Of a DNA stretch of 61,496 bases, positions 1-61,496 are shown piece after piece (within the stretch, counting starts at the first letter, position 1; each line of letters opens with the position of its first letter). Below the pieces are notes generated by a model that had not been told where the DNA came from, made no database searches, and was given only the letters and a program-made list of their open reading frames with translations. The DNA lies in assembly GCA_902770245.1 (NCBI GenBank), contig CACXSS010000030.1, forward strand, positions 1 through 61,496. The letters are read 5' to 3'. Both the position numbers and the translations under genes were made by a program. This stretch comes from an uncultured Planctomycetota bacterium (GTDB taxonomy: Bacteria; Planctomycetota; Planctomycetia; Pirellulales; Thermoguttaceae).

Positions 1-3000
1 CGCCGGATTTGATTTCCAAATTGCCATTGTAGTCGCCTTTGAAGTCCAGCTCACCGGCTTCGACAGCAAAATCATTGGCGGTAAACTGCGTTCCGTCCGC
101 TTTGATCTTGAGCTGTCCGCCGCCCGTCTTGACGACGTTTCCGCCAGTAAGCGTTACATCGTCGGAGAACGTCAGCTGCTTTGAATTGCCAGCGTCGACG
201 TTATAAACCAAAGTAGTGTCGTTGTCAAATTCCATTGGACCGTTTACATTGACGGCTTCTCCTGTCAGCTTCAAAGTTCCTTCAGAAACGGTTGTCTTGC
301 CAGTAAATCCAGAGCGGTCTCCGGAAAGAGTCAAATCGCCCTTGCCGGTTTTGACCATCTCGCCGGAACCGGTAACGTCGCCAGTCAGAGTCAACGAATA
401 ACCTTCGCCAACTTCGACGGTACCATCGGCAACCATCTGAACGTTGTTGTCAGCTTCAACAGAAAGATTGTCGCCGGAATCGAGCTTGATACCCAGCTTG
501 TATCCGCCGTTGACTTCCCAGTTCGGAATAGCAGTCGCTTCGTCAGAATTGGCTAACCAGTATTTACGCAGACCGACAATGTCTTCGCCAGCGGTTAACG
601 CCCAGTCTTCGCCAGCTCTCTGCAAGCCAGCAACGCTGAGGTGAATTGAGTTGCCGCCTTCTCCACGCAGTTCGCGCGGGTATTCGTCGGTATTGACGCC
701 CTCGAATACCAGCGGGTCGTCTGCAATAACGCGATATTGAGCGTTGGTAACGTTGGCGTATGTCGTTCCGTTGCCGTCGGCAGAGGCAATCGCAACGCCC
801 CACGGCAAATCTTCGTTGCCGGAATCCTCGCGAGAACGTTCAATCAACGCGTTGAGTTTGTCATAGTACACATTTTCAGCGGTGCCCCTGTCGGATTCTC
901 CCTGGTGCCAGAGAACGCCCGCAAAGCCGTTAGCGTTTTCATTGAGGAAATCCATCGCATTTTCGAAGTTGGTGTAGATGCCGTTCCAGTCAGTTGCCCA
1001 CTGATCCTGGCTTGTTCCGCCGTATCCAACAGAATACGTTGCAATTGGAACGCCTTCCAGTTCAGCCATTTTATCGGCAAACGCGGGCCACGTCGAACCT
1101 CTGGTACTGTTGTCTAATGGACCTTGCTGCGGGTCAGCGTTGTGCTGCCACTGTCCGGTCTTGGGATTGTAAGCGTAAGCCAGAGGCGACGTTGACGATT
1201 GAGCGGCGTCGCCGTAGTTGGTCGAGTTGGACTGACCAGCGGTGATGAAGATTTCTCCAACGCCAATCTGACCGGATTTGGTTGCGATAACGTTTCCGTT
1301 GGAATCCAACGCCTGATATTGAACGTCGTGCATACCGCCGATAAGGGACGTCGTTCCGGTAAAGGTGCCGTCTGAGTTCATCGTCAGATTAATCCAGTCT
1401 CCGCCGTCAACGGACGCCTGCAGCGTATCAATCGTAATTCCATTTGAAACCGCCCACGTTCCAGCAAGTTTAACGTCGGCAGTGTTCGCCAAGTCTCTTT
1501 GATACATGGACATGGCGTTTGTCGTCAGCAAAGCGTCGACAGGATGAACAAACGTATAAACGTTGGCAATAGCGTATCCGACTTTGGATTCGTCATGCGT
1601 CCAGTCTCGCTGACCGCCCTGATTGTTGGTCGAGGCGTTGGGATTTGTACCGATGCCGTACTGTTTGGCGCCGTTTAGATGATTCAAAGCAAAGATCGTT
1701 TGCTCCGTAGCCAGCGAATGAACCTGCATTGAACCGTGTCCAGCGCCTGTACTTCCTCCAGAGTCATTTATATCGAACGTGTTGTTGTCGCCCTGTGAAA
1801 TGATTCCGCTTTTTGCTTGAGCGTAGTTCGAAGGCCAGAATTCAATATAGCCCTGATTGTGTGAAATGGTTGTATTTGCAGCCGCCTGCTGTCCGGTTGC
1901 AGGATCGTTAATTAAACCTTGAGCCGTCGTTGCGTTGGTGGTAACTTCCAGGTTATTCACAACCTGCTGATAGAATTCCCCGGAATTGGACGTAGGAATT
2001 CCAATTCTGCCAATATCGTTTGTCATAGCGTCAAAGGAAGCGAAAACGTACGTCAGCGGATCGTTCAAAGTTTGAGCGTATTCCATATAATAACCAACGC
2101 GGTCAAAGAGAATGCCTTGACCTTGCAGCTCGGCAAGATTGTTGACAATATCGTATTTAACGCCTTCGTTGTGCCAGTTCGTTCCCATTTGAGTCGTCAA
2201 ACGAACGCCCTGAACCATTGTGTATTCCGATCCGTTTGTAACGTTTGCCATGCCGGGAGCCAAAGCGGCTTCCGCCATAACGTACAGAGTTCGGTTGGAA
2301 TACTGAGACGCGTTGGAGTTGGTTCCGCGATCGGTATCGAACGTGTAATCTGAATGTTCGCTTGCCGTGTTGTTTCCAATTCCGATTTCAATCGTTTTGT
2401 TTGCGGACGTGGCAATTCCATTCCAGGCGTTAAGAGCCATAACCGTCTGCTTGTCTCCATAGTTGTGAATCTGGAAACTGCCGTACGATCCGTTGGTTGG
2501 TTGGTCGCCAAAGTCGTAGGTTGAATCGTTGGCGCCGGGAATGCCGGCAGAGTTCGTTTTTTCGTATGTGTTCCTCCACATTTCAATGTTGCCCTGCAAG
2601 CCAGTTCCGTTGACAACGCCGGGAACGTTAGAAGAAACCGTCAGATTGTTGACCAATCCCTGACGAATCGAGCCGTCAAACGGCATGCCTATATTCGCTG
2701 GATTATTTGTAGTAGCGTCGTAGGAGGCGTAGGCGTAATCGACTTCGCCGTTTGGTTTTTCCAACGTCATATAATAGGCAACTCGTTTGAGCGGCATGCC
2801 TGCCAAATCGCCCAGATTATTGAGGTTGTTTACCGTATAGTTATCGGCATTGTAAGTCCCATAAAGCGGGCAGTCCAGCTTGTAAACCAGGTGCATGTTG
2901 GCGGCTTCAGACTGAATCGGCTGGAAGTGTTCCGCGTCCATGTCAGACAAGACCGGTTTGGCAAAGGTGTAAATGTTGGCAATCGCATACCCGGTTTTAC

Positions 3001-5089
3001 CAGTGTCAAAAGTCCAGTCTCGCTGACCGCCGTCTCTGTTAGTAGAAGCGTTGGGATTTGTACCGATGCCGTATGATTTGCCTGCTTTAAAGTTATTGAG
3101 AGCATAAATGGTTTGTTCCGTATCGAGCGAGTGGATTTGCATGGAGCCGTATCCATAACCCATGTCTGAACCGGAGTCGTTGATGTCATAAGTGTTGCCG
3201 TCGCCCTGAGTAATAACGTTTGCCTTGGCGTTTGTGTAGTTGGACGGCCAGAATTCCAGATAACCGGTATTGTGAGCGTAAGTTGTATTGGGAGTTGCCT
3301 GCGTGGTTGTGCCAGGCGCGCTGATAAGCCCTTCAGTAGCAGGAACGTTTGTCGTTACCTGCATATTTTTAACTTTCTGCTGATAGAACTCGCCTGTGCC
3401 GTAAACAGGAACGCCGATTTTGGAAATGTCCGCCGTCATCGTATCGAAAGACACAAAGACGTAATTCAGATCGCTGTTGGCGGTTTGAGCGTATTCCATA
3501 TAATATCCAACGCGATCAAACGGACCAAGCGTCTTTTGCAGCTGAGCGACGTTATTGGCAATGTTATAATCGACGCCTTGATAATCCGCCCGCCATTCGG
3601 CTCCCATCTGCGTGGTCAGTTTAGCTCCCTGAACCAGAACGTATTTGGAAGCGTCTGCAACGTTTTCCATGCCCGGCGCGATAGCGGGTTGAGCCAAAAC
3701 GTACAGCGAACGAGTTTCATATTTAGACGCGTTGGACGTATCCTTATTGTCTCCGTTGAACGTGTAGTCTGGCGAACCAGCGCCGGTGTTATTTCCAATT
3801 CCAATATCAATGGATTTGTTTCCGGTTGCCTGACCGTTCCATTTATTCAACGCCATAACCGTTTGACCAGCGCCGTAGTTGTGAATCTGGAAACTGGCGT
3901 AGGTGCCGCTTCTGGGTTGGTCGCCGAAATCGTATTCACTTCCGCTGGCGTTGGGGACGTTGGCGGAGTTGGTTTGTGTGTAGTCAGAATTCCACATTTC
4001 TATGTTGCCCGTCGCGATTCCGCTTCCATTGACAACGCCGGGAACGTTGGAACGAACTGTCATATTATTAACCGTCTGCTGACGAACAGAGCCGTCAAAC
4101 GGCAGACCCAGCTGATTCAAGTCGTTAGTCGTTGCATCGTATCCAGCATAGGCGTAATCGACTGTTCCATCAGCCTTTTCCAGCGTCATATAATAACCGA
4201 CTCGTTTGAGCGGCATGCCGGAAAGATCTGAATTAACAGAGTTGTTGATAACGTAATTATTGGCGCTGTATTGTCCCTGCAGAGGGCAATCGAGTTTATA
4301 GAGCAGTTTCATGCCGGAAACTTCGCCGGAAATAGCAGAGTAATCCGAATCGCTCATTTGAGAAAACACCGGTTTGGCGAAGATATCCAGCTGTTTGACG
4401 TTATAAGACTGTGAATTAGCGGCAAACGTCCAGTCCGGTCCCGTATTGGCAATATTGCTGTTTCCTACACCCAGAGCCGCGTCTTCGCCAGCGTTGTTCC
4501 AGTTATTGAACGCGAAAATCGTTGTTCTGTTTTGATAGTCATGCACCTGCATGGAGGCATGAAAACCGTTGTTCGCCTTGTCGCCAAAATCATAGCCCGA
4601 GCGGTCGTTGGCGCCGCTGGCGTTAGGAATGCCTGCCGCGTTGTTCTGCTCGTAGTTTAGATACCAGAATTCGATGTTGCCCTGCGGGACAGACGTTCCT
4701 GCCGTATTGAGCAAGGGCGACTTGGCTTCATAATAAAGATTATGAACGTATCTTTGCTGAATGTTCTGATTGGCATAAACCGGAACGCCAATGCGCGTCA
4801 AATCGCTGGTGTATGCGCCAAAAGACGTATAGCAGAAATTGTCCTCGCCCAAATTCAGACGATAGGCAACCGATTCAATCGGACCCAGGTTCAAATTGGA
4901 GTTGTTAACAGAATACGGAACTCCGTTGACCTTAAAATTCGTGTAGTCCGGAATCGAAAGCGAATAGATGTGGGAATACCCCATCGCTTCGATTTGCTCA
5001 TTTGTTTTAAACGTCTGAGCGGACGACAACGCAACAATGCTAACCGCGAGCGCTACGGCTCCCACAACGCTGGAAATGTACGTTTTCAT
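1..5089 (-). CDS. Large secreted multidomain protein. The 5' end is in the window and the 3' end runs off the left edge. It has a signal peptide, about 5 tandem lectin/beta-sandwich-like modules of about 235 aa, a SASA/SGNH sialate-O-acetylesterase-like domain and autotransporter-associated beta-strand (PATR) repeats.
   Basis: Absent from the ORF track because no stop codon lies in the window. The minus frame with codon ends at 1 mod 3 is the only frame with no listed ORF between 1 and 5089. My translation from the ATG at 5087-5089 gives MKTYISSVVGAVALAVSIVALSSAQ. It shows recurring GNIE[FM]W..YDFGD..[SF][MQ][IV]H motifs, then IFITAGQSNSTNYG and GVLWHQGESD (SASA motifs), then GKGDLTLSGDRSGFTGKTTVSEGTLKLTG (PATR-like). 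Confidence 0.8.
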   Translation of the reverse strand, partial: MKTYISSVVGAVALAVSIVALSSAQTFKTNEQIEAMGYSHIYSLSIPDYTNFKVNGVPYSVNNSNLNLGPIESVAYRLNLGEDNFCYTSFGAYTSDLTRIGVPVYANQNIQQRYVHNLYYEAKSPLLNTAGTSVPQGNIEFWYLNYEQNNAAGIPNASGANDRSGYDFGDKANNGFHASMQVHDYQNRTTIFAFNNWNNAGEDAALGVGNSNIANTGPDWTFAANSQSYNVKQLDIFAKPVFSQMSDSDYSAISGEVSGMKLLYKLDCPLQGQYSANNYVINNSVNSDLSGMPLKRVGYYMTLEKADGTVDYAYAGYDATTNDLNQLGLPFDGSVRQQTVNNMTVRSNVPGVVNGSGIATGNIEMWNSDYTQTNSANVPNASGSEYDFGDQPRSGTYASFQIHNYGAGQTVMALNKWNGQATGNKSIDIGIGNNTGAGSPDYTFNGDNKDTSNASKYETRSLYVLAQPAIAPGMENVADASKYVLVQGAKLTTQMGAEWRADYQGVDYNIANNVAQLQKTLGPFDRVGYYMEYAQTANSDLNYVFVSFDTMTADISKIGVPVYGTGEFYQQKVKNMQVTTNVPATEGLISAPGTTTQATPNTTYAHNTGYLEFWPSNYTNAKANVITQGDGNTYDINDSGSDMGYGYGSMQIHSLDTEQTIYALNNFKAGKSYGIGTNPNASTNRDGGQRDWTFDTGKTGYAIANIYTFAKPVLSDMDAEHFQPIQSEAANMHLVYKLDCPLYGTYNADNYTVNNLNNLGDLAGMPLKRVAYYMTLEKPNGEVDYAYASYDATTNNPANIGMPFDGSIRQGLVNNLTVSSNVPGVVNGTGLQGNIEMWRNTYEKTNSAGIPGANDSTYDFGDQPTNGSYGSFQIHNYGDKQTVMALNAWNGIATSANKTIEIGIGNNTASEHSDYTFDTDRGTNSNASQYSNRTLYVMAEAALAPGMANVTNGSEYTMVQGVRLTTQMGTNWHNEGVKYDIVNNLAELQGQGILFDRVGYYMEYAQTLNDPLTYVFASFDAMTNDIGRIGIPTSNSGEFYQQVVNNLEVTTNATTAQGLINDPATGQQAAANTTISHNQGYIEFWPSNYAQAKSGIISQGDNNTFDINDSGGSTGAGHGSMQVHSLATEQTIFALNHLNGAKQYGIGTNPNASTNNQGGQRDWTHDESKVGYAIANVYTFVHPVDALLTTNAMSMYQRDLANTADVKLAGTWAVSNGITIDTLQASVDGGDWINLTMNSDGTFTGTTSLIGGMHDVQYQALDSNGNVIATKSGQIGVGEIFITAGQSNSTNYGDAAQSSTSPLAYAYNPKTGQWQHNADPQQGPLDNSTRGSTWPAFADKMAELEGVPIATYSVGYGGTSQDQWATDWNGIYTNFENAMDFLNENANGFAGVLWHQGESDRGTAENVYYDKLNALIERSREDSGNEDLPWGVAIASADGNGTTYANVTNAQYRVIADDPLVFEGVNTDEYPRELRGEGGNSIHLSVAGLQRAGEDWALTAGEDIVGLRKYWLANSDEATAIPNWEVNGGYKLGIKLDSGDNLSVEADNNVQMVADGTVEVGEGYSLTLTGDVTGSGEMVKTGKGDLTLSGDRSGFTGKTTVSEGTLKLTGEAVNVNGPMEFDNDTTLVYNVDAGNSKQLTFSDDVTLTGGNVVKTGGGQLKIKADGTQFTANDFAVEAGELDFKGDYNGNLEIKSG
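1835..4672. repeat. Intragenic tandem DNA repeat of about 1.41 kb. Each unit holds two related half-modules.
   Basis: The landmark CCAGAATTC plus its flanking similarity recurs at 1835, 3248 and 4664 (offsets 1413 and 1416 nt, both multiples of 3). A second landmark pair lies near 2828 and 4250. Confidence 0.7.
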
Positions 5090-5274
5090 TTTGTGTTATA
5101 ACAATAATAATGTGTATGCAAAAACCCGATCATATTCGAGCTTATAATCTCCACTAGTTTACTATTATAACACGTTTTTCAAAAAATGAACAACCTAGAT
5201 AAAATTTTTTGAAAATTTTTAAAATAAGGGCAGAAAAAGAGCAAAGAATTTTGACAGGTTCTCTTATTGAAAAA

Positions 5275-5308
5275 CTATTCCCTATACCCTACTCCCTATT
5301 CCCTAAGG
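5275..5308. repeat. Heptamer array (CTATTCC/CTACTCC) x5, directly abutting the stop codon of the 5310 gene
   Basis: The sequence reads ctattcc ctatacc ctactcc ctattcc ctaagg. Confidence 0.9.
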
Positions 5309-5309
5309 T

Positions 5310-6149
5310 CTAATTCCCAAAACCCTTTAGAACTCTCAGGGCTTCTCGACCTGCGCTGTCGGGATCGTCTACGTAGGGATAGAGTTCAACAGTAACCCAG
5401 CCTTTGTAGCCGGATTTTTCGATAGCGTCCAGAATGGGCGGGAAGTCGATAACTCCTTCTCCGGGAACGAGATGATGATGGACTCGCTGTTCGTTGATGT
5501 CCTCTATATGATAATGGCGCGTATGCTCTTTGAGCGGTTCGATCCAGTCGACGGGGTTCTGTCCGACGCAGAAGGCGTGCCCAATATCGAAGTTCAGACC
5601 CAGGCGGGGGCTGTCGATGCGGTCGGCGAATTCCAGGTACTGTTCAAACTTCTCGATTAGCAGCTGCGGTTCCGGTTCGATCAGCAGGTCAACGCCGACT
5701 TCTTCCGCGACTTCAATGCAGGGCATGATTTCCTCATAGAAGACGTCGTAAGCCTCCTGACGGGTCATGCCGTCTGGAATCGGACCGCCGGGATTGGTTT
5801 GAATGTTCTTCGCGCCCAGCTGCGCCGCCAATCGCAGACATCGCTTTGTATGCTCTCGACGAATAGCGCGATAGTCGGCAGACGGCTCAATCCAGGACGG
5901 GTGCCAGTACGGCTGGCGCGGGTCGGCAACGGCGTTCATCATGAAGGCGTTGACGTTGGAAATGGCAAGCCGACATCGTTCCAGGACGTCGCGGATATGC
6001 TCAATCTGAACCGGCAGCAGCCCGGCAGGCCACGCGTGCGGGACGTCCGCCAGAAGTTCAATGGCGTGATAACCCAGTCGGGAAACCTTCAAAGCGGTCT
6101 GTTCAATCGTATAATTTCGGTAGGCGTTTGTACTGTAGGCGAATTTCAT
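5310..6149 (-). CDS. Sugar phosphate isomerase/epimerase (xylose isomerase-like TIM barrel)
   Basis: The ORF 5310..6173 was trimmed to the second ATG (MKFAYSTNAY) because the first 8 codons are encoded by a TAGGCAG-type heptamer array. The layout IELLADVPHAWP, LIEPEPQ, NFDIGH, HYHIED is typical of the family. Confidence 0.75.
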   Translation of the reverse strand: MKFAYSTNAYRNYTIEQTALKVSRLGYHAIELLADVPHAWPAGLLPVQIEHIRDVLERCRLAISNVNAFMMNAVADPRQPYWHPSWIEPSADYRAIRREHTKRCLRLAAQLGAKNIQTNPGGPIPDGMTRQEAYDVFYEEIMPCIEVAEEVGVDLLIEPEPQLLIEKFEQYLEFADRIDSPRLGLNFDIGHAFCVGQNPVDWIEPLKEHTRHYHIEDINEQRVHHHLVPGEGVIDFPPILDAIEKSGYKGWVTVELYPYVDDPDSAGREALRVLKGFGN

Positions 6150-6154
6150 AGGGA

Positions 6155-6183
6155 GGCAATAGGCAGTAGGCAATAGGCAGTAG
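6155..6183. repeat. Heptamer array (GGCAATA/GGCAGTA) x4
   Basis: ggcaataggcagtaggcaataggcagtag lies immediately upstream of the ATG at 6149 (minus strand). Confidence 0.9.
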
Positions 6184-6352
6184 TTTTATGACGCGACAGC
6201 GTTCTGCTAGAACCGCGTCAGCTATTAGCTTGTATTATACAATCTCTTTTTTGAGTTGAAAGAGGGGGCATTTTTTAGTGAGTATTAATAAATTTCTATA
6301 TAATCCGTAATTTTTTCATCTTGACTAAAATTCTTACCTGAGTAAAATATAT

Positions 6353-6462
6353 AGGGAATAGGGGGCAGGGAATAGGGAATAGTAATTCGCCGATGGCGAA
6401 TTTAATACTACTCCCTACTCCCTATTCCCCATTCCCTAAACCACTCCCTATTCCCTACACCC
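6353..6462. repeat. Composite palindromic element: (GGGAATA)n, then the core hairpin AATTCGCC-GAT-GGCGAATT, then (TACTCCC/TATTCCC)n
   Basis: The left and right arrays are reverse complements of each other. The core hairpin spans 6384-6402. The whole ~110 nt can fold as one long hairpin, and it ends 13 nt before the ATG at 6476. Confidence 0.9.
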
Positions 6463-6475
6463 CCATTACGCATCC

Positions 6476-6913
6476 ATGCCACGTAAACGGATATTCCTTC
6501 GTCGCGCTACGATTTTGCACGCAGGCAGTTTGTTCCTGATGCTGATTGTATTTATATTCCTGTCAGTTCATCTAGCAAACCGAAGTCTGGAAGAACTCGT
6601 GCCGTCGGGCGGTCAGGCGACGACAACGCAAAACGGGGAATCGGTTTCAAAAGAACTCAACGCGGCGCAGGCGATGCAAATCGCGAAGATTATCGACTCC
6701 GCGCCGTACGAGAATTTACAGAACAAAACCGAGCTGGCGAAAATTGAACTGAAATACGTCAAAGCGGCTCACGATACGTTTACAATTACCCCCAGCGGCG
6801 TTATCAGCCGCCGCGGCTGGTACAATCAGAAAAAGCTCGACGCCGAGCAAGTTGAGCAGATTATTCAAATCGCGTTCCCGAAAACAGAAGAGGCAGTAGG
6901 CAATAGGCAGTAG
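6476..6913 (+). CDS. Hypothetical membrane-anchored protein with one N-terminal TM helix
   Basis: ORF of 145 aa with the hydrophobic stretch LHAGSLFLMLIVFIFLSV. The last ~7 codons and the TAG stop are supplied by a TAGGCAG heptamer array. Confidence 0.5.
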   Translation: MPRKRIFLRRATILHAGSLFLMLIVFIFLSVHLANRSLEELVPSGGQATTTQNGESVSKELNAAQAMQIAKIIDSAPYENLQNKTELAKIELKYVKAAHDTFTITPSGVISRRGWYNQKKLDAEQVEQIIQIAFPKTEEAVGNRQ

Positions 6914-6984
6914 GCAGCAGTGATTCGCCTGACGGCGAATTCAAATTTCAACTCCTCACTCCTCACTCCTCACTCCTAACTCAC
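6890..6984. repeat. Composite element: (TAGGCAG/A)n, then the core hairpin ATTCGCC-TGAC-GGCGAAT, then (ACTCCTC)n
   Basis: It has the same architecture as 6353-6462 and 13908-13993, but the two arms carry different heptamers. Confidence 0.9.
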
Positions 6985-7018
6985 AACCACTCTTTATTAC
7001 TAACACCTAAATATCACA

Positions 7019-10000
7019 ATGTCCGATTTGCCTTCTAACAATCGAATTAGCCGTTGGGTTCAAAATTTGTTGGACTTGACGCTTCGCAACCGTCTTCTTA
7101 ACCTCAAAGACGCGTCGTTTACCATGGAGCTGATCTGTTCAGACGCGGCGGATATAGAAGACCGTCTCGTTTCGGGATCGCTGCCGTTGAAAAACTTCAA
7201 GGAGAGCGAATACGACCCCCGTCAATATCGCTCTGCTAAAACCGATCCGGATTCCGGCGAGGTTTTAGAGGACGAGTCCGCGGAATCCGCTTCCGGACAG
7301 AAGGCGAAAAAGCTCCCGTCGACGGCGCTGTTTGTCAACCAGACGAAAAAGGAAACGGAAAGGCGTTTGCTCAAGCTGTATCGTCAAACAAAAACCGACA
7401 TCAGCGAGGGCGGCGTCAACACGCTCTTTTTGACAATCGGAACGCTGCATTGGCGTGACAAATCCCGAACGGAAAAAGAGTACCTGGCTCCGATTATTCT
7501 TTTGCCGGTCGAACTGATTCGCAATTCCGTCAAGGCGGAATTCCGCGTTCAGCGCACAGACGAGGATCCGTTCGTCAACCCGACGCTGTTGGAAGCGCTC
7601 CGCCGCGATTTCCAGCTGAAAATCACAGACCTGTCTGAACAGGTAGTCGAAGAGAAAGAGGACATCAACGTCAAAACGCTTTTGGACTCGTTTACCGAAC
7701 AGATTTCCTCCATGACGGGCTGGAAGGTCGAGCCGACCTGCTGGCTGGGTCGGTTCTCGTTTGACAAGTTTATCATGTACACGGATTTGAACAACCGCTG
7801 GAAGGAACTGGCGGCGAATCCGGTTGTCAAACAGCTTATCAACCTGACGGACGAACAGGTTCAGGAAGGGGTGGAAGCCAGTCAGGAAGGGACTATCGGC
7901 GTTGAAGTCGAGCAGAGCAACGCGTTCAACGAGCCGCCTGCCGACACCCCGCTGCCGATTGCGGATTATCTCAATTTGTTCCTGCCGATTGCCGCTGACG
8001 CGTCACAGCGTTCTGCCGTTATTGAGTCAACCAAAGGGCGCAGCTTTGTTCTCTACGGCCCTCCGGGAACGGGGAAATCGCAAACGATTACCAACTTAAT
8101 CGCCTATAACCTGGCGATGGGCAAAAAGGTTCTGTTCGTTTCCGAAAAGCGAGCGGCTTTGGAAGTCGTGTACAATCGTCTTTCCAAAATTGGGCTGGGA
8201 CCGTACTGTCTGGAACTTCACTCCAACAAGGCGGTAAAGAGAAAGGTTCTCGACCAGTTCCAGGAAGTCTACGAAATGGGCAAGAAGAACGACGTCAACG
8301 CCGAATGGACCAGAACGTGTTCAGAACTGACCGAGGCGGAACAGACGCTCGACAACTATGTCCGGCAGATTCACAAGCCGATTGTTGGAAACATCTCAGC
8401 GTACGACTGCTTCGGCTGGCTGGCGTCGCATGGGTACAGCTGGACGACCCGGCTTCCGCGTCTTTACGACGGCGCGATTGAAGAGCAGGAACTGCCGGAT
8501 TTGATTAACTCGGCGGAAGAGCTGCAGTCGCACGCCGCGGAAATGGATCCCGCTATGCTCAAAGCGCTCTCGCCGCTGAAACGGTTCAAGTGGAATCCGG
8601 AACTGGAATCCCAGATGATAGAAAGCGCATCAGCGTTTCGCCCGGCGGTTGAAGCGGTAAACCAGGTCTATAAACAGGCGGAAGAGGTCTTGTCGCTGCC
8701 GGATATCAAAGACGCGTCCGCCAAGATCACGCTGGCGTCACAGATTTTGGAGTTCCTTCAGGACTCCGGCCCGCTGCCGTCCAATCTGCTTTCCGAGGCA
8801 TTTGGAAAATTCATGCCGCTGGTTGACATGTTTGTCGAACAAGCCAGACAGTATAAAGACGCTCTTGAAGCGCTGAAGCTGTTTGACCTCAATCGGGTTC
8901 TCAATCTTCGCGTCGTTCAGCTTAAAGATCATATTGAGTACGTTAAAAAATCGTTCTTTATGTTCCGGTTTTTGAAGAAACGGAGCGTTGTCAATGAATA
9001 CGCCAGCCTCGTTCCGCCGTCTAACGGCAAACTGACGTTTGACATGCTGGAAGCGGCAGCGCCGAAAATCGCTGCGCTGCAGGAATCGTACAAACTCCTG
9101 TCGGAACATGGGGACGAAATCCTTGCCGCCGTCGGCGATTGGAACGGCGAATCCGCCAACCTGGAAGAGCTGCTTCCGTCCGTTCAGCGTGGAAAAGTTC
9201 TTCGAGAGATACTGTCCGTTGACTGCTTGACCGCCGCCGACCGCAAGCGGCTGTTCGATTTCGTCTGCGAGCAGACCGCCAATCCGAACGCAAACTTCGC
9301 CGCTTTGAATGCAGAATTCCAGTCTGCGGTTAAAGAGTACCGCATGGCAATGGAAACGTTCAACGAATCCGTTCCCACTCGCACAATGACGCCCATTGAA
9401 GCGATGGCTCTTATTGACGCTCTGCCGCAAGCCGGGCGCTCGCTGCGTCAGTTCTCGTTCTGGACGGACGTCCGAAACGACGCCAGAAGAATGCACCTCG
9501 GACCGTTGGCAAAAGCGATTGAACAGGGCAAAATCGATATTACCAAACAGTCTGCGGCAGAAGCCATGGAAGCGTCTTATCGATGGCAGCTGATTTACAA
9601 AGAGCTGGAATTCAACGACGCGTTGAACCGTTTTGACGGCGTAAGCCAAAACCGCTGCGTTGAACGTTTCTGCTCATTGGACGACAGTTTCTCGAAGCTG
9701 TCGATTCGCAAAATTCTTCTTGCTCTTTCGACGGAAGCCACCCGCGCCGTTTCGGAATCGACCACAACAGGTTCCGCTCTCCGAACGGAAGGCGACTTGC
9801 TGCGCCGGGAAATGAACAAGAAGATGCGCTTCCTGCCGATTCGTTCTCTGCTGGAACGCGCCCCGAATTTGACGCGCCGACTCAAGCCGTGTTTTCTCAT
9901 GTCGCCGCTGTCGGTTGCCCAATATCTGCCGACCAACGACGCCGGCTTTGACCTGGTCGTCTTCGACGAGGCGTCACAAATTCCAACGTGGGACGCTGTC

Positions 10001-11257
10001 GGCGTTATCGCCCGAGCGAAAAACGCGATTATCGTTGGCGACCCCAAACAGCTGCCGCCAACCGCCTTCTTCCAGCGTCAGGACGCTGTTACAGAGGAAA
10101 TAACGGAACAGTCCGAGGACGAAGTCGAAGACATGGAAAGCATTCTCGACGAGTGCATCGCCATCGGCATGGACGGCATGAAGCTCAACACCCACTACAG
10201 AAGCAAGAACGAGTCCCTCATCGCCTTTAGCAACCATTACTATTATCAGGATGAACTGGACACGTTCCCGGCGCCCGACAGGAATTTAGACAGTAGGCAA
10301 GAGGCAGTAGGCAGTAGTGAAGATTCTCGCAACTCGCAACTCGCAACTCGCAACTTTACTGGCGTTCACTTTGAATACGTACCCAACGCGGTTTACGACA
10401 AGAGCAAAACGCGAACCAACAAAGCGGAAGCGCAGCGCGTTGTCGAGATTGTTCTCGACCGCTTGAGCAATCCTAAAACGTCGGCGCGGTCGATGGGCGT
10501 TGTTGCGTTTTCCGCTCAGCAGAAAGACCTCATTGAAGACATGCTCGATCAGGCGGCGGACAGCAATCCGGAACTGGCAAACGCGATGTCTGAAGCGATG
10601 GCGGAACCGCTATTCGTGAAGAACCTGGAAAACGTTCAAGGCGACGAGCGCGACTGCATTATTTTCAGCATCGGATACGCGCCAGACGCCAGCGGGGCGT
10701 TCGCCATGAACTTCGGCCCGCTCAATAAGAGCGGCGGTCAGCGGCGTCTGAACGTTGCCGTTACCCGCGCCAAGGAAGAGATTATCGTTGTATCGTCCAT
10801 TTATGCGTCACAAATTGATTTGAACCGCACCAGCGCCGTCGGTCCGGCACATCTGAAAGCATACCTGGAATTCGCCCAGTCCGGTCGCCCAACCTGGGCA
10901 GACGCCTCCAGCGCCGGTTCGGATTCCTCCGCAGACAAAAACCGCTTTATCCAGTGCGTTGCCGATTTCCTCCGGGAAAATGGCTACGATGTAGACTGCG
11001 GCGTCGGCTTTTCAGACTACAAGATCGACATTGCCGTTGTCGACCCGAAGAATCCCAATCGCTATTGTCTGGCTGTCGAATGCGACGGCGCAGTTTACAA
11101 GAACGCGAAGATCGCTCGCGATCGAGAAAAATCTCGACCCTCCATGCTGGAAGGACTTGGCTGGAAACATTGCCGCGTCTGGTCTACGGAATGGTTTACC
11201 GATCCCGAAAAATCCAAAAACGATTTGCTAAAATGCCTTAAAGGATCGGGGAAATAG
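7019..11257 (+). CDS. DUF4011-type SF1 (Upf1/DNA2-like) helicase fused to a C-terminal Vsr/DUF559-like restriction-endonuclease-fold domain. The architecture is Hhe-like.
   Basis: 1412-aa ORF. Motifs: Walker A VLYGPPGTGKSQT, LVVFDEASQI, IIVGDPKQLPPT, VQGDERDCIIFS, RRLNVAVTRAKEEIIVV. The C-terminus reads DYKIDIAVVDP..CLAVECDGAVYKNAKIARDREKSRPSMLEGLGWKHCRVWSTEWF. Confidence 0.8.
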   Translation: MSDLPSNNRISRWVQNLLDLTLRNRLLNLKDASFTMELICSDAADIEDRLVSGSLPLKNFKESEYDPRQYRSAKTDPDSGEVLEDESAESASGQKAKKLPSTALFVNQTKKETERRLLKLYRQTKTDISEGGVNTLFLTIGTLHWRDKSRTEKEYLAPIILLPVELIRNSVKAEFRVQRTDEDPFVNPTLLEALRRDFQLKITDLSEQVVEEKEDINVKTLLDSFTEQISSMTGWKVEPTCWLGRFSFDKFIMYTDLNNRWKELAANPVVKQLINLTDEQVQEGVEASQEGTIGVEVEQSNAFNEPPADTPLPIADYLNLFLPIAADASQRSAVIESTKGRSFVLYGPPGTGKSQTITNLIAYNLAMGKKVLFVSEKRAALEVVYNRLSKIGLGPYCLELHSNKAVKRKVLDQFQEVYEMGKKNDVNAEWTRTCSELTEAEQTLDNYVRQIHKPIVGNISAYDCFGWLASHGYSWTTRLPRLYDGAIEEQELPDLINSAEELQSHAAEMDPAMLKALSPLKRFKWNPELESQMIESASAFRPAVEAVNQVYKQAEEVLSLPDIKDASAKITLASQILEFLQDSGPLPSNLLSEAFGKFMPLVDMFVEQARQYKDALEALKLFDLNRVLNLRVVQLKDHIEYVKKSFFMFRFLKKRSVVNEYASLVPPSNGKLTFDMLEAAAPKIAALQESYKLLSEHGDEILAAVGDWNGESANLEELLPSVQRGKVLREILSVDCLTAADRKRLFDFVCEQTANPNANFAALNAEFQSAVKEYRMAMETFNESVPTRTMTPIEAMALIDALPQAGRSLRQFSFWTDVRNDARRMHLGPLAKAIEQGKIDITKQSAAEAMEASYRWQLIYKELEFNDALNRFDGVSQNRCVERFCSLDDSFSKLSIRKILLALSTEATRAVSESTTTGSALRTEGDLLRREMNKKMRFLPIRSLLERAPNLTRRLKPCFLMSPLSVAQYLPTNDAGFDLVVFDEASQIPTWDAVGVIARAKNAIIVGDPKQLPPTAFFQRQDAVTEEITEQSEDEVEDMESILDECIAIGMDGMKLNTHYRSKNESLIAFSNHYYYQDELDTFPAPDRNLDSRQEAVGSSEDSRNSQLATRNFTGVHFEYVPNAVYDKSKTRTNKAEAQRVVEIVLDRLSNPKTSARSMGVVAFSAQQKDLIEDMLDQAADSNPELANAMSEAMAEPLFVKNLENVQGDERDCIIFSIGYAPDASGAFAMNFGPLNKSGGQRRLNVAVTRAKEEIIVVSSIYASQIDLNRTSAVGPAHLKAYLEFAQSGRPTWADASSAGSDSSADKNRFIQCVADFLRENGYDVDCGVGFSDYKIDIAVVDPKNPNRYCLAVECDGAVYKNAKIARDREKSRPSMLEGLGWKHCRVWSTEWFTDPEKSKNDLLKCLKGSGK
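10289..10355. repeat. Repeat element inside the helicase CDS: (TAGGCAG-type) x3, then gtgaagatt, then (CTCGCAA) x4
   Basis: It encodes ..[23 protein letters not shown].. in-frame. A near-identical copy is intergenic at 19436-19522. Confidence 0.85.
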
Positions 11258-11267
11258 CTATTAGTCT

Positions 11268-11326
11268 TTAGCCGCCAGCTGTTAGCTTCTGGTTCAAAAA
11301 ACTGGCAGCTAATAGTTGGCGGCTGT
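11268..11326. repeat. Imperfect inverted repeat of the AGCTAAT/AGCCGCC type downstream of the helicase gene; possible terminator
   Basis: ttagccgccagctgttagc and gctaatagttggcggctgtaa flank a 21-nt spacer. Related words occur at 6218-6232, 27339-27474 and 43695-43730. Confidence 0.6.
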
Positions 11327-11345
11327 AAACATTCAAAAGAAATCC

Positions 11346-11777
11346 ATGAACAAATACGACAAAGCGATTGACGATCTCAGTCATTTTATGATACGTCAAA
11401 GCATGTATTTGCTCAGCGGAGCCTCTGACGGAACTGTCGTTCAATCTGGAAACTTCTGGCAGATTGTATCCTTCATAACAGGATACGACACTGCCGCCGA
11501 AGTATTAAAAGGTCATTTTGAACGATGGATTGTTCTCAATACAGATATCAAAAGCTATTTCAATTATGCATTTCCAATACAGATTGTTGTATTGGTAAAC
11601 TCGCGTCTGTCTTCATCTAATACGATTAAAGAGAACCAATATCTTTCCCAATACGACGATGAGTATATTGAGCTGTTGTTTGATTTACTGCTGAGATTTC
11701 TTAACGACGTCAAACAGAATCCGGAAGAACGTCTTGCGGAACTTGACATCAGATTTAATAAGCGCGTACTTGAATAA
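11346..11777 (+). CDS. Hypothetical protein, AT-richer than its neighbours
   Basis: The ORF 11316..11777 was trimmed to the first ATG (MNKYDKAIDD). I recognised no motif. Confidence 0.45.
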   Translation: MNKYDKAIDDLSHFMIRQSMYLLSGASDGTVVQSGNFWQIVSFITGYDTAAEVLKGHFERWIVLNTDIKSYFNYAFPIQIVVLVNSRLSSSNTIKENQYLSQYDDEYIELLFDLLLRFLNDVKQNPEERLAELDIRFNKRVLE

Positions 11778-11782
11778 AAAAA

Positions 11783-11819
11783 CAGCCAGCTTCTGGCTCA
11801 AAAAGCTGAAAGCTGGCTG
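11783..11819. terminator. Bidirectional hairpin between convergent genes
   Basis: cagccagctt and aagctggctg form a 10-bp stem preceded by an A-run and followed by tgatt. The hairpin sits between the stops at 11777 (+) and 11838 (-). Confidence 0.55.
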
Positions 11820-11837
11820 ATTATAGTTAAAGGTAAA

Positions 11838-12998
11838 TTAGAACTTCGTCGTATCGAAGTTATAGGCGTCTTCCCGGTTGCCCAGAGCCGTGTAAATGAG
11901 CGGGTCGATATTAAAGGAGATTTCTCTCGTGGAGCCGTCGCACATGCAGACGTTAAATCCGACTCGGTGCGCGCTGCCCATGGCGTAACGGAATTTGCTC
12001 TTTTCGCTGTCGTTTAAGCGTTTATCCTGATACGGCAGGTATTCGTTCGGGTTCGTTCCGATTGCCATGGCTCCTTTAATGGCGGACATGTTCGTCCAGG
12101 ATTTAACGCCGTTCGTTCCGGTTTGGGGTTCGAATTTCAATCCTGTTCCAACAATTCTCACGTTCGAGCAGGAAATCCCGGTATACATGCAAACGTCTTC
12201 GCCGTTTTCGCAGCCGCCCTGATAGTTGTCTTTGTCGAGAAACTTTTCGCTGAGCAAAATTGTAGACGTCATACCGTCTCGGACGTAGTCAGACGACACT
12301 TCGCTGCCGGCGTAACAAATTCCAAACGACCGCCACTGAACCTGTTTGAAGTTTTTTGTCCAGGTTGCGTTAGAACCTTCAATATAATTTTGGGGATAGC
12401 CAGAGCCAGTAGTATCGAGATTCCAGTAACACTCTGTTGTATTTCCCCCGTTAGCGGCATAGTCGCACTTGGCAACCATCGAGGCGATGGTAATAGTTCT
12501 TTGTCCTGTATCTCCGCCATAAAGAACCGACTGGCTGGAACGCAATGGGTATGTTTGCGAACGTCGCCGCGTTGGGCAGTTACAAACTTTTAACGGGGAT
12601 TCTACCAGGTCTTTGACGCTTTTTTGAGCGTTGTTGTCATCGTAGGCGGCAGAGTTGTTCGCCAAATGGTTGTAGTTGAACAGACGTTCCTGATCCAGGT
12701 ACGGTAAAATCGAGTACAACCATCCGCCCGGTTGAGTGCGTCCAAAACCGTAGTCCGGATAACCAACCCATTTCGGTCCCCAGCCGCCGGAAGGAAAATA
12801 TTTCTGACGTTCCAGATGGGCGCTGCTGGCGGCTCCCATTTGGCGGAGATTGTTTTTACACTGCATGTTTCGGGCGGCTTCACGAGCGCTGTTGACAGCA
12901 GGAAGAAGAAGCCCAATCAAGGTTGAAATAATTGCAATGACAACCAAAAGCTCTACGAGCGTAAAAGCGCGAATATCGCGTTTAGAGTTATGTTTCAT
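11838..12998 (-). CDS. DUF1559 domain protein with a prepilin-type N-terminal cleavage/methylation motif
   Basis: The N-terminus [44 protein letters not shown] is the signature of Planctomycetes DUF1559 pseudopilin-like proteins. Confidence 0.85.
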
Positions 12999-13020
12999 GA
13001 GAGTAGGAGGTAAAAAGGTA

Positions 13021-13078
13021 AATTAGCAATTAGCAATTTTCAATTAGCAATGAGAGCTTCAATAAGAACTCATTGCTA
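13021..13078. repeat. (AATTAGC)n array ending in a 10-bp-stem hairpin, in the 5' leader of the DUF1559 gene
   Basis: The array reads aattagcaattagcaattttcaattagcaatgag. The hairpin pairs tagcaatgag (13045-13054) with ctcattgcta (13069-13078). Confidence 0.85.
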
Positions 13079-13202
13079 ACTACTAAATATAATTATAACA
13101 AGTTTAAGTAAAAAATCCAGTAGGATTTAAACTTCTTGAGAAAAATTTTTTGAATGAGAAACTGGGCAATATAAAGAGACGGCAGAGAGTGGTTAAGATT
13201 AC

Positions 13203-13235
13203 CCTACTGTCTATTGCCTACTGCCTACTGCCTAA
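13203..13235. repeat. Heptamer array (CCTACTG/CCTATTG) x4 abutting and overlapping the lpxB stop codon
   Basis: The sequence reads cctactgtctattgcctactgcctactgcctaa. Confidence 0.9.
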
Positions 13236-14512
13236 TAATACATGTTCTTTAAAATAATCTCTGCCGCCTTTTGAGCGGCTCCGGGACGGCAGACGTGGCT
13301 TTTGAGTTCTTCCAGCTTTTCTTTTTTGCGTTCGTATTCTTCCGGGTCGGAAATCCAGGAAAGGATATTGTCAGCGATAGCTTCGGACGCGTCTCGAGCC
13401 GTCAGGAATTCCGGGAAAAGCGCTTCGCGAGGATTGGGCGCGATTGGCAAGTCCGGCGCTTGAGCGGGAACGGCGCCGTATTCCAGCAAATTGACCAGCG
13501 TGATGTATTTCACTTTTCTGAAAATGCTTTGCAAAAACATTCCCAGCCAGCAGGTTTTGTAAAGAATCACTGTCGGGATTTTGTAGTACAGCAATTCCAA
13601 AGAAACGGAGCCGGAAACCGCCATAACAGCGTCCGACGACGCCATAATCTTTGACGCCGCGCCCACTTCAATAACGACGTCGTCCAGTCTGGCTTTGGCG
13701 GCTTTGGGAGCGATTATTCCCCAATGTTCGTCTTTAAATGCGGCAACCCGAAACTGAATCGGCGTAGCCGAAACCTGGGCAAATTGTTCCTGAATGATTC
13801 GCGCCGCCTTAAGCATGGTCGTAATATTCTGCTCGACTTCCTGAGTGCGGGAGCCGGGAAAAATGCCTATTTGGATAGTTTTTTTCTTCGAATCAATGGG
13901 AGACGAGTTAGGAGTGAGGAGTGAGGAGTGAGGAGTTTTTAAATTCGCCTCCGGCGAATTACTATTCCCTATTCCCTGTTCCCTATTCCCTAGCTCAAAC
14001 TTCTCCGTTTCGTCAAAAAACGGGTGCCCAACGTAGATACATCTGCAGCCCTGATCCTGAAACCATTGCGTTTCAAACGGCAAACCGGACAGAATGCAAT
14101 CCACCCATTTCCGCATTTTTCGGACTCGCCATTGCGCCCAGCCCCAAATCTGCGGCGGGGAATAATAATAGACGGGAATGCCGGCTTTATGCGCTCGTTT
14201 GGCTATATGCCAGTTGAAACCAGGATAGTCAATCAGAACGACGGCGTTCGGTTTTTCGATTTCAAAATATTCTTCCGCCTGAGCGGCAAGATTGAAAAAC
14301 GTTCCAATATTCCACAAAACGCGACCAAACCACATCACCGCCAGCGACGTCAGGTCGAACATCAGTTCCGCGCCCGCTTCCTGCATTTTGGGTCCGCCAA
14401 ACCCAACGCATTGCAGTTCGCCTTCGCCTTGATAGGCGTTTTTGAGAGCGCGAATCAGATTGGCTCCATGAACGTCCCCGCTGGGTTCTCCAACAGAAAA
14501 GAATATTTTCAT
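13232..14512 (-). CDS. lpxB: Lipid-A-disaccharide synthase
   Basis: The ORF 13232..14680 was trimmed to M57 (MKIFFSVGEPSGDVHGANLIRAL, the canonical LpxB N-terminus). Further matches are GFGGPKM, VLIDYPGFN, YYSPPQIWGW, VGHPF and FPGSR. It carries an in-frame repeat element (see 13908-13993). Confidence 0.85.
   Translation of the reverse strand: MKIFFSVGEPSGDVHGANLIRALKNAYQGEGELQCVGFGGPKMQEAGAELMFDLTSLAVMWFGRVLWNIGTFFNLAAQAEEYFEIEKPNAVVLIDYPGFNWHIAKRAHKAGIPVYYYSPPQIWGWAQWRVRKMRKWVDCILSGLPFETQWFQDQGCRCIYVGHPFFDETEKFELGNREQGIGNSNSPEANLKTPHSSLLTPNSSPIDSKKKTIQIGIFPGSRTQEVEQNITTMLKAARIIQEQFAQVSATPIQFRVAAFKDEHWGIIAPKAAKARLDDVVIEVGAASKIMASSDAVMAVSGSVSLELLYYKIPTVILYKTCWLGMFLQSIFRKVKYITLVNLLEYGAVPAQAPDLPIAPNPREALFPEFLTARDASEAIADNILSWISDPEEYERKKEKLEELKSHVCRPGAAQKAAEIILKNMYY
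13908..13993. repeat. Complete composite palindromic element inside the lpxB CDS: (GGAGTGA)n, then AATTCGCC-TCC-GGCGAATT, then (CTATTCC)n
   Basis: It has the same architecture as the intergenic copies at 6353-6462 and 6890-6984. It is translated as ..LGNREQGIGNSNSPEANLKTPHSSLLTPNS.. Confidence 0.9.
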
Positions 14513-15760
14513 CGTATAAATGCCTCTACTAACGCTATGTCCTGACTGGGAAGAACCGTTCGCATATCCAAAATCAGGACGTCTTCTGCCGCAGTTCCCA
14601 AAACGGCGGGCGCCCCGCGAGTCAATCGCTTGCTTAATTCCGCTGGCGTCATTCCTTTCGGTTTGACGACAACCCGACACGTTGGCAGTTTAATCGACAG
14701 CCACTGGTTATCTATCGTTGACTGCTCCACGATTTCCGTTTGAGCCGAGTCGACCCAATCGGAAACGGCGATTTGCTTTTGAATTCGCTGCGCTCGGTTG
14801 GCAAGATTGGCTTCGGAAAAATGCAGTAAAGTCCGATCGGCACTGATCAATAAACGCTTTTCTCCCTAAAATCATTCCGCAAACGGGACCGCCAAACAAC
14901 GACCCGCTTCGCATAATAACAACGTCCGCCCCATCTGTCAAGGCAGAAGACGCGCTGACGGTATCTTTGCCGCCAATCAGACCTGACAAACCGATGTCGA
15001 CAATAAGCGGAATCTTGCGAAGCTTGGCGATTTTGGACATCTCCGCAATAGTCGGCTGAATGCGTCCGGACTCTTTTTCCGCGGCGGAGTAAATATACAA
15101 AAAAGCTCGAACGTTTTCTGGAAGGGCGGAAAAATCGTCAACCGTCGTCCGGTTGACGCTTCCCACTTCCAAAATCGAACAGCCCGATTCCTGAAGAATA
15201 TCGACAATCCGGCTGCCGGACGGAAGTTCAAACAGCTGACCTCGACTTATCGCAACAGGAGCCGTTTTGTCTTGTTCCGCTCGTTTATTCAAGGCGTGAA
15301 GAACCAAAAACCAGCCGGCAGTCGCCGAATTGACCGGCATGACGCTTTCTGCGCCGGCAAGCTGATTGATCAGGGATTCTACGCTTCTAAGAAGCTGAGC
15401 GTTGTCCCATTTCCCAACCGGACGCCCCATGGCGGCGTAGTCTTTAGCCAAATCCGTCATGACGTTAATCGCCTGACTTGCCAGCGGCGCCGATCCCAAT
15501 TCCGGAGGAAACAGACGTCCGGTCGCGTTTATCGTCGGAACAAGACGCGCCGGCTCGTTTTGAAGCAGCTTGTCTGCAATTCGATCCGCAACTTCCGTTA
15601 CCGTCGGCAAAGACATGTCCAAAGCCGATTCTTTGGTTTGGAGCGCCAGTTCGCCCAAAACCAGAAGAGCGGTCGAAACAACTTCACCCCGGTTGAGTTT
15701 GGTTATCAGCCCCTTTACCAGAGGAACTTCAAGGATTTCGTTTATGGTTGGAAGATTCAT
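14509..15760 (-). pseudogene. SelA-like (L-seryl-tRNA(Sec) selenium transferase family) gene split by a +1 frameshift near 14838-14850
   Basis: ORF 14708..15802 (true start probably MNLPTINEIL at 15760) carries the N-terminal and PLP-fold part. ORF 14509..14850 in the +1 frame carries a SelA-like C-terminal domain (..TPAELSKRLTRGAPAVLGTAAEDVLILDMRTV..). The second frame opens only just after the ILG codons. This could be a real pseudogene or a sequencing indel. Confidence 0.6.
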
Positions 15761-15762
15761 GG

Positions 15763-15811
15763 CAATTAGTAATGAGTAATGAGTAATGAGTAATTGACGC
15801 AAAGCGCCTCA
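15763..15811. repeat. Leader element: (TAATGAG)n array plus the conserved box TTGACGCAAAGCGCCTCA, abutting the SelA-like start codon
   Basis: The same box-plus-array occurs at 59759-59812 (guaA leader), 15942-15997 (tsaD leader, mirrored) and 58150-58195. Confidence 0.85.
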
Positions 15812-15941
15812 ATAATTGATAATTACTCTTTACTAATTATACCCGATTTCTCTTTCTTATCAAAGAGGTATTTCTTCTCTAAGGGGGTCTTTTATCAAAA
15901 AATAAAAAGAGTAAAATATAATTGAATTAGTAATTTACCGT

Positions 15942-15997
15942 GAGAGAATCGCCTTGCGCCAATTACTAATTACTAATCACTAATTACTAATTCCCTA
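15942..15997. repeat. Leader element: conserved box GAATCGCCTTGCGCCAATTAC plus a (TAATTAC)n array running into the tsaD ATG
   Basis: The sequence reads aattactaattactaatcactaattactaattccctaATG. It is a mirror image of 15763-15811 across the divergent intergenic region. Confidence 0.85.
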
Positions 15998-17074
15998 ATG
16001 CCTAAATATATTCTTACTATCGAGAGTTCCTGCGACGAGACTGCGGCGGCGGTTATCGGCGACGACGGCGTTGTCTATGCCGACGCGCTGGCGACTCAGG
16101 AAAAACTGCACGCTCTTTACGGCGGCGTCGTTCCGGAATTGGCGTCCAGAGCGCATTGCCAGCGCATCAACCCGATTCTGGACTTGACACTCAAAAAAGC
16201 TCAAGAGCGCATTCCCGGATTTACATTTAATCAGCTTTCCGCCATCGCCGTTGCCAACGCGCCGGGGCTGGCAGGGTCGCTGCTGGTTGGTCTGACGGCG
16301 GCTAAAACTCTGGCGGTAGTTTTCGATAAACCCTTGATTGCCGTTGACCATCTTCAGGCGCACCTGTACGCCGCCCAGCTCTATGCCAACTCTCAGGCAA
16401 GAGAAGCTGGATTAGAACCGACGAGCGTCTTTCCCTGCGTTGGACTTATCGTATCCGGCGGACATTCCACGCTTTACGAGTGCAAGTCGCCCATTGATTT
16501 CGTTACCCTCGGCTCAACCATAGACGACGCTGCCGGCGAGGCTTTCGATAAGGTCGCCGCCATGCTCGGTCTGCCGTATCCCGGTGGTCCCAGCATCCAA
16601 AAAGCCGCTGTGGACGGGGATCCCAAAGCGTATAATTTTACCCGTTCTTTGCTCAACGACCCGTCTCGACTGGATTTCAGCTTCAGCGGTCTGAAAACCG
16701 CAGTTCGATACGAGCTTGTCGGACCGGGAGAACGCGACTTCCCCGACTTGTCTGAGCAACCCCAGCGTCGAGCCGACTTGGCGGCGTCGTTCCAGGCGGC
16801 TGTCGTAGACTGTCTGGCGGGAAAAGCGGTTTTAGCTCTGAAAAAGACGGGCTATAAAACCCTCTGCGTCGGCGGCGGCGTCGCGGCAAACAAGGCTCTG
16901 CGAGACCGTCTGGAAAAGGAATCTAGAAATCGACATTTTAGTCTGTTTATTCCGCCGTTAAAGCTCTGTACGGACAACGCCGTTATGGGAGCGGTTGCGT
17001 GGGAAATGTATCGCGCTGGGCGATTTGCCGACCTGTCCCTTGACATTGTCCCGGGGTTGAGACGACCAAAATAA
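15998..17074 (+). CDS. tsaD: tRNA N6-adenosine threonylcarbamoyltransferase (Kae1/Gcp family)
   Basis: Matches are ILTIESSCDETAAAV, VDHLQAHL, SGGHS and the GLPYPGGP context. Length is 358 aa. Confidence 0.9.
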   Translation: MPKYILTIESSCDETAAAVIGDDGVVYADALATQEKLHALYGGVVPELASRAHCQRINPILDLTLKKAQERIPGFTFNQLSAIAVANAPGLAGSLLVGLTAAKTLAVVFDKPLIAVDHLQAHLYAAQLYANSQAREAGLEPTSVFPCVGLIVSGGHSTLYECKSPIDFVTLGSTIDDAAGEAFDKVAAMLGLPYPGGPSIQKAAVDGDPKAYNFTRSLLNDPSRLDFSFSGLKTAVRYELVGPGERDFPDLSEQPQRRADLAASFQAAVVDCLAGKAVLALKKTGYKTLCVGGGVAANKALRDRLEKESRNRHFSLFIPPLKLCTDNAVMGAVAWEMYRAGRFADLSLDIVPGLRRPK

Positions 17075-17126
17075 CGGTTTTTGCGGCTAATTCCGCATTG
17101 AGAGTAAATTAATTTTCTGCCCCCCC

Positions 17127-17154
17127 TTGATGAAATATTGACGTTGGGTATAAT
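17127..17154 (+). promoter_or_regulatory. Sigma-70-like promoter TTGATG-N16-TATAAT
   Basis: The hexamers lie at 17127-17132 and 17149-17154, about 150 nt upstream of rpmG. Confidence 0.4.
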
Positions 17155-17306
17155 ACCCAAACTAAATATAATGTTGACTGACGAACGCCAGCAGCCTTTA
17201 GGAGGTATCTTTTCCTTCGTTGGAGTTAGTGATTCGTCAAAAACGATAATCAATTAACGTATAGGCGCAACCGTTTTTCCGGTTCGCCCGAACCAGGAGT
17301 AAAACG

Positions 17307-17471
17307 ATGGCTAAAAGCAAGAAGAAGTCCGAACCTGTATTTCTCGCCTGTGAAGAATGCGGAACCTACAACTACGTCCTGCGCCGCAAACCCGGCGGAG
17401 AAAAGCTCAGTCTGAAAAAGTTCTGCCCCAAGTGCCGCAAGCACGTCAATCACAAGGAAAAGAAGAAATAA
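17307..17471 (+). CDS. rpmG: 50S ribosomal protein L33 (zinc-ribbon type)
   Basis: Below the ORF-track size cutoff. My translation is MAKSKKKSEPVFLACEECGTYNYVLRRKPGGEKLSLKKFCPKCRKHVNHKEKKK, with CxxC..CxxC spacing typical of L33. An AGGAG lies 8 nt upstream. Confidence 0.85.
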   Translation: MAKSKKKSEPVFLACEECGTYNYVLRRKPGGEKLSLKKFCPKCRKHVNHKEKKK

Positions 17472-17493
17472 GTTTCCTATTTTATCGAATTAC

Positions 17494-17527
17494 AAAAACC
17501 GCATGACAATTTGTCGCGCGGTTTTTT
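17494..17527 (+). terminator. Putative intrinsic terminator after rpmG
   Basis: aaaaaccgcatgacaatttgtcgcgcggtttttt forms an imperfect stem followed by a T6 run. Confidence 0.5.
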
Positions 17528-17573
17528 AATTTAATAGGATTGATGGTGAAACTCGGATTGTTATTGAGTTAGA

Positions 17574-17678
17574 AATGAGGAGTGATGAGTGAGGAGCGAG
17601 GACGAATCAAAGCGACCAACGGGAGCGGTTGTTGGCAGACGCGCGGTAGCGCGGACTGGGAGCGGCGCCTCGCCGCTG
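17574..17678. repeat. (GAGGAGT)n array plus mosaic element E2 (CAAAGCGACCAACGGGAGCGG...CGGACTGGGAGCGGCGCCTCGCCGCT)
   Basis: E2 recurs at 30456-30614 with an 88-nt larger middle, and inverted at 57152-57190. Confidence 0.85.
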
Positions 17679-19439
17679 CAGCGTAATTTTGATAAAAACT
17701 GGCAGATTCCTTTACACGATTCCGGCAAAGTTGAGCGGATGTCAAGACAGCTTAACATCCCAGTCGCTCTGGCTCAGCTGTTGTGCGCTCGAAAAATGAC
17801 GCCCGAACAGGGGCGCCGCTATCTGGCGTCGTCTTTTTCTGAGGTCGAACCGCCAACAGCGCTTTATGGCTGCGAAAAGGCGGCGGAACTGATTCTTCAA
17901 GGAATTGACAACAACGAATCGTTCGTTATTTACGGCGACTACGACGTTGACGGGATGTCCGCAACGGTTGTTCTGTATAGAATTATCACCGCCTTGGGCG
18001 GGAAAGTTAACTACTATATTCCCAGCCGACACGACGACGGATACGGTCTGCACAATCATACTGTTGAGAACCTGGCTCAACAGGGATACAACTGGCTCGT
18101 TACCGTAGACTGCGGCATTCGATCTGTGGAAGAAGTCGAGTTGGCAAACCGTTTGGGTCTGAAAACGATTGTAACTGACCATCACCAGCCCCTGGAATCC
18201 GGGGAATTGCCCCCTGCTCTGGCGGTCGTTCATCCGGCGATCCCTCTCAACGGCAAATGCACGCCGGAATTGAGCGGGTCGGCGGTCGCGTTCAAACTGG
18301 CGTGGCAGTTATGCTGTGCGAAAATGAAAAGCTCAAACGTTGGGGAGAGGCTTCGTAACATTCTTCTGGAACTGCTGGGCATAGCGACGCTGGGAATCGT
18401 GGCGGACGTTGTGCCTCTGACTGGAGACAACCGAATTCTTACCGCGAACGGTTTGAAATATTTGCGGAATCGCGCCCCGATTGGCATTTTGGCTCTTTTG
18501 CAGGGATTGAGTCTTCATGAGCAGATTTTAAGCGCCGAGAACATCTCCTATAAAATCGCCCCAACGCTCAACGCCGCCGGACGGGTCGGCGATCCCAACA
18601 AGGCGGTGGAATTGCTCTTGTCGATTCAGCAGCCAAAAGCGCAAAGCCTTGTATCCCAGTTGCTTGAATGGAATTTTAAACGGAAAACTCTGGAACAGGA
18701 GATTTCTCGTCAGGCGGAAGAACTGGTCAAGGAACAATTTCAGTCAGAGGACGATAATCCGTTTCTGGTTTTAGCGGGACAGGACTGGCACGAGGGCGTT
18801 CTGGGAATTGTCGCTTCCAGAATGGTCGAAAAATTTCATCGTCCAACGATTATCCTTTCCATTCCAAATTCTGACGATTCGGAAAAGCCCTGCTCCGGCT
18901 CCGCCCGATCTGTAGAAGACTTTGACGTCGCCGCTGCGCTGGCGCATTGTTCAGACATTCTGACGCGTCATGGCGGTCACAAAATGGCGGCGGGGCTGTC
19001 TGTCAAGAAAAACGATATCAACGCCTTTCGTCAAAAAATCAACGAGTACGCAAAAGAACATAAAGCAGAATTGAACACAGACGCCCCGGAGTACGTTGAC
19101 GCTGAAATACCGCTCTCTGCGATTACAATGGAAACGCTGCTGGCAATGGAATGGATGGAGCCGTTTGGCAAAGAGAACCCGCGCCCAACGTTCATGGCAA
19201 CCAACGTCGGGCTTTACTGCGCTCCGCGGCTGTTAAACAGCTCCGGCGGAGTTCAGTTTGTGTTTTATCAGAATGGCGTAACACTCAACGGCGTTGCGTT
19301 TCAACACCCGTCTTGGGCAAGCGATTTCGTCAATACAGGCAGTCAGGCGTTTGACATCGTCTTTCAGCCCAGTATCAACCGCTTTGCCGGTCGAACCAGC
19401 GTTCAGCTTAAAGTGCTCGACTGGCAAAGCAGAGATTAG
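17589..19439 (+). CDS. recJ: Single-stranded-DNA-specific exonuclease RecJ (exact start uncertain)
   Basis: DHH/DHHA1 features are YGDYDVDGMSA, VTVDCG, IVTDHH and GGHKMAAG. The first ~30 codons of the listed ORF are repeat-encoded. The first ATG is at 17739 (MSRQLNIP), but KNWQIPL upstream looks RecJ-like. Confidence 0.85.
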   Translation: MRSEDESKRPTGAVVGRRAVARTGSGASPLQRNFDKNWQIPLHDSGKVERMSRQLNIPVALAQLLCARKMTPEQGRRYLASSFSEVEPPTALYGCEKAAELILQGIDNNESFVIYGDYDVDGMSATVVLYRIITALGGKVNYYIPSRHDDGYGLHNHTVENLAQQGYNWLVTVDCGIRSVEEVELANRLGLKTIVTDHHQPLESGELPPALAVVHPAIPLNGKCTPELSGSAVAFKLAWQLCCAKMKSSNVGERLRNILLELLGIATLGIVADVVPLTGDNRILTANGLKYLRNRAPIGILALLQGLSLHEQILSAENISYKIAPTLNAAGRVGDPNKAVELLLSIQQPKAQSLVSQLLEWNFKRKTLEQEISRQAEELVKEQFQSEDDNPFLVLAGQDWHEGVLGIVASRMVEKFHRPTIILSIPNSDDSEKPCSGSARSVEDFDVAAALAHCSDILTRHGGHKMAAGLSVKKNDINAFRQKINEYAKEHKAELNTDAPEYVDAEIPLSAITMETLLAMEWMEPFGKENPRPTFMATNVGLYCAPRLLNSSGGVQFVFYQNGVTLNGVAFQHPSWASDFVNTGSQAFDIVFQPSINRFAGRTSVQLKVLDWQSRD

Positions 19440-19522
19440 GCAGCAGGCAAGAGGCAGTAGGCAGTAGTGAAGATTTTTTGTTTCTCGCAACTCGCAACTC
19501 GCAACTCGCCTCTCGCAACTCA
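19436..19522. repeat. Element (TAGGCAG-type)n, then gtgaagatt(ttttgttt), then (CTCGCAA)n, exactly filling the recJ/dhaK convergent gap
   Basis: It is the twin of the intragenic copy at 10289-10355. The recJ TAG stop is part of the first heptamer. Confidence 0.9.
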
Positions 19523-19524
19523 AC

Positions 19525-20523
19525 TTAGCGTACTGTCCAGTACGGCGTATCGCACGGATCTTTCCACAGATCAAGCAGTTCGTCGTCCATCTTGGCAATG
19601 AACATCTGGAACCCGGCGGCTTCCTGAACGGTAAGCATTTCTTCGCATTTGGCGTCTGCGATGATGATGCCTTTGGAATCCAGGTACTTCTTCACGCCAT
19701 TAAGAACGATGAACATTTCCATGTGAGTCGTGGCGCCGGAACCGTTGATAATAACGACGACTTTGTCGCCCGCTTTGGCGTCAACAGCCTGAAGAAGCTG
19801 TTCCGCCATAATCTGAGCGGTTTCGTCAGCGGTTTTGATCTTGCAGCGTCCTCCGCCGCCTTCTCCGTGCTGTCCCATGCCGATTTCCATTTCGTCGTCT
19901 GCCAGTGTGGCGATTTCCTGTCCGGTGGCGGGGTGAGTGGCTCCGCGCATAGCAACAGCCAACGTCGCCATGTTGTCGTTGAACTTGTTGGCAACGCGGC
20001 AGACTTCGTCCAGATTCCAGCCGCGTTCAGCCGCAGCGCCGGCAATCTTCGCCAGAGGAATGCAGCCAACCAGACCGCGGCGATCGGCAATCGGAGCGCC
20101 CAGACCGGCGGAAATGTCTTCGTGAGTGTTGATAGAACGGACGTTAAGTCCTTCGTCTTCCGCCATTTCCATAGCCATGTCGCCGCTCATGACGTCGCCA
20201 GCATGGTTAAGAACGATCAACAGCGTACCGGCTTCCCGATTCATCTTTTCCAGAGCCTTGTAGACGTTCGGTCCGCCTGGCGCGGCAAAAATATCGCCAG
20301 CAACGGAAACGTCAAGCATGCCGTATCCGACAAAACCGCTGATTGCGGGTTCGTGTCCGGTTCCGCCCATCGAAACGATGGCGACCTTGTCGGTCGACTT
20401 GGGGTTGGCGCGGCAGACCAGTTTCTGATCTACGACGATCTTGTCCGGGAACGCGATCTGCATACCGGCTAAAAGTTCTGTGGTCAAGTTTTCAGGGGCG
20501 TTGATGAATTTCTTCATTACCAT
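19525..20523 (-). CDS. dhaK: Dihydroxyacetone kinase, DhaK subunit
   Basis: Matches are MKKFINAPENL, VAIVSMGGTGHEPA and LLIVLNHAGDV. Confidence 0.8.
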   Translation of the reverse strand: MVMKKFINAPENLTTELLAGMQIAFPDKIVVDQKLVCRANPKSTDKVAIVSMGGTGHEPAISGFVGYGMLDVSVAGDIFAAPGGPNVYKALEKMNREAGTLLIVLNHAGDVMSGDMAMEMAEDEGLNVRSINTHEDISAGLGAPIADRRGLVGCIPLAKIAGAAAERGWNLDEVCRVANKFNDNMATLAVAMRGATHPATGQEIATLADDEMEIGMGQHGEGGGGRCKIKTADETAQIMAEQLLQAVDAKAGDKVVVIINGSGATTHMEMFIVLNGVKKYLDSKGIIIADAKCEEMLTVQEAAGFQMFIAKMDDELLDLWKDPCDTPYWTVR

Positions 20524-20684
20524 AACAGGGAATCTCCAATTAAAATATAGGTGAATTATAAAACATTCATAATCAACATTTCTATTATTTTACTTGAATT
20601 GCGAAACCGTTGCAAGACCTCGGACGCCTCAAAAATCAAAAAATTTATGGAAAATTTTGGTAATTGAGAAAGACGTAATTAAAA

Positions 20685-21602
20685 TTATTCATCCTGTTCC
20701 TTCAGCCAGTCTTCAATTGCGTTCGCCATATCGTCGAGCGATTCGTACCGGTCTGCAGGAATGCGAGCCATGGCGCGCTTTGCAATGGCAAGCAAATCAG
20801 GAGAAGATTTCTCATCCAACATATCGAAAAAGGTTTTTCCCAGCGAGTACTGATCCACTTTAGGCGAATTTGCCGCCGGGCTTTGTTGAGCAATGAGTCG
20901 TTCCGGAGCCATGTATTTCATCGTTCCGCCGGTGGGAGGAACGTCAGGCGAGTTCTCTCCTCCGGCGAGGTCAAAGTCGGAAAGTCGAACGGAGCCGGAC
21001 TTGGTAAGAAGAATATTCGCCGGCTTAACGTCTCGATGAACAATCCCGTGCGAATGAGCGTACGCCAGCCCGCGAGCCGACTGTAAAATAATCAGCGCCG
21101 CCGACTGGTCAGGCGTCTTGTCCGGAAAGAGCGTTTTCCAGTTGGTTCTATCCAGACTGGTTCCGTCTACGTATTCCATAACGGTGTAAACGATGTCGTC
21201 CTGCATTCCGGTATCGTAGAAAGCGATGATGTTTTCATGATGAAGTTTTTTCAGAATCTCGGCTTCTCTGACGGCTTGATGCATTCTGTGAACTTTTAAC
21301 GCCGCAGGACGATTGACGGCTGTGTCAAAGACTTCGTAAACTGCGCTCATGCCGCCGTGCCCGATCTCGCGAATAACCCGGTACGTCCCAATTTGCTCCG
21401 GGATTTTTGGAAGTTCCGGCGCCATGGCAACCGTTTTGGTCAATTCCGTTCTTTGAACGTCTTCCAGCATAAGCGTAACAGGAAGAATCTCCTTAAGTTC
21501 CGTTTCATATTGAGGCCAACAGGCGGCAAAAGAACTTATCGAAACGTTCTCTCCGGAACGTACGGATTGCATATACAGTTCTATTATGTCAGGAAGGTTC
21601 AT
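20685..21602 (-). CDS. Ser/Thr protein kinase: a short kinase domain plus a ~70-aa N-terminal region
   Basis: Matches are GHGGMSAVYEV, AALKV, HRDVKPANILL, SDFDLAG and APE. Its start overlaps the sigma-factor stop codon (ATGA). Confidence 0.85.
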   Translation of the reverse strand: MNLPDIIELYMQSVRSGENVSISSFAACWPQYETELKEILPVTLMLEDVQRTELTKTVAMAPELPKIPEQIGTYRVIREIGHGGMSAVYEVFDTAVNRPAALKVHRMHQAVREAEILKKLHHENIIAFYDTGMQDDIVYTVMEYVDGTSLDRTNWKTLFPDKTPDQSAALIILQSARGLAYAHSHGIVHRDVKPANILLTKSGSVRLSDFDLAGGENSPDVPPTGGTMKYMAPERLIAQQSPAANSPKVDQYSLGKTFFDMLDEKSSPDLLAIAKRAMARIPADRYESLDDMANAIEDWLKEQDE

Positions 21603-22183
21603 GGTTTAAATTCCGAAAACTGTTCGACCAGTCCAGTAAGCCGTTTAAGCGCCCGATAATATCTCATTTTAACAGCGTCGACGGAAATATCCAAAATTGC
21701 AGCGCAATCATTGTAGCCCATCTGCTCAAAATGACGCATGATAATAATATCTTTGTCTTGCGGCTGCAGTTCGTCAATTATTTGACGAATAATAATGGCG
21801 CGTTCTTTACGCATTATCTTTTTACTGGGGGATGTAATTGAATCCGCCAGACGGTTGAGAATATCGGTTTGAGAATCGTCGATATTATCATAGACTTCTT
21901 TGTTAGAGTCACGCTTACCAGCTCCGTAATAGCGTTCTTTATCAACAATCGTTTGCATAACGATGTTTCTCAATTTAACCAGCAAAGAAACCTCAGACCT
22001 GTCGTTGAGATAGTCCAAACGCTTGTAGGCTTCAATAAACGCCTCTTGAAGAATATCTTCAACAGGCATGAGTCTTTTCAACCTTTCTGAAGCGCGGCAA
22101 GAAATAACCGCCAGTAATCGATCTCGATACTGTTCTATAGCATTGCCTAATGAAGTTTTTTGAATCGCTTGCTTATCTTCCAT
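21599..22183 (-). CDS. ECF-type RNA polymerase sigma-70 family factor
   Basis: Region 2 reads DILQEAFIEAYKRL. Region 4 reads LQPQDKDIIIMRHFEQMGYNDCAAILDISVDAVKMRYYRALKRL. Confidence 0.8.
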   Translation of the reverse strand: MEDKQAIQKTSLGNAIEQYRDRLLAVISCRASERLKRLMPVEDILQEAFIEAYKRLDYLNDRSEVSLLVKLRNIVMQTIVDKERYYGAGKRDSNKEVYDNIDDSQTDILNRLADSITSPSKKIMRKERAIIIRQIIDELQPQDKDIIIMRHFEQMGYNDCAAILDISVDAVKMRYYRALKRLTGLVEQFSEFKP

Positions 22184-22225
22184 GGTTTCCCCCTTATTAT
22201 CAAAATCCCACGTTGCAACAAGGTT

Positions 22226-22253
22226 ATTTTACCACAAAGAAAGACGTTGTCAA
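22226..22253 (-). promoter_or_regulatory. Sigma-70-like promoter TTGACA-N16-TAAAAT upstream of the sigma/kinase pair
   Basis: On the minus strand the -35 hexamer is at 22248-22253 and the -10 hexamer at 22226-22231. Confidence 0.4.
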
Positions 22254-22365
22254 GAAGTACAAAAAATAAACTCCTATAGCAACTGCAATACCTCAATAAA
22301 TAACTGAAACGCAAGCCGTTGAGTCAAAAACAGAGATAACCGCTTACGCAATTCGTTATTAACCT

Positions 22366-23340
22366 TTATTCTCCGAGGTCAATTTTCAAAGCCAGACTTC
22401 GGTTCTCGTTATACCATTGAATCGTCTTTTCGACGCCTTTTTCAATCGACGTTTTAGGCGACCATTTAAGGACTTTTCTGGCGTGGTCAATGTTGGCGGA
22501 CGTTCGTTTGACGTCAGCGCGATGGGCGGGACGATAATCGATTATCGCCTCTTTGCCCAAAAGACGTCCGATAAGAGCAATTAAATCGTTCAAAACGACT
22601 ACATTGTCTCCGCCGAGATTGAAGATATCGTATCCGACCTTCTTTTCCGCCAGCTGCGTTCCGCGGGCGATGTCGTCAACGTAGGTAAAATCGCGTTCTT
22701 GAGTCCCGTCGCCGAAAAGAATTATCGGCTCGTTCTGATCTATGTGACGAATAAACCGGAAGATGCTCATGTCCGGGCGTCCGGCGGGTCCGTAGACGGT
22801 AAAGTATCGCAGAATAGAGACGTCAATTCCGTGCAAGTGATGGTACGAATGCGCCATCGCTTCCGCAGCCTTTTTGGATGCTGCGTAGGGGGACAGCGGT
22901 TTGTCGGTGCAATCCGTTTCAGAGAACTTTCCCGTCGGGCAGTTACCATACAGGCTGGACGTTGACGCCATGATGTATTTTGAAACGTCAAATTGACGGC
23001 AGGCGTCGAGAAGGTTAAGCGATCCGAGCGTGTTGGAATGATAATAAATCCACGGGTTGACAACGCTGGTTCTTACGCCGGCGCGCGCGGCAAGATTATA
23101 AATTGCCTGCAGATTCTTACAGGATTTAACCTGCTTAAAAACAAAGTCTTTATCTGCGATGTCGCCTTTTTTGAATCGAAAGTTGGGAAACGTCTTGAGG
23201 TTTTTGAGCCGATAATTCTTCAGCCGGCAATCGTAGGCGTCGTTGAGAACGTCAATTCCTAAAACGTCGTTTCCCTGTTCGAGCAGGTTAAGAGTTAATT
23301 TCGAGGCGATAAATCCGGCGCAGCCTGTTACGATATACAT
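22366..23340 (-). CDS. NAD-dependent nucleotide-sugar epimerase/dehydratase (SDR family)
   Basis: Matches are the Rossmann motif VTGCAGFIASKL, the catalytic YAASKKAAE, and the overall UDP-glucuronate/glucose 4-epimerase-like length. Confidence 0.8.
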   Translation of the reverse strand: MYIVTGCAGFIASKLTLNLLEQGNDVLGIDVLNDAYDCRLKNYRLKNLKTFPNFRFKKGDIADKDFVFKQVKSCKNLQAIYNLAARAGVRTSVVNPWIYYHSNTLGSLNLLDACRQFDVSKYIMASTSSLYGNCPTGKFSETDCTDKPLSPYAASKKAAEAMAHSYHHLHGIDVSILRYFTVYGPAGRPDMSIFRFIRHIDQNEPIILFGDGTQERDFTYVDDIARGTQLAEKKVGYDIFNLGGDNVVVLNDLIALIGRLLGKEAIIDYRPAHRADVKRTSANIDHARKVLKWSPKTSIEKGVEKTIQWYNENRSLALKIDLGE

Positions 23341-23379
23341 AAACGCTTATTCTATTCTTTAATGTCTGTTCTCAACCCT

Positions 23380-24558
23380 CTAATTAAGCGGAGCGATATT
23401 CATCAAAATGGGCGGATCAGCGTCCGCAACGGATTCCGGATTGACGGGAATGGCGCTTGGCGAAACATTTTCGGCAGGTCGAACCAAAGACGTTTGAACA
23501 ACCGGAATGACGTTATATTCAGACGGAATTTGGCGCACTGGCGACGCGGGAGACGTTTTCGCAACAACAGGATTTCCCGTTGCCAGGCTGGCAACTTCAT
23601 GATATCCCAACGAGCAGAAATCCGATTCTGTCATAGCAGATCTGGTATTTTTGACTGTTACCACTCTGCTGTTATCGAAACAGTTTTTCAGTTCATGGGG
23701 AACGTTCTGATTCTCCGACAGTCCTGGCAGAGTTTGAGAATCGAGCGGAGACGGAGCGTCTGTCGGGTACGCCTGGTTTGATCCTGAATTTGGCTGAACG
23801 TTCTGAGCTGAGCCGGGCGCGGTTGGAGATGAAAATTCGGATTCAAATCGATTCATGTCGAGACTTCCCGGCAGGAACGACCCTTGAGTGGGCGTATACG
23901 CCTTCGCCTCGCTTTCGGAAATTTCCGTCTGATATTGAACCGGCGCAATAGCGTTGTTATTTTTAGTTGAGTCAGACGCGACCGCTGGAGAGACAGGCGC
24001 CTGAATGGGTTCTGAATTTGGAACGGGCGGCAGATCTGGAACGGGCGGCAGATCCATTGGTCCTGACGTTCCATTTGACGCAACCGTTTGAGAAGAAGGA
24101 GAAGTCATCGGCGAGATATCCATCGGCGAGGCGTTTTCCTCTTTATAGGCGACCGGGGCTGCGTTTTTAGATGCATCCGCATTTGCCTGAGCCGTCATTT
24201 GTTCTACAGCAGCGTAGTTCTGCGCCGGATTGACTGGCGGTTGATTGAGCTGATCCAAAGACTCCGTATATTGAGGACCGTTTGGGTTAGAGTATCCGCT
24301 ATCAGCCAAGCGGCGTTCTCCCAGAGCTATGGTCGCTTCCGGTTTGGCTTTATTGGCTGGAGGGATTATGTCGCCGTCTGTTTGAACAGCCTGGTGGTTT
24401 TCTTTATACGTTGCCAACTGTTCGGTTTTTTCCATGTCTTTTCGACCAAAAGGCCATTTCGGGCCGCCTGTACTGCGACAGCCAACAAGCGAAACGACGA
24501 CTAATAACGCCGCAAGCGCCCATCGGAGCTGAAATCTGTTCATAATGCTAAATTCCAT
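23380..24558 (-). CDS. Hypothetical lipoprotein, Pro/Ser/Asn/Gln-rich and low complexity
   Basis: The signal peptide carries a lipobox (ALLVVVSLVGC). An internal DLPPVPDLPPVP repeat is present. Confidence 0.55.
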   Translation of the reverse strand: MEFSIMNRFQLRWALAALLVVVSLVGCRSTGGPKWPFGRKDMEKTEQLATYKENHQAVQTDGDIIPPANKAKPEATIALGERRLADSGYSNPNGPQYTESLDQLNQPPVNPAQNYAAVEQMTAQANADASKNAAPVAYKEENASPMDISPMTSPSSQTVASNGTSGPMDLPPVPDLPPVPNSEPIQAPVSPAVASDSTKNNNAIAPVQYQTEISESEAKAYTPTQGSFLPGSLDMNRFESEFSSPTAPGSAQNVQPNSGSNQAYPTDAPSPLDSQTLPGLSENQNVPHELKNCFDNSRVVTVKNTRSAMTESDFCSLGYHEVASLATGNPVVAKTSPASPVRQIPSEYNVIPVVQTSLVRPAENVSPSAIPVNPESVADADPPILMNIAPLN

Positions 24559-24863
24559 GACTTGAGTCCATCCATGTCAAAGTCCACAACTTTTGCTGTG
24601 GGTTAAAGGAATTGTGTATTTCAAGAGTTCTTGAACCGTCCATGGCGCAAACAAACTCCGAAAATGCAAGTATATTTCGTCCGCAAATGCAAAACAGAAA
24701 AAACTGTTTTGGCAATAATCCGGACTATAGAGTTTTTTTCTATATGAGTCAAGAGCGATTTTTAAAACTTCTTCTGTAAATATTTTTTAGTACACAAAAC
24801 GTCTCATGGAATCAATAAAAAAACATGCAGACGGGTTGAATTTAAAATTGTTTCTTTTATAAT

Positions 24864-24951
24864 ATTTGTTAACAAATTAAATGCAGGGGGGGATTTTTCT
24901 TGTCAATGTTTGACAAGGCGCCCTGTATTCATAAGAGCTTAAAAAGCTCTT
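24864..24951. promoter_or_regulatory. Three palindromes upstream of the 24973 gene
   Basis: ATTTGTTAACAAAT (24864-24877) is a perfect 14-mer. CTTGTCAA-TGT-TTGACAAG lies at 24899-24917. AAGAGCTT-AAA-AAGCTCTT lies at 24933-24951. Confidence 0.35.
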
Positions 24952-24972
24952 TAACAACACAGAGGTTTATCT

Positions 24973-26454
24973 ATGAAACGACTTCTCATTTGCATCGCAG
25001 CGATTCTGTTTCTCGTTTCTGCCGCAGAAGCGGGACAGAAAAAAGCGCTGCTGATTATGCTTGACGGACAGCGGTCAGACGCGTTGTACTCGGCTCCAAC
25101 GCCGAATTTGGATTCTCTTCGCAACGGTACTTGGGCGGAAGGATACAAAGGCGCCTATACGTTCCAGTCGCATACCAATCTGGAATCGCCGCCGTCGAGC
25201 GCAACAAATCACGTCGCTATCGCAACCGGCGTTACAGCCGCCAAAAACGGCGTCTACAAAAACGGTCAGACGTTCAAAGGAAAGTATGACGAGTACCCAA
25301 CGTGGATGCAAAGACTTCGAAAAGCCGACCCGAATATCGTTTCCGTTTGGCTGTACAACTGGGGCGAAGACGCAGCTATTCCCGCTGACGCGACGTATCA
25401 AAACTCTCGCGGCGGCGGCGTTGACGGCGACGTCAAAATCATCGACGAAACCGTTGCTATTCTCGACGGCTCGTTCCCCGATACAGAAGGCGTCAAGGGA
25501 ACAAAATGGACAAAAGGCGCCGACGTCGACGCGATTATGCTCTATCTGGATTCAATGGATATGTTCGGACATCGTCATGGATTCTCCGTCAATGTGAATG
25601 AATACTATGACGCTGTCAAATTCTATGACGAAAAAATCGGGAAAATTCTCGACGCCATCAAGAATCGTCCCAACTTCGCAAACGAAGACTGGATGATCGT
25701 TGTTACCGCAGACCACGGAGGAATTTATCGCACTCACGGCGTTGTCGGCTGCAAGAACTGCTATACAATTCCACTCATTGTCAGCGCCAAAGACATTGAA
25801 GCCGGCAAGATGGCGGGGCAACCGCAAAACTGCTGCTCCGCGGCGTATGTGATGAAGCACATGACCGGCTCAATTCCGGAAGAATTTGATGGATACATTC
25901 CTCAAACCGCTCTGGAAACGCCAGCAAATCTCGATAATCCGATTACCAACGTTGCCGACTTGAAAGCGGGCTGCCCTGCCAACGATTTCAGCTTTGTTAT
26001 CTGGTTCAAGGCAAACGGAAACCAGACGGGCGATCCGGCTATCGTTTCCAATAAAAACTGGGATAGCGGACGCAATCCGGGATTCGCGCTGGCAACGTTC
26101 GATCAAAAAGGCGAGCCGGCTCTTACGCTCAACTTTGGCGATGGCAAGAATCGGGACGACTTCCGCCCCATGTTCTATAAGAACAACGAATGGACGTTTA
26201 TTGCTGTAACCGCTCAAAAGGGCGGCGCCGCAATGTTGTTTGTCGGAACTCAAAACGGACGTCTGGCGTTCATTTCTGACGACATTTCGGAAATTAAATC
26301 GTTCACTTCCGACCTGAACTGGAACATCGGCACAGATGGCACAGGAAACTACAAGTGCAAGCTCAACGGAGAAACAAAGGGATTCCAGTACTGGCCATCC
26401 GTCTTGACAATTGATCAGATTAACGATCTGTACAAGAAGGGTCTTAGCGAGTAG
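24973..26454 (+). CDS. Secreted alkaline-phosphatase-superfamily phosphodiesterase/nucleotide pyrophosphatase with a C-terminal LamG-like domain
   Basis: A signal peptide is present. Matches are LLIMLDGQRSDAL, SSATNHVAIATGV and VVTADHGG. The C-terminal part FSFVIWFKANG..NEWTFIAVT.. resembles laminin-G_3. Confidence 0.65.
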   Translation: MKRLLICIAAILFLVSAAEAGQKKALLIMLDGQRSDALYSAPTPNLDSLRNGTWAEGYKGAYTFQSHTNLESPPSSATNHVAIATGVTAAKNGVYKNGQTFKGKYDEYPTWMQRLRKADPNIVSVWLYNWGEDAAIPADATYQNSRGGGVDGDVKIIDETVAILDGSFPDTEGVKGTKWTKGADVDAIMLYLDSMDMFGHRHGFSVNVNEYYDAVKFYDEKIGKILDAIKNRPNFANEDWMIVVTADHGGIYRTHGVVGCKNCYTIPLIVSAKDIEAGKMAGQPQNCCSAAYVMKHMTGSIPEEFDGYIPQTALETPANLDNPITNVADLKAGCPANDFSFVIWFKANGNQTGDPAIVSNKNWDSGRNPGFALATFDQKGEPALTLNFGDGKNRDDFRPMFYKNNEWTFIAVTAQKGGAAMLFVGTQNGRLAFISDDISEIKSFTSDLNWNIGTDGTGNYKCKLNGETKGFQYWPSVLTIDQINDLYKKGLSE

Positions 26455-26527
26455 GGAATGGGAAATAGGGAGTAGGGAGTAGGGAGTAGAAAAAACTATT
26501 TCCTATTCCCTAACCCCTATTCCCTAA
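26451..26527. repeat. Inverted heptamer arrays (GGGAGTA)n, then AAAAAA, then (CTATTCC)n, filling a convergent gap
   Basis: The TAG stop of the 24973 gene lies in the first unit. The structure can fold as a long hairpin and may act as a bidirectional terminator. Confidence 0.85.
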
Positions 26528-26532
26528 TGTCT

Positions 26533-27321
26533 CTATTTCAGCTTCTGTTCAAAGAGCCATTCGGCAAATCCGGGCGTGTAGTAAACTTCTCTCCAGATAT
26601 CATGTCCGCGTCCGGGAAGTTCCGTATATTTGACATCGCAGCCGGCTGCTTTGAGCGCGGCGACAGCGCTGCGAGAGCGTTCGACCGGAACGGAGGGATC
26701 GCGGTCGCCGTGGAAGAACCAGCCCTTGGCGTTTTTGAACTGACAGATTTTCTCGTTGTCTGCTCCGCCGCACAGCGGGACGTAAGCGGCAACTTCGTTT
26801 CCGCGTCGGCAAACGAAATCGCACGTTCCGTATCCGCCCATCGACATACCCGTAACATACAGACGGGACTTGTCAAGTGAGAATTCTTTTCGCAACTGGT
26901 CTACAACCGCCAGCAGACAGGTCATGCTGTCAGACGGCGTAACGGGCGTTGCGTGAGAGTTTCTTTCCGCCCAGTTCGTTTCGCACCAGCGTTTTCCGAC
27001 TGGACACTGGGGAGCGATCAGGAAAGCGGGATTCTTTACCCGATTCTCGCCGCTGATAAGCGTTAAGAACTGCGGATGGAAAAGCTGCCTGACGTTGTCG
27101 TCGCCGCGTTCGCCCGCTCCGTGAAGGAAAATAATCAGCGGATAGGACTTGTTAGGATCGTAGTTGTCCGGCTTGAACAGACGATACGGCAGTTTCGCGC
27201 CGTTGGCGGCTTGATAAACTCGCGCTTCGGAATTGGCGATCAGTTCTTGATAGTCTTCCGCCGCGTTACAGGTTGTTACAAGGGTCATGGCTAATAAAGC
27301 AAATGGAATGAAGTGTTTCAT
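26533..27321 (-). CDS. Secreted alpha/beta-hydrolase esterase (carboxylesterase / PHB-depolymerase-like)
   Basis: A signal peptide is present. Matches are LIIFLHGAGERG and the nucleophile elbow GMSMGGYG. Confidence 0.7.
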   Translation of the reverse strand: MKHFIPFALLAMTLVTTCNAAEDYQELIANSEARVYQAANGAKLPYRLFKPDNYDPNKSYPLIIFLHGAGERGDDNVRQLFHPQFLTLISGENRVKNPAFLIAPQCPVGKRWCETNWAERNSHATPVTPSDSMTCLLAVVDQLRKEFSLDKSRLYVTGMSMGGYGTCDFVCRRGNEVAAYVPLCGGADNEKICQFKNAKGWFFHGDRDPSVPVERSRSAVAALKAAGCDVKYTELPGRGHDIWREVYYTPGFAEWLFEQKLK

Positions 27322-27338
27322 GGTTTTGGGGTAAATTG

Positions 27339-27474
27339 GTTAGGGGGTTAGGGGATGAAGCTCCTAGCTGCTAGCTCTTAGCCAGGAGCTTGTGCATTTG
27401 AAGTTCTCGGCGTTAATTTTAAAGCCTGAAACTAAAATCGCCAAGCTAGGATCTAGAAGCTAATAGCTAGCGGC
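27339..27474. repeat. AGCTAGC/AGCTAAT-type repeat region with the hairpin aagctcct...aggagctt
   Basis: The sequence reads gctcctagctgctagctcttagccaggagc ... ccaagctaggatctagaagctaatagctagcggct. It lies between the start of the 26533 gene and the stop of the 27467 gene. Confidence 0.7.
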
Positions 27475-30412
27475 TCAGTTCTTCAATCGCCTTGGCGACA
27501 GCGGCGCGGCGCTGGTAAATCGCGTCCGGCGAGAAGTTGAACGTCGTCCAGTCGGAGGTAATCTCTTCTGGGACAACAAGCAGAGCTTCGTATTTCTGAC
27601 GCTGTTGAGGCGTGAGGTCTTTGGCTTCGGCGAGTTTCGATTTGAGAATTTGTAACATCTCAAAATCCTCGATGCCTTCGCGAAGCATTTCCAGTCGAAT
27701 TGACGGAACCGGGGCGTCCAGATTGGGTTCTGAACTGGGGGACTGGCACGACAGCGGCGGATAGAGGAACCGACCGTCGCCGTTGCCCCAGAAACGCTTT
27801 GCTCCCGGCGGAAGCGCGCCGTCGTGAACGTAACACATGGGGTCAAGGTACGGATTCTGCGGCGCTTTCGGGTCAGGAAACGCTGACGGCGACGTCCAGT
27901 AGTTGGACTGCCAAACCAGAATGCCGCTTAAGTCGTATTTCCAGGTTTGCCACAGCCACGTTCTTAACTCAACTGCAGCATGGTCAGTAAACTCTGTGCA
28001 GTACGGCGCGTGAGGCCAGCAGCAGACGTACGTCCAGAATCGCGCGCCTTTTGCTTTGAGCGGCTGCGCTAATGTATGATTGTAATTGGGCGTAACAGGA
28101 CACCAAATGTCAATCTTGCCGAGGTTTTCCTTTTCCGCTTCGTCAGCCGCCGGTTCTTCGGTAAGCAAATTGGGAATTTCCGGAGCGTACTTTTTGATTC
28201 GATTCATACCGTCGCGGACGTATTCGTAGTCTTTGGGATCCGGTTCGTCAAACCAGTATGTGTAACATTTGTTCAGCCAGCCTTTTTCTTTAAAATGATT
28301 TTGAAGCTGTTCAAGCTGACTTTTGAACATCGCCTGGTATTCCGGCGTACTCTCTCCGTATCCGAGCAGCTGAGGTTCCCAACGCTGCTGGAACGTGCCG
28401 CCGCCCATGCCTTGAATAGTCAAATGCATTCCGGTGAAATTGTATTTCTCAATCGCCTTGGCAAAGGCAGCGTCGAAATTCGTGAAATCGATTTCCGCGT
28501 GAGAAGCGCTCGGGTTGTCTTTGTCAACTACAAATTTCACTTTGATCGGATCCAGCGGAACCGGATTGTATGGGCTGATTCTGTATCGTGACAACAGCTG
28601 GAAATATTTATCCAGAATAACGCGCTTGTCCGCTTCTGTTTTAACGTTGTGGTATGTCCAGACAAAATTTGGATTGAATCCAAACGCCGTTTCAATCGTG
28701 TTGAACTTGGGAAGATCAAAGCCCCAGACGCGAAGCGTAACAGGAACGGCTGCCGTTTGCGTCTGTCCGTTAGCGGTCAGTTTAAGAGCAACGGTTGTTT
28801 GATACGTACCCGCCGGAGATCCTGCCGGAACGTAAACGGTTATCCAGATTGGGCAGTTCTTTCCTGCTGATGCGGTAAACACGTTCGGCAGCGGCGGCAG
28901 TGCGTCCGGATAGAAATCGCGAACGCATGTCGAGTCCGTCGGATGAGAAACGTAATGATAATAAACGCTTCTCAATTCGACGTTGTCTGCAGAGATGACG
29001 TTCTTACCGTCAGCGGATTTCAAATCGCCGGCAACGCTGGCGGAGATTTTCGTTTCCTTTTGAGGAATAACGACCAGCTGAGCGGATTCGTAATCGTTCC
29101 CGGCGGCGGAAAGGAAAATTCCGCTGGTCAAAAAAGAAGCCGTCAGCTCTGGCGCTTTTCGGGTCAGCGGGATTTTATGATCTGACGTCGTCCACCAAAC
29201 GGGGACGTCAACGCCTTTAGGGTCAAGACGCCAGCCGTAATCTTCCCGGTATAAATCCGGAACGAAATATGTGCAACGCAAAACGCTTGTCTTGGCGGCT
29301 CCGGAATCGTCCTTCCAGTTGAGCGTCAAGTCGTAAGTTCGATTCCCGGGAACGTCTTGAGGAAGCGTGTATTCAAAATCTTCCGGATAGCCGCCGTCGC
29401 CGGAAACCAATTCCCAGAAAATCGTTTCGCCGACAAGTTCCAAGTCGGCTGACGGATCGACTGACGACTTGTTGCTTTTGGTATTGGCAGTAAAGCGAAA
29501 TCTGTGAAGCTGTAACACCGTACCGCCGTTTGACTTGTCTGCTATAAAACGAATCCAGACGTTTTTGGCGTCGAGGTTGTCCGCGGCGCTGTCGGTAGTT
29601 CCGACCTGACCCAACTCGGTCAGCGGCTGCCAGTTGACGCCGTCAACGGAATATTGAACGAAAAGTTTTCCCTTGAGATAGTATTCGCAGCTCATTTCAA
29701 GTTGAAAACTTTTGAACGTCTCCGCACAGGGGGAGTTGAACTTATAGACAAGTTCAGAATCGCTTCCGAAAGTCCATCGGTTGGTATTGAAGCCAGCCGT
29801 CCACTTTTGAAGCGCTGGCGAACAAGCGCCTCCAGTTTTGTCGAATGAAGTTGAGAAAGTATACACTCCGGTTCCGGGATTAAACGTCTCGTTATCCGTC
29901 AGGTTATTGTCGCTTTCCCTGATTGTAACAGGGAGAATTTCCGCCTCGGCAAACTGGAACGTTGCGTTGGCTTCCCATTGTCCCAACCGGAGAATGTCGT
30001 TTTTAATATCCGGACGAGTCGGGAATATGATAGTGTACGTTTTCCATTCCGGGGTAAATGCAAAATCGGTATTGAAAAACCGGGGACCTGTCATGCCGCC
30101 GCGGCCAGCGCCGAGAGTTCGCGCTTTGAATCGAAACAGCCCCAGCCCGCTTTTAGACGCCTGACGAAGCTGGTCAAACGGGAAATCGGGATAAATCCAT
30201 GCTGACGACCCGACGCCTTTTCCGACAAGTTGTAACACAGCGCCCTCGACGCCGTCGACATGGGGAATAACTTCCCCTTCTCCGCCATCGGTCAGCTTCC
30301 ATGAGGAATCGGAAAAGTCGAATTTCATTCGCCCGCCGTCGAGCGTTACGGAATCAGCAAAAGCGCTGACGTTAAACAGGATAATTGCGGTAAATAATAG
30401 TATGCGTTTCAT
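27467..30412 (-). CDS. Secreted DUF4091-like (GH123-related) putative glycoside hydrolase
   Basis: The ORF was trimmed to MKRILLFTAIILFNVSAFA (signal peptide), because upstream codons are encoded by a GTTGCGA array. The C-terminal RLEMLREGIEDFEMLQILK resembles the DUF4091 signature. Confidence 0.5.
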   Translation of the reverse strand: MKRILLFTAIILFNVSAFADSVTLDGGRMKFDFSDSSWKLTDGGEGEVIPHVDGVEGAVLQLVGKGVGSSAWIYPDFPFDQLRQASKSGLGLFRFKARTLGAGRGGMTGPRFFNTDFAFTPEWKTYTIIFPTRPDIKNDILRLGQWEANATFQFAEAEILPVTIRESDNNLTDNETFNPGTGVYTFSTSFDKTGGACSPALQKWTAGFNTNRWTFGSDSELVYKFNSPCAETFKSFQLEMSCEYYLKGKLFVQYSVDGVNWQPLTELGQVGTTDSAADNLDAKNVWIRFIADKSNGGTVLQLHRFRFTANTKSNKSSVDPSADLELVGETIFWELVSGDGGYPEDFEYTLPQDVPGNRTYDLTLNWKDDSGAAKTSVLRCTYFVPDLYREDYGWRLDPKGVDVPVWWTTSDHKIPLTRKAPELTASFLTSGIFLSAAGNDYESAQLVVIPQKETKISASVAGDLKSADGKNVISADNVELRSVYYHYVSHPTDSTCVRDFYPDALPPLPNVFTASAGKNCPIWITVYVPAGSPAGTYQTTVALKLTANGQTQTAAVPVTLRVWGFDLPKFNTIETAFGFNPNFVWTYHNVKTEADKRVILDKYFQLLSRYRISPYNPVPLDPIKVKFVVDKDNPSASHAEIDFTNFDAAFAKAIEKYNFTGMHLTIQGMGGGTFQQRWEPQLLGYGESTPEYQAMFKSQLEQLQNHFKEKGWLNKCYTYWFDEPDPKDYEYVRDGMNRIKKYAPEIPNLLTEEPAADEAEKENLGKIDIWCPVTPNYNHTLAQPLKAKGARFWTYVCCWPHAPYCTEFTDHAAVELRTWLWQTWKYDLSGILVWQSNYWTSPSAFPDPKAPQNPYLDPMCYVHDGALPPGAKRFWGNGDGRFLYPPLSCQSPSSEPNLDAPVPSIRLEMLREGIEDFEMLQILKSKLAEAKDLTPQQRQKYEALLVVPEEITSDWTTFNFSPDAIYQRRAAVAKAIEELSR

Positions 30413-30420
30413 GGTTATTA

Positions 30421-30692
30421 GTTGCAAGTTACGAGTTGCGAGTTGCGAGAAAATGCAAGCGACCAACGGGAGTGGTTATCGGCAGGCGCGCGGGTGCGAA
30501 GCCGCACAGGCGGAGGGAACTGCGTTTTGTGATGAAAATTTTGTTTATGGCGCTACCCATGTCCAATCAGGAACCGACCTTGTCGGCGCGGACTGGGAGC
30601 GGCGCCTCGCCGCTAGGAGTTAGGGGTGAGGAGTTATTTTTGAGCCGCCGCTTGCGTAACTCCTCACTCCTCACTTCTCACTCCTCACTCGC
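30421..30692. repeat. Composite repeat block: (GTTGCGA)n array, long E2 copy, then inverted (GAGGAGT)/(ACTCCTC) arrays
   Basis: The array is at 30421-30449, E2 at 30456-30614, and the inverted repeat at 30615-30636 and 30657-30692. Confidence 0.85.
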
Positions 30693-30717
30693 AAATATTT
30701 GTTTTTTACAAATCAGC

Positions 30718-32037
30718 TCAGAAGTTCTTCGTGATTCCCTGCTTGAACTGCGGGTAGTTCCCGTCGGCGTCCGGTTCGATAGGAGCCGGCGAGTCCAATT
30801 CCAGGGCGTCGAGGTCTTTGACGAACTGGAATTCAGAATTCCAGGCTTTGTCGTAGGAAATCTCCTGACCGGATTCCAGCGCCATGCGTCCCATAATTCC
30901 CGCAAAGGCGGACTTGATGCCCTCGTCTACCTTGACGTTGGGCAGGTCTTCCCGAATAATGCGGAACAGACGGTTGTGCTCTTCCTGATAGGAATCGTTG
31001 CGCGGCTTTTCGGAACGCCAAACGATGTCGTTGTGATCTTCCGTAAACCCTTTGTAGATGCAGGGGCTGGGATGTCCTTCGCCCAAAACCGCCATGCCTT
31101 TGGTTCCCTGAACGACGCATTTGAACGCCCACCATGTGCCGGGAATCTGTCGTTGCTGAACAACCATTCTCACGCCGTCTTTGAAGTGATATTCCACCGT
31201 AGAATGGTCGTAAGCCTGGTCTTTAATCGTGCGAACGGAACGACCGCAGACGCCCTGGCACCAAACGGGCCAGTCGTTTTTCGACCAGCAGCCGATGTCG
31301 ATGTTGTGAATCATCCAGTCGATAATCGGGCTTCCCGCCACCCATGTAAAGCTGTTGAAATTGAGCAGCTGATTTTGCAGCGTCGATTTGTTGGGATCGT
31401 AATTGTACGGAACTTCTTCCTGGCAGCGATAAACGAAAATACCGGTGATGTCGCCGATAGCTCCGTTGTGAATCTGGTCAACGCAGTCTTCGGTTCGGAA
31501 ATACTTGCGGTTGTTCAGCCCCGTCATGACTTTAAGTCCCTTTTCCTGGGCGATTTCCCACGACCTGGCAACGTGTTTGATGCCGGGCGTGTCGACGGCA
31601 AACGACTTTTCCAGAAAGACGTGAATTCCCCGTTCGACCGCGTAACGGAAATGAATGTGACGAAACGCCGTCGGCGTGGTCAGAATAACGACGTCGCCGG
31701 GATTGAGGGCGTCAATGCACGCTTTGTATCCGTGCAAGCCGTGGAATCGGGCGACGGTGTTGGGGTCTTTGTTTTTCAGTCTGTCCGGGCGGGCGTCCTT
31801 AACGCGCTGAAGCAGACGTTCCGTTTTGAACTCGAACGCGTCCGCCATGGAAACCAGTTCGACGGGACCTTCCGTGCTGAGGGCTTGTAACAACGCGCCT
31901 GACCCGCGGCTTCCACAGCCGACAATGCCGACGTGAATGGTATTGTTTTCAGCCGCATGAACGGCGGGGATGGTAAACGTGGACGCGACTGCCGCTGTTG
32001 CCGCGGCTGTTTTGAGGAATTGACGGCGGGTTGACAT
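30718..32037 (-). CDS. Gfo/Idh/MocA-family oxidoreductase with a Tat signal
   Basis: The ORF was trimmed to MSTRRQFLKTAAATAAVAS (twin-arginine motif). The Rossmann motif is IHVGIVGCGSRGSG. Confidence 0.8.
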   Translation of the reverse strand: MSTRRQFLKTAAATAAVASTFTIPAVHAAENNTIHVGIVGCGSRGSGALLQALSTEGPVELVSMADAFEFKTERLLQRVKDARPDRLKNKDPNTVARFHGLHGYKACIDALNPGDVVILTTPTAFRHIHFRYAVERGIHVFLEKSFAVDTPGIKHVARSWEIAQEKGLKVMTGLNNRKYFRTEDCVDQIHNGAIGDITGIFVYRCQEEVPYNYDPNKSTLQNQLLNFNSFTWVAGSPIIDWMIHNIDIGCWSKNDWPVWCQGVCGRSVRTIKDQAYDHSTVEYHFKDGVRMVVQQRQIPGTWWAFKCVVQGTKGMAVLGEGHPSPCIYKGFTEDHNDIVWRSEKPRNDSYQEEHNRLFRIIREDLPNVKVDEGIKSAFAGIMGRMALESGQEISYDKAWNSEFQFVKDLDALELDSPAPIEPDADGNYPQFKQGITKNF

Positions 32038-32134
32038 GGATATTCTCCTGGGGGTTAAGGGGTGTAGGAATTTCATGCATTAATCATGCAAAATTCATAT
32101 GATTCATCTTCAAAAATATTTCTTTTAATAGCGC

Positions 32135-32875
32135 TTACTGAATTTTGTGAATATCACGTTCATTTACTGCAAGCATCCATTCTATGCGCCTAATTAAGTA
32201 CTCTTGTCCGAGATCCTGAATAATAAATCGACATTCATCTTCTATTATTGGGTCTTTATCCAAAGGAGGATCTGAAACGCGAGGTTTACTTTGATTCATC
32301 TGACTCAATTTTGTTTCTTGAGTATCCGCTAAATAATTAAGTTCCTTTTCCAGCGCTTTAAAAAATCCTTCTTGTTGAGCTTTCATACGATTATTTACAT
32401 ACCACATGATAGGGCAAATGATAGGGTAAAAAAGAAACGTGAAAACTTTTTTGAGCAATTCCCAAAAGGAACCTGTATTATTATCTGTTGTAGGTTGAGT
32501 TTGAGATTTGATATTATCAATGACTGTTGAAATATCGGAATCGCGTATCAAACAATCACGTAAGTTATCAGGAATGATATCAGAAACATGATACTTTAAA
32601 CGAATATGTCGTTTGAGCAGTCTTTCCTGTGTATTGTCATTGGTCAGTATGTCGCGAATAGTAGAAGCCGCATTTTTAAAAGAATTAAGAAGTTGTGAAA
32701 TGATCTTATGTTCTTTATTGAACATGTGCATTTTCGAATATGAAAAATAGACAAGAATGAACGAAATGAACAGTTGCGTTACCAACTTAAGGTCTTCTTG
32801 GTAATTATTAAAATAAAAACCAGAGTTTGAGATACACGTCTGCGCTTCAGAACAAAGATAGCTTGTTCTTCTCAT
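32135..32875 (-). CDS. Hypothetical protein with two hydrophobic helices (AT-rich island gene 2)
   Basis: 246-aa ORF with LVTQLFISFILVYFSY and VFTFLFYPIICPIMWYV. I recognised no family. It lies 13 nt downstream of gene 1. Confidence 0.55.
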   Translation of the reverse strand: MRRTSYLCSEAQTCISNSGFYFNNYQEDLKLVTQLFISFILVYFSYSKMHMFNKEHKIISQLLNSFKNAASTIRDILTNDNTQERLLKRHIRLKYHVSDIIPDNLRDCLIRDSDISTVIDNIKSQTQPTTDNNTGSFWELLKKVFTFLFYPIICPIMWYVNNRMKAQQEGFFKALEKELNYLADTQETKLSQMNQSKPRVSDPPLDKDPIIEDECRFIIQDLGQEYLIRRIEWMLAVNERDIHKIQ

Positions 32876-32888
32876 TTCAAAATAACCA

Positions 32889-34736
32889 TTAAAATAGTAA
32901 ATTATTACAGAAAATTTTAAGACTTGACCCGCTGCGGGGCAAGTAATGATTGATAATTACTATCGCTCCCACTATAATCGCCAGTACACAAGCTAAGATT
33001 AATGCATTACCCACTCTCAATATATAATCTATTGTTGAAAAAAATGAGACTATAAAAAACATCAAGAAAAATGCAGTTAAGACCGCCCAGAGTAACCCCA
33101 CAACGAATGAAAACCAGCCTAACTCACCCCACTGTGATTTTTTGAGTTCGTTCTTAAAATAATCAATGTCCTTCCTGATCCACGCATCATTTAAAAGAGT
33201 AACTCGCTCTTTGTATGCTTTTCTGCTGCTTGTTACAAATGGAACAGTTGAATATATTCCGTTTAACGCGGTTAATAACCAAGGCGGCGCTTGTTTGGAA
33301 AGAAGGTTGTTATTGACAATGAGTTCCGTAATTCCAGAGTATCTCCAATACGCTTGAATTTTTAAACAATCAGATAACGTTTGGAGGTTGTGATATTTGT
33401 CATGGCAACGCGAATGGAAATAATCGATAATACAGCATTTTATGCTAATATACAGGAGTAACAATACAGTTACCGCTGCTAAAATCAGGAAAACAGTACA
33501 AATGAAATCTCCATTAGAAATCTTGACGAAATTCAAATCAATATGTGATTCTTTTAAGCCTTTTACATTTTTGGGAATTCGAGTTTTGACGATTGTTCCC
33601 GTTGCAGTCTCGCTTGCAGTTCCATTATCAACTTCAATCGCAGTCTTGATTTTTGTCTCAATACTTGTTAATAATGTTATCGTATCAAATAATCTGCTTT
33701 CCTTTGTTTCTAATGTACAGTATCGCGTCAACTGGAGAGCGTTTACACCAAGACTGCTAATGCACATGCTGTTTATATAGATGATTAAAGCATTGCATAT
33801 AAAAAGGAGTAACGACACTATGCAAAACGCGTTAATATGCTTCTTCATCTTCTTTTTAAAATCTCTGGACAAATCCTGATAAAACATGGAATATCCAATT
33901 AACTGTTTTACCGAATTGTCATGTGCGTCAATTGAAGAAGAATTAATTATTGGATCGTCAATTTGAGGTTCTTTATCCTTTGCATAGCTAATGCGATTAA
34001 TCGTCCCAATGTTATCCAAGACGCTTATAATACCAAGTCTTTTGATTAATTTTGAAGGGGAGTTAATAGTACTCTTACAAGACGGCGTCTTTAAATTTCT
34101 ATAATAGTAAACGCTGACATTTTGGTCGCCTGAGGAACTGTTGCTCTTAATATGCAATACTGAATTTATATAATTCTCATAGGAATCTTGAAATCTGCTA
34201 CTCAGATAATTCCTTAAGGAATCATAAATGGGCGCTTGTTGTTCGGGGTCGGAATTATTCTCGCCTCGATAAATGACAATTGTTAAATGACGATTAATGA
34301 ATTGACAAGGCAATTCTTTGTCATTAGAGTTTTCACGAGTTTGAGGAATCAGCTCAGATTGATCGACAGGTCTAACAAAAGAATAGCTGTCAACGCCGTT
34401 TGACTCTTCTTTTGTTCTTTTTTTTAGATCAGCAATAACGCGGTTGATGATCCCTCCAATTGTACCAGACATGTTAGCGACAATTAACAAAGGGACGTCT
34501 TTTGGCCATTTCCACTGTTCAATAAAAGCGGTTAGGTACCGCTTTAGGGCATTTTCTTCATTTTTGTCAAGGCTTTGAGGTTCCAGAATAGAAATAACGA
34601 ATGGGATTATAGGAACTTTAACTCCTGCTGAGTTTGTCGTCCAGCCATAGCAATATGGCGGTTCATTTAAAAAACCGTCAAAATCAGAAGTTTTCGTATT
34701 GGCAGAGCTGTTTAAGTCAGAGACGTTAGCAGTCAT
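32889..34736 (-). CDS. Hypothetical multi-TM protein with an N-terminal soluble alpha/beta-like domain (AT-rich island gene 1)
   Basis: 615-aa ORF. The N-terminal ~200 aa alternate beta/alpha-like segments and carry a Gly-rich loop (LLIVANMSGTIGGIINRV). At least 4 hydrophobic helices occur between aa ~300 and ~600. Confidence 0.6.
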   Translation of the reverse strand: MTANVSDLNSSANTKTSDFDGFLNEPPYCYGWTTNSAGVKVPIIPFVISILEPQSLDKNEENALKRYLTAFIEQWKWPKDVPLLIVANMSGTIGGIINRVIADLKKRTKEESNGVDSYSFVRPVDQSELIPQTRENSNDKELPCQFINRHLTIVIYRGENNSDPEQQAPIYDSLRNYLSSRFQDSYENYINSVLHIKSNSSSGDQNVSVYYYRNLKTPSCKSTINSPSKLIKRLGIISVLDNIGTINRISYAKDKEPQIDDPIINSSSIDAHDNSVKQLIGYSMFYQDLSRDFKKKMKKHINAFCIVSLLLFICNALIIYINSMCISSLGVNALQLTRYCTLETKESRLFDTITLLTSIETKIKTAIEVDNGTASETATGTIVKTRIPKNVKGLKESHIDLNFVKISNGDFICTVFLILAAVTVLLLLYISIKCCIIDYFHSRCHDKYHNLQTLSDCLKIQAYWRYSGITELIVNNNLLSKQAPPWLLTALNGIYSTVPFVTSSRKAYKERVTLLNDAWIRKDIDYFKNELKKSQWGELGWFSFVVGLLWAVLTAFFLMFFIVSFFSTIDYILRVGNALILACVLAIIVGAIVIINHYLPRSGSSLKIFCNNLLF

Positions 34737-35000
34737 GATGATATGGTTGTGGCTAAGGGGTGTATGATAATAATTTGGGAGTGAAGGATTACAAGAATTG
34801 CTTCTTTATCGTTTCCCAAATCTTTTATATTTTTTATTATAAATAACTCATTTCCTATATGCAACCCCCCGGGAACGAAATTTTTCAGAAATAGACCGCC
34901 AGGAATTGCAAAGTATATTTAGAAAAGACCGGGAAACGAATGGATTTTAATGTCAGAGAGACGTTCAGATGCAATTCGCAGAAATGAAAACGCAATTGAT

Positions 35001-35057
35001 AAAAGCAAAAATAAAACCGCGTTGATTACTTGAATTATCAAGCTGTCAACGCGGTTT
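35001..35057 (-). terminator. Intrinsic terminator after cysS
   Basis: aaaccgcgttga (35014-35025) and tcaacgcggttt (35046-35057) form a 12-bp stem. On the minus strand it is followed by TTTTATTTTTGCTTTT. Confidence 0.7.
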
Positions 35058-35124
35058 ATTGTTGTCAGGCGTCAGCGCTGATTAGAGCGCTGACGATTTT
35101 TATTGGACGTTTTTATTTGCAGGA

Positions 35125-36708
35125 TTACGCTTTTTCCCAAGTCGTTGTTTTATCGGGGCGATCTTCCAGTTTGACGCCCAGTTCTTTCAGCGCATCGCGG
35201 ATGAGGTCGCTTGTCGCCCAGTCTTTGTTCTGTCGGGCGTTGGCGCGAATCTGAATAATCAGGTTCATCAAGCCATCAACGAGCGAATTGTCTTCAGAGC
35301 TATCGTCCTGACCCGCTTTCTTGGGCGGTTCGAGGAACAGCCCCAAAGCTCCCGCCAGTTCCCGGAACGTCTTGACGCCCTGAACGAGCTGGGCGACCGC
35401 TTCCGGCGTCGGAGCGGTTTCCAGCTTCTGATCGTCGATGAACTTGTTGAGCTTTTTGAGCAGGTCGAACAGTTCAGCAATGCCTGCGCCGGTATTGAAG
35501 TCGTCGTCCATGGCGTCAAGGAACGTTTTGCGGCTTTGCGCGACAGACTGCAGCAGTTCCGACTGTCCCGGATCAAATTCGCCGGCATCGCGGGTTTTGG
35601 CAAATTCCGTCTGATAGAATTTCGTTCCGGTAACGCGGTCAAAGCGTTTGAAGAATCGATAGAACGCTTCCAAGCCGGTTTGAACTTCTTCAATGCGTCT
35701 GACGGAATAGTCAATCGGACGTCGATAATGCGTTGACAGCAGGAAGAATCGAATCGTTTCGCCGGCAAACGTTTTGAGCATGTCACGGAACGGAACGGAG
35801 CCTTTGGACTTGCTGATTTTACCGGCTTCCTGCGACGCGATGTCGCCCTCTTTGGCTTCCGGAGCGTCCGCCGCTTTTGTTTTGCGACCGCCGACTTTGC
35901 CGATTTCATCCGACGCCTGCATCAGACCGTTGTGCATCCAGTATTTGACGTACGGTTTGCCGCTTCGCGCTTCCGACTGGGCGATTTCGTTTTCGTGGTG
36001 CGGAAACGCCAAGTCCAACCCACCGCCGTGAATATCGAACGTGTCTCCCAACAGGCAGGAGCCCATGACGGAACATTCAATATGCCAGCCCGGTCTGCCC
36101 GGCCCCCAGGGGGATTCCCAAGACGGTTCGCCCGGCTTCGCGCTTTTCCACAAGGCGAAGTCCGCAGCGGAATGTTTTCTGTCTGCCGTCGAACCGCCTT
36201 CGCCCAGCATCTGTTCAACAGATCGGTGTGACAGTTTCCCGTATCCGGCGAACTGCGCAACGTCGTAGTAAACGTCGCCGTCGGACTCGTAAGCGAATCC
36301 CTTGTCAATCAAATCCTGAACGAATTTGATAATCTGAGGAATGTACTCTGTCGCGTGGGGGAAATGGTCGATGGTCGTAACGCCCAGCGCCTGAATGTTC
36401 GACAGGTAATCCTGGGTCATTTCCGCCGCCAGATCCGCCATCTTCATGTTGCGGGCGTTGGACTCGTTGATGAGTTTGTCGTCAACGTCGGTAATGTTGA
36501 CAACGAACGTAACGTCGTACCCGCTGTAGGTGAGGTATCGCTTGACGCAGTCAAAAATAACCGGACCGACCATGTGTCCGATGTGGCTGGGCTTATAAAC
36601 CGTCGGGCCGCACAAATACATTCCGACCGGGCGTTTCTCGCCGGTGGGCGTCTGAACGGGAACAAAATCTTCCTTTTGACGAGTGAGCGTGTTGTATACT
36701 CGAATCAT
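35125..36708 (-). CDS. cysS: Cysteine--tRNA ligase
   Basis: Matches are MIRVYNTLTRQKEDF, CGPTVYKPSHIGH (HIGH), WHIECS and KISKSKG (KMSKS). An extra ~30-aa Lys/Ala/Glu-rich stretch precedes KMSKS. Confidence 0.9.
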   Translation of the reverse strand: MIRVYNTLTRQKEDFVPVQTPTGEKRPVGMYLCGPTVYKPSHIGHMVGPVIFDCVKRYLTYSGYDVTFVVNITDVDDKLINESNARNMKMADLAAEMTQDYLSNIQALGVTTIDHFPHATEYIPQIIKFVQDLIDKGFAYESDGDVYYDVAQFAGYGKLSHRSVEQMLGEGGSTADRKHSAADFALWKSAKPGEPSWESPWGPGRPGWHIECSVMGSCLLGDTFDIHGGGLDLAFPHHENEIAQSEARSGKPYVKYWMHNGLMQASDEIGKVGGRKTKAADAPEAKEGDIASQEAGKISKSKGSVPFRDMLKTFAGETIRFFLLSTHYRRPIDYSVRRIEEVQTGLEAFYRFFKRFDRVTGTKFYQTEFAKTRDAGEFDPGQSELLQSVAQSRKTFLDAMDDDFNTGAGIAELFDLLKKLNKFIDDQKLETAPTPEAVAQLVQGVKTFRELAGALGLFLEPPKKAGQDDSSEDNSLVDGLMNLIIQIRANARQNKDWATSDLIRDALKELGVKLEDRPDKTTTWEKA

Positions 36709-36967
36709 AGTAAAGTCTTATTGGGGTTATGGTGGGTGATGATTATATTCAATTGATTCCCTATTTTACCAAAAAAACAAAACAATGCAACATTGATTTT
36801 ACAGATTCTTGACCGCGAAACAGGAAAAAAACTCTCTTATTGAAAACTCGTCCTTAAATAGTCCCCCTAAACGCCCCGCTGCAAGGCGTAAATTTGGATA
36901 ACTTGGAATTGCAATCCAGCGGAGAGTCGATTCCGCAAGTCCTTAAAAATCCAGTGTTTTTACAAGA

Positions 36968-36998
36968 AACAAAAAAGCCTTGCAAAATGTTGCAAGGC
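36968..36998 (-). terminator. Intrinsic terminator after tRNA-Arg
   Basis: gccttgcaa-aatg-ttgcaaggc forms a 9-bp stem followed on the minus strand by T6. Confidence 0.7.
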
Positions 36999-37005
36999 AA
37001 AAATC

Positions 37006-37079
37006 TACCTCAGGTAGGATTCGAACCTATAACCCTCGGTTCCGAAGACCGATGCGCTATCCAATTGCGCCACTGAGGC
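37006..37079 (-). tRNA. tRNA-Arg (anticodon UCG)
   Basis: I folded the cloverleaf by hand. The acceptor stem is GCCTCAG/CTGAGGT (G1-U72 wobble). The D stem is GCGC/GCGC. The anticodon stem is TCGGT/ACCGA with loop CTTCGGA. The T arm contains GGTTCGAATCC. Length is 74 nt with no encoded CCA. Confidence 0.85.
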
Positions 37080-37142
37080 ATTTATTATGTTTATTGTAGC
37101 CAATTTCCCATTTCCTGCAAGGAGGGGGGGGAAAGGCGATTT

Positions 37143-37183
37143 TAAAATAAAACCGCCGCAGTCAGGGGGATGACTACGGCGGG
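37143..37183 (-). terminator. Intrinsic terminator downstream of the secretin gene and its duplicated tail
   Basis: ccgccgtagtca-tccccc-tgactgcggcgg forms a 12-bp stem with one wobble, followed on the minus strand by TTTTATTTTA. Confidence 0.7.
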
Positions 37184-37227
37184 AAGTTTGACGTCAGGAA
37201 TTATCCGGGGAATATATACCCCCTGTA

Positions 37228-37356
37228 TTAGGGAGTGATGCCCAATTGTTCCTCTTCCTTTTCCTGAATGATGACACGGGGAGTAACCATCGTCGTCAAA
37301 CTTTTGTGTTCAACGTCTGGAATCGCGTTTCCAGAATCATCGTTTTCAGGTCAGGA
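37228..37356 (-). repeat. In-frame 129-nt relic or duplicate of the secretin 3' end
   Basis: After GIAAP-TGA-TCC-TGA the same frame continues ..KSLTTMVTPRVIIQEKEEEQLGITP-TAA. This parallels the real C-terminus ..ESLMMMVTPRIIIQEEEEERMGIAAP. Confidence 0.8.
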
Positions 37357-39348
37357 TCACGGGGCGGCGATGCCCATTCTTTCCTCTTCTTCTTCCTGGA
37401 TAATGATTCGCGGTGTAACCATCATCATCAAGCTTTCTGTTTCGCGACCGATGCCGGTGTTCTGGAACAGACGGTTGATGTAAGGAATCTTGTTGAGGAT
37501 TGGAACGCCCTTTTCATCTCGACCTTCCTTGAGTCGTTTAATTCCGCCCAGGAGGACAGTACCGCCGTCAGGAACGCTGACTGTTGTGGTAACGGTCTGA
37601 TAGGCGAAGGTTGGCAACTGAACAGATGTACCAGAATTCGAGGTTGAAACGTTCTTGCTGTTCTTCTTGGTAATCGGCTGTTCATCGTCGCCTTCAGACG
37701 AGGTGTCTTCCGTTGTGGTAGTTGAACCGGTGAACTTGAAGACGTTGACTTCTTTGATTTCGCTGAAGAACGGGACAACCGTCAGTCGGACGAATCGTCG
37801 GTCGTTGCTGACAACCGCCTGAACCGTCAGGAAGGTTCCTTCAGACAGAACGACGATGACAGGCTGCTGAGCCGCGGCAAAGTCGCCGACAACCGGGGTA
37901 ACGCTGATGACGAACGGACTCTGTTGCGTATCGGAAACCATAGCCTGCTGACCATTGAACAGGGTTACTTTCGGCGCCTGCATGATGTTCGATCGTGCGT
38001 CTGCCTGAGCGGCTTCGATGAACAGGTAGGCTTCAATATCGCTCAGGAACGCCAAGCCCATGGTCAAGCCGTCGCCGCCGGTGTAACCGCCGAACTGTGG
38101 CGTTGTTCCGCCATAGCCGCCCTGGTTTACAGGAATGTCGAGCGTTGAGCTGAACAGACCAGGCGCTTTCAGACCGACGGTCGCGCTGCGCTGGAATTTG
38201 GCGTAGTCAGTTTCAGTCAAGTTTCCAGCATCGTCGAGAGCAGTTTCTCGTTCAATGGTTACGTTGCCCTGCTGATTCGATTTAATATTGACGTCGAAGT
38301 CAACGCCGACTCTTTCATAGAAACTGTCGGACAGGCTGATAAATCGAACTTCAATTGTTACCTGAAGGTCTTGCAGACGTCGAAGCTGTTCGAGCAGTTC
38401 AGCAATGTGTTCGTGGATTTCCTGAGTCTGACGAATAACAAGGCTCAAGTTCGTTTCAAACTTTTCGATTGTACCTTCGCCCTGTCCGCTGTCTTTCCAG
38501 GATTCGGGTTCAACGGTTTTGGTAATCAATTCGATCAAGCTGTCGAAGTCGGCGCCGGAACCGCTACCAAACGGTCCTGTGTTTCCGGAAGCCGGCGTCA
38601 TGGGAGAACCCGCTGTCAGGTCGCCGCCCATGGACTGAGCCAAAATATTGTTGTTGACGTTTCCGTTGGAACGGCTTGCAACCGCGGTTGCGGGAGCCAT
38701 GATGGACGATCCAATTCCGTTGCCCGCCATGCCGTTGTTCAGAGCCAACGCCTGTTTGTACGCGCCGGACAATCCCAGGTTATCCGTCGGAACAAAGTTC
38801 GGAATCGGAATAACGAGGTCGGCAACCGGGTACGTCTTGGTGTACAGCTGTCCTCTGCCGTTTTCTTTGCTTGTAATCTTGAGGACTTCATTCTTGATAA
38901 CGTAGGTCAGGTCGTACGGCTCCAGAATCAGGTCGAGAGCGTTTTTGAGCTGAATGTCGTTAGTCAGAGAAATCGTTACAGGCGTGTCGGAGGCGACTCC
39001 AGCAGCAACGAAGCCAGCCGGATCTTTGTAAATGTTGACTCCAGCCAGAGCGGCGAGGTCGTCCAAAATGGCGCTGATCGGCGTCTGCTTGTAGTCCAGT
39101 CGAACGGGCTGTTCGAGCTTCTTCTTGATTTCCAGTTCGCGTTCCGTATACGGACTCTGTTCGTCGCCCTTGGCGCGGCGTTTGGTGATGTCAGCCCACG
39201 TTCCGCGATCCGGGAAGACCATATTCTGATCCGGGTCAAACGGGTTGACGGCAGAACGTTCTACGCCTTCCATGGCGTTAAGGAAGCCTTCGCTCTGCAT
39301 TTCGCGAATCTTCAGACCGTCGTCAACGCGGCGTCGCGTTTTGGTCAT
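37357..39348 (-). CDS. Type II/III secretion system secretin family protein (GspD/PilQ-like)
   Basis: The secretin C-domain shows VTIEVRFISLSD..., VPDGGTVLLGGI..., GVPILNKIPYINRLF and MMMVTPRII. Confidence 0.85.
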   Translation of the reverse strand: MTKTRRRVDDGLKIREMQSEGFLNAMEGVERSAVNPFDPDQNMVFPDRGTWADITKRRAKGDEQSPYTERELEIKKKLEQPVRLDYKQTPISAILDDLAALAGVNIYKDPAGFVAAGVASDTPVTISLTNDIQLKNALDLILEPYDLTYVIKNEVLKITSKENGRGQLYTKTYPVADLVIPIPNFVPTDNLGLSGAYKQALALNNGMAGNGIGSSIMAPATAVASRSNGNVNNNILAQSMGGDLTAGSPMTPASGNTGPFGSGSGADFDSLIELITKTVEPESWKDSGQGEGTIEKFETNLSLVIRQTQEIHEHIAELLEQLRRLQDLQVTIEVRFISLSDSFYERVGVDFDVNIKSNQQGNVTIERETALDDAGNLTETDYAKFQRSATVGLKAPGLFSSTLDIPVNQGGYGGTTPQFGGYTGGDGLTMGLAFLSDIEAYLFIEAAQADARSNIMQAPKVTLFNGQQAMVSDTQQSPFVISVTPVVGDFAAAQQPVIVVLSEGTFLTVQAVVSNDRRFVRLTVVPFFSEIKEVNVFKFTGSTTTTEDTSSEGDDEQPITKKNSKNVSTSNSGTSVQLPTFAYQTVTTTVSVPDGGTVLLGGIKRLKEGRDEKGVPILNKIPYINRLFQNTGIGRETESLMMMVTPRIIIQEEEEERMGIAAP

Positions 39349-39390
39349 CTGGAAAGCGAGGATGCACGCCTGGTTGTTGGGATCGAGTTC

Positions 39391-41220
39391 TTAAGCCTGC
39401 TTGGCTTTGAGTTCCGCTTCGGCGTAACGCTGTTCGCGGGTAAGCTGACCAACTTCGTCGATGAGTTTGGCGATCTTCTGTTCTTTTTCCGTTTTATACT
39501 GCATCGCGCGAGCGTTGTCCTCGTCAATCTTGCGATTGTTTTCTTCGTTGGCAATCAACGCGCCGTTTTGCGAAATATACAGATTTAATTCGTTTATCTT
39601 CTGATCAACATGCGCCAGCAGTCGAGCTTTGCGAGTATCGTCCAGAGCGGATTTGTCTACATTGTCTCTAGCTGCAGTCAGGATGGCAACCGCTTCGCGG
39701 GGATTGGATTTACCCATAGCGTGAGCTTTAGCTTCCTGGGCAGTCAGTTCCGAAGCAACTTTGCTGAACAGAGCGTTCTGTTCTTCGGTCGCTTCCGCGG
39801 CTACAGCGGCAGCAGATCCCGGAACAGGAGCCGGAGCAGAGTTCGCATTGAGGAATGTGAGTCTATCGTTAAGCTGACGCTGCGAGCTGTAATCGAGTTC
39901 GTCTCGGCGCTGTGCGGCCTTGAGGAACGCATTCGCAGCGGCTTCCTTATTACCAGCCTTAAGAGCTTCTTCGCCTTGCAGGAAGTAGCTCATGCCTTCG
40001 GTCATGCTTGACGGCTGTCCGGGCTGAAGAGCGGCAACCTGTTCGACAGCAGTAGCGTCACGGTTTGAAACGTAACTGGCGTTGGCAACCGAAGCGCCTG
40101 CAGCTCTCTGGCGAGCGCCGTTAATCTTATTGAGCAAATCCTGAGGTTTAACGTCGTAAGCCGTATATTCGACATTGAGTCGCGAGGCGTTCATCGCCAC
40201 GTTTTCTGCAATGTCGTAGCAGCGAAGCTGATACAGCGTATTCGCCTGATTGAGCAGAACGCGAGAGAATTCTTTTCGGCTGTTCATATCAGACGGATTG
40301 TTCTGAACGGAAGCGTATGCAGATTCGTAAGCTTGAATATCTTTTTCAACACGATTGGGCGAATCGTTTTTCGGTCCGTAGGGCACGTTTAAGCTGCGAG
40401 CCTGAGAAACTTTTGCACGCGCGTTAGCAACATCCCCCGTTGCCAGATTTTTACGCGCTTCGAGCAAAAGCTTGTCGCTCTGCTGACGAACGGCAACTGG
40501 AACGTCGCCGGAAGCGGGAGCGGCTGCCATTGTCGCCATCGCCGGAGCGACCGGAGCGGACTGGGCTGCCGGAGCGGGAGGCAGATCAGGCAGAGGCGGA
40601 ACGGACGGAGCCGACATCGCCATTTGCTGCTGTTGTTTGGCAGTCTGAATATCGCGCATAAGACGTTCGGGAGTGTCTTCGCCCGGAGCGTAAGCAACTT
40701 TCAGCTTCATCGCTTCTGAGCAAAGCTGTTCCGCTTTGTCGAACGCGCCAAGGTTGAGAGAAGAGCGTCCTTCCGCAATGTACTTTTTCGCCAATGCAGA
40801 AGCGTTGGTTACTGGAGAAACCGTTGGAACGGACGGCGCGCTGCTGTTTTGACCGCGAATAGCAAACGGGTCTTGCGACTGAGTTGACGCCGAGGCGCCT
40901 TTCGCTCGACCCAGTTCGCGGCGAAGACGAGCGGGCGTGTCCCCGGTGTACAGCGGTTCAAACTGTACGTTGAGGCTTTCCGCCTGACCGATAAGCGTTT
41001 CCGCGTCGGCGAGTTTGCCTTCATTTATCGCTTGACGAGCGCGCTGAAGTAAATCGGAGCATTGAGCGCGAGCTGCGCCGGGGGCTGTCGATTGCGCTTG
41101 ACTTTCTTTTGTTGTTACGCAAACAAGCGCGGCAAACAAAAGAACGAACGACAAGGCTTTTACAATACGACCCCAATCGGGACGATAAAAGCTGTTCTTC
41201 AAACTTCCTTGTTTTTTCAT
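39391..41220 (-). CDS. Secreted or membrane-anchored Ala/Gln-rich protein with four ~55-90-aa internal repeats, immediately upstream of the secretin
   Basis: A signal/anchor segment VKALSFVLLFAALVCV is present. The repeated pattern is ..A..L.V.Y.P..D.P..L..I.., for example SLNVQFEPLYTGDTPARLRREL, KLKVAYAPGEDTPERLMRDI, SLNVPYGPKNDSPNRVEKDI and RLNVEYTAYDVKPQDLLNKI. Confidence 0.6.
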   Translation of the reverse strand: MKKQGSLKNSFYRPDWGRIVKALSFVLLFAALVCVTTKESQAQSTAPGAARAQCSDLLQRARQAINEGKLADAETLIGQAESLNVQFEPLYTGDTPARLRRELGRAKGASASTQSQDPFAIRGQNSSAPSVPTVSPVTNASALAKKYIAEGRSSLNLGAFDKAEQLCSEAMKLKVAYAPGEDTPERLMRDIQTAKQQQQMAMSAPSVPPLPDLPPAPAAQSAPVAPAMATMAAAPASGDVPVAVRQQSDKLLLEARKNLATGDVANARAKVSQARSLNVPYGPKNDSPNRVEKDIQAYESAYASVQNNPSDMNSRKEFSRVLLNQANTLYQLRCYDIAENVAMNASRLNVEYTAYDVKPQDLLNKINGARQRAAGASVANASYVSNRDATAVEQVAALQPGQPSSMTEGMSYFLQGEEALKAGNKEAAANAFLKAAQRRDELDYSSQRQLNDRLTFLNANSAPAPVPGSAAAVAAEATEEQNALFSKVASELTAQEAKAHAMGKSNPREAVAILTAARDNVDKSALDDTRKARLLAHVDQKINELNLYISQNGALIANEENNRKIDEDNARAMQYKTEKEQKIAKLIDEVGQLTREQRYAEAELKAKQA

Positions 41221-42179
41221 GACTGTAGCCTTAATACTATTGTAAACTTTCCGCGGCAGATAGACGTTTGACTTTTACGTCCAATTCTGACAACTCCGAG
41301 CCGCGAGTTCTCCCCGTGAATTGCCAGTTTCCGAACCGTCTTTACATCGCTTGCGCTCTGATTTCCCTGACAGTTCGGACGCCCTTGACTGGGATCAATT
41401 CTCGATTGGAATGTTTGAAGCGTCTTGAGACGCTCGTTTTCCGTTTCCGAATTTCATTCCCCATAGCGTTTATGGAATCCCTCCACTAAAACGCTATACA
41501 GGGGCGTTCAATTTATATTTTCGTCCGGATTAAAAAAGAAATAAATAAAAATTTCGACAATTTGCTGAAATTCGATAAAAATTCTCTACATTTCCTTTAA
41601 ATCCGACTTTTTTGAGCGCTGTTTTTTTCAAAATTGCAGCGTTAATTGTTATCATTAATATAATTGTTACAAATTAACGCTCAACGCCAATTTAACTTCT
41701 TTGTTTTCGCGTCATTTGATCTGAAAACAAGAAATTATTATTAACGGAATAGCAAATTTTTCTCACTGCAACAAGAGCAATTTTTTTCTTTTAACATTTT
41801 TAAAGGCTTCTTAGCTATTTTTTGCAGGTGTATTTGATAGCATAACCCTTATGTTTTTATCGATTAATACAGTCTAATAATACAGTTTAATAATAAGATT
41901 ATCAATGGTAAAGATTTCAGCTGCTATTAGGAAGGTTTCTGATCATGGGTTAAGGAGTTAATCGACTTTTCAAACCTCTTAAACTGCCCACATTTTTTAT
42001 TTTGCTTATTACACCAAACAAATATTTTTAATACAGAAATAATATGCGTTCACCATGCGTTTCTGAATTTATCCGCCCCCTCTGTTATTTTCAGAAATAT
42101 GCTTTACAATATTTATATATGCTGACAGACGGCGTCGGCTCTGATATTGATTATTAAAACCCTTTACCCATAAGATGCC

Positions 42180-43469
42180 ATGTGGTTTAAACAAGAATCG
42201 TCGAATATTTCCCGTGAAGAGATTCTCGAATTGGCGCGTCAGTACGCCGCCGAGGCGAAAAAGCGCATTTGCGCCAATCCAAAACGCGTTCTGCTGCTCC
42301 CGCCGGACATTACCCGCGCTCATTCCGGTTCTGGCTGGATTGTTGAAGAACTGTATAAAATCTTTACCGCCGACGGCGCGGACGTTCATCTCATTCCCAC
42401 TCTCGGACAGCACGTTCCGCATACGCCTGAACAGAACAAATGGATGTTCGGCTCCGTTCCGGAAGAGAAGATTCACGTTCACGACTGGCGCAGCGGCTCG
42501 ACCGTAATCGGGGAAGTCCCGTTGTCGTTCGTCAAAGAGGTTTCCGGCGGAAAAGTCGATTGGGCGATTCCCGTCAGTCTGGACAACTTCCTGCTCAACG
42601 GGAATTGGGATCTGGTTCTCAACGTCGGACACGTCGTTCCGCACGAGGTATTGGGGTTTGCCAACCACAACAAGAACTACTTTATCGGCTTGGGCGGAAA
42701 GGACATGATTTGCGCCTCGCACCTGATGGCGGCTTGCTGCGGAATTGAAAACAACCTCGGCACGCTGACCACGCCGCTGAGAAAGTGCTTCAACAAGGCG
42801 GAAGAGGACTATCTCGGATTCCTGCCGGACGCTTATTTTGAAGTCGTCATGGCGTACAACGACGAAGGCAAGCTGGTTCACACCGGCGTTTACGCAGGCG
42901 ACGACGTCGAAACGTATCTGGAAGCGGCGCGGGCGTCGCAGAAGCAGAATATTACCGTCGTTCCGCCGCTGAAGAAAATCGTGGCTGTTATGCAGGGCGA
43001 CGAGTTCTATTCCACCTGGGTTGCCAACAAGGCGATTTATCGAACCAGAAAAGCCCTGGCGCAAGACGGAGAACTGCTCATTATCGCCCCTGGTCTGGAA
43101 CGCTTTGGCGAGCAGCCCGAAATTGACGCGATTATTCGCAAGTACGGCTATTCAGGAACGGAAAACGTTATGCGGCTGTACAAGGAATGCCCTGACGACG
43201 GCGACTTGAAGAACTTTGCCGTCGGAACCGCTCACCTGATTCACGGCTCTTCCGAAGGACGATTCAAGATCACCTACGCCCCCGGCAAGATGAGCCAGAA
43301 AGACATCGAATCCGTCTGTTTCAACTACGCCGACATCAACGAAACGCTCAAGCGTTACAATCCCGCCGAGCTGAAAAACGGGTTCAACACGATGCCCGAC
43401 GGCGAAGAAATCTACTTTATTTCCACGCCGTCCGCCGGTCTGTGGAGCACGGCTGACAGGCTGAACTAA
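42180..43469 (+). CDS. LarA-like (DUF2088) nickel-pincer racemase/epimerase family protein
   Basis: PPDITRAHSG, IPTLGQHVPHT and GHVVPHEVLGFANHNKNYFIGLGG parallel the LarA DxTR, GTHR and GxxxH..GFxGG motifs as I remember them. Confidence 0.55.
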   Translation: MWFKQESSNISREEILELARQYAAEAKKRICANPKRVLLLPPDITRAHSGSGWIVEELYKIFTADGADVHLIPTLGQHVPHTPEQNKWMFGSVPEEKIHVHDWRSGSTVIGEVPLSFVKEVSGGKVDWAIPVSLDNFLLNGNWDLVLNVGHVVPHEVLGFANHNKNYFIGLGGKDMICASHLMAACCGIENNLGTLTTPLRKCFNKAEEDYLGFLPDAYFEVVMAYNDEGKLVHTGVYAGDDVETYLEAARASQKQNITVVPPLKKIVAVMQGDEFYSTWVANKAIYRTRKALAQDGELLIIAPGLERFGEQPEIDAIIRKYGYSGTENVMRLYKECPDDGDLKNFAVGTAHLIHGSSEGRFKITYAPGKMSQKDIESVCFNYADINETLKRYNPAELKNGFNTMPDGEEIYFISTPSAGLWSTADRLN

Positions 43470-43496
43470 ACGCAGCTCGCCATTTCAAGAACAAAC

Positions 43497-43535
43497 AACG
43501 AGTTGCAGGAGTACGCTCTTGCAACTCGTTTGTTA
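43497..43535 (+). terminator. Hairpin terminator after the LarA-like gene
   Basis: aacgagttgcaggag-tacg-ctcttgcaactcgtt forms a ~15-bp stem with one G-U pair, followed by tgttatattc. Confidence 0.55.
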
Positions 43536-43866
43536 TATTCAAAGACTACGTTTGCTACTTTTTTCTGACGATTTTGCTGGGGTACTTATCCAGCAACGCT
43601 TGAACCTCGTCGACATCAAGATAAATCGCGACTTGTTGTGGTTTAATCTTTGGAAAAACGTCTGACAAAGGAAAATTGGTTGATTAAACGCGCGAACGCC
43701 CAAGCTAATGACTAGCGGCTAACAGCTCACAGGCGTTTTTTCGTCCAAAAGTTTTTTAACACGAAAAACACGAAAGGATTTTTTTAATCTTATATTTTTC
43801 GTAAATTTCGGCGTTTTTCGTGATTACAATTCAATAATTCACGAATGAACGCTCGAGTTGTAAATT

Positions 43867-43918
43867 AACCAATCGGTGAAAATCCGTTTAATCCGTCAAA
43901 TCCGTGAACGGATTGACC
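43867..43918. repeat. 52-nt element with three AATCCGT words at 9-nt spacing plus one inverted copy, downstream of shc
   Basis: The sequence reads aaccaatcggtgaaaatccgtttaatccgtcaaatccgtgaacggattgacc. A ~90% identical copy at 57690-57741 lies downstream of xseB. Confidence 0.85.
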
Positions 43919-43964
43919 TTCGGAAACGCTATGTACCAACCTACCGGAATAGCCCTATCTTTTA

Positions 43965-46325
43965 TTATCCAACGTAGAGCTTTAAACGAGGGCTGTCTGA
44001 TATGCCTTCATCTTCTTCTGTATCAGGTTGTGTAACAGCGGCGGACGCTTCAGCGGCAATTAACGCAAATCGTCGGGCGGAATCCATGTTGTCGAAGCGC
44101 CCTTGAACCAGACGGCGAAGCGAGGACGCCTGGTCGTCCGGTTGCGAGTCGTCAGACGAGACTTTTGTTTCGTCTTTATAAGATTCATCTGCGTTGTTTC
44201 TCGTCTCGACGCTTGCCAGCAGTGCGTTGATTTGCTCTTGAGTGAATCGGCTTTCCCAGTCAGACAGAGCCTTGAGCGGGAAATAGTTTCGATAATAATG
44301 ATATCGCAGATAAAAGACCAGCGGAAATCCGGTTCCGGTGAATTCCGGTTCCGACCATTGCCCGTCCGAATTCTGACGGTCAATGAGATAACGGATTCCG
44401 TTTACAACTGATTCAGAGGCGCCTTCTCCGCTGGCGATAAGCCCCAGAAGCGCCCAGGCGGTTTGCGACGCCGTCGAATTTCCGGTTCCTTTGAGCAACG
44501 GGTTGCGATAGCTGTCGAGCGTCTCGCCCCAGCCGCCGTCTGAATGTTGATGGGCTTTGAGCCAGTTGACGCCTGCCGCGACCATCGGGTCTTTCGGGTC
44601 AACGCCGACCGCCGCCAAGCCGTTGAGCGCCTCGCCGGTTCCGTAAATGTAGTTCGCTCCCCAGCGACCAAACCAGGAACCGTCCGGCAGCTGTTCTTTA
44701 CGACAGAACTCCACTGCGCGGTCAATCTGAGTTGCGAGTTGCGAGTTGCGAGTTGCATCTTCCCGACATGAACAGCGATATCCTAACGCTCCCAACGCTT
44801 CCAGAATTCGCCCGGTGATGTCGGTCGTGCTGGGGTCAATCATGGCGTTGTGATCGGCAAACGGGACATGACAAAGGAACTGACGGTTGTTGTTTTTGTC
44901 GAACGACGCCCAGCCGCCGTCTTTGTTCTGCATTCCCATCAGCCACGTTACGCAGCGGTCAATAGCGGCTTGCAGATTTTCCGGCGACGTGAGATTGTCA
45001 GAATTGGCTTTGCCTTCGATGGCAGAGCCGGTTTGGGTTGCCGTTCTCAAAACGTCGCTCAATTCGTGTATTGCCATAATCGACATGGCGGAATCGTCGC
45101 AGTCAGGATAGAAATCGTTGTGGTATTCAAAAGCCCAGCCGCCCGGCGGCGTTTTCGGATTGACCTGCGCCCAGTCGCCTTTCCATGTATGCTGTCTGGG
45201 CAAGAGCCATTCCAACGCCTTGCGAACGGACTGAGAAGCCGGAGAATCCCCTTCGATTCTAATTCCGCCCGCCGCTAATGCGCGAAGCGTCAAAACGGTG
45301 TCCCAAACGGGAGATAAACACGGAACGCCGTGAGCGGACGGGTTCCCGTTGGCGTCAATCCCGTCGTCGACGATGAGTTTATGGAATTCGTTGAGAAAAT
45401 ACTGGACTTCCGGCGTGTCGTCGGCGTATCCTTGCGCTTTCATGGCGACCAGCCCCCAAATAATGGGCGGCTGAATTGCGCCGGGACCGTCGCTGTTTTT
45501 GCAATGTTCCAGCAGCCAATCGTTCATCTTCTTAATCGCCCGTTTGCGAATAAATCCTTTTCCAAACCAGCGCTGATATTTTTTCAAAAAGACGTCTGTT
45601 CCGCGGAAGAACCGCTCCCAGGAGAAGAACCCCGGAGCTTTTTGAATCTGCCCCGGTTTGACAACTTTCGGAGCAGACAGCGGGGGCCACTGTTCCGGCG
45701 CGTTGTGAAACAGTTCCCGAATTCCCTTTTCAATGGGCAGAGGTCGAACCGGACGCAAAGCCGAGACAATCGCCAGCGGCGCAATAATCGTTCTCGTCCA
45801 GGAACTGACGGCGTACATGTTAATCGGAAACCATTTAGGAAGAAGAATCAACTCCGGCGGCACGGCTGGGCATTGTTCATACGGAACCTGTCCCAGAATA
45901 GCCAGATAAAACCGGGTAAAGCTGTTGACGTTATCGGCGCCGCCCATTCTCATAACAGCTTCCCGCGCCCGCTGCATGTACGGCGCATTGAGCGGATGGC
46001 CTGTCAGCTTGAGCGCGAAATACGCTTTGACCGTGTTGGTAATCGAATCTTCTCCGCCGGTAAACATGGGCCATCCGCCGGTTTCAGATTGCGTCAAGAG
46101 GAGATGATTCGCCAGCTTCTTTGCCAGAGGGGAGTCTTCCTGCCCTAAAAACGTGAGAAGAATTACGGCTTCGCCTTCCAGCAGCGCGTCGCCTTCCAGC
46201 TCCGCTCTCCAATGTCCGTCTTCGTTTTGATGAGAAAAAAAGAAATCCTGACAGCGGCGAATCGCTTCATGCAGTTCCACCGCAGACGGCATGGCAACCG
46301 GTTTCAATTCGAATGTTTCGTTCAT
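43965..46325 (-). CDS. shc: Squalene-hopene cyclase with a ~110-aa acidic/Ser-rich C-terminal extension
   Basis: The ORF was trimmed to MNETFELKP. QW-type repeats are present (DGHWRAE, GGWPMF, DGGWASF, DGSWFGRWG, DGGWGE, DGQWSE), along with a DCDDSAM (DxDD-like) motif. A (GTTGCGA) array insertion is also present. Confidence 0.85.
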   Translation of the reverse strand: MNETFELKPVAMPSAVELHEAIRRCQDFFFSHQNEDGHWRAELEGDALLEGEAVILLTFLGQEDSPLAKKLANHLLLTQSETGGWPMFTGGEDSITNTVKAYFALKLTGHPLNAPYMQRAREAVMRMGGADNVNSFTRFYLAILGQVPYEQCPAVPPELILLPKWFPINMYAVSSWTRTIIAPLAIVSALRPVRPLPIEKGIRELFHNAPEQWPPLSAPKVVKPGQIQKAPGFFSWERFFRGTDVFLKKYQRWFGKGFIRKRAIKKMNDWLLEHCKNSDGPGAIQPPIIWGLVAMKAQGYADDTPEVQYFLNEFHKLIVDDGIDANGNPSAHGVPCLSPVWDTVLTLRALAAGGIRIEGDSPASQSVRKALEWLLPRQHTWKGDWAQVNPKTPPGGWAFEYHNDFYPDCDDSAMSIMAIHELSDVLRTATQTGSAIEGKANSDNLTSPENLQAAIDRCVTWLMGMQNKDGGWASFDKNNNRQFLCHVPFADHNAMIDPSTTDITGRILEALGALGYRCSCREDATRNSQLATQIDRAVEFCRKEQLPDGSWFGRWGANYIYGTGEALNGLAAVGVDPKDPMVAAGVNWLKAHQHSDGGWGETLDSYRNPLLKGTGNSTASQTAWALLGLIASGEGASESVVNGIRYLIDRQNSDGQWSEPEFTGTGFPLVFYLRYHYYRNYFPLKALSDWESRFTQEQINALLASVETRNNADESYKDETKVSSDDSQPDDQASSLRRLVQGRFDNMDSARRFALIAAEASAAVTQPDTEEDEGISDSPRLKLYVG
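44729..44757. repeat. (GAGTTGC) x4 heptamer array inside the shc CDS
   Basis: It is translated on the minus strand as ..[11 protein letters not shown].. Confidence 0.9.
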
Positions 46326-46720
46326 AGTATCAATCGACGTCAAAGGCTTTTTTAACGCCGGTTTCTCAGAATTCCGTTCTGATACGTATCCAGCCACAGC
46401 CGTTTGACAAATATATTAATCCGTACAATATTTTAAATCGATATAACCAGTTTATCTATTATGTCAATTCATACAACCCCTAATCAAGTATTTTGCTCTG
46501 AATTTTTGAAATTTTTCAAAGTCTCTATCGTTAAAACCACTCGTATTTTATCTATTTTAAAAAATTTGCTTGCTTCTATGTGTAATATTGACTATTTACG
46601 TAAAATTTCCTCTTGATAGATTACCCAAAATACTGTATTATAAGAATGAATTGTTTTTGTTTGAACAGCGTCCTGTTTCAGACGCATAATAAAACGAATA
46701 ATTATAAATTCTAATTTCCA

Positions 46721-48379
46721 ATGATTATACGAGTTCCTGTATTTTTCAAATTGATTATAACGCTGACGTTGTTCAGTTCTGTCGTATTGGGTCAGAACGG
46801 CTACGAATCGCCAGTTCTTGACGATGACGAAAGTTTTACCCAGGCGTTCCAGAAAAGAATTAACGAATCTGGAAACGCGGCGCAGCCTGTTCAGCAACCC
46901 CCTGTACAGCAAACCTTTCCTGCTCGACAGCCCGCTCCGGTACAAAATCGCGGAGGTCTTTTAGAAAGAGGAACGTCTGCCAATCAACGACCGGTCAACG
47001 AAAAAAACAATTCCAACCAACCCGCGACAACTCCTGTCGAAAACGAAAAAGCGGCTAAATCGTCATGGTGGCAATTCTGGAAAAAGAAAGAGAAAAATCC
47101 CGAACCTGAAACGTCGCCGTCAGAGCCTGCAGCTCCGCAGCAAACGCCCCCGCGTGCGCCGTCAAATGCTCCCCGATACGAGCAGCCTGCGCCGACTGCA
47201 TATCAAAACTCTGGATCTGGCAATACTGTTGTGAATACTCCCACGTCGCCAACGGCGCAGACGCATATTCAGACTGCAACCGGAACGGAAATGAAACCGA
47301 CGGCTCAGGCGGACATTCAAACGCCTCAATATGACTGGTCACAGTCGCATTATGACAGTATGCGCGCGGGAAATCTGCCAGGGCAGCAACCGTTCCTCGC
47401 TTACGACGGAGCCAAAATCGTAGCGAAAGTGGAGAACGCCGTTATTCTCGAAAGCGACGTTCAGGCTGGAGTTAAAAAACGAATCGCCAAAATGCAGCGA
47501 GAAGCCAAAAAGAACGGCGCCGCCCCACTGACAGAAAAGGATCTTCAACAGGAAATTCAGATGTGGCAGGTTCAGGTTCTTCAAGAACTGGTTCAGCATC
47601 ATGTCATGTTTACAAAAGCCTGCGCTTCTATTCCAAAAGAGGGTTTGGAAAATGCTAAAATCGCTATCGACAAAGCGTTTGACGACAAACAGCTTCCTGT
47701 TATAATCAAGGAATACGGCGTGGCATCGCAATGGGAACTGGAACAGGCTCTCAAGGCGGAAGGCTCCTGTATTGAAAACGAAAAGAAGAAATTCTTTGAA
47801 CAATCTATAGGATTTCAGTGGCTTCAAATGCAGGCTGAACCAGCTAAAGAGATTCGCCATGATCAAATCATGGATTATTATAAAGAACATATAGATCAGT
47901 ATACTATCACGCCCAAGGCGCGATGGGAAGAACTGGTCGTATTCAAGTACCAATTCGGTTCGCGCGAGGAAGCGTACAAGGCGATTCAGAAAATGGGTCA
48001 GGCGGTTGTCGCAGGAAAACCATTTGCGGAAGTTGCCAAACAGAGTTCTCAGGGAGCAACCGCTTCCGACGGCGGAAAACGAGACTGGGTTTCTCCCGGA
48101 GCGCTCAACAGCGAACCGCTCAACAAAGCGTTGTTTGAACAGCCCGTTGGCGATCTCAGCCCGCGAATCATCGAAGACGAGAACTGTTTTTATATCGTTC
48201 GCGTTTTGGAACGTCACGGGAAAAGAATGATTCCCTTTGAAGAGGCGCAAACCGAAATCCGTAAAAAACTGACGGAGGAGCAGGAAGAAGAAAACCGTAA
48301 AAAAGCGCTCCAAAAAGTGTTTAACGAAGCCAAAATTTCAATTATGGGCGTTGAACAACCCAATAAACCAACAGAATAG
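46721..48379 (+). CDS. Parvulin-type peptidyl-prolyl isomerase (SurA/PrsA-like) with a Pro/Gln-rich N-terminal region
   Basis: The rotamase domain reads ARWEELVVFKY...GKPFAEVAKQSSQGATASDGGKRDWVSPGAL...FYIVRVLER. Confidence 0.7.
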   Translation: MIIRVPVFFKLIITLTLFSSVVLGQNGYESPVLDDDESFTQAFQKRINESGNAAQPVQQPPVQQTFPARQPAPVQNRGGLLERGTSANQRPVNEKNNSNQPATTPVENEKAAKSSWWQFWKKKEKNPEPETSPSEPAAPQQTPPRAPSNAPRYEQPAPTAYQNSGSGNTVVNTPTSPTAQTHIQTATGTEMKPTAQADIQTPQYDWSQSHYDSMRAGNLPGQQPFLAYDGAKIVAKVENAVILESDVQAGVKKRIAKMQREAKKNGAAPLTEKDLQQEIQMWQVQVLQELVQHHVMFTKACASIPKEGLENAKIAIDKAFDDKQLPVIIKEYGVASQWELEQALKAEGSCIENEKKKFFEQSIGFQWLQMQAEPAKEIRHDQIMDYYKEHIDQYTITPKARWEELVVFKYQFGSREEAYKAIQKMGQAVVAGKPFAEVAKQSSQGATASDGGKRDWVSPGALNSEPLNKALFEQPVGDLSPRIIEDENCFYIVRVLERHGKRMIPFEEAQTEIRKKLTEEQEEENRKKALQKVFNEAKISIMGVEQPNKPTE

Positions 48380-48427
48380 TTTTAGTTTGGAATACGTAAT
48401 ACAGACCATCGATCACATATTTTTATC

Positions 48428-49618
48428 ATGAAACAAACATTCACCTGTTTTTTATGCTCGCTTATTGCGTGCGCTGCAATCATGACAAATCTTTCCACCG
48501 TTAAAGCTGAACAACGAGTTTTTTATATCGGGACGCAAGCGTCGCCGACCAGTTCGCCTGATATTGAAGTCAGTCGCGGCATTTATCGCGGAGTTTTTAA
48601 CGACCAGACCGGCGAGATTAAAATTCTCGGCTTGGCGGCTGAGGCGCGGAATCCGTCGTTTGTCGTCAAGCACCCAACGCTCAACTGCTACTATTCCGTT
48701 TCCGGACACGGCATCGACGGGCAGGGATCCGTCGACGCCTGGGAAAAACAAGACGATGGTTCGCTCAAAAAACTCAATTCCCAGCGATCCGGCGGGCAGG
48801 GACCGTGTCATTTGTCCGTTCACCCTAACGGTAAAGCTCTGTTTGTTGCGAACTATTCCGGCGGTCAGGCGGCAATGATTCAAATTCTGTCAGACGGCAG
48901 CTTGGGAGAGGTTCTGTCAGATCAACATGAAGGTTACGGCCCCAATACCGTTCGACAGGAAAGAGCGCACGCGCACTGGATGAACGTCGACCCGACGGGA
49001 AAACGCGTTTTATGCTGCGATTTGGGATGCGATAAAGTGTATTCCATGCTTCTGGACGACAACGATTTCGGCTGGATTCCGAATCCGAAGTTCCCCTTCG
49101 CTCAGGTTTCCAGCGGAGCGGGATGTCGTCACGCTATTTTTTCCTCCGACGGAACGTATCTGTTTGTTCTCAACGAGTTGTCGTCAACCATCGACGTCTT
49201 TCTGTACGATTCCCAAAGCGGATCCATGACAGTCGTTCAGTCCGATACGACTTTGCCGAAGGAATTCCGCGGAACGAACAAGGCGGCGGCGATTTGCTGT
49301 CTGAAAACGGAATATGGCGAATTCGTCTACTGTTCCAATCGCGGTGCGAATCTTCTGACGGTATTCAAAGTGAATCCTGGAGAAATCCGCGGCGACCGAG
49401 AGCAGTGCGGAACGGTTCTCGAAACCGTTCAGTATATTACCTCCGGAGGGAACGCGCCGCGTTTCGTCGGTATCGACCCCACTGGAAAATTCCTCCTGTC
49501 ATGCAATAAAAAGACTTGCAATATCGTCGTTTACGCCATCGACCAGAAAACCGGAACACTGACCCCGACCGGGTTTGAAGCCAACGTCGGCTGGCCGCTG
49601 TCGATTGCGTGGGAATAA
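48428..49618 (+). CDS. Secreted 7-bladed beta-propeller lactonase family protein (6-phosphogluconolactonase-like)
   Basis: A signal peptide is present. Matches are PSFVVKHP, GPCHLSVHPNGKALFVANYSGG and PRFVGIDPTGKFLLSCN. Confidence 0.7.
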   Translation: MKQTFTCFLCSLIACAAIMTNLSTVKAEQRVFYIGTQASPTSSPDIEVSRGIYRGVFNDQTGEIKILGLAAEARNPSFVVKHPTLNCYYSVSGHGIDGQGSVDAWEKQDDGSLKKLNSQRSGGQGPCHLSVHPNGKALFVANYSGGQAAMIQILSDGSLGEVLSDQHEGYGPNTVRQERAHAHWMNVDPTGKRVLCCDLGCDKVYSMLLDDNDFGWIPNPKFPFAQVSSGAGCRHAIFSSDGTYLFVLNELSSTIDVFLYDSQSGSMTVVQSDTTLPKEFRGTNKAAAICCLKTEYGEFVYCSNRGANLLTVFKVNPGEIRGDREQCGTVLETVQYITSGGNAPRFVGIDPTGKFLLSCNKKTCNIVVYAIDQKTGTLTPTGFEANVGWPLSIAWE

Positions 49619-49738
49619 GACTTGAATGACGACAAAAGAAAAACAAGCTGTTTTTGTTTTTTTTGTTAATAAATTATAAAATGGCGTATATAATATAAAG
49701 TATACTCAATATTATATCGTCATTTTTTATAAACCAAT

Positions 49739-50557
49739 ATGGAAAACAAAACGAATATTCCTTATACGACGCAATGGTACAACAACATCCGCAGCGCGAT
49801 TGGCGAATCAGCCTGCAAAACGCTGGGGCTGTTTGCTATCCCCGACGACTTTGAACTGTCGGTCGTCATTCCGGTTTATAATGAAGAAAAAACTTTGGAG
49901 ACGTTAGTCAGAGCTGTCGCCAGCGTTCCGATTCGCAAACAGATTATTCTGGTTGACGACTGCAGTAAAGACAATTCCCGATCTGTAATGCAGGAATTGG
50001 AACAGACGATTCCTGACGACTGGAACCGGGTAACGCTGGGTTATCATGACGTCAACAAGGGTAAAGGCGCCGCATTAAGAACGGGCTTCGCTCAGGCGGA
50101 AGGCGACGTTGTGATTATTCAAGACGCTGATCTGGAATACGATCCCAACGAATATCCGCGGCTGCTCAAGCCGATTTTGGACGGCAAGGCAGACGTTGTT
50201 TACGGAAGCCGTTTTTTAGGCGACCAGCCGCATCGCGTTCTCTATTACTGGCATTCCATGGGAAACAAGTTTTTAACGACTCTGTCGAACTGGTTTACCG
50301 ATCTCAACCTGACGGACATGGAAACCTGTTATAAGCTCTTTCGCAGAGAGTGCATTCAAGAAATTCTGCCGGAATTGCAGCAAAACCGTTTTGGATTCGA
50401 ACCTGAAGTAACAGCTCGTCTTGCCAGAAAGAAGTACCGCATTTACGAAATGAGCATCAGTTATTCCGGACGCACGTACGAGGAAGGGAAAAAAATCGGC
50501 TGGAAAGACGGTTTCCGCGCTCTGTATTGCATAGTTCGATACGGGTTGTTTAAGTAA
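49739..50557 (+). CDS. Family-2 glycosyltransferase (polyprenol-phosphate glycosyltransferase-like)
   Basis: Matches are [31 protein letters not shown] and [11 protein letters not shown]. Confidence 0.8.
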
Positions 50558-50564
50558 CGTTCAG

Positions 50565-51888
50565 ATGAAATACGCGCTTTCGCTCCTGCTGGCATTCGGC
50601 TTGACGTTGTTCATTTGGATAGGGAGCGTCAACCGGGAATATCTGTCAGATTATAAACTCGCGCCGAATCCGGACGCCATAACCTATCTGGACTTGGGAC
50701 AAAACGTTTGGCTTCACGGCGAATATTCCAGACGTCCCGCGCCGCCGTATACTCCAGATTTCAAATGGACGCCAGTATTTCCCGTTTTGTCTGGCGGCGC
50801 TAATTGTTTATTTGGCGCCGTTGGGGTTTTTGCCCTGAATATTCTCTTGTCAGCGCTTTCGTGTTTGATCCTTTATCGCCTTGCTGAGTATTACGTCAAT
50901 GCAAAAGCGGGAACGATTGCATCTTGTTTGTTTGCGCTGGATACGCTGATCTGGTCGCTAAACTTTCAAGCGATGTCAGATATTGCTTTTGTAACATTTG
51001 TTTTAGTTGGTCTATATTTTACATTGCCAACGCTTTTTCCCAAAGACAAGACAGCGCCGCCCGCTTTCTGGCGATTGATTCCAGGCGGAATTGGATTGAG
51101 CGCTGCAATTCTGACGCGTCCAACAGGATTGTATTTGCCAATTGTTATCCTACTCTGTTACGCAATCAAAACGTTGTTCAGCAAAGCAAATTTGATTCGT
51201 TCTTCCGCTTATGCACTGATATTTTTCGTATGTTCGTATTCGCTTGCAGGATTATGGATGTTCCGAAATTATCAGACCTTTGGCATTTTTACGTTTTCCG
51301 GCAACGAGAATATTGTCATGGTGTACTATACCGGCGGCGGAGCGTGGCAGAGAATACGGTCTTCCCCCGGACGTTGTGTGTCAAAACGCTGACTCGTTCG
51401 GAAAAGACCCCGCCGAAATTGACCGGCAGCTCAAAGCGTGTAAACGCGAGGTTTTACTTAAATATCCAAGCTCATTGATAAAATCCGCGCTGATTGGCGT
51501 TCCGAAATCCCTTATTGCCCATGAAACGGGAATATTCGCCGCGCTAACAAAGCAGGAATGGCAAGGAACAAGCAAGCTGTTTTCCAACTCTCCAATTTTA
51601 ATAATAATCTTCATTTGGAGCGTTCTGTTCCAGTTACTTGTTATCTGCGGAGGTTTGATTGGAATAATCTGTTCCTGGATTAACAGCCGAGATTCACGTT
51701 GGGCAATTTTCTGCACTGCAGGAATAGCAGCGTATTTTATACTCACAATGGGCTTGTCCGGAGCGGACTGCTGCGCCCGTTACCGATTGCCGTTAATGCC
51801 GATTATTATCGTCTTTGCCGCGATTGCATTGACAGCGTTTTGGGAGAAATTCAAGTCTACATTTAATAAAACCAGAACAGAAGAATAG
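50565..51888 (+). pseudogene. GT39/ArnT-like polytopic membrane glycosyltransferase split by a frameshift near 51348-51357
   Basis: ORF 50565..51392 and ORF 51244..51888 are both multi-TM and collinear. The junction reads ..YYTGGGAWQ / REYGLPPDVV.. around cagagaatac. This could be a real frameshift or an assembly indel. Confidence 0.55.
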
Positions 51889-51889
51889 A

Positions 51890-53836
51890 TCAATTATCTT
51901 TTGCAGACGACGTCATTTCTTCAATCGCCTTTTCAATTCCGAAGGCGTCGAGTCCTTCTTCCGCCAACTGTTCGCAGCGCGTAGCGTGAGAAACGTAATG
52001 ATCTTCTACGCCCAGGCGTTTAACGCGGCAATTGAAAATCTCTTTGTCAGAAAGCGCTTCTAAAACGGCAGAGCCGAACCCGCCCTGACGGCAGCCGTCT
52101 TCGATCGTTAGCGTCCAGGGAGAATCCTGAATCCATTGGGCAATGCGTTCGTCGAGCGGTTTAATCCAGCGAGCGTTGACCAGCCCGATCTGTTTAGGGT
52201 TCCCGGACTGCGCCATTTTATTCTCGTAATTTGTAACAGCTTCGATCGCTTTTCCCAACACGCCGCCGCAGACGATAACCAAGCCGTCGAGTTTGTCGTC
52301 AGCGTTGTGATTGATAAACTCTGCAATGCCAGGCTGAATTGGAACGGGATTGCTCAACGGCACGTGCGACACACCGTCTTTGGGATAACGGATGGAAACG
52401 GGACCGTCGAAGCTAATTGCCCATGGAATCATCTCCTGAAGGTCTTCTGCGCATCCGGGAGCGCAAAGCGTCATGTTGGGCAGATGGCGAATGTACGCCA
52501 TGTCGAACGACCCGTGATGAGTGGGACCGTCCGCGCCGACCAAGCCGGCTCTATCCATCATCAAAACGACGGGAAGATTTTGCAAAGAAATCTCATGGAA
52601 AATCTGGTCGTACGCCCGCTGCATAAACGTCGAGTAAATGTCAACGACCGGGCGCAAGCCGGCTTTTGCCATTCCTGCCGCCATTGCAACGGCGTGAGAC
52701 TCACAAATGCCGACGTCAAAGAACCGATCGGGAAAATCTTCGCGAATCTTTTCCAGCCCGTTCCCTTGAGCCATCGCCGCGCAAATGACGCAGATGCGTT
52801 TGTCCAAAAGCATTTGCTGATACAACTGCGCCGCTGCAACGTTTGTATAAGAAACCTGCTGAGACTTCGTCAGCGTCATTTTACCGTTGTCGTCGTACAC
52901 GACTTTGGGCGGAGCGTGGAATCGCGCAGGGTCTTCTTCAGCCGGGTGGAACCCGTGTCCTTTTTGCGTAAATATGTGAAGCAGAACCGGCTGATCGTGC
53001 CGTTTCGCCTGATTGAGAGCGACTTGCAGGTCGCGAATGTCGTGTCCGTTGACAGGACCGATGTAATGAAATCCAAGTTCTTCAAACAGCGCGCCGCCGA
53101 CAAGCCCTTTTTTAACTGCGTTTTTCAAATTGTGCAGACCGCGATGAAGCGGCTTGCCGATAACCGGCAAATTTGTAACAGCGCTTTTGACTTTGTTCTT
53201 AACGCCCTTGTAGACGGAGTTGGTGCGAAGCCCGTCAAGATATCGACCCAAACCTCCAACTCGAGGGCAGATTGACATCTCGTTGTCGTTGAGAATGACG
53301 ATAATATTTTTGTTCAGACCGGAGGCGTTGTTGAGCGCTTCAAAGATAACGCCGCAGGCAGCCGCGCCGTCGCCGACGACGGCAACCGCTTTTCGTCCTT
53401 CTTCCGGACGCATCAGTTCGTCGCCCAGGAACAGACCCAGCGCGGTGGAGACGCTCACGCCGGCGTGCCCTGTCATGAACAGGTCGAAGGGGCTTTCTTC
53501 CGGGTTTGGGTATCCCATCAGCCCGCCTTTGGTGCGGATGCCGGACATCTTGTCAAAGCGCCCGGTTACCATTTTATGCGGATACGTTTGATGCCCGACG
53601 TCCCAAACGAGGCGGTCTTTGGTGAAGTCAAAAACCGTATGCAGAGCCAGCGTCAATTCGACGACGCCCATATTGGAAGCGAAATGAACGCTGCGGGTTT
53701 CTATAAGGCGACAAAGTTCGTCACGAATCTGCTGAGCCAGCGATTCCAGCTGAGCGATTGACAACCCCTTTAAATCTTCAGGCGATTTAATATCGGCAAG
53801 GCTAACATTCGGCAGGGAATTATTTTGACTTGTCAA
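51890..53836 (-). CDS. dxs: 1-deoxy-D-xylulose-5-phosphate synthase
   Basis: Matches are VHFASNMGVVELTLALH, WDVGHQTYPHK, GDGA..GV..EALN and the transketolase-like C-terminus. Confidence 0.9.
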   Translation of the reverse strand: MTSQNNSLPNVSLADIKSPEDLKGLSIAQLESLAQQIRDELCRLIETRSVHFASNMGVVELTLALHTVFDFTKDRLVWDVGHQTYPHKMVTGRFDKMSGIRTKGGLMGYPNPEESPFDLFMTGHAGVSVSTALGLFLGDELMRPEEGRKAVAVVGDGAAACGVIFEALNNASGLNKNIIVILNDNEMSICPRVGGLGRYLDGLRTNSVYKGVKNKVKSAVTNLPVIGKPLHRGLHNLKNAVKKGLVGGALFEELGFHYIGPVNGHDIRDLQVALNQAKRHDQPVLLHIFTQKGHGFHPAEEDPARFHAPPKVVYDDNGKMTLTKSQQVSYTNVAAAQLYQQMLLDKRICVICAAMAQGNGLEKIREDFPDRFFDVGICESHAVAMAAGMAKAGLRPVVDIYSTFMQRAYDQIFHEISLQNLPVVLMMDRAGLVGADGPTHHGSFDMAYIRHLPNMTLCAPGCAEDLQEMIPWAISFDGPVSIRYPKDGVSHVPLSNPVPIQPGIAEFINHNADDKLDGLVIVCGGVLGKAIEAVTNYENKMAQSGNPKQIGLVNARWIKPLDERIAQWIQDSPWTLTIEDGCRQGGFGSAVLEALSDKEIFNCRVKRLGVEDHYVSHATRCEQLAEEGLDAFGIEKAIEEMTSSAKDN

Positions 53837-54796
53837 TTAATGATTCCTTTCCAAAACGTAGTCTGCCAGATTCCGCAGCAGTTCCGCGTCCTGACCAAAA
53901 GAACTCAGCGCGTCTTTCGCCTTTTGAGTCAGTTCCGCCGCATACGCCTGTGACGCCTCAACGCCCAGAAGCCCCGGATACGTCATTTTCCCCTTGGCGC
54001 TGTCTTTATGAGTGCGCTTTCCCATCTGCTCGTCCGTCGCGGTAACGTCGAGTAAATCGTCCGTAACCTGGAACAGCAGCCCAAGGGCGGCGCCGTACGC
54101 TTTGAGGCTTTCAATCTGTTCAGCAGTCGCATTTGCGATGGTCGCGCCGATAATCAGCGAAACGCGAATCATCGCCCCGGTTTTAAGGCGATGAATGTTC
54201 TCTAAGATCGATAACGCTTCTGCGTCAGTTTGTGAGTTGCGAGTTGCGAGTTGCGAGTTGCGAGTTGAGGAACTCGCTTCGCTCGTCTGATTCTCTTTTT
54301 CTCCTTGAATGTCCAGCGTCTGACCGGCGACCATGCCGCAGGCTCCTGCGGCGTCTGACAAGGCGGAAACGCATTGAATTGCAGCCTCTGCCGGGTGAAC
54401 GTCTTTTGCCAAAACCTCAAACGCCAGAGCCTGCAAAGCGTCAGCGGCAAGAATAGCGGTCGCTTCGTCGAACTGCTTATGGCACGTTGGACGTCCGCGG
54501 CGCAAATCGTCGTCGTCCATGGCAGGCAAGTCGTCGTGAATGAGCGAATAGGCGTGAATCATCTCGACAGCGCACGCGCCGGGCAGAGCTTTGGTCATCT
54601 CGCCGCCGCACGCCTGACACGCCAAAAGAGCTAACATCGGGCGAATGCGTTTGCCGGGGGCGAGAAGGGAATAGTCCATCGCCTGACGGAGCAAATCCGG
54701 ACATCGTTCGTCCAGCTTGAGATACTCTCTAAGCTGCGAATTGACCAGTTCGACGTTCGTCTTAAAAAAATCGGTTAGCACTGAGTTTTGGGACAT
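53837..54796 (-). CDS. ispA: Polyprenyl diphosphate synthase (farnesyl/geranylgeranyl diphosphate synthase)
   Basis: Matches are [17 protein letters not shown] (first DDxxD), FQVTDDLLD (second) and KTGAMI. It directly abuts the dxs start. A heptamer-array insertion is present. Confidence 0.85.
54232..54277. repeat. (GAGTTGC) x5 heptamer array plus a short hairpin inside the ispA CDS
   Basis: It is translated as ..[16 protein letters not shown].. The hairpin gcgagtt-gagg-aactcgc sits at the 3' side. Confidence 0.9.
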
Positions 54797-54959
54797 ATAT
54801 ACTATTGGCCTTTTAATTCTTTAAGGACAGGGAATTCTGGAACTGGCGCTTGAGCCGTGATGAAGAATTCTCCACTCTTCCAAAATTCCCTTCTCATTAT
54901 ACTATAGAATAGATTTTTTACCAGAGACGGGGGCAAAATTATTTTTAAGTTTTTATCCC

Positions 54960-55001
54960 CCAAAAAATTAAGGGCGAGTTGCAAGAAAAAACGACTCGCC
55001 C
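54960..55001 (-). terminator. Intrinsic terminator after the GH172-like gene
   Basis: gggcgagt (54972-54979) and actcgccc (54994-55001) pair, followed on the minus strand by TTAATTTTTT. Confidence 0.6.
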
Positions 55002-55036
55002 AATGGAAGCGGTTAAAGCCCGGCGCTGCCGCAGCG

Positions 55037-57031
55037 CTATTTGGTTTGAATCTCGTCGATGCCGAACATCGTATCGAGCGAATCTCGCGTCTTACCGACA
55101 ATGCGGACGGTAATGGTATGCTTGCCGACGGTTGCCTGGTCTTTTTCCAGCGGGATTTCAACGAACTGATGACGCACGCCCTGTTCTCGCGGGACGTATA
55201 AATCGTAGAATCCGCCGATTTTCTTGCCGTCCCAGAAAAACTCGACGACTGCGTAGTCAACCGCCTGCGTCAGACCGAGTACAAGCGTCGAAGCGTTTTC
55301 CTGCTTGAGGTTGTATTCCAGCTCAATTTCATCGCCGGGTTTGTTTTGCGACCACCAAAGCTGCTGATCGTTCTTCCATTTGCCCCGCGGGAAAATATTC
55401 ATGCCTTGAGCAGTCGCTTTTCCGCCAGTAGGCGATTTGACGAGGCTAAAGGAATCAAAATTCAGACGAACGCGAGTAATGTATTCCACCGGCGCCGCAG
55501 CTTCTTCCATACGGGCTTTCAGATCGGGAAGGGAAACCGACTTCGCCCCCGGCGCGCCATACCAGAACGTTGCCACAGCGAAGTCAACTGAAGTCTCTCT
55601 CCAGTGCCACAGTTCCATATCAAACTTAAAGGACTTCGTAAACGGAATCGCGTCCAGAGAACGGAACCGCAAATTTGTTACGTTGCCGAAATTGGCGGGA
55701 CCTTCCGCTCTCGGCTGAGCGCGCCACGGTCCCTGGAAAAACTCCGGCGTTCCCCAGGAATACCCGTAATAGTCTTCCGTACCCGTCCCGAAATGAGAGG
55801 GGAACGTTTCGCCGTCGATGTAAATATGCTCGTCGCCTTCGCCCCACCATTCGTTGACCCGATTGACCAGCGACAGACAATCCCCAACAAAAACGCCTTT
55901 GCCGGAAATGGTATTGTAGTTCCAATCCTTTGTTCCGTTAGCGGCAACCGTTTTAATCTCACGATCCTGTTTCCAGTCCGCGTGGAAGTACATGGAGTTG
56001 TCTTTCCAAACGTATTCGGAAACCGCATAGCTGGCTCGGATGTCAGGCTTGGAGCCGGAAAGCGTTTCAAATTCCACAACCGCCTTTTCGCGATACGGCA
56101 TAGGCCAATAGCAAACCATCTCTGCAACGTTTTTGTCGTTGGAACCTTCAACGGTTGTATAAATCGTTTTATACGGATTGACGCCAACGCCGGAACCGAA
56201 GAAGTCGCCCAGCGGCGCCCAAACGGTTTGCTCCCCGTCGAACGTCATTTTAACAACGGTGTTTCGCAACGCGCTGACAATGTCTTTCGATTCAACGCGA
56301 ACTTGAAACGCGTCGATTCTGTAACAGCCTCTGGGAAGTTCCGAAGAAAATTTATTTTCGTGCTTATAGAAATCCGATTGCGTCTTTTCGATTAACGCCT
56401 TCGAGCTGTTGAGCTTCTCCATGGAAAACGACTCAACCGGGGTCGATTTTTCATACGTTCGATAATTGATCTGATAATACAAAAACTGCTGTTCCGGCGC
56501 CTTGTCAGCTGTTACTTTGACTGACTTCGCGTACGGAATGGGCAAGTACAGGTTTCGTCCGGTGGCGGTAATTTGAGAGAACTCGCCGTCAACAAGAGCT
56601 TTCCCGCCGACAATTTCGTCAATCGCGCCGGAAATTGTCGGTTCAGCCGCCCCGTCAATATAGATGTAAACATTGCTGGTATACCGCCCGCCGGGAATCC
56701 AGAATCGGACGATCACGCCGGGACCTTCAGCGTCCATCAAGACCCATTCTTCCCGATTGTCCGCCGCCGGGTTCTTTTCAGAGCGAATGAAATTTTTGGT
56801 GTCGTTGTTCGCAAACCAGTTGGGCTGGTCCGGCGCGACGGACCCGCGGTCGTAGCTGCTGGCTTGCTTGCACGTATACGCCGGAACCGGGTACTCGCAC
56901 AGCGCCTCTCGGGCAATCGTTTGTTTAACCAGATCTTCAAACGTTACGACGTTGTTTTCCGCAGACGCTAAATTCGTCCACGAAAGAAATAATGCAGCAA
57001 CAGTCGCTAAAAGGGGAATTGAGTGTTTCAT
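55037..57031 (-). CDS. Secreted DUF2961 (GH172-like) domain protein
   Basis: A signal peptide is present. Matches are WPMPYREKAVVEFE, GTGTEDYYGYSWG and LRFRSLDAIPF, which resemble DUF2961 signatures as I remember them. Confidence 0.6.
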   Translation of the reverse strand: MKHSIPLLATVAALFLSWTNLASAENNVVTFEDLVKQTIAREALCEYPVPAYTCKQASSYDRGSVAPDQPNWFANNDTKNFIRSEKNPAADNREEWVLMDAEGPGVIVRFWIPGGRYTSNVYIYIDGAAEPTISGAIDEIVGGKALVDGEFSQITATGRNLYLPIPYAKSVKVTADKAPEQQFLYYQINYRTYEKSTPVESFSMEKLNSSKALIEKTQSDFYKHENKFSSELPRGCYRIDAFQVRVESKDIVSALRNTVVKMTFDGEQTVWAPLGDFFGSGVGVNPYKTIYTTVEGSNDKNVAEMVCYWPMPYREKAVVEFETLSGSKPDIRASYAVSEYVWKDNSMYFHADWKQDREIKTVAANGTKDWNYNTISGKGVFVGDCLSLVNRVNEWWGEGDEHIYIDGETFPSHFGTGTEDYYGYSWGTPEFFQGPWRAQPRAEGPANFGNVTNLRFRSLDAIPFTKSFKFDMELWHWRETSVDFAVATFWYGAPGAKSVSLPDLKARMEEAAAPVEYITRVRLNFDSFSLVKSPTGGKATAQGMNIFPRGKWKNDQQLWWSQNKPGDEIELEYNLKQENASTLVLGLTQAVDYAVVEFFWDGKKIGGFYDLYVPREQGVRHQFVEIPLEKDQATVGKHTITVRIVGKTRDSLDTMFGIDEIQTK

Positions 57032-57089
57032 GGGATTGTGGGAGTTAGAGGATTAAAAAGTTGTTGAATTGCGAACAACTGGATTATTG

Positions 57090-57640
57090 ACTTAATTATA
57101 ACATGAATTAAATCTTTTTGCAACCCCGTGGCGGGGAGCCAATCCGCGCTGCCGCGCGTTTGCCAAAACCCGCTCCCGTTGGTCGCTTTGCGGCGGAAGC
57201 CTCCAAAAATCTTGATAACGCAGAAGAACCTCTCTGACCCGCTGGATCGCGGCTGTGTCAGCCGCCGAAGAAATCTCACGCGGAGATGCGGAGCCGCGGA
57301 GGATGAAAGGCGGTAATGAAGCGACCATCGGGAGCGGAATTACGCATTCGCCGACAGGCGAACAAAACATTTGTCCCGCGCACGCACACGGGTGAGCCGG
57401 CACGCGGCAGTCCTCTGCCGCAAAAGAAATCTCACGCGGAGGATGTTCGCGAAGTTTTAAAAATATCTTTGCAATCTTTGCGTTCTTTGTGGCTAAAAAA
57501 TATAGCGGGCGGAACGCCCGCCTTGAAAAAATTTTCGGTCGCCAGCAAGCTGGCTCCCTTTTTAGGGAAGTTTTTTCAAGGTAAATAACATGAGGGGAAA
57601 ACCTTTTTTGAAAAAAAGGTTCTTCCCCTCATACTCCCCT
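57090..57640. repeat. Mosaic repeat block R1: an inverted E2 fragment, modules M1-M4 and several strong hairpins
   Basis: It shares modules with 59890-60860, such as ATGAAAGGCGGTAATGAAGCGACCATCGGGAGCGGAATTACGCATTCGCCGACAGGCGAACAAAAC and GGCACGCGGCAGTCCTCTGCCGC. A 43-nt palindrome lies at 57590-57632. Confidence 0.8.
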
Positions 57641-57689
57641 TTCCAAAAAACTTTAGTAAGGGGAGAAAATAGCAGTAAGAGAATAAAAC

Positions 57690-57741
57690 AACCAATCGGC
57701 GAAAATCCGTCTAATCCGTAAAATCCGTGAACGGACTGACC
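57690..57741. repeat. Second copy of the AATCCGT x3 element, downstream of xseB
   Basis: The sequence reads aaccaatcggcgaaaatccgtctaatccgtaaaatccgtgaacggactgacc. Confidence 0.85.
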
Positions 57742-57757
57742 CGCTGATAACCTATAG

Positions 57758-58105
57758 CTAATCGAACAACCCTCCGCCGTCGGACGGCTGCTGGGGGTCG
57801 TCGGTCGCGGTCTTTTTGTATCCGCGGCGAGCGGATCGCGCTTTGACTTTCTGCTCGTTGTCGAGAACTTCGTCTTCCATGGGTTGGGTAATCGCGTTGC
57901 CGTTTTCGTCCAGACCGGACAGGACTTCCAGCTTGCGTTTGACGAAGTCCAGCTGCTGATGGCAGGCGCGTATCAAGGCGACGCCCTTTTCATACTGTTT
58001 AAGCGATTCGTCCAGGGTAATCGCCCCGGATTCCAGACTCTGAACAATCTTGTCCAGCTCCGTCATGTTTTGTTCGAAGGTTTTTGCGTTCTGTTTTTCA
58101 GCCAT
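57758..58105 (-). CDS. xseB: Exodeoxyribonuclease VII small subunit with a C-terminal extension
   Basis: The XseB core is FEQNMTELDKIVQSLESGAITLDESLKQYEKGVALIRACHQQL. Confidence 0.8.
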   Translation of the reverse strand: MAEKQNAKTFEQNMTELDKIVQSLESGAITLDESLKQYEKGVALIRACHQQLDFVKRKLEVLSGLDENGNAITQPMEDEVLDNEQKVKARSARRGYKKTATDDPQQPSDGGGLFD

Positions 58106-58195
58106 AGCGCTTAGTGTATAGTGTTTAGTGCATAGTAACTTAAGTGAGGCGCTTGCGTTAATTGCTAATTGCTAATTGACAATTGCTAATTGCCT
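58106..58195. repeat. Leader and spacer built from (CACTAWR)n, the conserved box (GAGGCGCTTGCGTTAATTG) and (CTAATTG)n arrays
   Basis: It fills the gap between the guaA stop and the xseB start. The heptamers run right up to the xseB ATG. Confidence 0.85.
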
Positions 58196-59758
58196 CTACT
58201 CCCACTCAATTGTTGCTGGCGGTTTGGAACTGATGTCGTAGACGACGCGGTTGACGCCTTTGACTTCGTTAATAATTCGGGTGGAAATGGACGCCAAAAC
58301 GTCGTACGGAAGGCGGCTCCAGTCGGCGGTCATGAAATCTTCGGATGTAACGCTGCGAATAACAATCGCGTTTTCATACGTTCGGGCGTCGCCCATAACG
58401 CCGACGGACTGCACCGGCAGGAGGACGGCAAACGTCTGTGACGTGGCGCGGTACAGGTTGGCTTTTCGGATTTCCTGAAGTAAAATGGCGTCGGCTTCGC
58501 GAATGACGTCCAGCTTTTCTTTGACGACCTCGCCCAAACAGCGCACCGCCAACCCAGGACCGGGGAACGGGTGCCGCCAGACGATTTCTTCCGGAAGACC
58601 GAGCTGCAGTCCCAGCCGGCGGACTTCGTCTTTGAACAAATCCCGCAGCGGTTCAATCAGTTCAAACCCCAATTCCGCCGGCAGTCCGCCGACGTTGTGA
58701 TGAAGTTTAATCGTCGCTGCCGGACCGTCCGGTTCGCCGCCGGACTCGATGACGTCCGGATAAAGCGTCCCCTGAGCGAGAAACTCCGCCCCCTCGACGG
58801 TTTTCGCTTCCGCCTTGAAACACTCGATAAACTCCGCGCCTATAATCTTTCGCTTTTCCTGCGGCGCTGTTACGCCTTTGAGCCGTTCCAGAAACCGGTC
58901 TTGAGCGTAAACAACGCGCAAGTCCGTTTTGAAATGGTTGGTAAACTCGTCAATGACAAGTTTCGCCTCGTTTTTGCGAAGCAGCCCGTTGTCAACCAGG
59001 ATACAGGTCAGTTTGTCGCCCAAGGCTTTGGACAGCAGCGCGGCAACGACGGCAGAATCGACCCCGCCGGAAAGACCGCAAATAACCCGCTTGTCTCCAA
59101 CGCGCTGACGAACCTGTTCAATCGTCTGTCGGGCGAAATCTTCCAGCTTCCACGTTCCGGCGCACCCGCAAACGGTTCGAAGGAAATTCTTCAGCAGCAG
59201 TCCGCCCTCCGGCGTGTGCGTTACTTCCGGATGGAACTGCAATCCGTAAATCGGACGCGTTTTGTGCTTGACAGCCGCGATGGGGCACGACCCGGCTTGC
59301 GCCAGTGTAACAAAGCTGTCAGCAATGTTTTCCACTCTGTCTCCGTGACTCATCCAGACTTGAGTATTGGACGGGAACCCGGCAAACAGCCCTGCGCCGT
59401 CCGTCTGAGCGGTGGGATTGACCGTTAGCTGAGCGCGGCCATATTCTCGCGTGGAAACGTTAACGACCGTCCCGCCGAACGCTTTGCTGATAAGCTGCAT
59501 TCCGTAACAGACGCCCAGGATTGGCAAATCGAGCTTGAAAATGTCCGGATCGCATTGCGGCGCCCCGGCTTCATACACGCTCGACGGTCCGCCGGAAAGA
59601 ATAATCCCCTTGGGAGAAAGCTCTTGAATTCGCTGGGCGGAAATATCGTATCGGACAATCCGGCAATATACGTTCTGCTCGCGCACCCGGCGCGCAATGA
59701 GTTGAGTGTACTGCGACCCAAAATCCAGTATGAGAATTTTCTCGTCGGATAAACTCAT
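58196..59758 (-). CDS. guaA: GMP synthase (glutamine-hydrolysing)
   Basis: Matches are [33 protein letters not shown] and the C-terminal ..KPPATIEWE. Confidence 0.92.
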
Positions 59759-59835
59759 GATTTTTAATTAGTAATTAGTAATGAGTAATTAGTAATTGAC
59801 GCAAAGCGTCTCACTCTTGTAATTGCTAATTATAC
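59759..59835. repeat. guaA leader: (TAATTAG/TAATGAG)n array plus the conserved box TTGACGCAAAGCGTCTCA
   Basis: The sequence reads atttttaattagtaattagtaatgagtaattagtaattgacgcaaagcgtctcac. Confidence 0.85.
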
Positions 59836-59889
59836 AACAAAAAAGTTTTTTTACCAGAGGGCGGGGAGAGGGGATGCAGTAGGTATTGG

Positions 59890-60860
59890 CAATGGATGGA
59901 AGGCGGTAATGGAGTGAGCGAAGCGAACGGAATTACGCATTCGCCGTTAGGCGAACAAAACGATTGTCCCGCGCACGTACACGGTTGAGCCCGGTTCGCG
60001 GGCGTTTCGCCCGCCGAAGAAATATTAAGCCGCAAAGTTCGCAAAGAAATGGAAGGCGGTAATGAAGCGACCATCGGGAGCGGAATTACGCATTCGCCGA
60101 TAGGCGAACAAAACCGGGTTGCGTAAGAATCCGAAAAATCTCACGCGGAGACGCGGAGCAGCGGAGGATGTTTGCGAAGAATGCAAGAAATGAAAGGCTG
60201 TAACGGAGAGAGCGACGCGAACGAAGTTACGCTTTGTTTGTAGTGTGCAAACCAAAACGACGCAGCCGGAAACCACCTCTGGATGTAGCCCGTCCTCGGG
60301 CTACGTTGCCGGTACAAGAAAAATCATTTACGCAGGAATGCCAGTTCGCCCCCCGGCACGCGGCAGTCCTCTGCCGCATAACCCTGAAAGGGTTGCATTT
60401 CTATAACCGGTGGTTTTCAACCTCCGGGGAAGGAGACGACAACAAAACAAAAAATCGACAAATACTCTTTTCTTTCCCTCCCTCACGCCAAGCGTGAGGG
60501 AGGGAAAGAAAAGCGACTGACTCGATTAGGGGGGAGTGTAGAGCGATTCGCTGCCCGTAGACTAAAGTCGACGGTTATAGAAATGGCGTCCATTCTGGAC
60601 GCAGATTACGACTCCGCCGAAGCCGAAAACGCTTCCGGGTCGCGGACGAAGTCCGCCGAAGAAAGCCTCACGCAAAGTCCGCAAAGTTATTTATTGGTGA
60701 ACGCTTTGCGGCGGAAGCCTCCAAGAATCTTTTGAACGTGGATAGCCCGTCAGACCTGCGGGTTCGCGGACATGCTGTCCGCCGAAGGAAACGAGCCCCG
60801 GGGAAAACCTCCGACGAAGCCGAAAACGTTTCCGGGTCGCGGATAAAATCCGCCAGAACA
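59890..60860. repeat. Mosaic repeat block R2: three tandem units of about 145-153 nt plus further shuffled modules
   Basis: The unit head ATGRAAGGCGGTAATG... recurs at about 59896, 60049 and 60191. Modules M2-M5 are shared with R1. I see no credible ORF. Confidence 0.8.
60396..60585. repeat. Concentric inverted repeats: 14-bp arms 162 nt apart around a 17-bp-stem hairpin
   Basis: The outer arms are catttctataaccg (60396-60409) and cggttatagaaatg (60572-60585). The central hairpin pairs ctttccctccctcacgc (60472-60488) with gcgtgagggagggaaag (60492-60508). Both pairs are centred at about 60490. Confidence 0.8.
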
Positions 60861-60884
60861 AAAAAGCGGGAGTTTCCTCCCGCT
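60858..60884 (-). terminator. Intrinsic terminator downstream of the PEP-CTERM gene
   Basis: agcgggag-tttc-ctcccgct forms an 8-bp stem followed on the minus strand by TTTTTTGT. Confidence 0.65.
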
Positions 60885-60964
60885 TTAGCGTTATTCTTTT
60901 ACGATTTAAGCGTAACTACGTTCGCTTCGCTCATGCCCACGGGTTTACACCCGTGGCTCGCCTA

Positions 60965-61496
60965 TTATTTTCTTTTCCTCACGTACAGTAGCCCCGTGGC
61001 GCCGAGTAACAACAGCACCCACGTTGACGGTTCGGGAACGCCGGCAGCCGGCGCTGAATAGACAACGGACAAAACGCCTGTACCGGCATCGTACCCAACC
61101 AGATCAAACATACTCGACTGGAAAACAAGATTACCCATATCAAGAGCGTTTCCGTCGCCGCCGAGAATTTCTAATGGGAGCTGAATATCCGCCTGATCGC
61201 CGTCTTCAAAGGCGTTATCGTAGCTGGAATCCAACGCGATTTTGATAATAGCTCCGTCTTCAAACGTCGTGGAACCTGTAACATTCAGAACGTCAGTCAA
61301 AATTGTATCGCCTTCTTTCCCAACTTCCAGCAACAACGTTGCGCCGTCTTTGAGAATATATCCTCCGCCAAATGTTGACTCGCCAATGGAATTGCCGGGA
61401 GAAAAGACTGTGTTCGCGTCAACTTCAATATTGCCTAACATATATCCTTCCAAGTCTACATGACCAGAAGCAACGACAAAATTATCAGTCGTAAAA
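60965..61496 (-). CDS. PEP-CTERM-anchored secreted protein. The C-terminal part is in the window and the ORF stays open to the right edge.
   Basis: The C-terminus is GVPEPSTWVLLLLGATGLLYVRKRK (PEP-CTERM sorting signal). The frame has no stop upstream of the listed start (..TTDNFVVASGHVDLEGYM..). Confidence 0.8.
   Translation of the reverse strand, partial: FTTDNFVVASGHVDLEGYMLGNIEVDANTVFSPGNSIGESTFGGGYILKDGATLLLEVGKEGDTILTDVLNVTGSTTFEDGAIIKIALDSSYDNAFEDGDQADIQLPLEILGGDGNALDMGNLVFQSSMFDLVGYDAGTGVLSVVYSAPAAGVPEPSTWVLLLLGATGLLYVRKRK

Follow-up and report, generated by a model that had tools for sequence, protein, structure and literature searches.

Heptanucleotide repeats are the commonest long simple sequence repeats in many bacteria. 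The locus studied here, from a ruminant-gut member of the Thermoguttaceae (Planctomycetota), raises the question of why tandem arrays of many different heptamers recur beside its genes, and what generates and maintains them. Many unit types under one rule set in a single genome are unusually informative, and this lineage allows structural or mechanistic explanations to be told apart from sequence-specific ones, G-quadruplexes among them. There is also a practical side: arrays and the repeat elements near them fall at the ends of contigs assembled from ruminant-gut metagenomes, and arrays lead gene callers to extend ORFs into repeats. The analysis covers a 61-kb stretch of this genome (61,496 nucleotides, hereafter the window) and fragments of its relatives.

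Heptamer arrays in the window

The window holds approximately 28 period-7 arrays (Table 1). A strict period scan found 17 where 50 Markov simulations gave an expectation of 0.0, and none at periods 6 or 8-12; in distant Pirellulales loci totalling 1.1 Mb, 41 arrays had period 7, none had period 8 and 6 had period 9. Tandem 7-nt repeats that exceed both chance and other unit lengths, in length as well as in frequency, characterise the heptanucleotide long simple sequence repeats (Mrazek 2007, cited in PMC4679880 and PMC4692102). Array positions listed in a first-pass annotation of this DNA were recovered by Tandem Repeats Finder (TRF) as period-7 calls of 3.4-8.1 copies, at the same position or a few bases off, except for 30615, which comprises three imperfect units (TAGGAGTTAGGGGTGAGGAGT) seen in the sequence but under the TRF score threshold. 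TRF called further partner arrays at 6408, 6951, 10326, 13962, 19484, 26496, 30659 and 58159, and a weak one at 27359.

Copy number is 4.0-4.7 in most arrays, with a mode of four units, and arm length has a sharp maximum at 30-33 nt. One module consists of a small hairpin with a ~31-nt arm (~4.4 heptamer units) on one or both sides. Many arrays are composites of a G-rich arm, a small hairpin and a C-rich arm, and many have no adjoining hairpin. Several unit types share one architecture, that of tandem heptanucleotide arrays of the STRR type, as the first-pass annotation had proposed. Its seven families correspond to at least seven unit types, but these are not independent, being joined by one- or two-base steps (mean unit-to-unit distance 2.62, against 3.04 +/- 0.10 for letter-shuffled units).

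The arrays are not confined to the window, as similar ones occur at many other Pirellulales loci and on one phage-like contig. Rfam searches at gathering thresholds returned one tRNA only, with no match for arrays, cores or the dispersed D6 elements. A metagenome scan for the GGGAATA arm/hairpin junction returned none; protein matches suggest that the collection lacks this ruminant clade.

Table 1. Heptamer arrays and composites of the window, with unit counts (x), adjoining genes and state in relatives (L003, L083, L087)
Position	Strand	Feature	Setting	Remarks
5275..5305		CTATTCC-type array, 4.4 units	4 nt past stop of minus-strand isomerase gene 5310-6149	In isomerase-gene sense TAGGGAA.., G-rich
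6154..6183		AGGCAAT/AGGCAGT array, 4.3 units	4 nt upstream of ATG of minus-strand gene 5310-6149	In sense CTACTGC.., G-poor; identical in L083
6351..6462		Composite: GGGAATA x4.6, hairpin ATTCGCCGATGGCGAAT (6385-6401), CTACTCC/CTATTCC x8	Ends 13 nt before ATG at 6476	Complementary arms, long hairpin, -51.2 kcal/mol, z -7.2; different cassette in L083
6891..6982		Composite: AGGCAGT x3.9, hairpin ATTCGCCTGACGGCGAAT (6923-6940), ACTCCTC x4.6	First array supplies last 7 codons and TAG stop (6911-6913) of gene 6476-6913; ends 36 nt before ATG at 7019	Orthologous spacer of L087: REPIN-like doublet, hairpin and loop identical to the window's (6924)
10287..10355	+	In-frame composite, 69 nt (23 codons): TAGGCAG-type x4.4, core TGAAGATT, CTCGCAA x4.3	ProA-like antiphage helicase gene	Conserved in L083; module common with 19437 (family D1)
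13021..13051		AATTAGC array, 4.4 units	22 nt upstream of minus-strand prepilin ATG	Stops on both strands
13203..13234		CCTACTG array, 4.6 units	First TAG is the LpxB stop	In LpxB sense TAGGCAG..
13905..13992	-	In-frame composite, in sense: GGGAATA-type x4.4, hairpin AATTCGCC-GGAG-GCGAATT, ACTCCTC x4.6	Inside lpxB, linker between the two domains	
15764..15808		AATGAGT array x4.4 and mini-hairpin GACGCAAAGCGCC	3 nt upstream of minus-strand SelA-family ATG	In sense ATTACTC.., G-poor; repeat family D11
15950..15992		Mini-hairpin CGCCTTGCG and AATTACT array x4.6	Ends 5 nt upstream of tsaD ATG (15998)	Family I3
17576..17602		TGAGGAG array x3.9	Upstream of or overlapping recJ start (start uncertain)	Dispersed D6 element copy right after, at 17605-17659; C-rich array instead in L083
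19437..19521		Composite: TAGGCAG-type x4.4, core TGAAGATTTTTTGTTT, CTCGCAA x5.4	Between convergent recJ and dhaK; first TAG is recJ stop, other end 3 nt from dhaK stop	Both arms one unit shorter in L083; REPIN-like doublet instead in L003
26445..26526		Composite: TAGGGAG/TAGGGAA x6.4, AAAAAA, CTATTCC x4.4	Between convergent genes	Complementary arms; fold -42.8 kcal/mol, z -6.7
27359..27382		AGCTCCT array, weak, 3.4 units	Between two genes	
30420..30449		AGTTGCG array x4.3	7 nt upstream of minus-strand GH123 ATG	In sense CTCGCAA.., G-poor; D6 element next
30614..30690		Composite: GGAGTTA/GGGGTGA x3 (imperfect), core with CGCTTGCG, ACTCCTC x4.6	Downstream of minus-strand GFO/IDH/MocA stop (30718), near end 27 nt off	Fold z -5.0
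44729..44756	-	GAGTTGC array x4.0	Inside squalene-hopene cyclase gene	In sense GCAACTC, encodes ATRNSQLAT, the loop missing from the solved structure
54230..54267	-	TTGCGAG array x5.4	Inside polyprenyl synthase gene	In sense CTCGCAA, encodes 13 residues; within 25-residue insertion relative to solved homologues
58112..58193		Composite: TAGTGTA x3.6, core GGCGCTTGCGT, TAATTGC x5.0	guaA stop to xseB start (both minus strand)	No stable fold on folding
59765..59810		TAATTAG array x4.7 and mini-hairpin GACGCAAAGCGTC	6 nt upstream of guaA ATG	In sense AATTACT..; repeat family D11

Placement, orientation and polarity

The arrays sit at gene boundaries, as had been claimed: 22 of the 28 are non-coding or overlap a stop codon, in a window of which only 14.7% is non-coding, and the six arrays in coding sequences fall at four sites. 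The orientation bias that the first-pass annotation wished to see tested is pronounced. Within the window, every start-adjacent array is G-poor when read as mRNA (7/7) and every stop-site array is G-rich and stop-laden (8/8); seven arrays come to within 3-13 nt of an ATG. Independent loci gave 7:1 for the same orientation rule at starts. The stop-orientation count in those loci is biased, in that stop-containing arrays end any ORF running into them; for this reason only arrays beginning after a stop codon were counted in viral contigs, where 11:2 obeyed the G-rich rule.

Paired arrays have a fixed polarity, running from G-rich to C-rich in 60 cases and the reverse in none (21:0 in the window and relatives, 39:0 in viral contigs). 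The arms had been described as interchangeable; different 7-mers do surround the same core, but a family stands 5' only as its G-rich strand and 3' only as its C-rich strand. The phage-like contig, which carries terminase and portal genes, has 10 arrays in 12.8 kb that obey the same rules.

Coding logic and insertions within genes

The argument that an array reads as one cyclic heptapeptide in all three frames of a strand, since 7 = 1 mod 3, is correct. Every G-rich orientation has a stop in all frames except that of GAGTTGC, a unit free of stops in both directions. TAATTAG and AATTAGC have stops on both strands and are confined to intergenic DNA, and in the two closed arrays found inside genes an in-frame TAG is replaced exactly by GAG (ProA-like helicase) or CAG (LpxB), both as the first-pass annotation had it. 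Stop-avoiding variants are also present in intergenic copies, so an origin at the coding sites themselves is not required.

In four housekeeping genes, in-frame insertions make up loops missing from homologues. Essential enzymes are reached in this way (LpxB, squalene-hopene cyclase, polyprenyl synthase and a defence helicase), with fast-changing in-frame peptides: insertions differ among proteins 85-93% identical, close relatives differ in whether a coding loop holds a composite, and all length differences at the lpxB site are multiples of 3. The lpxB genes of L005 and L006 contain the same module as that of the window, and the composite in the window LpxB is also the source of the peptide GNREWGIGNSNSPEANLKTTPYSLLP in the L090 squalene-hopene cyclase. 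In L004, lpxB contains a TAG in frame, and may be a pseudogene, be read through or carry a sequencing error. Rickettsia palindromic elements are likewise in-frame repeats in protein genes and are translated. Borg tandem repeats are a further precedent for translated repeats (PMC9879509). Common to these and the present insertions are an in-frame position in conserved genes, tolerance in surface loops and short low-complexity peptides, whereas structure and size are different and the unit here is not a multiple of three, so that only particular lengths and stop-free variants survive.

Turnover among relatives and stability within the strain

Comparison with related genomes, which had been suggested as a check, revealed gains and losses of units, cassette swaps, and presence or absence at nearly every site. 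The window and L083 are 95.4% identical over 21 kb and differ by 38 indels, mostly in or beside array regions. Single-unit (7 nt) differences occur at 13208, where L083 has one unit fewer, 19452 and 19484; cassettes are swapped at 5242-5305, 6351-6462, 6922-7002, 13891-13960, 15762-15974 and 17533-17660; and at 23341 L083 has an entire nested composite that is absent from the window. Arrays have apparently grown from a single resident unit at the squalene-hopene cyclase site, and L003 has one-unit remnants.

Module 10286-10325 is 95% identical to 19436-19475, with unit variants in the same order, and 6352-6405 is 93% complementary to 13939-13992, with CAG in both where TAG is expected. Such common internal unit variants at unrelated sites show that modules are copied as blocks. 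To posit a shared mechanism rather than one mobile sequence was thus too strong, given that whole modules (families D1 and I1) recur at unrelated sites.

Over 14 of the arrays, contigs of the same strain assembled from two other samples show 100% identity. Phase variation was considered and rejected, as these contigs show no copy-number difference and the adjoining genes are housekeeping genes.

Proposed origin of the arrays

We posit, with moderate confidence, that the arrays are heptanucleotide simple-sequence-repeat modules produced by slippage and by exchange or block copying, with purifying selection setting their placement. They are of the same kind as the cyanobacterial STRRs and the G-rich heptamers of Xanthomonas and Nostoc, and persist only in arrangements that gene expression tolerates. 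Replication slippage, a hypothesis cited in PMC4692102 and PMC4679880, would create new units that spread through an array, while arms and cores may be swapped by recombination or gene conversion among dispersed copies, or by a transposition step of some kind. Purifying selection would account for the placement rules. The G-rich strand, with TAG or TGA in all three frames and often start codons and purine-rich Shine-Dalgarno-like motifs, would therefore be permissible as mRNA only at stop codons or beyond them. The C-rich strand, stop-free and G-poor, would suit the G-poor leaders of this genome and could be read through in coding loops; over the 20 nt upstream of 32 start codons the window is 11.6% G, and 4/32 leaders have a Shine-Dalgarno-like motif. 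The arrays are probably expression-neutral or mildly useful spacers, acting as unstructured leaders, all-frame stops and gene-end hairpins, and are unlikely to be switches.

Some observations run counter to the simplest form of this account. Plain slippage predicts monotonically falling lengths, as opposed to the observed peak at 30-33 nt. The G-rich-to-C-rich polarity also holds in in-gene composites and in the stop-free GAGTTGC, and boundary selection alone is therefore not a full explanation. The window and the fragments of relatives yielded no enzyme, no target-site duplication and no intermediate of recombination or transposition. The array-dense phage-like contig is easier to understand with a function or an active generator than as tolerated filler.

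Possible roles in gene expression

A functional explanation, in which arms and hairpins are expression elements serving initiation and termination, is possible though rather unlikely. On the start side, a C-rich, G-poor arm free of structure would let ribosomes land and initiate independently of a Shine-Dalgarno motif, with ribosomal protein S1, or a cold-shock-type protein whose footprint is ~7 nt, as possible mediators. The distance of the arrays from starts is like that of the Beggiatoaceae TAACTGA repeats, for which S1, Csp and CsrA are proposed binders (PMC4679880). Also in favour, tsaD has an array just upstream even in lineages only ~60% identical in protein, each with its own heptamer. 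Most window genes, however, have no array, and close relatives swap units, lose an array (23341) or carry another repeat element without evident consequence.

On the stop side, a G-rich arm with its hairpin would place all-frame stops before a two-way terminator or stabiliser, with the hairpin and a following pyrimidine-rich RNA tract giving a weak RNA:DNA hybrid and ~31 nt corresponding to a protein or ribosome footprint. The 60:0 purine-to-pyrimidine polarity matches the handedness of a two-way A-tract/hairpin/T-tract terminator, and a function is also suggested by arm lengths that are quantised regardless of unit sequence and by arrays in a phage structural-gene module that keep to the rules seen in the window. 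Folding is strong for composites whose arms are complementary (z -5 to -7), but weak or absent where the arms are unlike (z -1.5 to +0.6). Moreover, the same modules lie inside coding sequences, where they are unable to act as untranslated regions, co-directional pairs leave no room for a promoter past the supposed terminator, and Rehm et al. found no regulatory role for the Xanthomonas and Nostoc repeats (PMC4692102).

Hairpin cores and possible mobility

It is improbable that a transposase encoded elsewhere in the genome mobilises the composites as non-autonomous elements of the MITE or REPIN type, with the arrays as their terminal or target sequences. On this reading, the core hairpin alone may be a tiny element inserting into heptamer arrays. 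The small dispersed repeats of Nostoc described by Elhai et al. in 2008 are reported to do so, and resemble the present case in that hairpin-sized insertions and deletions occur within heptamer arrays: the window and L083 differ by indels of 17-19 nt comprising exactly the hairpin. Wherever the hairpin differs between the two, though, the neighbouring arm differs too, and many arrays lack a hairpin beside them.

In favour of mobility, the hairpin recurs. ATTCGCC-N3-4-GGCGAAT occurs at 6385, 6923 and 13943 with different arms in every copy (GGGAATA/CTACTCC, AGGCAGT/ACTCCTC and GAGTGAG/CTATTCC, respectively). TTCGCC-N4-GGCGAA has six copies in the window, is found in L003, L004, L007 and L087, and is also the hairpin of a ~150-nt palindromic element, with halves in the window at 57301, 59894 and 60047 and inverted doublets in L003 and L087, the latter at an orthologous spacer (Table 1). 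A conserved hairpin at many sites, inverted doublets included, is as expected of REP/REPIN elements or MITEs (PMC3116915), which are likewise short intergenic hairpin repeats; the presence or absence of composites in coding loops and the block copying also fit. In contrast to such elements, no transposase, defined ends or target duplication were found, and the arms are built of tandem heptamers, not of unique sequence. Neither transposase nor reverse transcriptase was detected among the 38 window proteins scanned, and comparison of filled with empty sites at lpxB, squalene-hopene cyclase, polyprenyl synthase and 23341 gave no clean insertion boundary, duplicated target or defined terminus, the flanks being too diverged or remodelled with the element. 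Single-unit changes and the apparent growth from one resident unit point to growth in place.

Other explanations

More speculative still, and to be given little credence, is a dedicated, sequence-independent process that makes or maintains the arms, for which a candidate would be a protein or polymerase complex reading single-stranded nucleic acid in a 7-nt register with a ~31-nt footprint. Bearing on this idea, the length peak and the polarity hold both in units unable to form quadruplexes and in the stop-free unit, and similar G-rich units with the pattern GA-N-T-N-GG are met with repeatedly in different phyla. If true, such a process would set four-unit length and purine-to-pyrimidine handedness in planctomycete chromosomes and phages alike, and would be the common cause of STRRs, Xanthomonas GGGAATC and Beggiatoaceae TAACTGA repeats.

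G-quadruplex formation, offered as the reason for the four-unit preference in Xanthomonas and Nostoc, is very improbable as the reason for the arrays here. The GGGAATA/GGGAGTA family, in which GGGAATA is one base from the Xanthomonas unit GGGAATC, supplies six canonical G3-N-G3-N-G3-N-G3 motifs in the window, but it is the only family with G3 tracts, which are absent from TAGGCAG, GAGTTGC, GAGGAGT, TAATTAG, AATTAGC and TAGTGTA. The quadruplex rationale is therefore not transferable to most units. Those without G3 tracts nonetheless have a four-unit mode (14/21 in the window, 48/85 in close relatives); their lengths peak at 30-32 nt, and they obey the same placement and polarity rules. G-quadruplexes thus fail as a general explanation, although they could hold for the GGGAATA family alone.

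An assembly artefact, vector or contaminant is refuted by identical independent assemblies from two other samples, by orthologous arrays in MAGs of several studies, by the lack of any match for 6150-6990 in BLAST searches of plasmid and phage collections, and by surroundings of ordinary planctomycete housekeeping genes. A match to vector or contaminant sequence had been named in the first-pass annotation as a refuting outcome.

Relation to known heptamer repeats

The cyanobacterial STRRs of Mazel et al. (1990) reportedly comprise STRR1 (CCCCAGT), STRR2 (TTGGTCA) and STRR3 (CAACAGT). As in cyanobacteria, several dispersed heptamer families occur in one genome, mostly intergenic and often as hairpin-forming inverted arrays, but none of the three consensus units is among the TRF consensus units of the window. 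A cyanobacterial setting does not apply: the host is a planctomycete of the Thermoguttaceae, with a TsaD 96-97% identical to those of Thermoguttaceae MAGs and an H-X9-DG prepilin in the window, and the HIP1 octamer count of the window is 0. Nor are tandem heptamers known only from cyanobacteria, being also found in Xanthomonas, Burkholderia, Beggiatoaceae and Bacteroidetes (PMC4692102, PMC4679880).

The repeats of Xanthomonas (GGGAATC) and Nostoc PCC 7120 (GGGGA(C/T)T) described by Rehm et al. (2015) have a four-unit mode and a strong non-coding bias (PMC4692102). They mostly lie <50 bp from an ORF, with the G-rich strand non-coding upstream and coding downstream, sometimes overlap a stop codon, and frequently occur as convergent plus/minus pairs that can form stem-loops; length and sequence vary extensively among close relatives at conserved sites (PMC4692102). 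The four-unit mode, strand bias at ORF ends, convergent pairs and variation among relatives are all found here. Unlike in those genomes, seven or more related unit types, for the most part lacking G3 tracts, stand side by side, many composites have separate hairpin cores, in-frame composites occur in housekeeping genes, and the host belongs to the Planctomycetota.

TAACTGA repeats of marine Beggiatoaceae, some cyanobacteria and Bacteroidetes occur as two to six units a few nucleotides before start codons, in leaders lacking Shine-Dalgarno sites; one orientation, found at ORF ends and stop codons, stops all three frames, and the other is occasionally read through (MacGregor 2015, PMC4679880). 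Here too, arrays lie a few nt upstream of starts, and leaders rarely have a Shine-Dalgarno-like motif. There, however, one dominant heptamer, with related heptamers rare, faces the downstream gene in its stop-containing orientation, whereas here units are many and the start-side arm is the stop-free, G-poor strand; TRF found no TAACTGA array in the window, and at least seven other unit types. Composites with hairpin cores are not described for TAACTGA repeats (PMC4679880). Placement, four-unit mode and inverted pairing are thus already known from Xanthomonas and Nostoc (PMC4692102) and the all-frame coding logic from Beggiatoaceae (PMC4679880); what is new is that the four-unit preference extends to units unable to form G-quadruplexes.

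A universal sequence motif was also considered and rejected, as the NAGT register common to the clade is missing from many distant Pirellulales units.

Heptamer arrays and their architecture

Tandem Repeats Finder returned 49 rows for the window, 30 of them with a period of 7 (3.4–8.1 copies per array). A period-7 array lies at or beside every position at which the first-pass annotation had placed one except 30615, where three imperfect units can be read by eye in a sequence that falls under the program's threshold. A strict scan based on self-identity at a fixed offset, with the chance level taken from 50 first-order Markov simulations, gave 17 period-7 arrays in the window against 0.0 in the simulations, and no arrays of period 6 or 8–12. 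The heptamer-array finding is real. The proposed common architecture of array, short core and second array is evident in the sequence surrounding each array, and a single core does take varied arms, as ATTCGCC-N3-4-GGCGAAT occurs at 6385, 6923 and 13943 with different arms every time. Each core is a small hairpin of one of two types, ATTCGCC-N4-GGCGAAT or a triloop mini-hairpin built like CGC-AAA-GCG. Composites (G-rich arm, core, C-rich arm) whose arms complement each other form strong folds (z −5 to −7), whereas unlike arms give weak folds or none (z −2.5 to +0.6).

Written in one register, the G-rich units (GAGTAGG, GAATAGG, CAGTAGG, CAATAGG, GAGTGAG, GAGTTAG, GAGTTGC, TAGTAAT, GAGTAAT and TAGCAAT) are linked by one- and two-base steps, with a mean distance of 2.62 compared to 3.04 ± 0.10 for letter-shuffled units, a value attained by 0.1% of shuffles. 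From these sequence comparisons we read the apparent families as probable mutational derivatives, homogenised inside each array. Array lengths are quantised and peak sharply at 30–33 nt (4.3–4.7 units) in the window and in close relatives (loci L003–L008, L083 and L086–L090) for any unit sequence, including those that lack G3 tracts. The four-unit mode of Xanthomonas and Nostoc heptamers was ascribed by Rehm et al. to G-quadruplex formation (PMC4692102); since arrays whose units lack G3 tracts keep the same mode, 14 of 21 of them in the window and 48 of 85 in close relatives, that explanation cannot be general.

Features of the window and related loci (window coordinates unless a locus is named)
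Feature	Location	Description
Partner arrays	6408, 6951, 10326, 13962, 19484, 26496, 30659, 58159	
Array in ProA-like helicase gene		69-nt composite; GAG in place of in-frame TAG
Array in lpxB		composite with hairpin; CAG in place of TAG
Array in squalene-hopene cyclase gene		CTCGCAA-type array; open
Array in polyprenyl synthase gene		CTCGCAA-type array; open
Exact one-unit gain or loss against L083	13208, 19452, 19484	
Cassette exchanged in L083	6351–6462; right half of 6891–6982; lpxB site	
Cassette exchanged in L083	both arrays bordering selA–tsaD spacer; recJ leader	
Nested composite in L083	23341	~130 nt in L083; only core remnant and decayed arm in window
Unchanged in L083	6154–6183; composite within helicase gene	
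tsaD spacer	~9900–10000 of loci L005–L007, L038, L042, L044, L049, L053, L060 and L071	directly upstream of tsaD
Telomere-like 8-mer	27338–27354	GGTTAGGG x2
Low-GC gene pair	32135–34736	third-position GC 0.30–0.36, ~0.6 elsewhere
Palindromic-element halves	57301–57398, 59894–59991, 60047–60144	
Palindromic-element full doublets	L003 5706–5862; L087 about 17230–17400	
~50-nt element	17605–17659, 30452–30498, 57139–57190 (minus strand)	AAGCGACCAACGGGAGCGG...GGCAGACGCGCGG
Gene-poor stretches	57032–57757, 59826–60960	made of several further repeat families (D3, D10, D17) and the 8-mer repeats below
8-mer repeats in gene-poor stretches	57278, 60143	ACGCGGAG
72-nt repeat	43861–43932, 57684–57755	AAATCCGTN x3 (period 9) plus hairpin ATCCGTGAACGGAT

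Placement and polarity

On a curated gene map, 22 of 28 arrays are either non-coding or extend over a stop codon, which bears out the suggested gene-boundary placement; the non-coding share of the window is only 14.7%. Seven arrays end 3–13 nt upstream of an ATG, all seven C-rich and G-poor in the mRNA sense, while eight lie at, over or at most 27 nt past a stop codon, all eight G-rich in sense, and at 6911, 13232, 19437 and 26452 an array unit itself provides the TAG that serves as stop codon. The start rule and the stop rule are one geometric rule, G-rich first and C-rich second on either strand. Pairs running from G-rich to C-rich outnumber the reverse by 21 to 0 across the window, 12 close and 74 distant loci, and the 55 loci that TAGGCAG x3 picked out in viral contigs give 39 to 0, although these loci are perhaps partly redundant and the pairs hence not all independent events. 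The start rule holds 7:1 in independent loci, and arrays past stops in viral contigs follow the polarity 11:2.

In the window, G makes up 11.6% of the 20-nt stretches that precede 32 start codons, and just four of these 32 leaders have a Shine-Dalgarno-like motif. Because leaders of this genome are G-poor in general, the arm beside a start codon simply fits the local norm. Read in the direction of the hydrolase gene, the telomere-like doublet is CCCTAACC x2 and contributes to one more G-poor leader. The tsaD spacer holds a heptamer array in the loci L005–L007, L038, L042, L044, L049, L053, L060 and L071, with a different unit in each of these lineages, which are only ~60% identical in TsaD. 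This spacer is either a hot spot or selected to keep an array.

Arrays inside genes

The earlier argument that a heptamer array reads alike in all three frames is correct, and is not new, since it has been published for TAACTGA repeats (PMC4679880). All G-rich orientations but GAGTTGC carry TAG or TGA, which closes every frame; C-rich orientations are mostly open, save for CTAATTA, GCTAATT and CTAACTC, which carry TAA. As had been noted, TAATTAG and AATTAGC, with stops on both strands, are found between genes only, and arrays in genes either have the open orientation or carry a variant unit replacing the in-frame TAG.

In all four genes the array segment is inserted where homologues have no counterpart. 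In LpxB it sits in the linker joining the two domains, which spans 7–15 residues in distant homologues compared to about 21–58 in the close clade, where it is array-encoded and varies in sequence. The cyclase loop ATRNSQLAT is absent from the solved structure 1gsz, as are residues 170–194 of the polyprenyl synthase from 7my6. In proteins 85–93% identical the same loops are empty or hold one array or another composite, and length differences at the lpxB site are multiples of three throughout. An orthologous composite in the lpxB of a close relative (L004 7696–7899; MAG JAZUMX010000663.1) retains TAG in frame at the codon that is CAG in the window, which could reflect a pseudogene, a sequencing error or read-through.

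Turnover and block copying

The relative L083/L084 (MAG GCA_017434505.1 and a near-identical ENA contig) is fully syntenic with the window over 21 kb at 95.4% identity. Across this region 970 substitutions and 38 indel events separate the window from L083, the indels lying mostly in or beside array regions. Some are exact one-unit changes; at other sites the whole cassette is exchanged for other arms and another core between conserved flanks. No array differences were seen between same-strain ENA contigs and the window, which indicates that the arrays are not contingency loci.

Modules are copied as blocks. Positions 10286–10325 and 19436–19475 are 95% identical with unit variants in the same order, and this module recurs in lpxB of the close relatives L005 and L006; 6352–6405 and 13939–13992 are 93% complementary, with CAG replacing TAG in both, and recur in the squalene-hopene cyclase gene of another (L090). 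As variants are included in the copied block, stop-avoiding variants move along with their module. Arrays also grow in place: the window cyclase array seems to have arisen by expansion of one TCGCAAC unit, which other lineages still have as a single unit.

On balance, the likeliest account combines slippage and block copying, filtered by selection: units would slip, blocks would be copied among dispersed modules, and selection would keep those modules compatible with expression. A genuine role of the arrays as untranslated-region or terminator modules is less likely, and array mobility driven by a transposase less likely again. None of the readings tested here accounts for the 7-nt unit, arm length or handedness.

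Distribution and relation to known repeats

The arrays are not confined to the window, as many Pirellulales loci have period-7 arrays built of other units, often right upstream of tsaD, with the same polarity and with other periods nearly absent. Among IMG/VR viral contigs, GAGTTGC x3 was found in 7 stretches and TAGGCAG x3 in 55 (L102–L156), which are mostly 61–72% GC and in which plus/minus pairs are common. One of the latter, L128, resembles alphaproteobacterial prophage DNA (Shinella, Paracoccus), so the phenomenon, and indeed the same heptamer, extends well past planctomycetes. The phage-like contig L091 (IMGVR_UViG_3300014199_000362, 1–12789), which encodes a terminase, portal protein and Mu-F-like head protein, carries ten heptamer arrays between genes in 12.8 kb, including CTCGCAA, AGTTAGG and AATTTCA; most of those whose nearest gene end could be judged follow the orientation rule.

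Contrary to the initial view that such repeats are known only as cyanobacterial STRR sequences, heptamers have also been described in Xanthomonas (PMC4692102) and as TAACTGA repeats (PMC4679880). Rehm et al. reported that Xanthomonas GGGAATC and Nostoc GGGGA(C/T)T show a clear four-unit preference and a non-coding bias, lie within 50 bp of ORFs, upstream of them on the non-coding strand and downstream on the coding one, some overlapping stop codons, frequently form convergent plus/minus pairs, and vary extensively at conserved sites among close relatives (PMC4692102). MacGregor described TAACTGA arrays just upstream of start codons, with the all-frame stop property and occasional ORF read-through (PMC4679880). 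Both papers credit Mrazek et al. (2007) with the finding that heptanucleotide repeats are generally in excess, and with the proposal of slippage combined with a polymerase footprint (PMC4692102, PMC4679880). No description from Planctomycetota was found in the literature searched, where absence is no proof.

The arrays are therefore of a known kind, heptanucleotide long simple repeats of the STRR/Xanthomonas type, in a new phylum. Also new are the extension of the four-unit mode and 30–33 nt peak to units without G3 tracts, a polarity that is absolute across unit types, the stop-free unit included, the co-existence of many related units around shared hairpin cores, one of them common to a REPIN-like element, whole in-frame composites with quick turnover in essential enzymes, and arrays on a phage-like contig.

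Source of the DNA

A cyanobacterial origin of the window is ruled out by HIP1, prepilin, TsaD, relatives and gene content. The window has no copy of the HIP1 octamer and encodes sulfatase-like enzymes and a prepilin whose C-terminus bears the H-X9-DG motif (NCBIfam TIGR04294), which is typical of Planctomycetes and relatives. Its TsaD is 96–97% identical to that of Thermoguttaceae MAGs recovered from gut samples, goat and water buffalo among them, and the next tier (~60%) is all Pirellulales. ENA contigs from two other samples match parts of the window at 100% identity, and plasmid and phage collections gave no matches. The genes are ordinary housekeeping genes, including lpxB, tsaD, recJ, guaA, cysS and those for DXS, a secretin, squalene-hopene cyclase and polyprenyl synthase. 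The two neighbouring genes of the low-GC pair, without Pfam matches or nearby heptamer arrays, may be acquired DNA. At 14827–14828, 110–111 nt of the SelA-family gene are missing that all relatives have; L001 and L002, contigs of the same strain with 100% identity to the window elsewhere, have them too. Each of these two contigs starts at the very base at which it and the window part, 9 nt ahead of the missing stretch, which makes the gap either a population variant or an assembly join.

Neighbouring repeat elements

A palindromic REPIN- or MITE-like element, ~150 nt as a doublet, has the hairpin TTCGCC-N4-GGCGAA in common with the heptamer composites, and in relatives it fills spacers that hold composites in the window. 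The L087 doublet lies in the spacer orthologous to 6914–7018, with hairpin and loop identical, and the L003 doublet in the recJ/dhaK spacer, flanked by single-unit remnants of both window arms. Two copies of the dispersed ~50-nt element, which has no Rfam match, adjoin heptamer arrays. Were recJ to start at GTG 17589, the 17605 copy would fall in translated sequence, which makes that start doubtful. Within the second gene-poor stretch, the same-strain contig L098 departs from the window just past an inverted repeat at 60453–60527. The 72-nt repeat copies lie just past the stops of the minus-strand squalene-hopene cyclase gene and xseB, and may be terminator-like elements.

Follow-up and report, generated by a model that had tools for sequence, protein, structure and literature searches.

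Why would an intact gene for lipid A synthesis carry, in frame, a palindromic repeat that also occurs between genes? The question is raised by a contig of 61,496 nt (GenBank assembly GCA_902770245.1, contig CACXSS010000030.1; the whole stretch is called the window here) from a rumen or ruminant-gut planctomycete of the family Thermoguttaceae, in which an initial annotation had singled out a complete repeat element within the uninterrupted reading frame of lpxB. In the account that we favour, and that we consider likely to be correct, a repeat resembling REPs and Rickettsia palindromic elements (RPEs) is tolerated in a permissive linker of LpxB and is reshuffled by recombination between copies.

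The lpxB gene and its element-encoded segment

The enclosing ORF spans 13232..14680 on the minus strand, and the true LpxB coding sequence is 13232..14512 (426 aa). The product belongs to the LpxB family, as indicated by a profile match over both domains (Pfam PF02684, E 1e-65) and a two-domain GT-B fold; PDB entry 5w8s (E. coli LpxB) matches in two stretches (E 1e-32), and the best fold matches of the AF2 model (pLDDT 90.2, pTM 0.87) are likewise E. coli LpxB. The ORF is intact, and all 72 residues that are invariant over 118 aligned LpxBs are conserved. The features of the locus are as follows.

13232..14512, minus strand: lpxB coding sequence, GT19 lipid-A-disaccharide synthase (ORF list, Pfam, PDB, AF2)
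13904..13990 (87 nt), minus strand: element-encoded segment, 29 codons, G175-S203, GNREQGIGNSNSPEANLKTPHSSLLTPNS (sequence and translation)
13962..13992, minus strand: (CTATTCC)x4.4 on the plus strand, (GGGAATA)x4.4 on the coding strand; upstream arm in reading direction (TRF)
13942..13960, no strand: central REP-like hairpin, AATTCGCC-TCC-GGCGAATT, 8-bp stem (pattern count)
13905..13936, minus strand: (GGAGTGA)x4.6 on the plus strand, (ACTCCTC)x4.6 on the coding strand; downstream arm in reading direction (TRF)
13203..13237, minus strand: (TAGGCAG)n array that opens at the lpxB stop codon, the TAG at 13232-13234 lying in its first unit (TRF)

Read along the coding strand, the element consists of (GGGAATA)x4, a hairpin with an 8-bp stem, and (ACTCCTC)x4, and its peptide is LGNREQGIGNSNSPEANLKTPHSSLLTPNS, flanked by GHPFFDE and IGIFPGSR. 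Array and hairpin anatomy within a 426-aa ORF thus bear out the annotated in-frame member of a dispersed repeat family; the span first given for it, 13908-13993 (86 nt), was a few bases off the 87-nt codon span. The upstream arm is of the NNNNA[G/A]T type, with TAG in all three frames, and the coding strand of the downstream arm is free of stops in all three frames and encodes TPHSSLLTPNS. Two predicted tryptic peptides, EQGIGNSNSPEANLK and TPHSSLLTPNSSPIDSK, fall in LpxB residues 178-208; the sister alleles encode peptides of the GSRQEAVGSSE type. The hairpin pattern AATTCGCC-N3-GGCGAATT has two exact matches in the window against 0.03 expected, a variant with a 4-nt loop lies at 6922-6941, and the lpxB-type hairpin is also found between other arm types (L038, L051, L059).

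As RNA, the antisense strand of the element folds to -35.7 kcal/mol (z -4.4 vs shuffles), and the fold of the sense strand is unremarkable (z -1.6). The sense strand is the less structured of the two in six of six lpxB alleles tested, the differences in type B being small, and intergenic copies follow no consistent rule; as a signal, this strand asymmetry is suggestive only. An Rfam scan of the whole window yielded a single tRNA and thus no match to a known RNA family at the element.

What indicates that the segment was added to LpxB? In the alignment with 5w8s, query residues 167-215 correspond to chain residues 170-194, making the window linker 24 aa longer, close to the difference of roughly 20 aa from E. 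coli that the initial annotation had given. From GHPFFDE to PGSRT, the 72%-identical L009 has 35 aa and no array, and the window protein has 62 aa. Among 107 other Planctomycetota LpxBs (the 72%-identical P0014 plus more distant sequences), the linker has a median of 26 aa, with a range of 21 to 109 aa, vs 51 aa in the window. The segment is missing from L009 and from these 107 proteins, as the initial annotation had anticipated for orthologues, and its absence from relatives points to an insertion into the lpxB linker. Neither a target-site duplication nor a clean empty/filled pair was found at the lpxB site, so the insertion is read from a fairly distant relative. In the AF2 model, pLDDT falls under 50 in one stretch only, residues 177-206, which follows helix 166-175 and precedes strand 213-218; the segment accordingly appears to form a disordered interdomain linker loop, the kind of location that had been envisaged for it and a position compatible with the fold.

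A family of convergent heptamer arrays

The lpxB element has a great deal of company. There are 22 period-7 arrays in the 61-kb window vs 0.1 in dinucleotide shuffles, and no other period is comparably enriched (period 9: 3 vs 0.0). TRF gives 3.9-4.7 copies for 20 of 27 arrays, corresponding to an array length of about 31 nt, and array density is 2-12 per 10 kb in close-clade loci and about 0 in distant Planctomycetota. At least 15 different 7-nt units coexist in the family; neighbouring arrays are arranged plus then minus, that is, convergently, and the stop codons of lpxB and recJ lie within the first unit of an array. A purely selfish or neutral model does not account for the narrow peak in array length at about 31 nt, for pairing that is strictly convergent, or for arrays that begin right at stop codons.

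Residence in genes is common. Eight of 13 distinct hairpin-bearing copies from metagenomes lie in frame inside long ORFs, and complete in-frame elements occur in genes for dihydroorotate dehydrogenase, a DinG-like helicase and a radical-SAM enzyme and in four unannotated long ORFs. Within the window, four genes carry in-frame arrays, with in-frame copies in those for an SF1 helicase, a squalene-hopene cyclase and a polyprenyl synthase; in the last of these, the array falls in a loop 22 aa longer than that of PDB 7my6. As for mobility, a Pfam scan of the 32 larger window ORFs found no transposase domain, and with respect to MITE features, the arms are convergent and often not complementary, no duplication is evident at the junctions, and no parent IS was seen.

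Mosaicism and turnover at the lpxB site

Two intergenic members of the family, both in the window, reveal the composition of the lpxB copy.

6351..6462, no strand: member with the same left arm and hairpin as the lpxB copy (the 6345 copy; half-by-half alignment)
6891..6983, no strand: member sharing its right arm with the lpxB copy (the 6880 copy; half-by-half alignment)

The left half of the lpxB element equals the 6345 copy, the upstream arm being identical to the left arm at 6351-6382 (and also to that of the L005 and L068 lpxB copies); the right half equals the 6880 copy, variant last unit included, with 31 nt, (ACTCCTC)3ACTCCTAACTC, identical to the right arm at 6951-6982. In other words, the lpxB element is a mosaic of these two intergenic copies, and the common architecture that had been noticed at 6353-6462 and 6890-6984 extends to the sequence of each half.

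The same kind of sharing is seen elsewhere. In lpxB, a 28-nt variant, AGGCAAGAGGCAGTAGGCAGTAGTGAAG, is found in L003 and L006-L008; it recurs in the helicase gene of both the window and L001 and, between genes, at 19445 and at L006:7088. With 97/96% identity of their lpxB DNA (N-/C-terminal half), the window and L001 hold different element types, and the L005 gene groups with L007/L008 (95-97/93-95%) but has the element type of the window; element type at the lpxB site is not following phylogeny. At orthologous intergenic sites, about half differ between the window and L001. What kind of exchange would produce this pattern? The window, L005, L006 and L010 have an 18-nt flank specific to lpxB, and L001, L003, L007 and L008 lack it, a distribution that also fits whole-linker allele exchange between strains, as opposed to ectopic conversion.

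Reading frame and the in-frame stop codon

A GGGAATA array brings stop codons with it, and one site decides whether lpxB stays open.

13976..13978, minus strand: codon 179, CAG (Gln) in place of the consensus TAG; substitution at 13978 (sequence)

Among the TAGs of a consensus array, just one falls in the lpxB reading frame, at codon 179, and the variant unit at 13976-13982 (CTGTTCC; GGGAACA on the coding strand) makes it CAG, precisely as the initial annotation had deduced. The change is nonetheless not private to the window copy: CAG stands at this position also in L033, L068/P0191, P0194 and L063. Since CAG is common to lpxB of at least three lineages and to an unrelated ORF (L063), it probably travelled with an element variant compatible with ORFs. 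Other replacements of the stop are GAG (L010), TGG (L032/L057) and, in type B, CAAGAG.

The in-frame TAG is kept in L005 (JAZUMX010000663.1) and L067 (ERZ27256900 k141_1397597), with the frame downstream intact in both. For a gene supposed to be essential, an in-frame TAG in two assemblies is unexpected and may indicate that more is going on. Reassignment of TAG in L005 is ruled out, because TAG terminates other long ORFs there.

Apart from that codon, the frame is remarkably stable. All 11 lpxB alleles for which we have DNA (window, L001, L003, L005-L008, L010, L033, L067, L068) keep one reading frame, with linkers of about 138-225 nt. In the frame giving NSNSP across the hairpin, eight of nine ORF-embedded copies have a left arm free of stops, vs one of six intergenic copies (Fisher test, p about 0.01, computed by hand and partly circular). 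The frame-keeping alleles and the left-arm counts would together argue for selection on the reading frame at the lpxB linker, and from the frame conservation we infer that ribosomes translate through the element.

Comparison with known repeats

The initial annotation had likened the element to RPEs, and as a description of behaviour this is apt. The account of RPEs in PMC10969869, which summarises Ogata et al. 2000, 2002, describes elements of about 100-150 bp in Rickettsia with a conserved consensus sequence and a conserved encoded peptide. Shared with that account are a dispersed palindromic repeat that is both intergenic and in frame in unrelated housekeeping genes, a short peptide added at fold-compatible positions, and a large intragenic share of copies (here the 8/13 in long ORFs). 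The element is not itself a member of the RPE families: by the same account, the RPE host is an obligate intracellular alphaproteobacterium and RPEs have a conserved consensus, whereas here the host is a free-living gut planctomycete of the Thermoguttaceae, each arm is a tandem array of a 7-nt unit that varies by copy, and the centre is interchangeable, the resident copy being replaced between close relatives.

Intragenic copies of GTAG/CGTC-tagged REPs have already been described outside Rickettsia (Di Nocera et al. 2013, PMC3733652); they encode 20-30 aa, are frequent in helicase and repair genes, and are reported for Opitutus terrae, a member of the PVC superphylum. The Planctomycetes belong to that superphylum too, and among them REP families, not intragenic copies, are reported for Rhodopirellula baltica. 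REPs in that work are small hairpins (6-9 bp stem, short loop) with a GTAG-like tag in front; most of them lie between genes near ORF 3' ends, often as inverted dimers. The hairpin here may be comparable, with an 8-bp stem, a 3-4 nt loop and, before the stem, GTAG-T in L038, L051, L059 and L066 and ATAG-T in the window copy, the former going with GGCAGTA arms and the latter with GGGAATA arms. The differences are that no tandem heptamer arrays are described for REPs in PMC3733652 and that the tag here is part of the last repeated 7-nt unit, the REP tag being a single unpaired motif.

The arms themselves recall the heptameric SSRs of Xanthomonas, (GGGANTN)n, and Nostoc, GGGGA(C/T)T (Rehm et al. 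2015, PMC4692102). Those repeats also have a 7-nt unit (GGGAATA here is close to GGGAATC there) and a modal length of four units; they form 70-75 convergent inverted pairs per genome, are 89-93% intergenic near the upstream ORF and 7-11% (Xanthomonas) to 32% (Nostoc) intragenic, and vary extensively at the same sites between close relatives. Our arrays have the unit size, the length of about four units, the convergence and the mostly intergenic placement near ORF 3' ends. PMC4692102 centres, however, on one G-rich unit and on G-quadruplex formation, with in-frame translation, stop avoidance and hairpin centres outside its analysis, and here there are at least 15 units, many of them unable to form a G-quadruplex (AATTAGT, TTGCGAG). 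The GGGAATA arm of the lpxB copy fits GGGANTN and the family as a whole does not: most units lack GGG (AGGCAGT, TGCGAGT, AATTAGT, GAGGAGT), and without G-tracts in most units, a G-quadruplex explanation for the family is ruled out.

Similar in architecture are the small dispersed repeats (SDR) of Nostoc, reportedly described by Elhai and colleagues in 2008 as tiny hairpin-forming mobile repeats nested in tandem heptamers, with nested insertions; that is a cyanobacterial system with other sequences, and it is not known for copies that lie in frame within essential genes. No description of the present repeat family emerged from a search of the literature on Planctomycetes and Thermoguttaceae for heptamer or palindromic repeats.

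A proposed model: a tolerated and reshuffled repeat

Taken together, we propose that in the 87-nt segment lpxB holds one copy of a modular repeat specific to the lineage. Every copy would comprise two convergent arrays of about 31 nt (NNNNA[G/A]T, about 4.4 units) around an interchangeable centre, in lpxB a small REP-like hairpin. The repeat family would fill the intergenic regions of a ruminant-gut Thermoguttaceae clade, and its arrival in the LpxB linker would postdate the branching-off of the 72%-identical lineage and predate the diversification of the clade of at least 84% identity. The ribosome would read the element through as a polar, disordered loop of 29 residues that leaves the two Rossmann-like domains undisturbed, so that it could persist as tolerated selfish or neutral DNA; that the insert is neutral is our inference. 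Only one of the six frames through the element could be open, and then only with the in-frame TAG of the NNNNA[G/A]T arm replaced; hence, the copies surviving in genes would be the ORF-compatible variants (CAG, GAG, TGG, CAAGAG). The resident copy would keep swapping sequence with other copies by ectopic recombination or gene conversion and would be further reshaped by homogenisation within the array, which together would account for the mosaic copy, the mismatch of type and phylogeny, and the occasional regeneration of TAG. Copying between sites may involve a Y1/RAYT-type transposase.

Alternative explanations

A bolder reading, unlikely in our view, joins several of these observations. The cassettes would be a distinct, actively exchanged class of modular element, two ruler-set 31-nt arrays with a swappable centre, that replaces itself at fixed positions even between 97%-identical genomes; an ORF-compatible sub-lineage would be colonising protein linkers proteome-wide, giving RPE-like protein-coding palindromes in free-living Planctomycetota; and homogenisation would recurrently regenerate stops, so that lpxB and lipid A become polymorphic (ON, OFF or split) or TAG alleles are rescued by read-through or by ribosomal bypass of the hairpin. 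Other palindromes do occupy the same LpxB linker in related Pirellulales, which would make the linker a recurrent landing pad; these are called repeats from their inverted-repeat structure and recurring peptides only, and no further copies were found in their 21-kb loci.

We give somewhat less credence to the element being functional, a switch or regulator of lipid A synthesis. Homogenisation or conversion might toggle the TAG, or gain and loss of units might shift the frame, to give ON/OFF states or a split LpxB; alternatively, the hairpin might act at the RNA level, through pausing, antisense structure or internal termination. Heptanucleotide repeats mediate phase variation in Haemophilus influenzae, as in the hmw promoters. 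They are among the repeat types examined as mediators there (PMC2651432). For lpxB, phase variation by unit number finds no support: no allele among the 11 is frameshifted, so switching of this kind is not seen, and the two OFF-like alleles, L005 and L067, owe their state to TAG. Toggling of the TAG draws on the intact downstream frame of these two independent alleles and on the comparison of L005 with its sister allele L068: exactly two changes set the L005 element apart, and both of them bring a unit back to consensus. Return from TAG to a sense codon, however, requires a point mutation, which would make the switch hard to reverse. No codon for a restart was found after the TAG in L005 or L067, and the prevalent allele of the L005 lineage is intact (P0191, 8 contigs). 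At the RNA level, the well-folded antisense strand speaks for a function, as does the resemblance of the element to a miniature intergenic region (an after-gene-type arm, a hairpin and a before-gene-type arm), but the sense-strand fold is unremarkable, and a terminator/promoter scan of 13000-15000 returned nothing at the element, whose hairpin lacks a T-run. Many unrelated housekeeping genes, moreover, hold the same elements.

Could the arrays instead have grown in place by replication slippage, as an ordinary SSR in an ancestrally variable linker and with no insertion at all? Heptameric repeats are over-represented in many bacteria, with polymerase slippage proposed as the cause (PMC4692102), and the 21 to 109 aa range of the linker in other Planctomycetota shows how variable it is. 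Upstream of selA, a single substitution, repeated in each unit, can distinguish orthologous arrays, which slippage would accommodate. We nevertheless hold this explanation to be quite improbable: the lpxB copy contains a non-repetitive hairpin and variant units identical to copies at other loci, its arms are two different units arranged convergently as in the intergenic copies, and array length is sharply peaked near 4.4 units rather than broad.

Harder still to credit is an adaptive peptide, a flexible linker or interaction loop selected for altering LpxB activity, membrane association or dimerisation. An insert has been kept across a clade with about 15% lpxB DNA divergence, always with its reading frame preserved; the peptide itself is not conserved, however: in types A, B and C it is unrelated in sequence and runs from 11 to about 50 aa. 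Disorder is predicted for the segment, and unrelated proteins contain the same peptides. Least probable of all, and scarcely credible, is an assembly artefact or a dead pseudogene, which could appeal to the contigs of one MAG that break exactly at the LpxB linker (L011/L012) and to a 110-nt frameshifting deletion in the neighbouring selA of the window, against which stand an identical 426-aa protein on 15 contigs from NCBI and ENA (P0193), an independent metagenome contig (L033) with the same element and the same CAG, the intact ORF with its full set of invariant residues, and the frame kept in 11 alleles.

Implications

Translated palindromic repeats in genes were long treated as a Rickettsia curiosity and were later seen for REPs in a few taxa; repeats of this kind, here presumably translated, are also frequent in core genes of a gut planctomycete, with a differently built element. 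Intragenic REPs and heptamer repeats being already known, what is new here is the construction of the element and its host. Eleven DNA alleles plus protein-only variants at one site of one enzyme amount to a natural experiment, one that exposes the conflict between repeat homogenisation and reading-frame integrity and shows which protein positions tolerate 10-50 extra residues. Heptamer repeats with a fixed length of about four units occur in Xanthomonas, in cyanobacteria and now here, and rules that recur in a third phylum point to a common mechanism. On the practical side, the elements break assemblies, as in L011/L012, and create spurious or extended ORFs in the annotation of planctomycete MAGs.

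The element in lpxB and its reading frame

The minus-strand ORF 13232..14680 of the window contains an entire composite element, in which two convergent arms, each a tandem run of a 7-nt unit, surround a centre. Its parts, from the sequence and TRF, are as follows:

Parts of the lpxB element (window coordinates, + strand reading)
13905-13936: array (GGAGTGA)x4.6
13942-13960: hairpin AATTCGCC-TCC-GGCGAATT
13962-13992: array (CTATTCC)x4.4

In the coding direction the element reads (GGGAATA)4, hairpin, (ACTCCTC)4, and it encodes G175-S203 (GNREQGIGNSNSPEANLKTPHSSLLTPNS; window 13904-13990, 87 nt, 29 codons). Translation of LpxB starts at the MKIFFSVGEPSGD methionine at 14512, with a 4-nt overlap with the end of selA, as in relatives, and the 426-aa product matches Pfam PF02684 (E 1e-65) and E. 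coli LpxB (5w8s, E 1e-32). Sequence, ORF and these matches confirm what the initial annotation had described, namely heptamer arrays and a hairpin within an uninterrupted LpxB frame. It had also claimed that a consensus in-frame TAG is replaced through a GGGAACA unit, and this holds true: because a 7-nt unit passes through every reading frame in three repeats, a GGGAATA array this long or longer has one TAG per frame, and at codon 179, the sole array TAG position in the lpxB frame, the unit is GGGAACA, giving CAG.

The element is beyond chance and no artefact. As for the assembly artefact that the initial annotation had allowed for, the identical 426-aa protein (P0193) is on record from 15 contigs, another 12 full-length proteins from NCBI and ENA assemblies fall in its 90% cluster, and the element, CAG included, recurs on L033, an independent metagenome contig. 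L011 and L012, two contigs of one MAG (JAZRTH01), both stop exactly at the lpxB linker, with LpxB residues 1-183 and 210-426, so the element evidently breaks short-read assemblies. Separately, the neighbouring selA (~14829; ORFs 14708..15802 and 14509..14850, - strand) is missing 110 nt that L001, a related locus, has. GATTT(T)GC microhomology borders this gap, which breaks selA into two frames; the gene is thus probably a pseudogene, or else the gap is an assembly deletion.

Probable insertion into the interdomain linker

From alignment and structure prediction, the encoded segment is best read as an insertion into a permissive linker. Counted from GHPFFDE to PGSRT inclusive, the region spans 62 aa in the window vs 35 aa in the 72%-identical LpxB of L009, which has no array there although its locus carries arrays at other places. 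Between the two motifs (exclusive), the linker has a median of 26 aa (IQR 26-26) in the other 107 aligned LpxBs, of which P0014 is 72% identical and the rest are further removed, vs 51 in the window; the orthologues thus bear out the absence of the segment. The E. coli linker, put at about 20 aa shorter in the initial annotation, is 24 aa shorter in 5w8s. In an AlphaFold2 model (118-sequence alignment; pLDDT 90.2, pTM 0.87), which by structure is most like E. coli LpxB entries, residues 177-206 are the only stretch with pLDDT <50; they lie between helix 166-175 and strand 213-218 and join the two Rossmann-like domains, which places the segment in the interdomain linker.

Linkers of 51-109 aa with different in-frame palindromes are present in LpxBs from elsewhere in Pirellulales. 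For example, a 26-nt inverted repeat encoding GDSPIF...KNATVP occurs in the linker of L071 (10685-10843), with two copies in P0063, and the palindrome CCCTCTCCC-GGA-GGGAGAGGG, encoding PLPEGEG, occurs in that of L070 (10514-10708). Such linkers are found in P0030, P0047, P0050, P0051, P0055, P0058, P0060, P0063, P0029, P0082 and P0087; palindromes seem to have landed in this linker repeatedly.

Mosaic structure and turnover

The left arm and hairpin of the lpxB copy match the intergenic copy at 6345-6402, and its right arm agrees exactly, down to the variant last unit (ACTCCTAACTC), with the right arm of the intergenic copy at 6951-6982; by these identities, the lpxB copy is a mosaic of other copies. 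An element occupies the site in every member of the clade of at least 84% identity, and its type differs among them:

Element types at the lpxB site (L, loci; P, LpxB proteins)
Type A: GGGAATA arm, AATTCGCC hairpin, ACTCCTC or TACTCCC arm; window, L033, L005, L068, P0194
Type B: GGCAGTA arm (CAGTAG to CAAGAG), short centre, CTCGCAA arm; L001, L003, L007, L008
Long-centre form: L010, P0005

L006 has the left arm of type B only. By flanking lpxB DNA (N-terminal/C-terminal half), the window pairs with L001 (97/96% identical) and L005 with L007 and L008 (95-97/93-95%); since this grouping differs from that by type, element type contradicts phylogeny. The 28-nt sequence AGGCAAGAGGCAGTAGGCAGTAGTGAAG, a type-B variant, is not confined to lpxB: a helicase gene has it (window 10295, L001), and so do intergenic sites (window 19445, L006:7088). 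Evidently, complex variants are copied from one locus to another. Over the ~20 kb common to the window and L001, about half of the orthologous intergenic element sites have different arrays or centres.

Two such sites can be described individually. At L001:984-1143, four nested arrays (160 nt) lie between two genes where the window has a 40-nt spacer without an array (23340-23391), a presence/absence polymorphism between genomes ~97% identical. In the arrays upstream of selA (window 15762-15796, L001:8611-8640), the same base differs in successive units (ACTCATT vs ACGCATT/ACGAATT), which points to concerted change within the array.

Copies in other genes

Metagenomes scanned for AGTAATTCGCCNNNGGCGAATT yielded 45 matches, and heptamer arrays flank 14 of them (13 distinct). 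Of these 13, eight are placed well within long ORFs and share one reading direction: in lpxB, dihydroorotate dehydrogenase (where the element splits the Pfam match in two), a DinG-like helicase, a radical-SAM enzyme and four unannotated ORFs (276-831 aa). Within the window, further arrays are in frame:

In-frame arrays in other window genes
10287-10357, +: complete type-B element, (AGGCAGT)n with CAAGAG, GTGAAGAT, (CTCGCAA)n; ORF 7019..11257
44726-44758: single (CTCGCAA)n array in squalene-hopene cyclase; ORF 43965..46397, -
54229-54270: single (CTCGCAA)n array in polyprenyl synthase; ORF 53837..54796, -

The first encodes a peptide inside the AAA_12 domain of a 1412-aa DUF4011/AAA_11/AAA_12 SF1 helicase, and the L001 helicase has the same insert; the array-bearing loop of the polyprenyl synthase is 22 aa longer than that of PDB 7my6. 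One 831-aa ORF without a Pfam match (L059:1608-4100, -) carries two tandem in-frame elements, whose encoded peptide includes LATRNSQ.

Open and interrupted alleles

A single frame is kept in 11/11 lpxB alleles with DNA, with linkers of ~138-225 nt. In place of the in-frame stop that the NNNNA[G/A]T-type arm would bring, CAG stands in the lpxB of the window and in L033, L068/P0191 and P0194, GAG in L010 and CAAGAG in type B. CAG is common to several lpxB lineages and an unrelated ORF (L063), and so was probably inherited with an ORF-compatible variant rather than made in place here. The left arm is stop-free in the hairpin NSNSP frame in 8/9 ORF-embedded vs 1/6 intergenic copies (one-sided Fisher test by hand, p ~0.01), a comparison with some circularity, since a copy must be open to reside in an ORF.

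Two alleles retain the TAG: L005 (MAG JAZUMX01; 7186-7374), of type A, reads GNRE*GIGNS, and L067 (ERZ27256900; 1150-1258), a type-B-like copy, reads GSRQ*AVGSS. Downstream of the TAG both stay open, and their lpxB is otherwise undamaged. Inside the element, exactly two changes separate L005 from its sister allele L068 (P0191, 8 contigs), and each of them brings back a consensus unit, the signature of array homogenisation. L005 ends other long ORFs with TAG; these alleles may be null alleles, population variants or somehow rescued alleles.

The heptamer family and its host lineage

The nearest LpxBs come from Thermoguttaceae MAGs from goat, water buffalo and other ruminant gut samples, and the window is ordinary chromosome, with recJ, tsaD, selA, dxs, guaA and squalene-hopene cyclase among its genes. 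It holds 22 period-7 arrays vs 0.1 in dinucleotide-preserving shuffles; other periods (4 to 12) show no comparable enrichment (period 9, 3 vs 0.0). The hairpin pattern has two exact occurrences vs 0.03 expected, and a third copy has a 4-nt loop. Heptamer arrays are lineage-specific: their density is 2-12 per 10 kb in close-clade loci (L001-L012) and ~0 in more distant Planctomycetota, other Thermoguttaceae among them (L013-L021).

Units vary (AGGCAGT, AGGGAAT, AGGGAGT, GAGGAGT, TGCGAGT, AATTAGT and others), nearly all matching NNNNA[G/A]T, and array length is sharply peaked, at 3.9-4.7 copies (~31 nt) in 20/27 TRF rows. Adjacent arrays are convergent (+ then -), with centres of 8 to ~200 nt, and several begin exactly at a stop codon:

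Arrays beginning at stop codons
13203-13237: (TAGGCAG)n, first unit at the lpxB stop TAG (13232-13234)
19437-19467: (TAGGCAG)n, first unit at the recJ stop TAG (19437-19439)

Many arrays lie within a few bases of gene ends, and convergent pairs bracket whole intergenic regions (e.g. 13021/13208, 15762/15959, 30425/30655). At 27338-27382, a telomere-like G-rich motif, GGTTAGGG x2 (period 8), comes before an adjacent, atypical heptamer array, (AGCTCCT)x3.4.

Relation to known repeats and a possible mechanism

The finding is genuine and belongs to known kinds, with no new category required. Rickettsia palindromic elements (RPEs) are the classic in-frame palindromic repeats (PMC10969869), and the RPE-like behaviour proposed in the initial annotation is a sound reading, given the eight ORF-embedded copies and the linker location. 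Di Nocera et al. described intragenic GTAG/CGTC REPs that encode 20-30 aa, frequently within genes for helicases and repair, in several taxa, among them Opitutus terrae (PVC superphylum); RAYT tyrosine transposases are the presumed movers of GTAG-tagged REPs (PMC3733652). The GTAG-T or ATAG-T that precedes the hairpin here resembles their tag; the window ORFs scanned include no RAYT-type transposase gene. Four units is the modal length for heptamer repeats of Xanthomonas and Nostoc, which are arranged in convergent pairs close to ORF 3' ends and differ among close relatives (PMC4692102). The literature searched held no earlier description of such a heptamer/palindrome family in Planctomycetota. 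Elhai in 2008 reportedly described Nostoc SDR hairpins nested in heptamer repeats, which would be the nearest parallel to the architecture here.

The most economical account is that a dispersed REP/RPE-like repeat would be copied around the genome; that genic copies would survive only in permissive loops, in the single frame that can be open and with a stop-removing variant; that the encoded polar peptide would be a neutral passenger; that the resident lpxB copy would go on recombining with other copies; and that this recombination would yield a mosaic copy and an element type at odds with phylogeny.

On the sense strand, the RNA of the window copy has an unremarkable fold (-25.8 kcal/mol, z -1.6); G-U pairs let the antisense strand fold well (-35.7 kcal/mol, z -4.4). 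In a small sample of lpxB alleles, the sense strand was the less structured in 6/6, and this weaker structure would favour translation.
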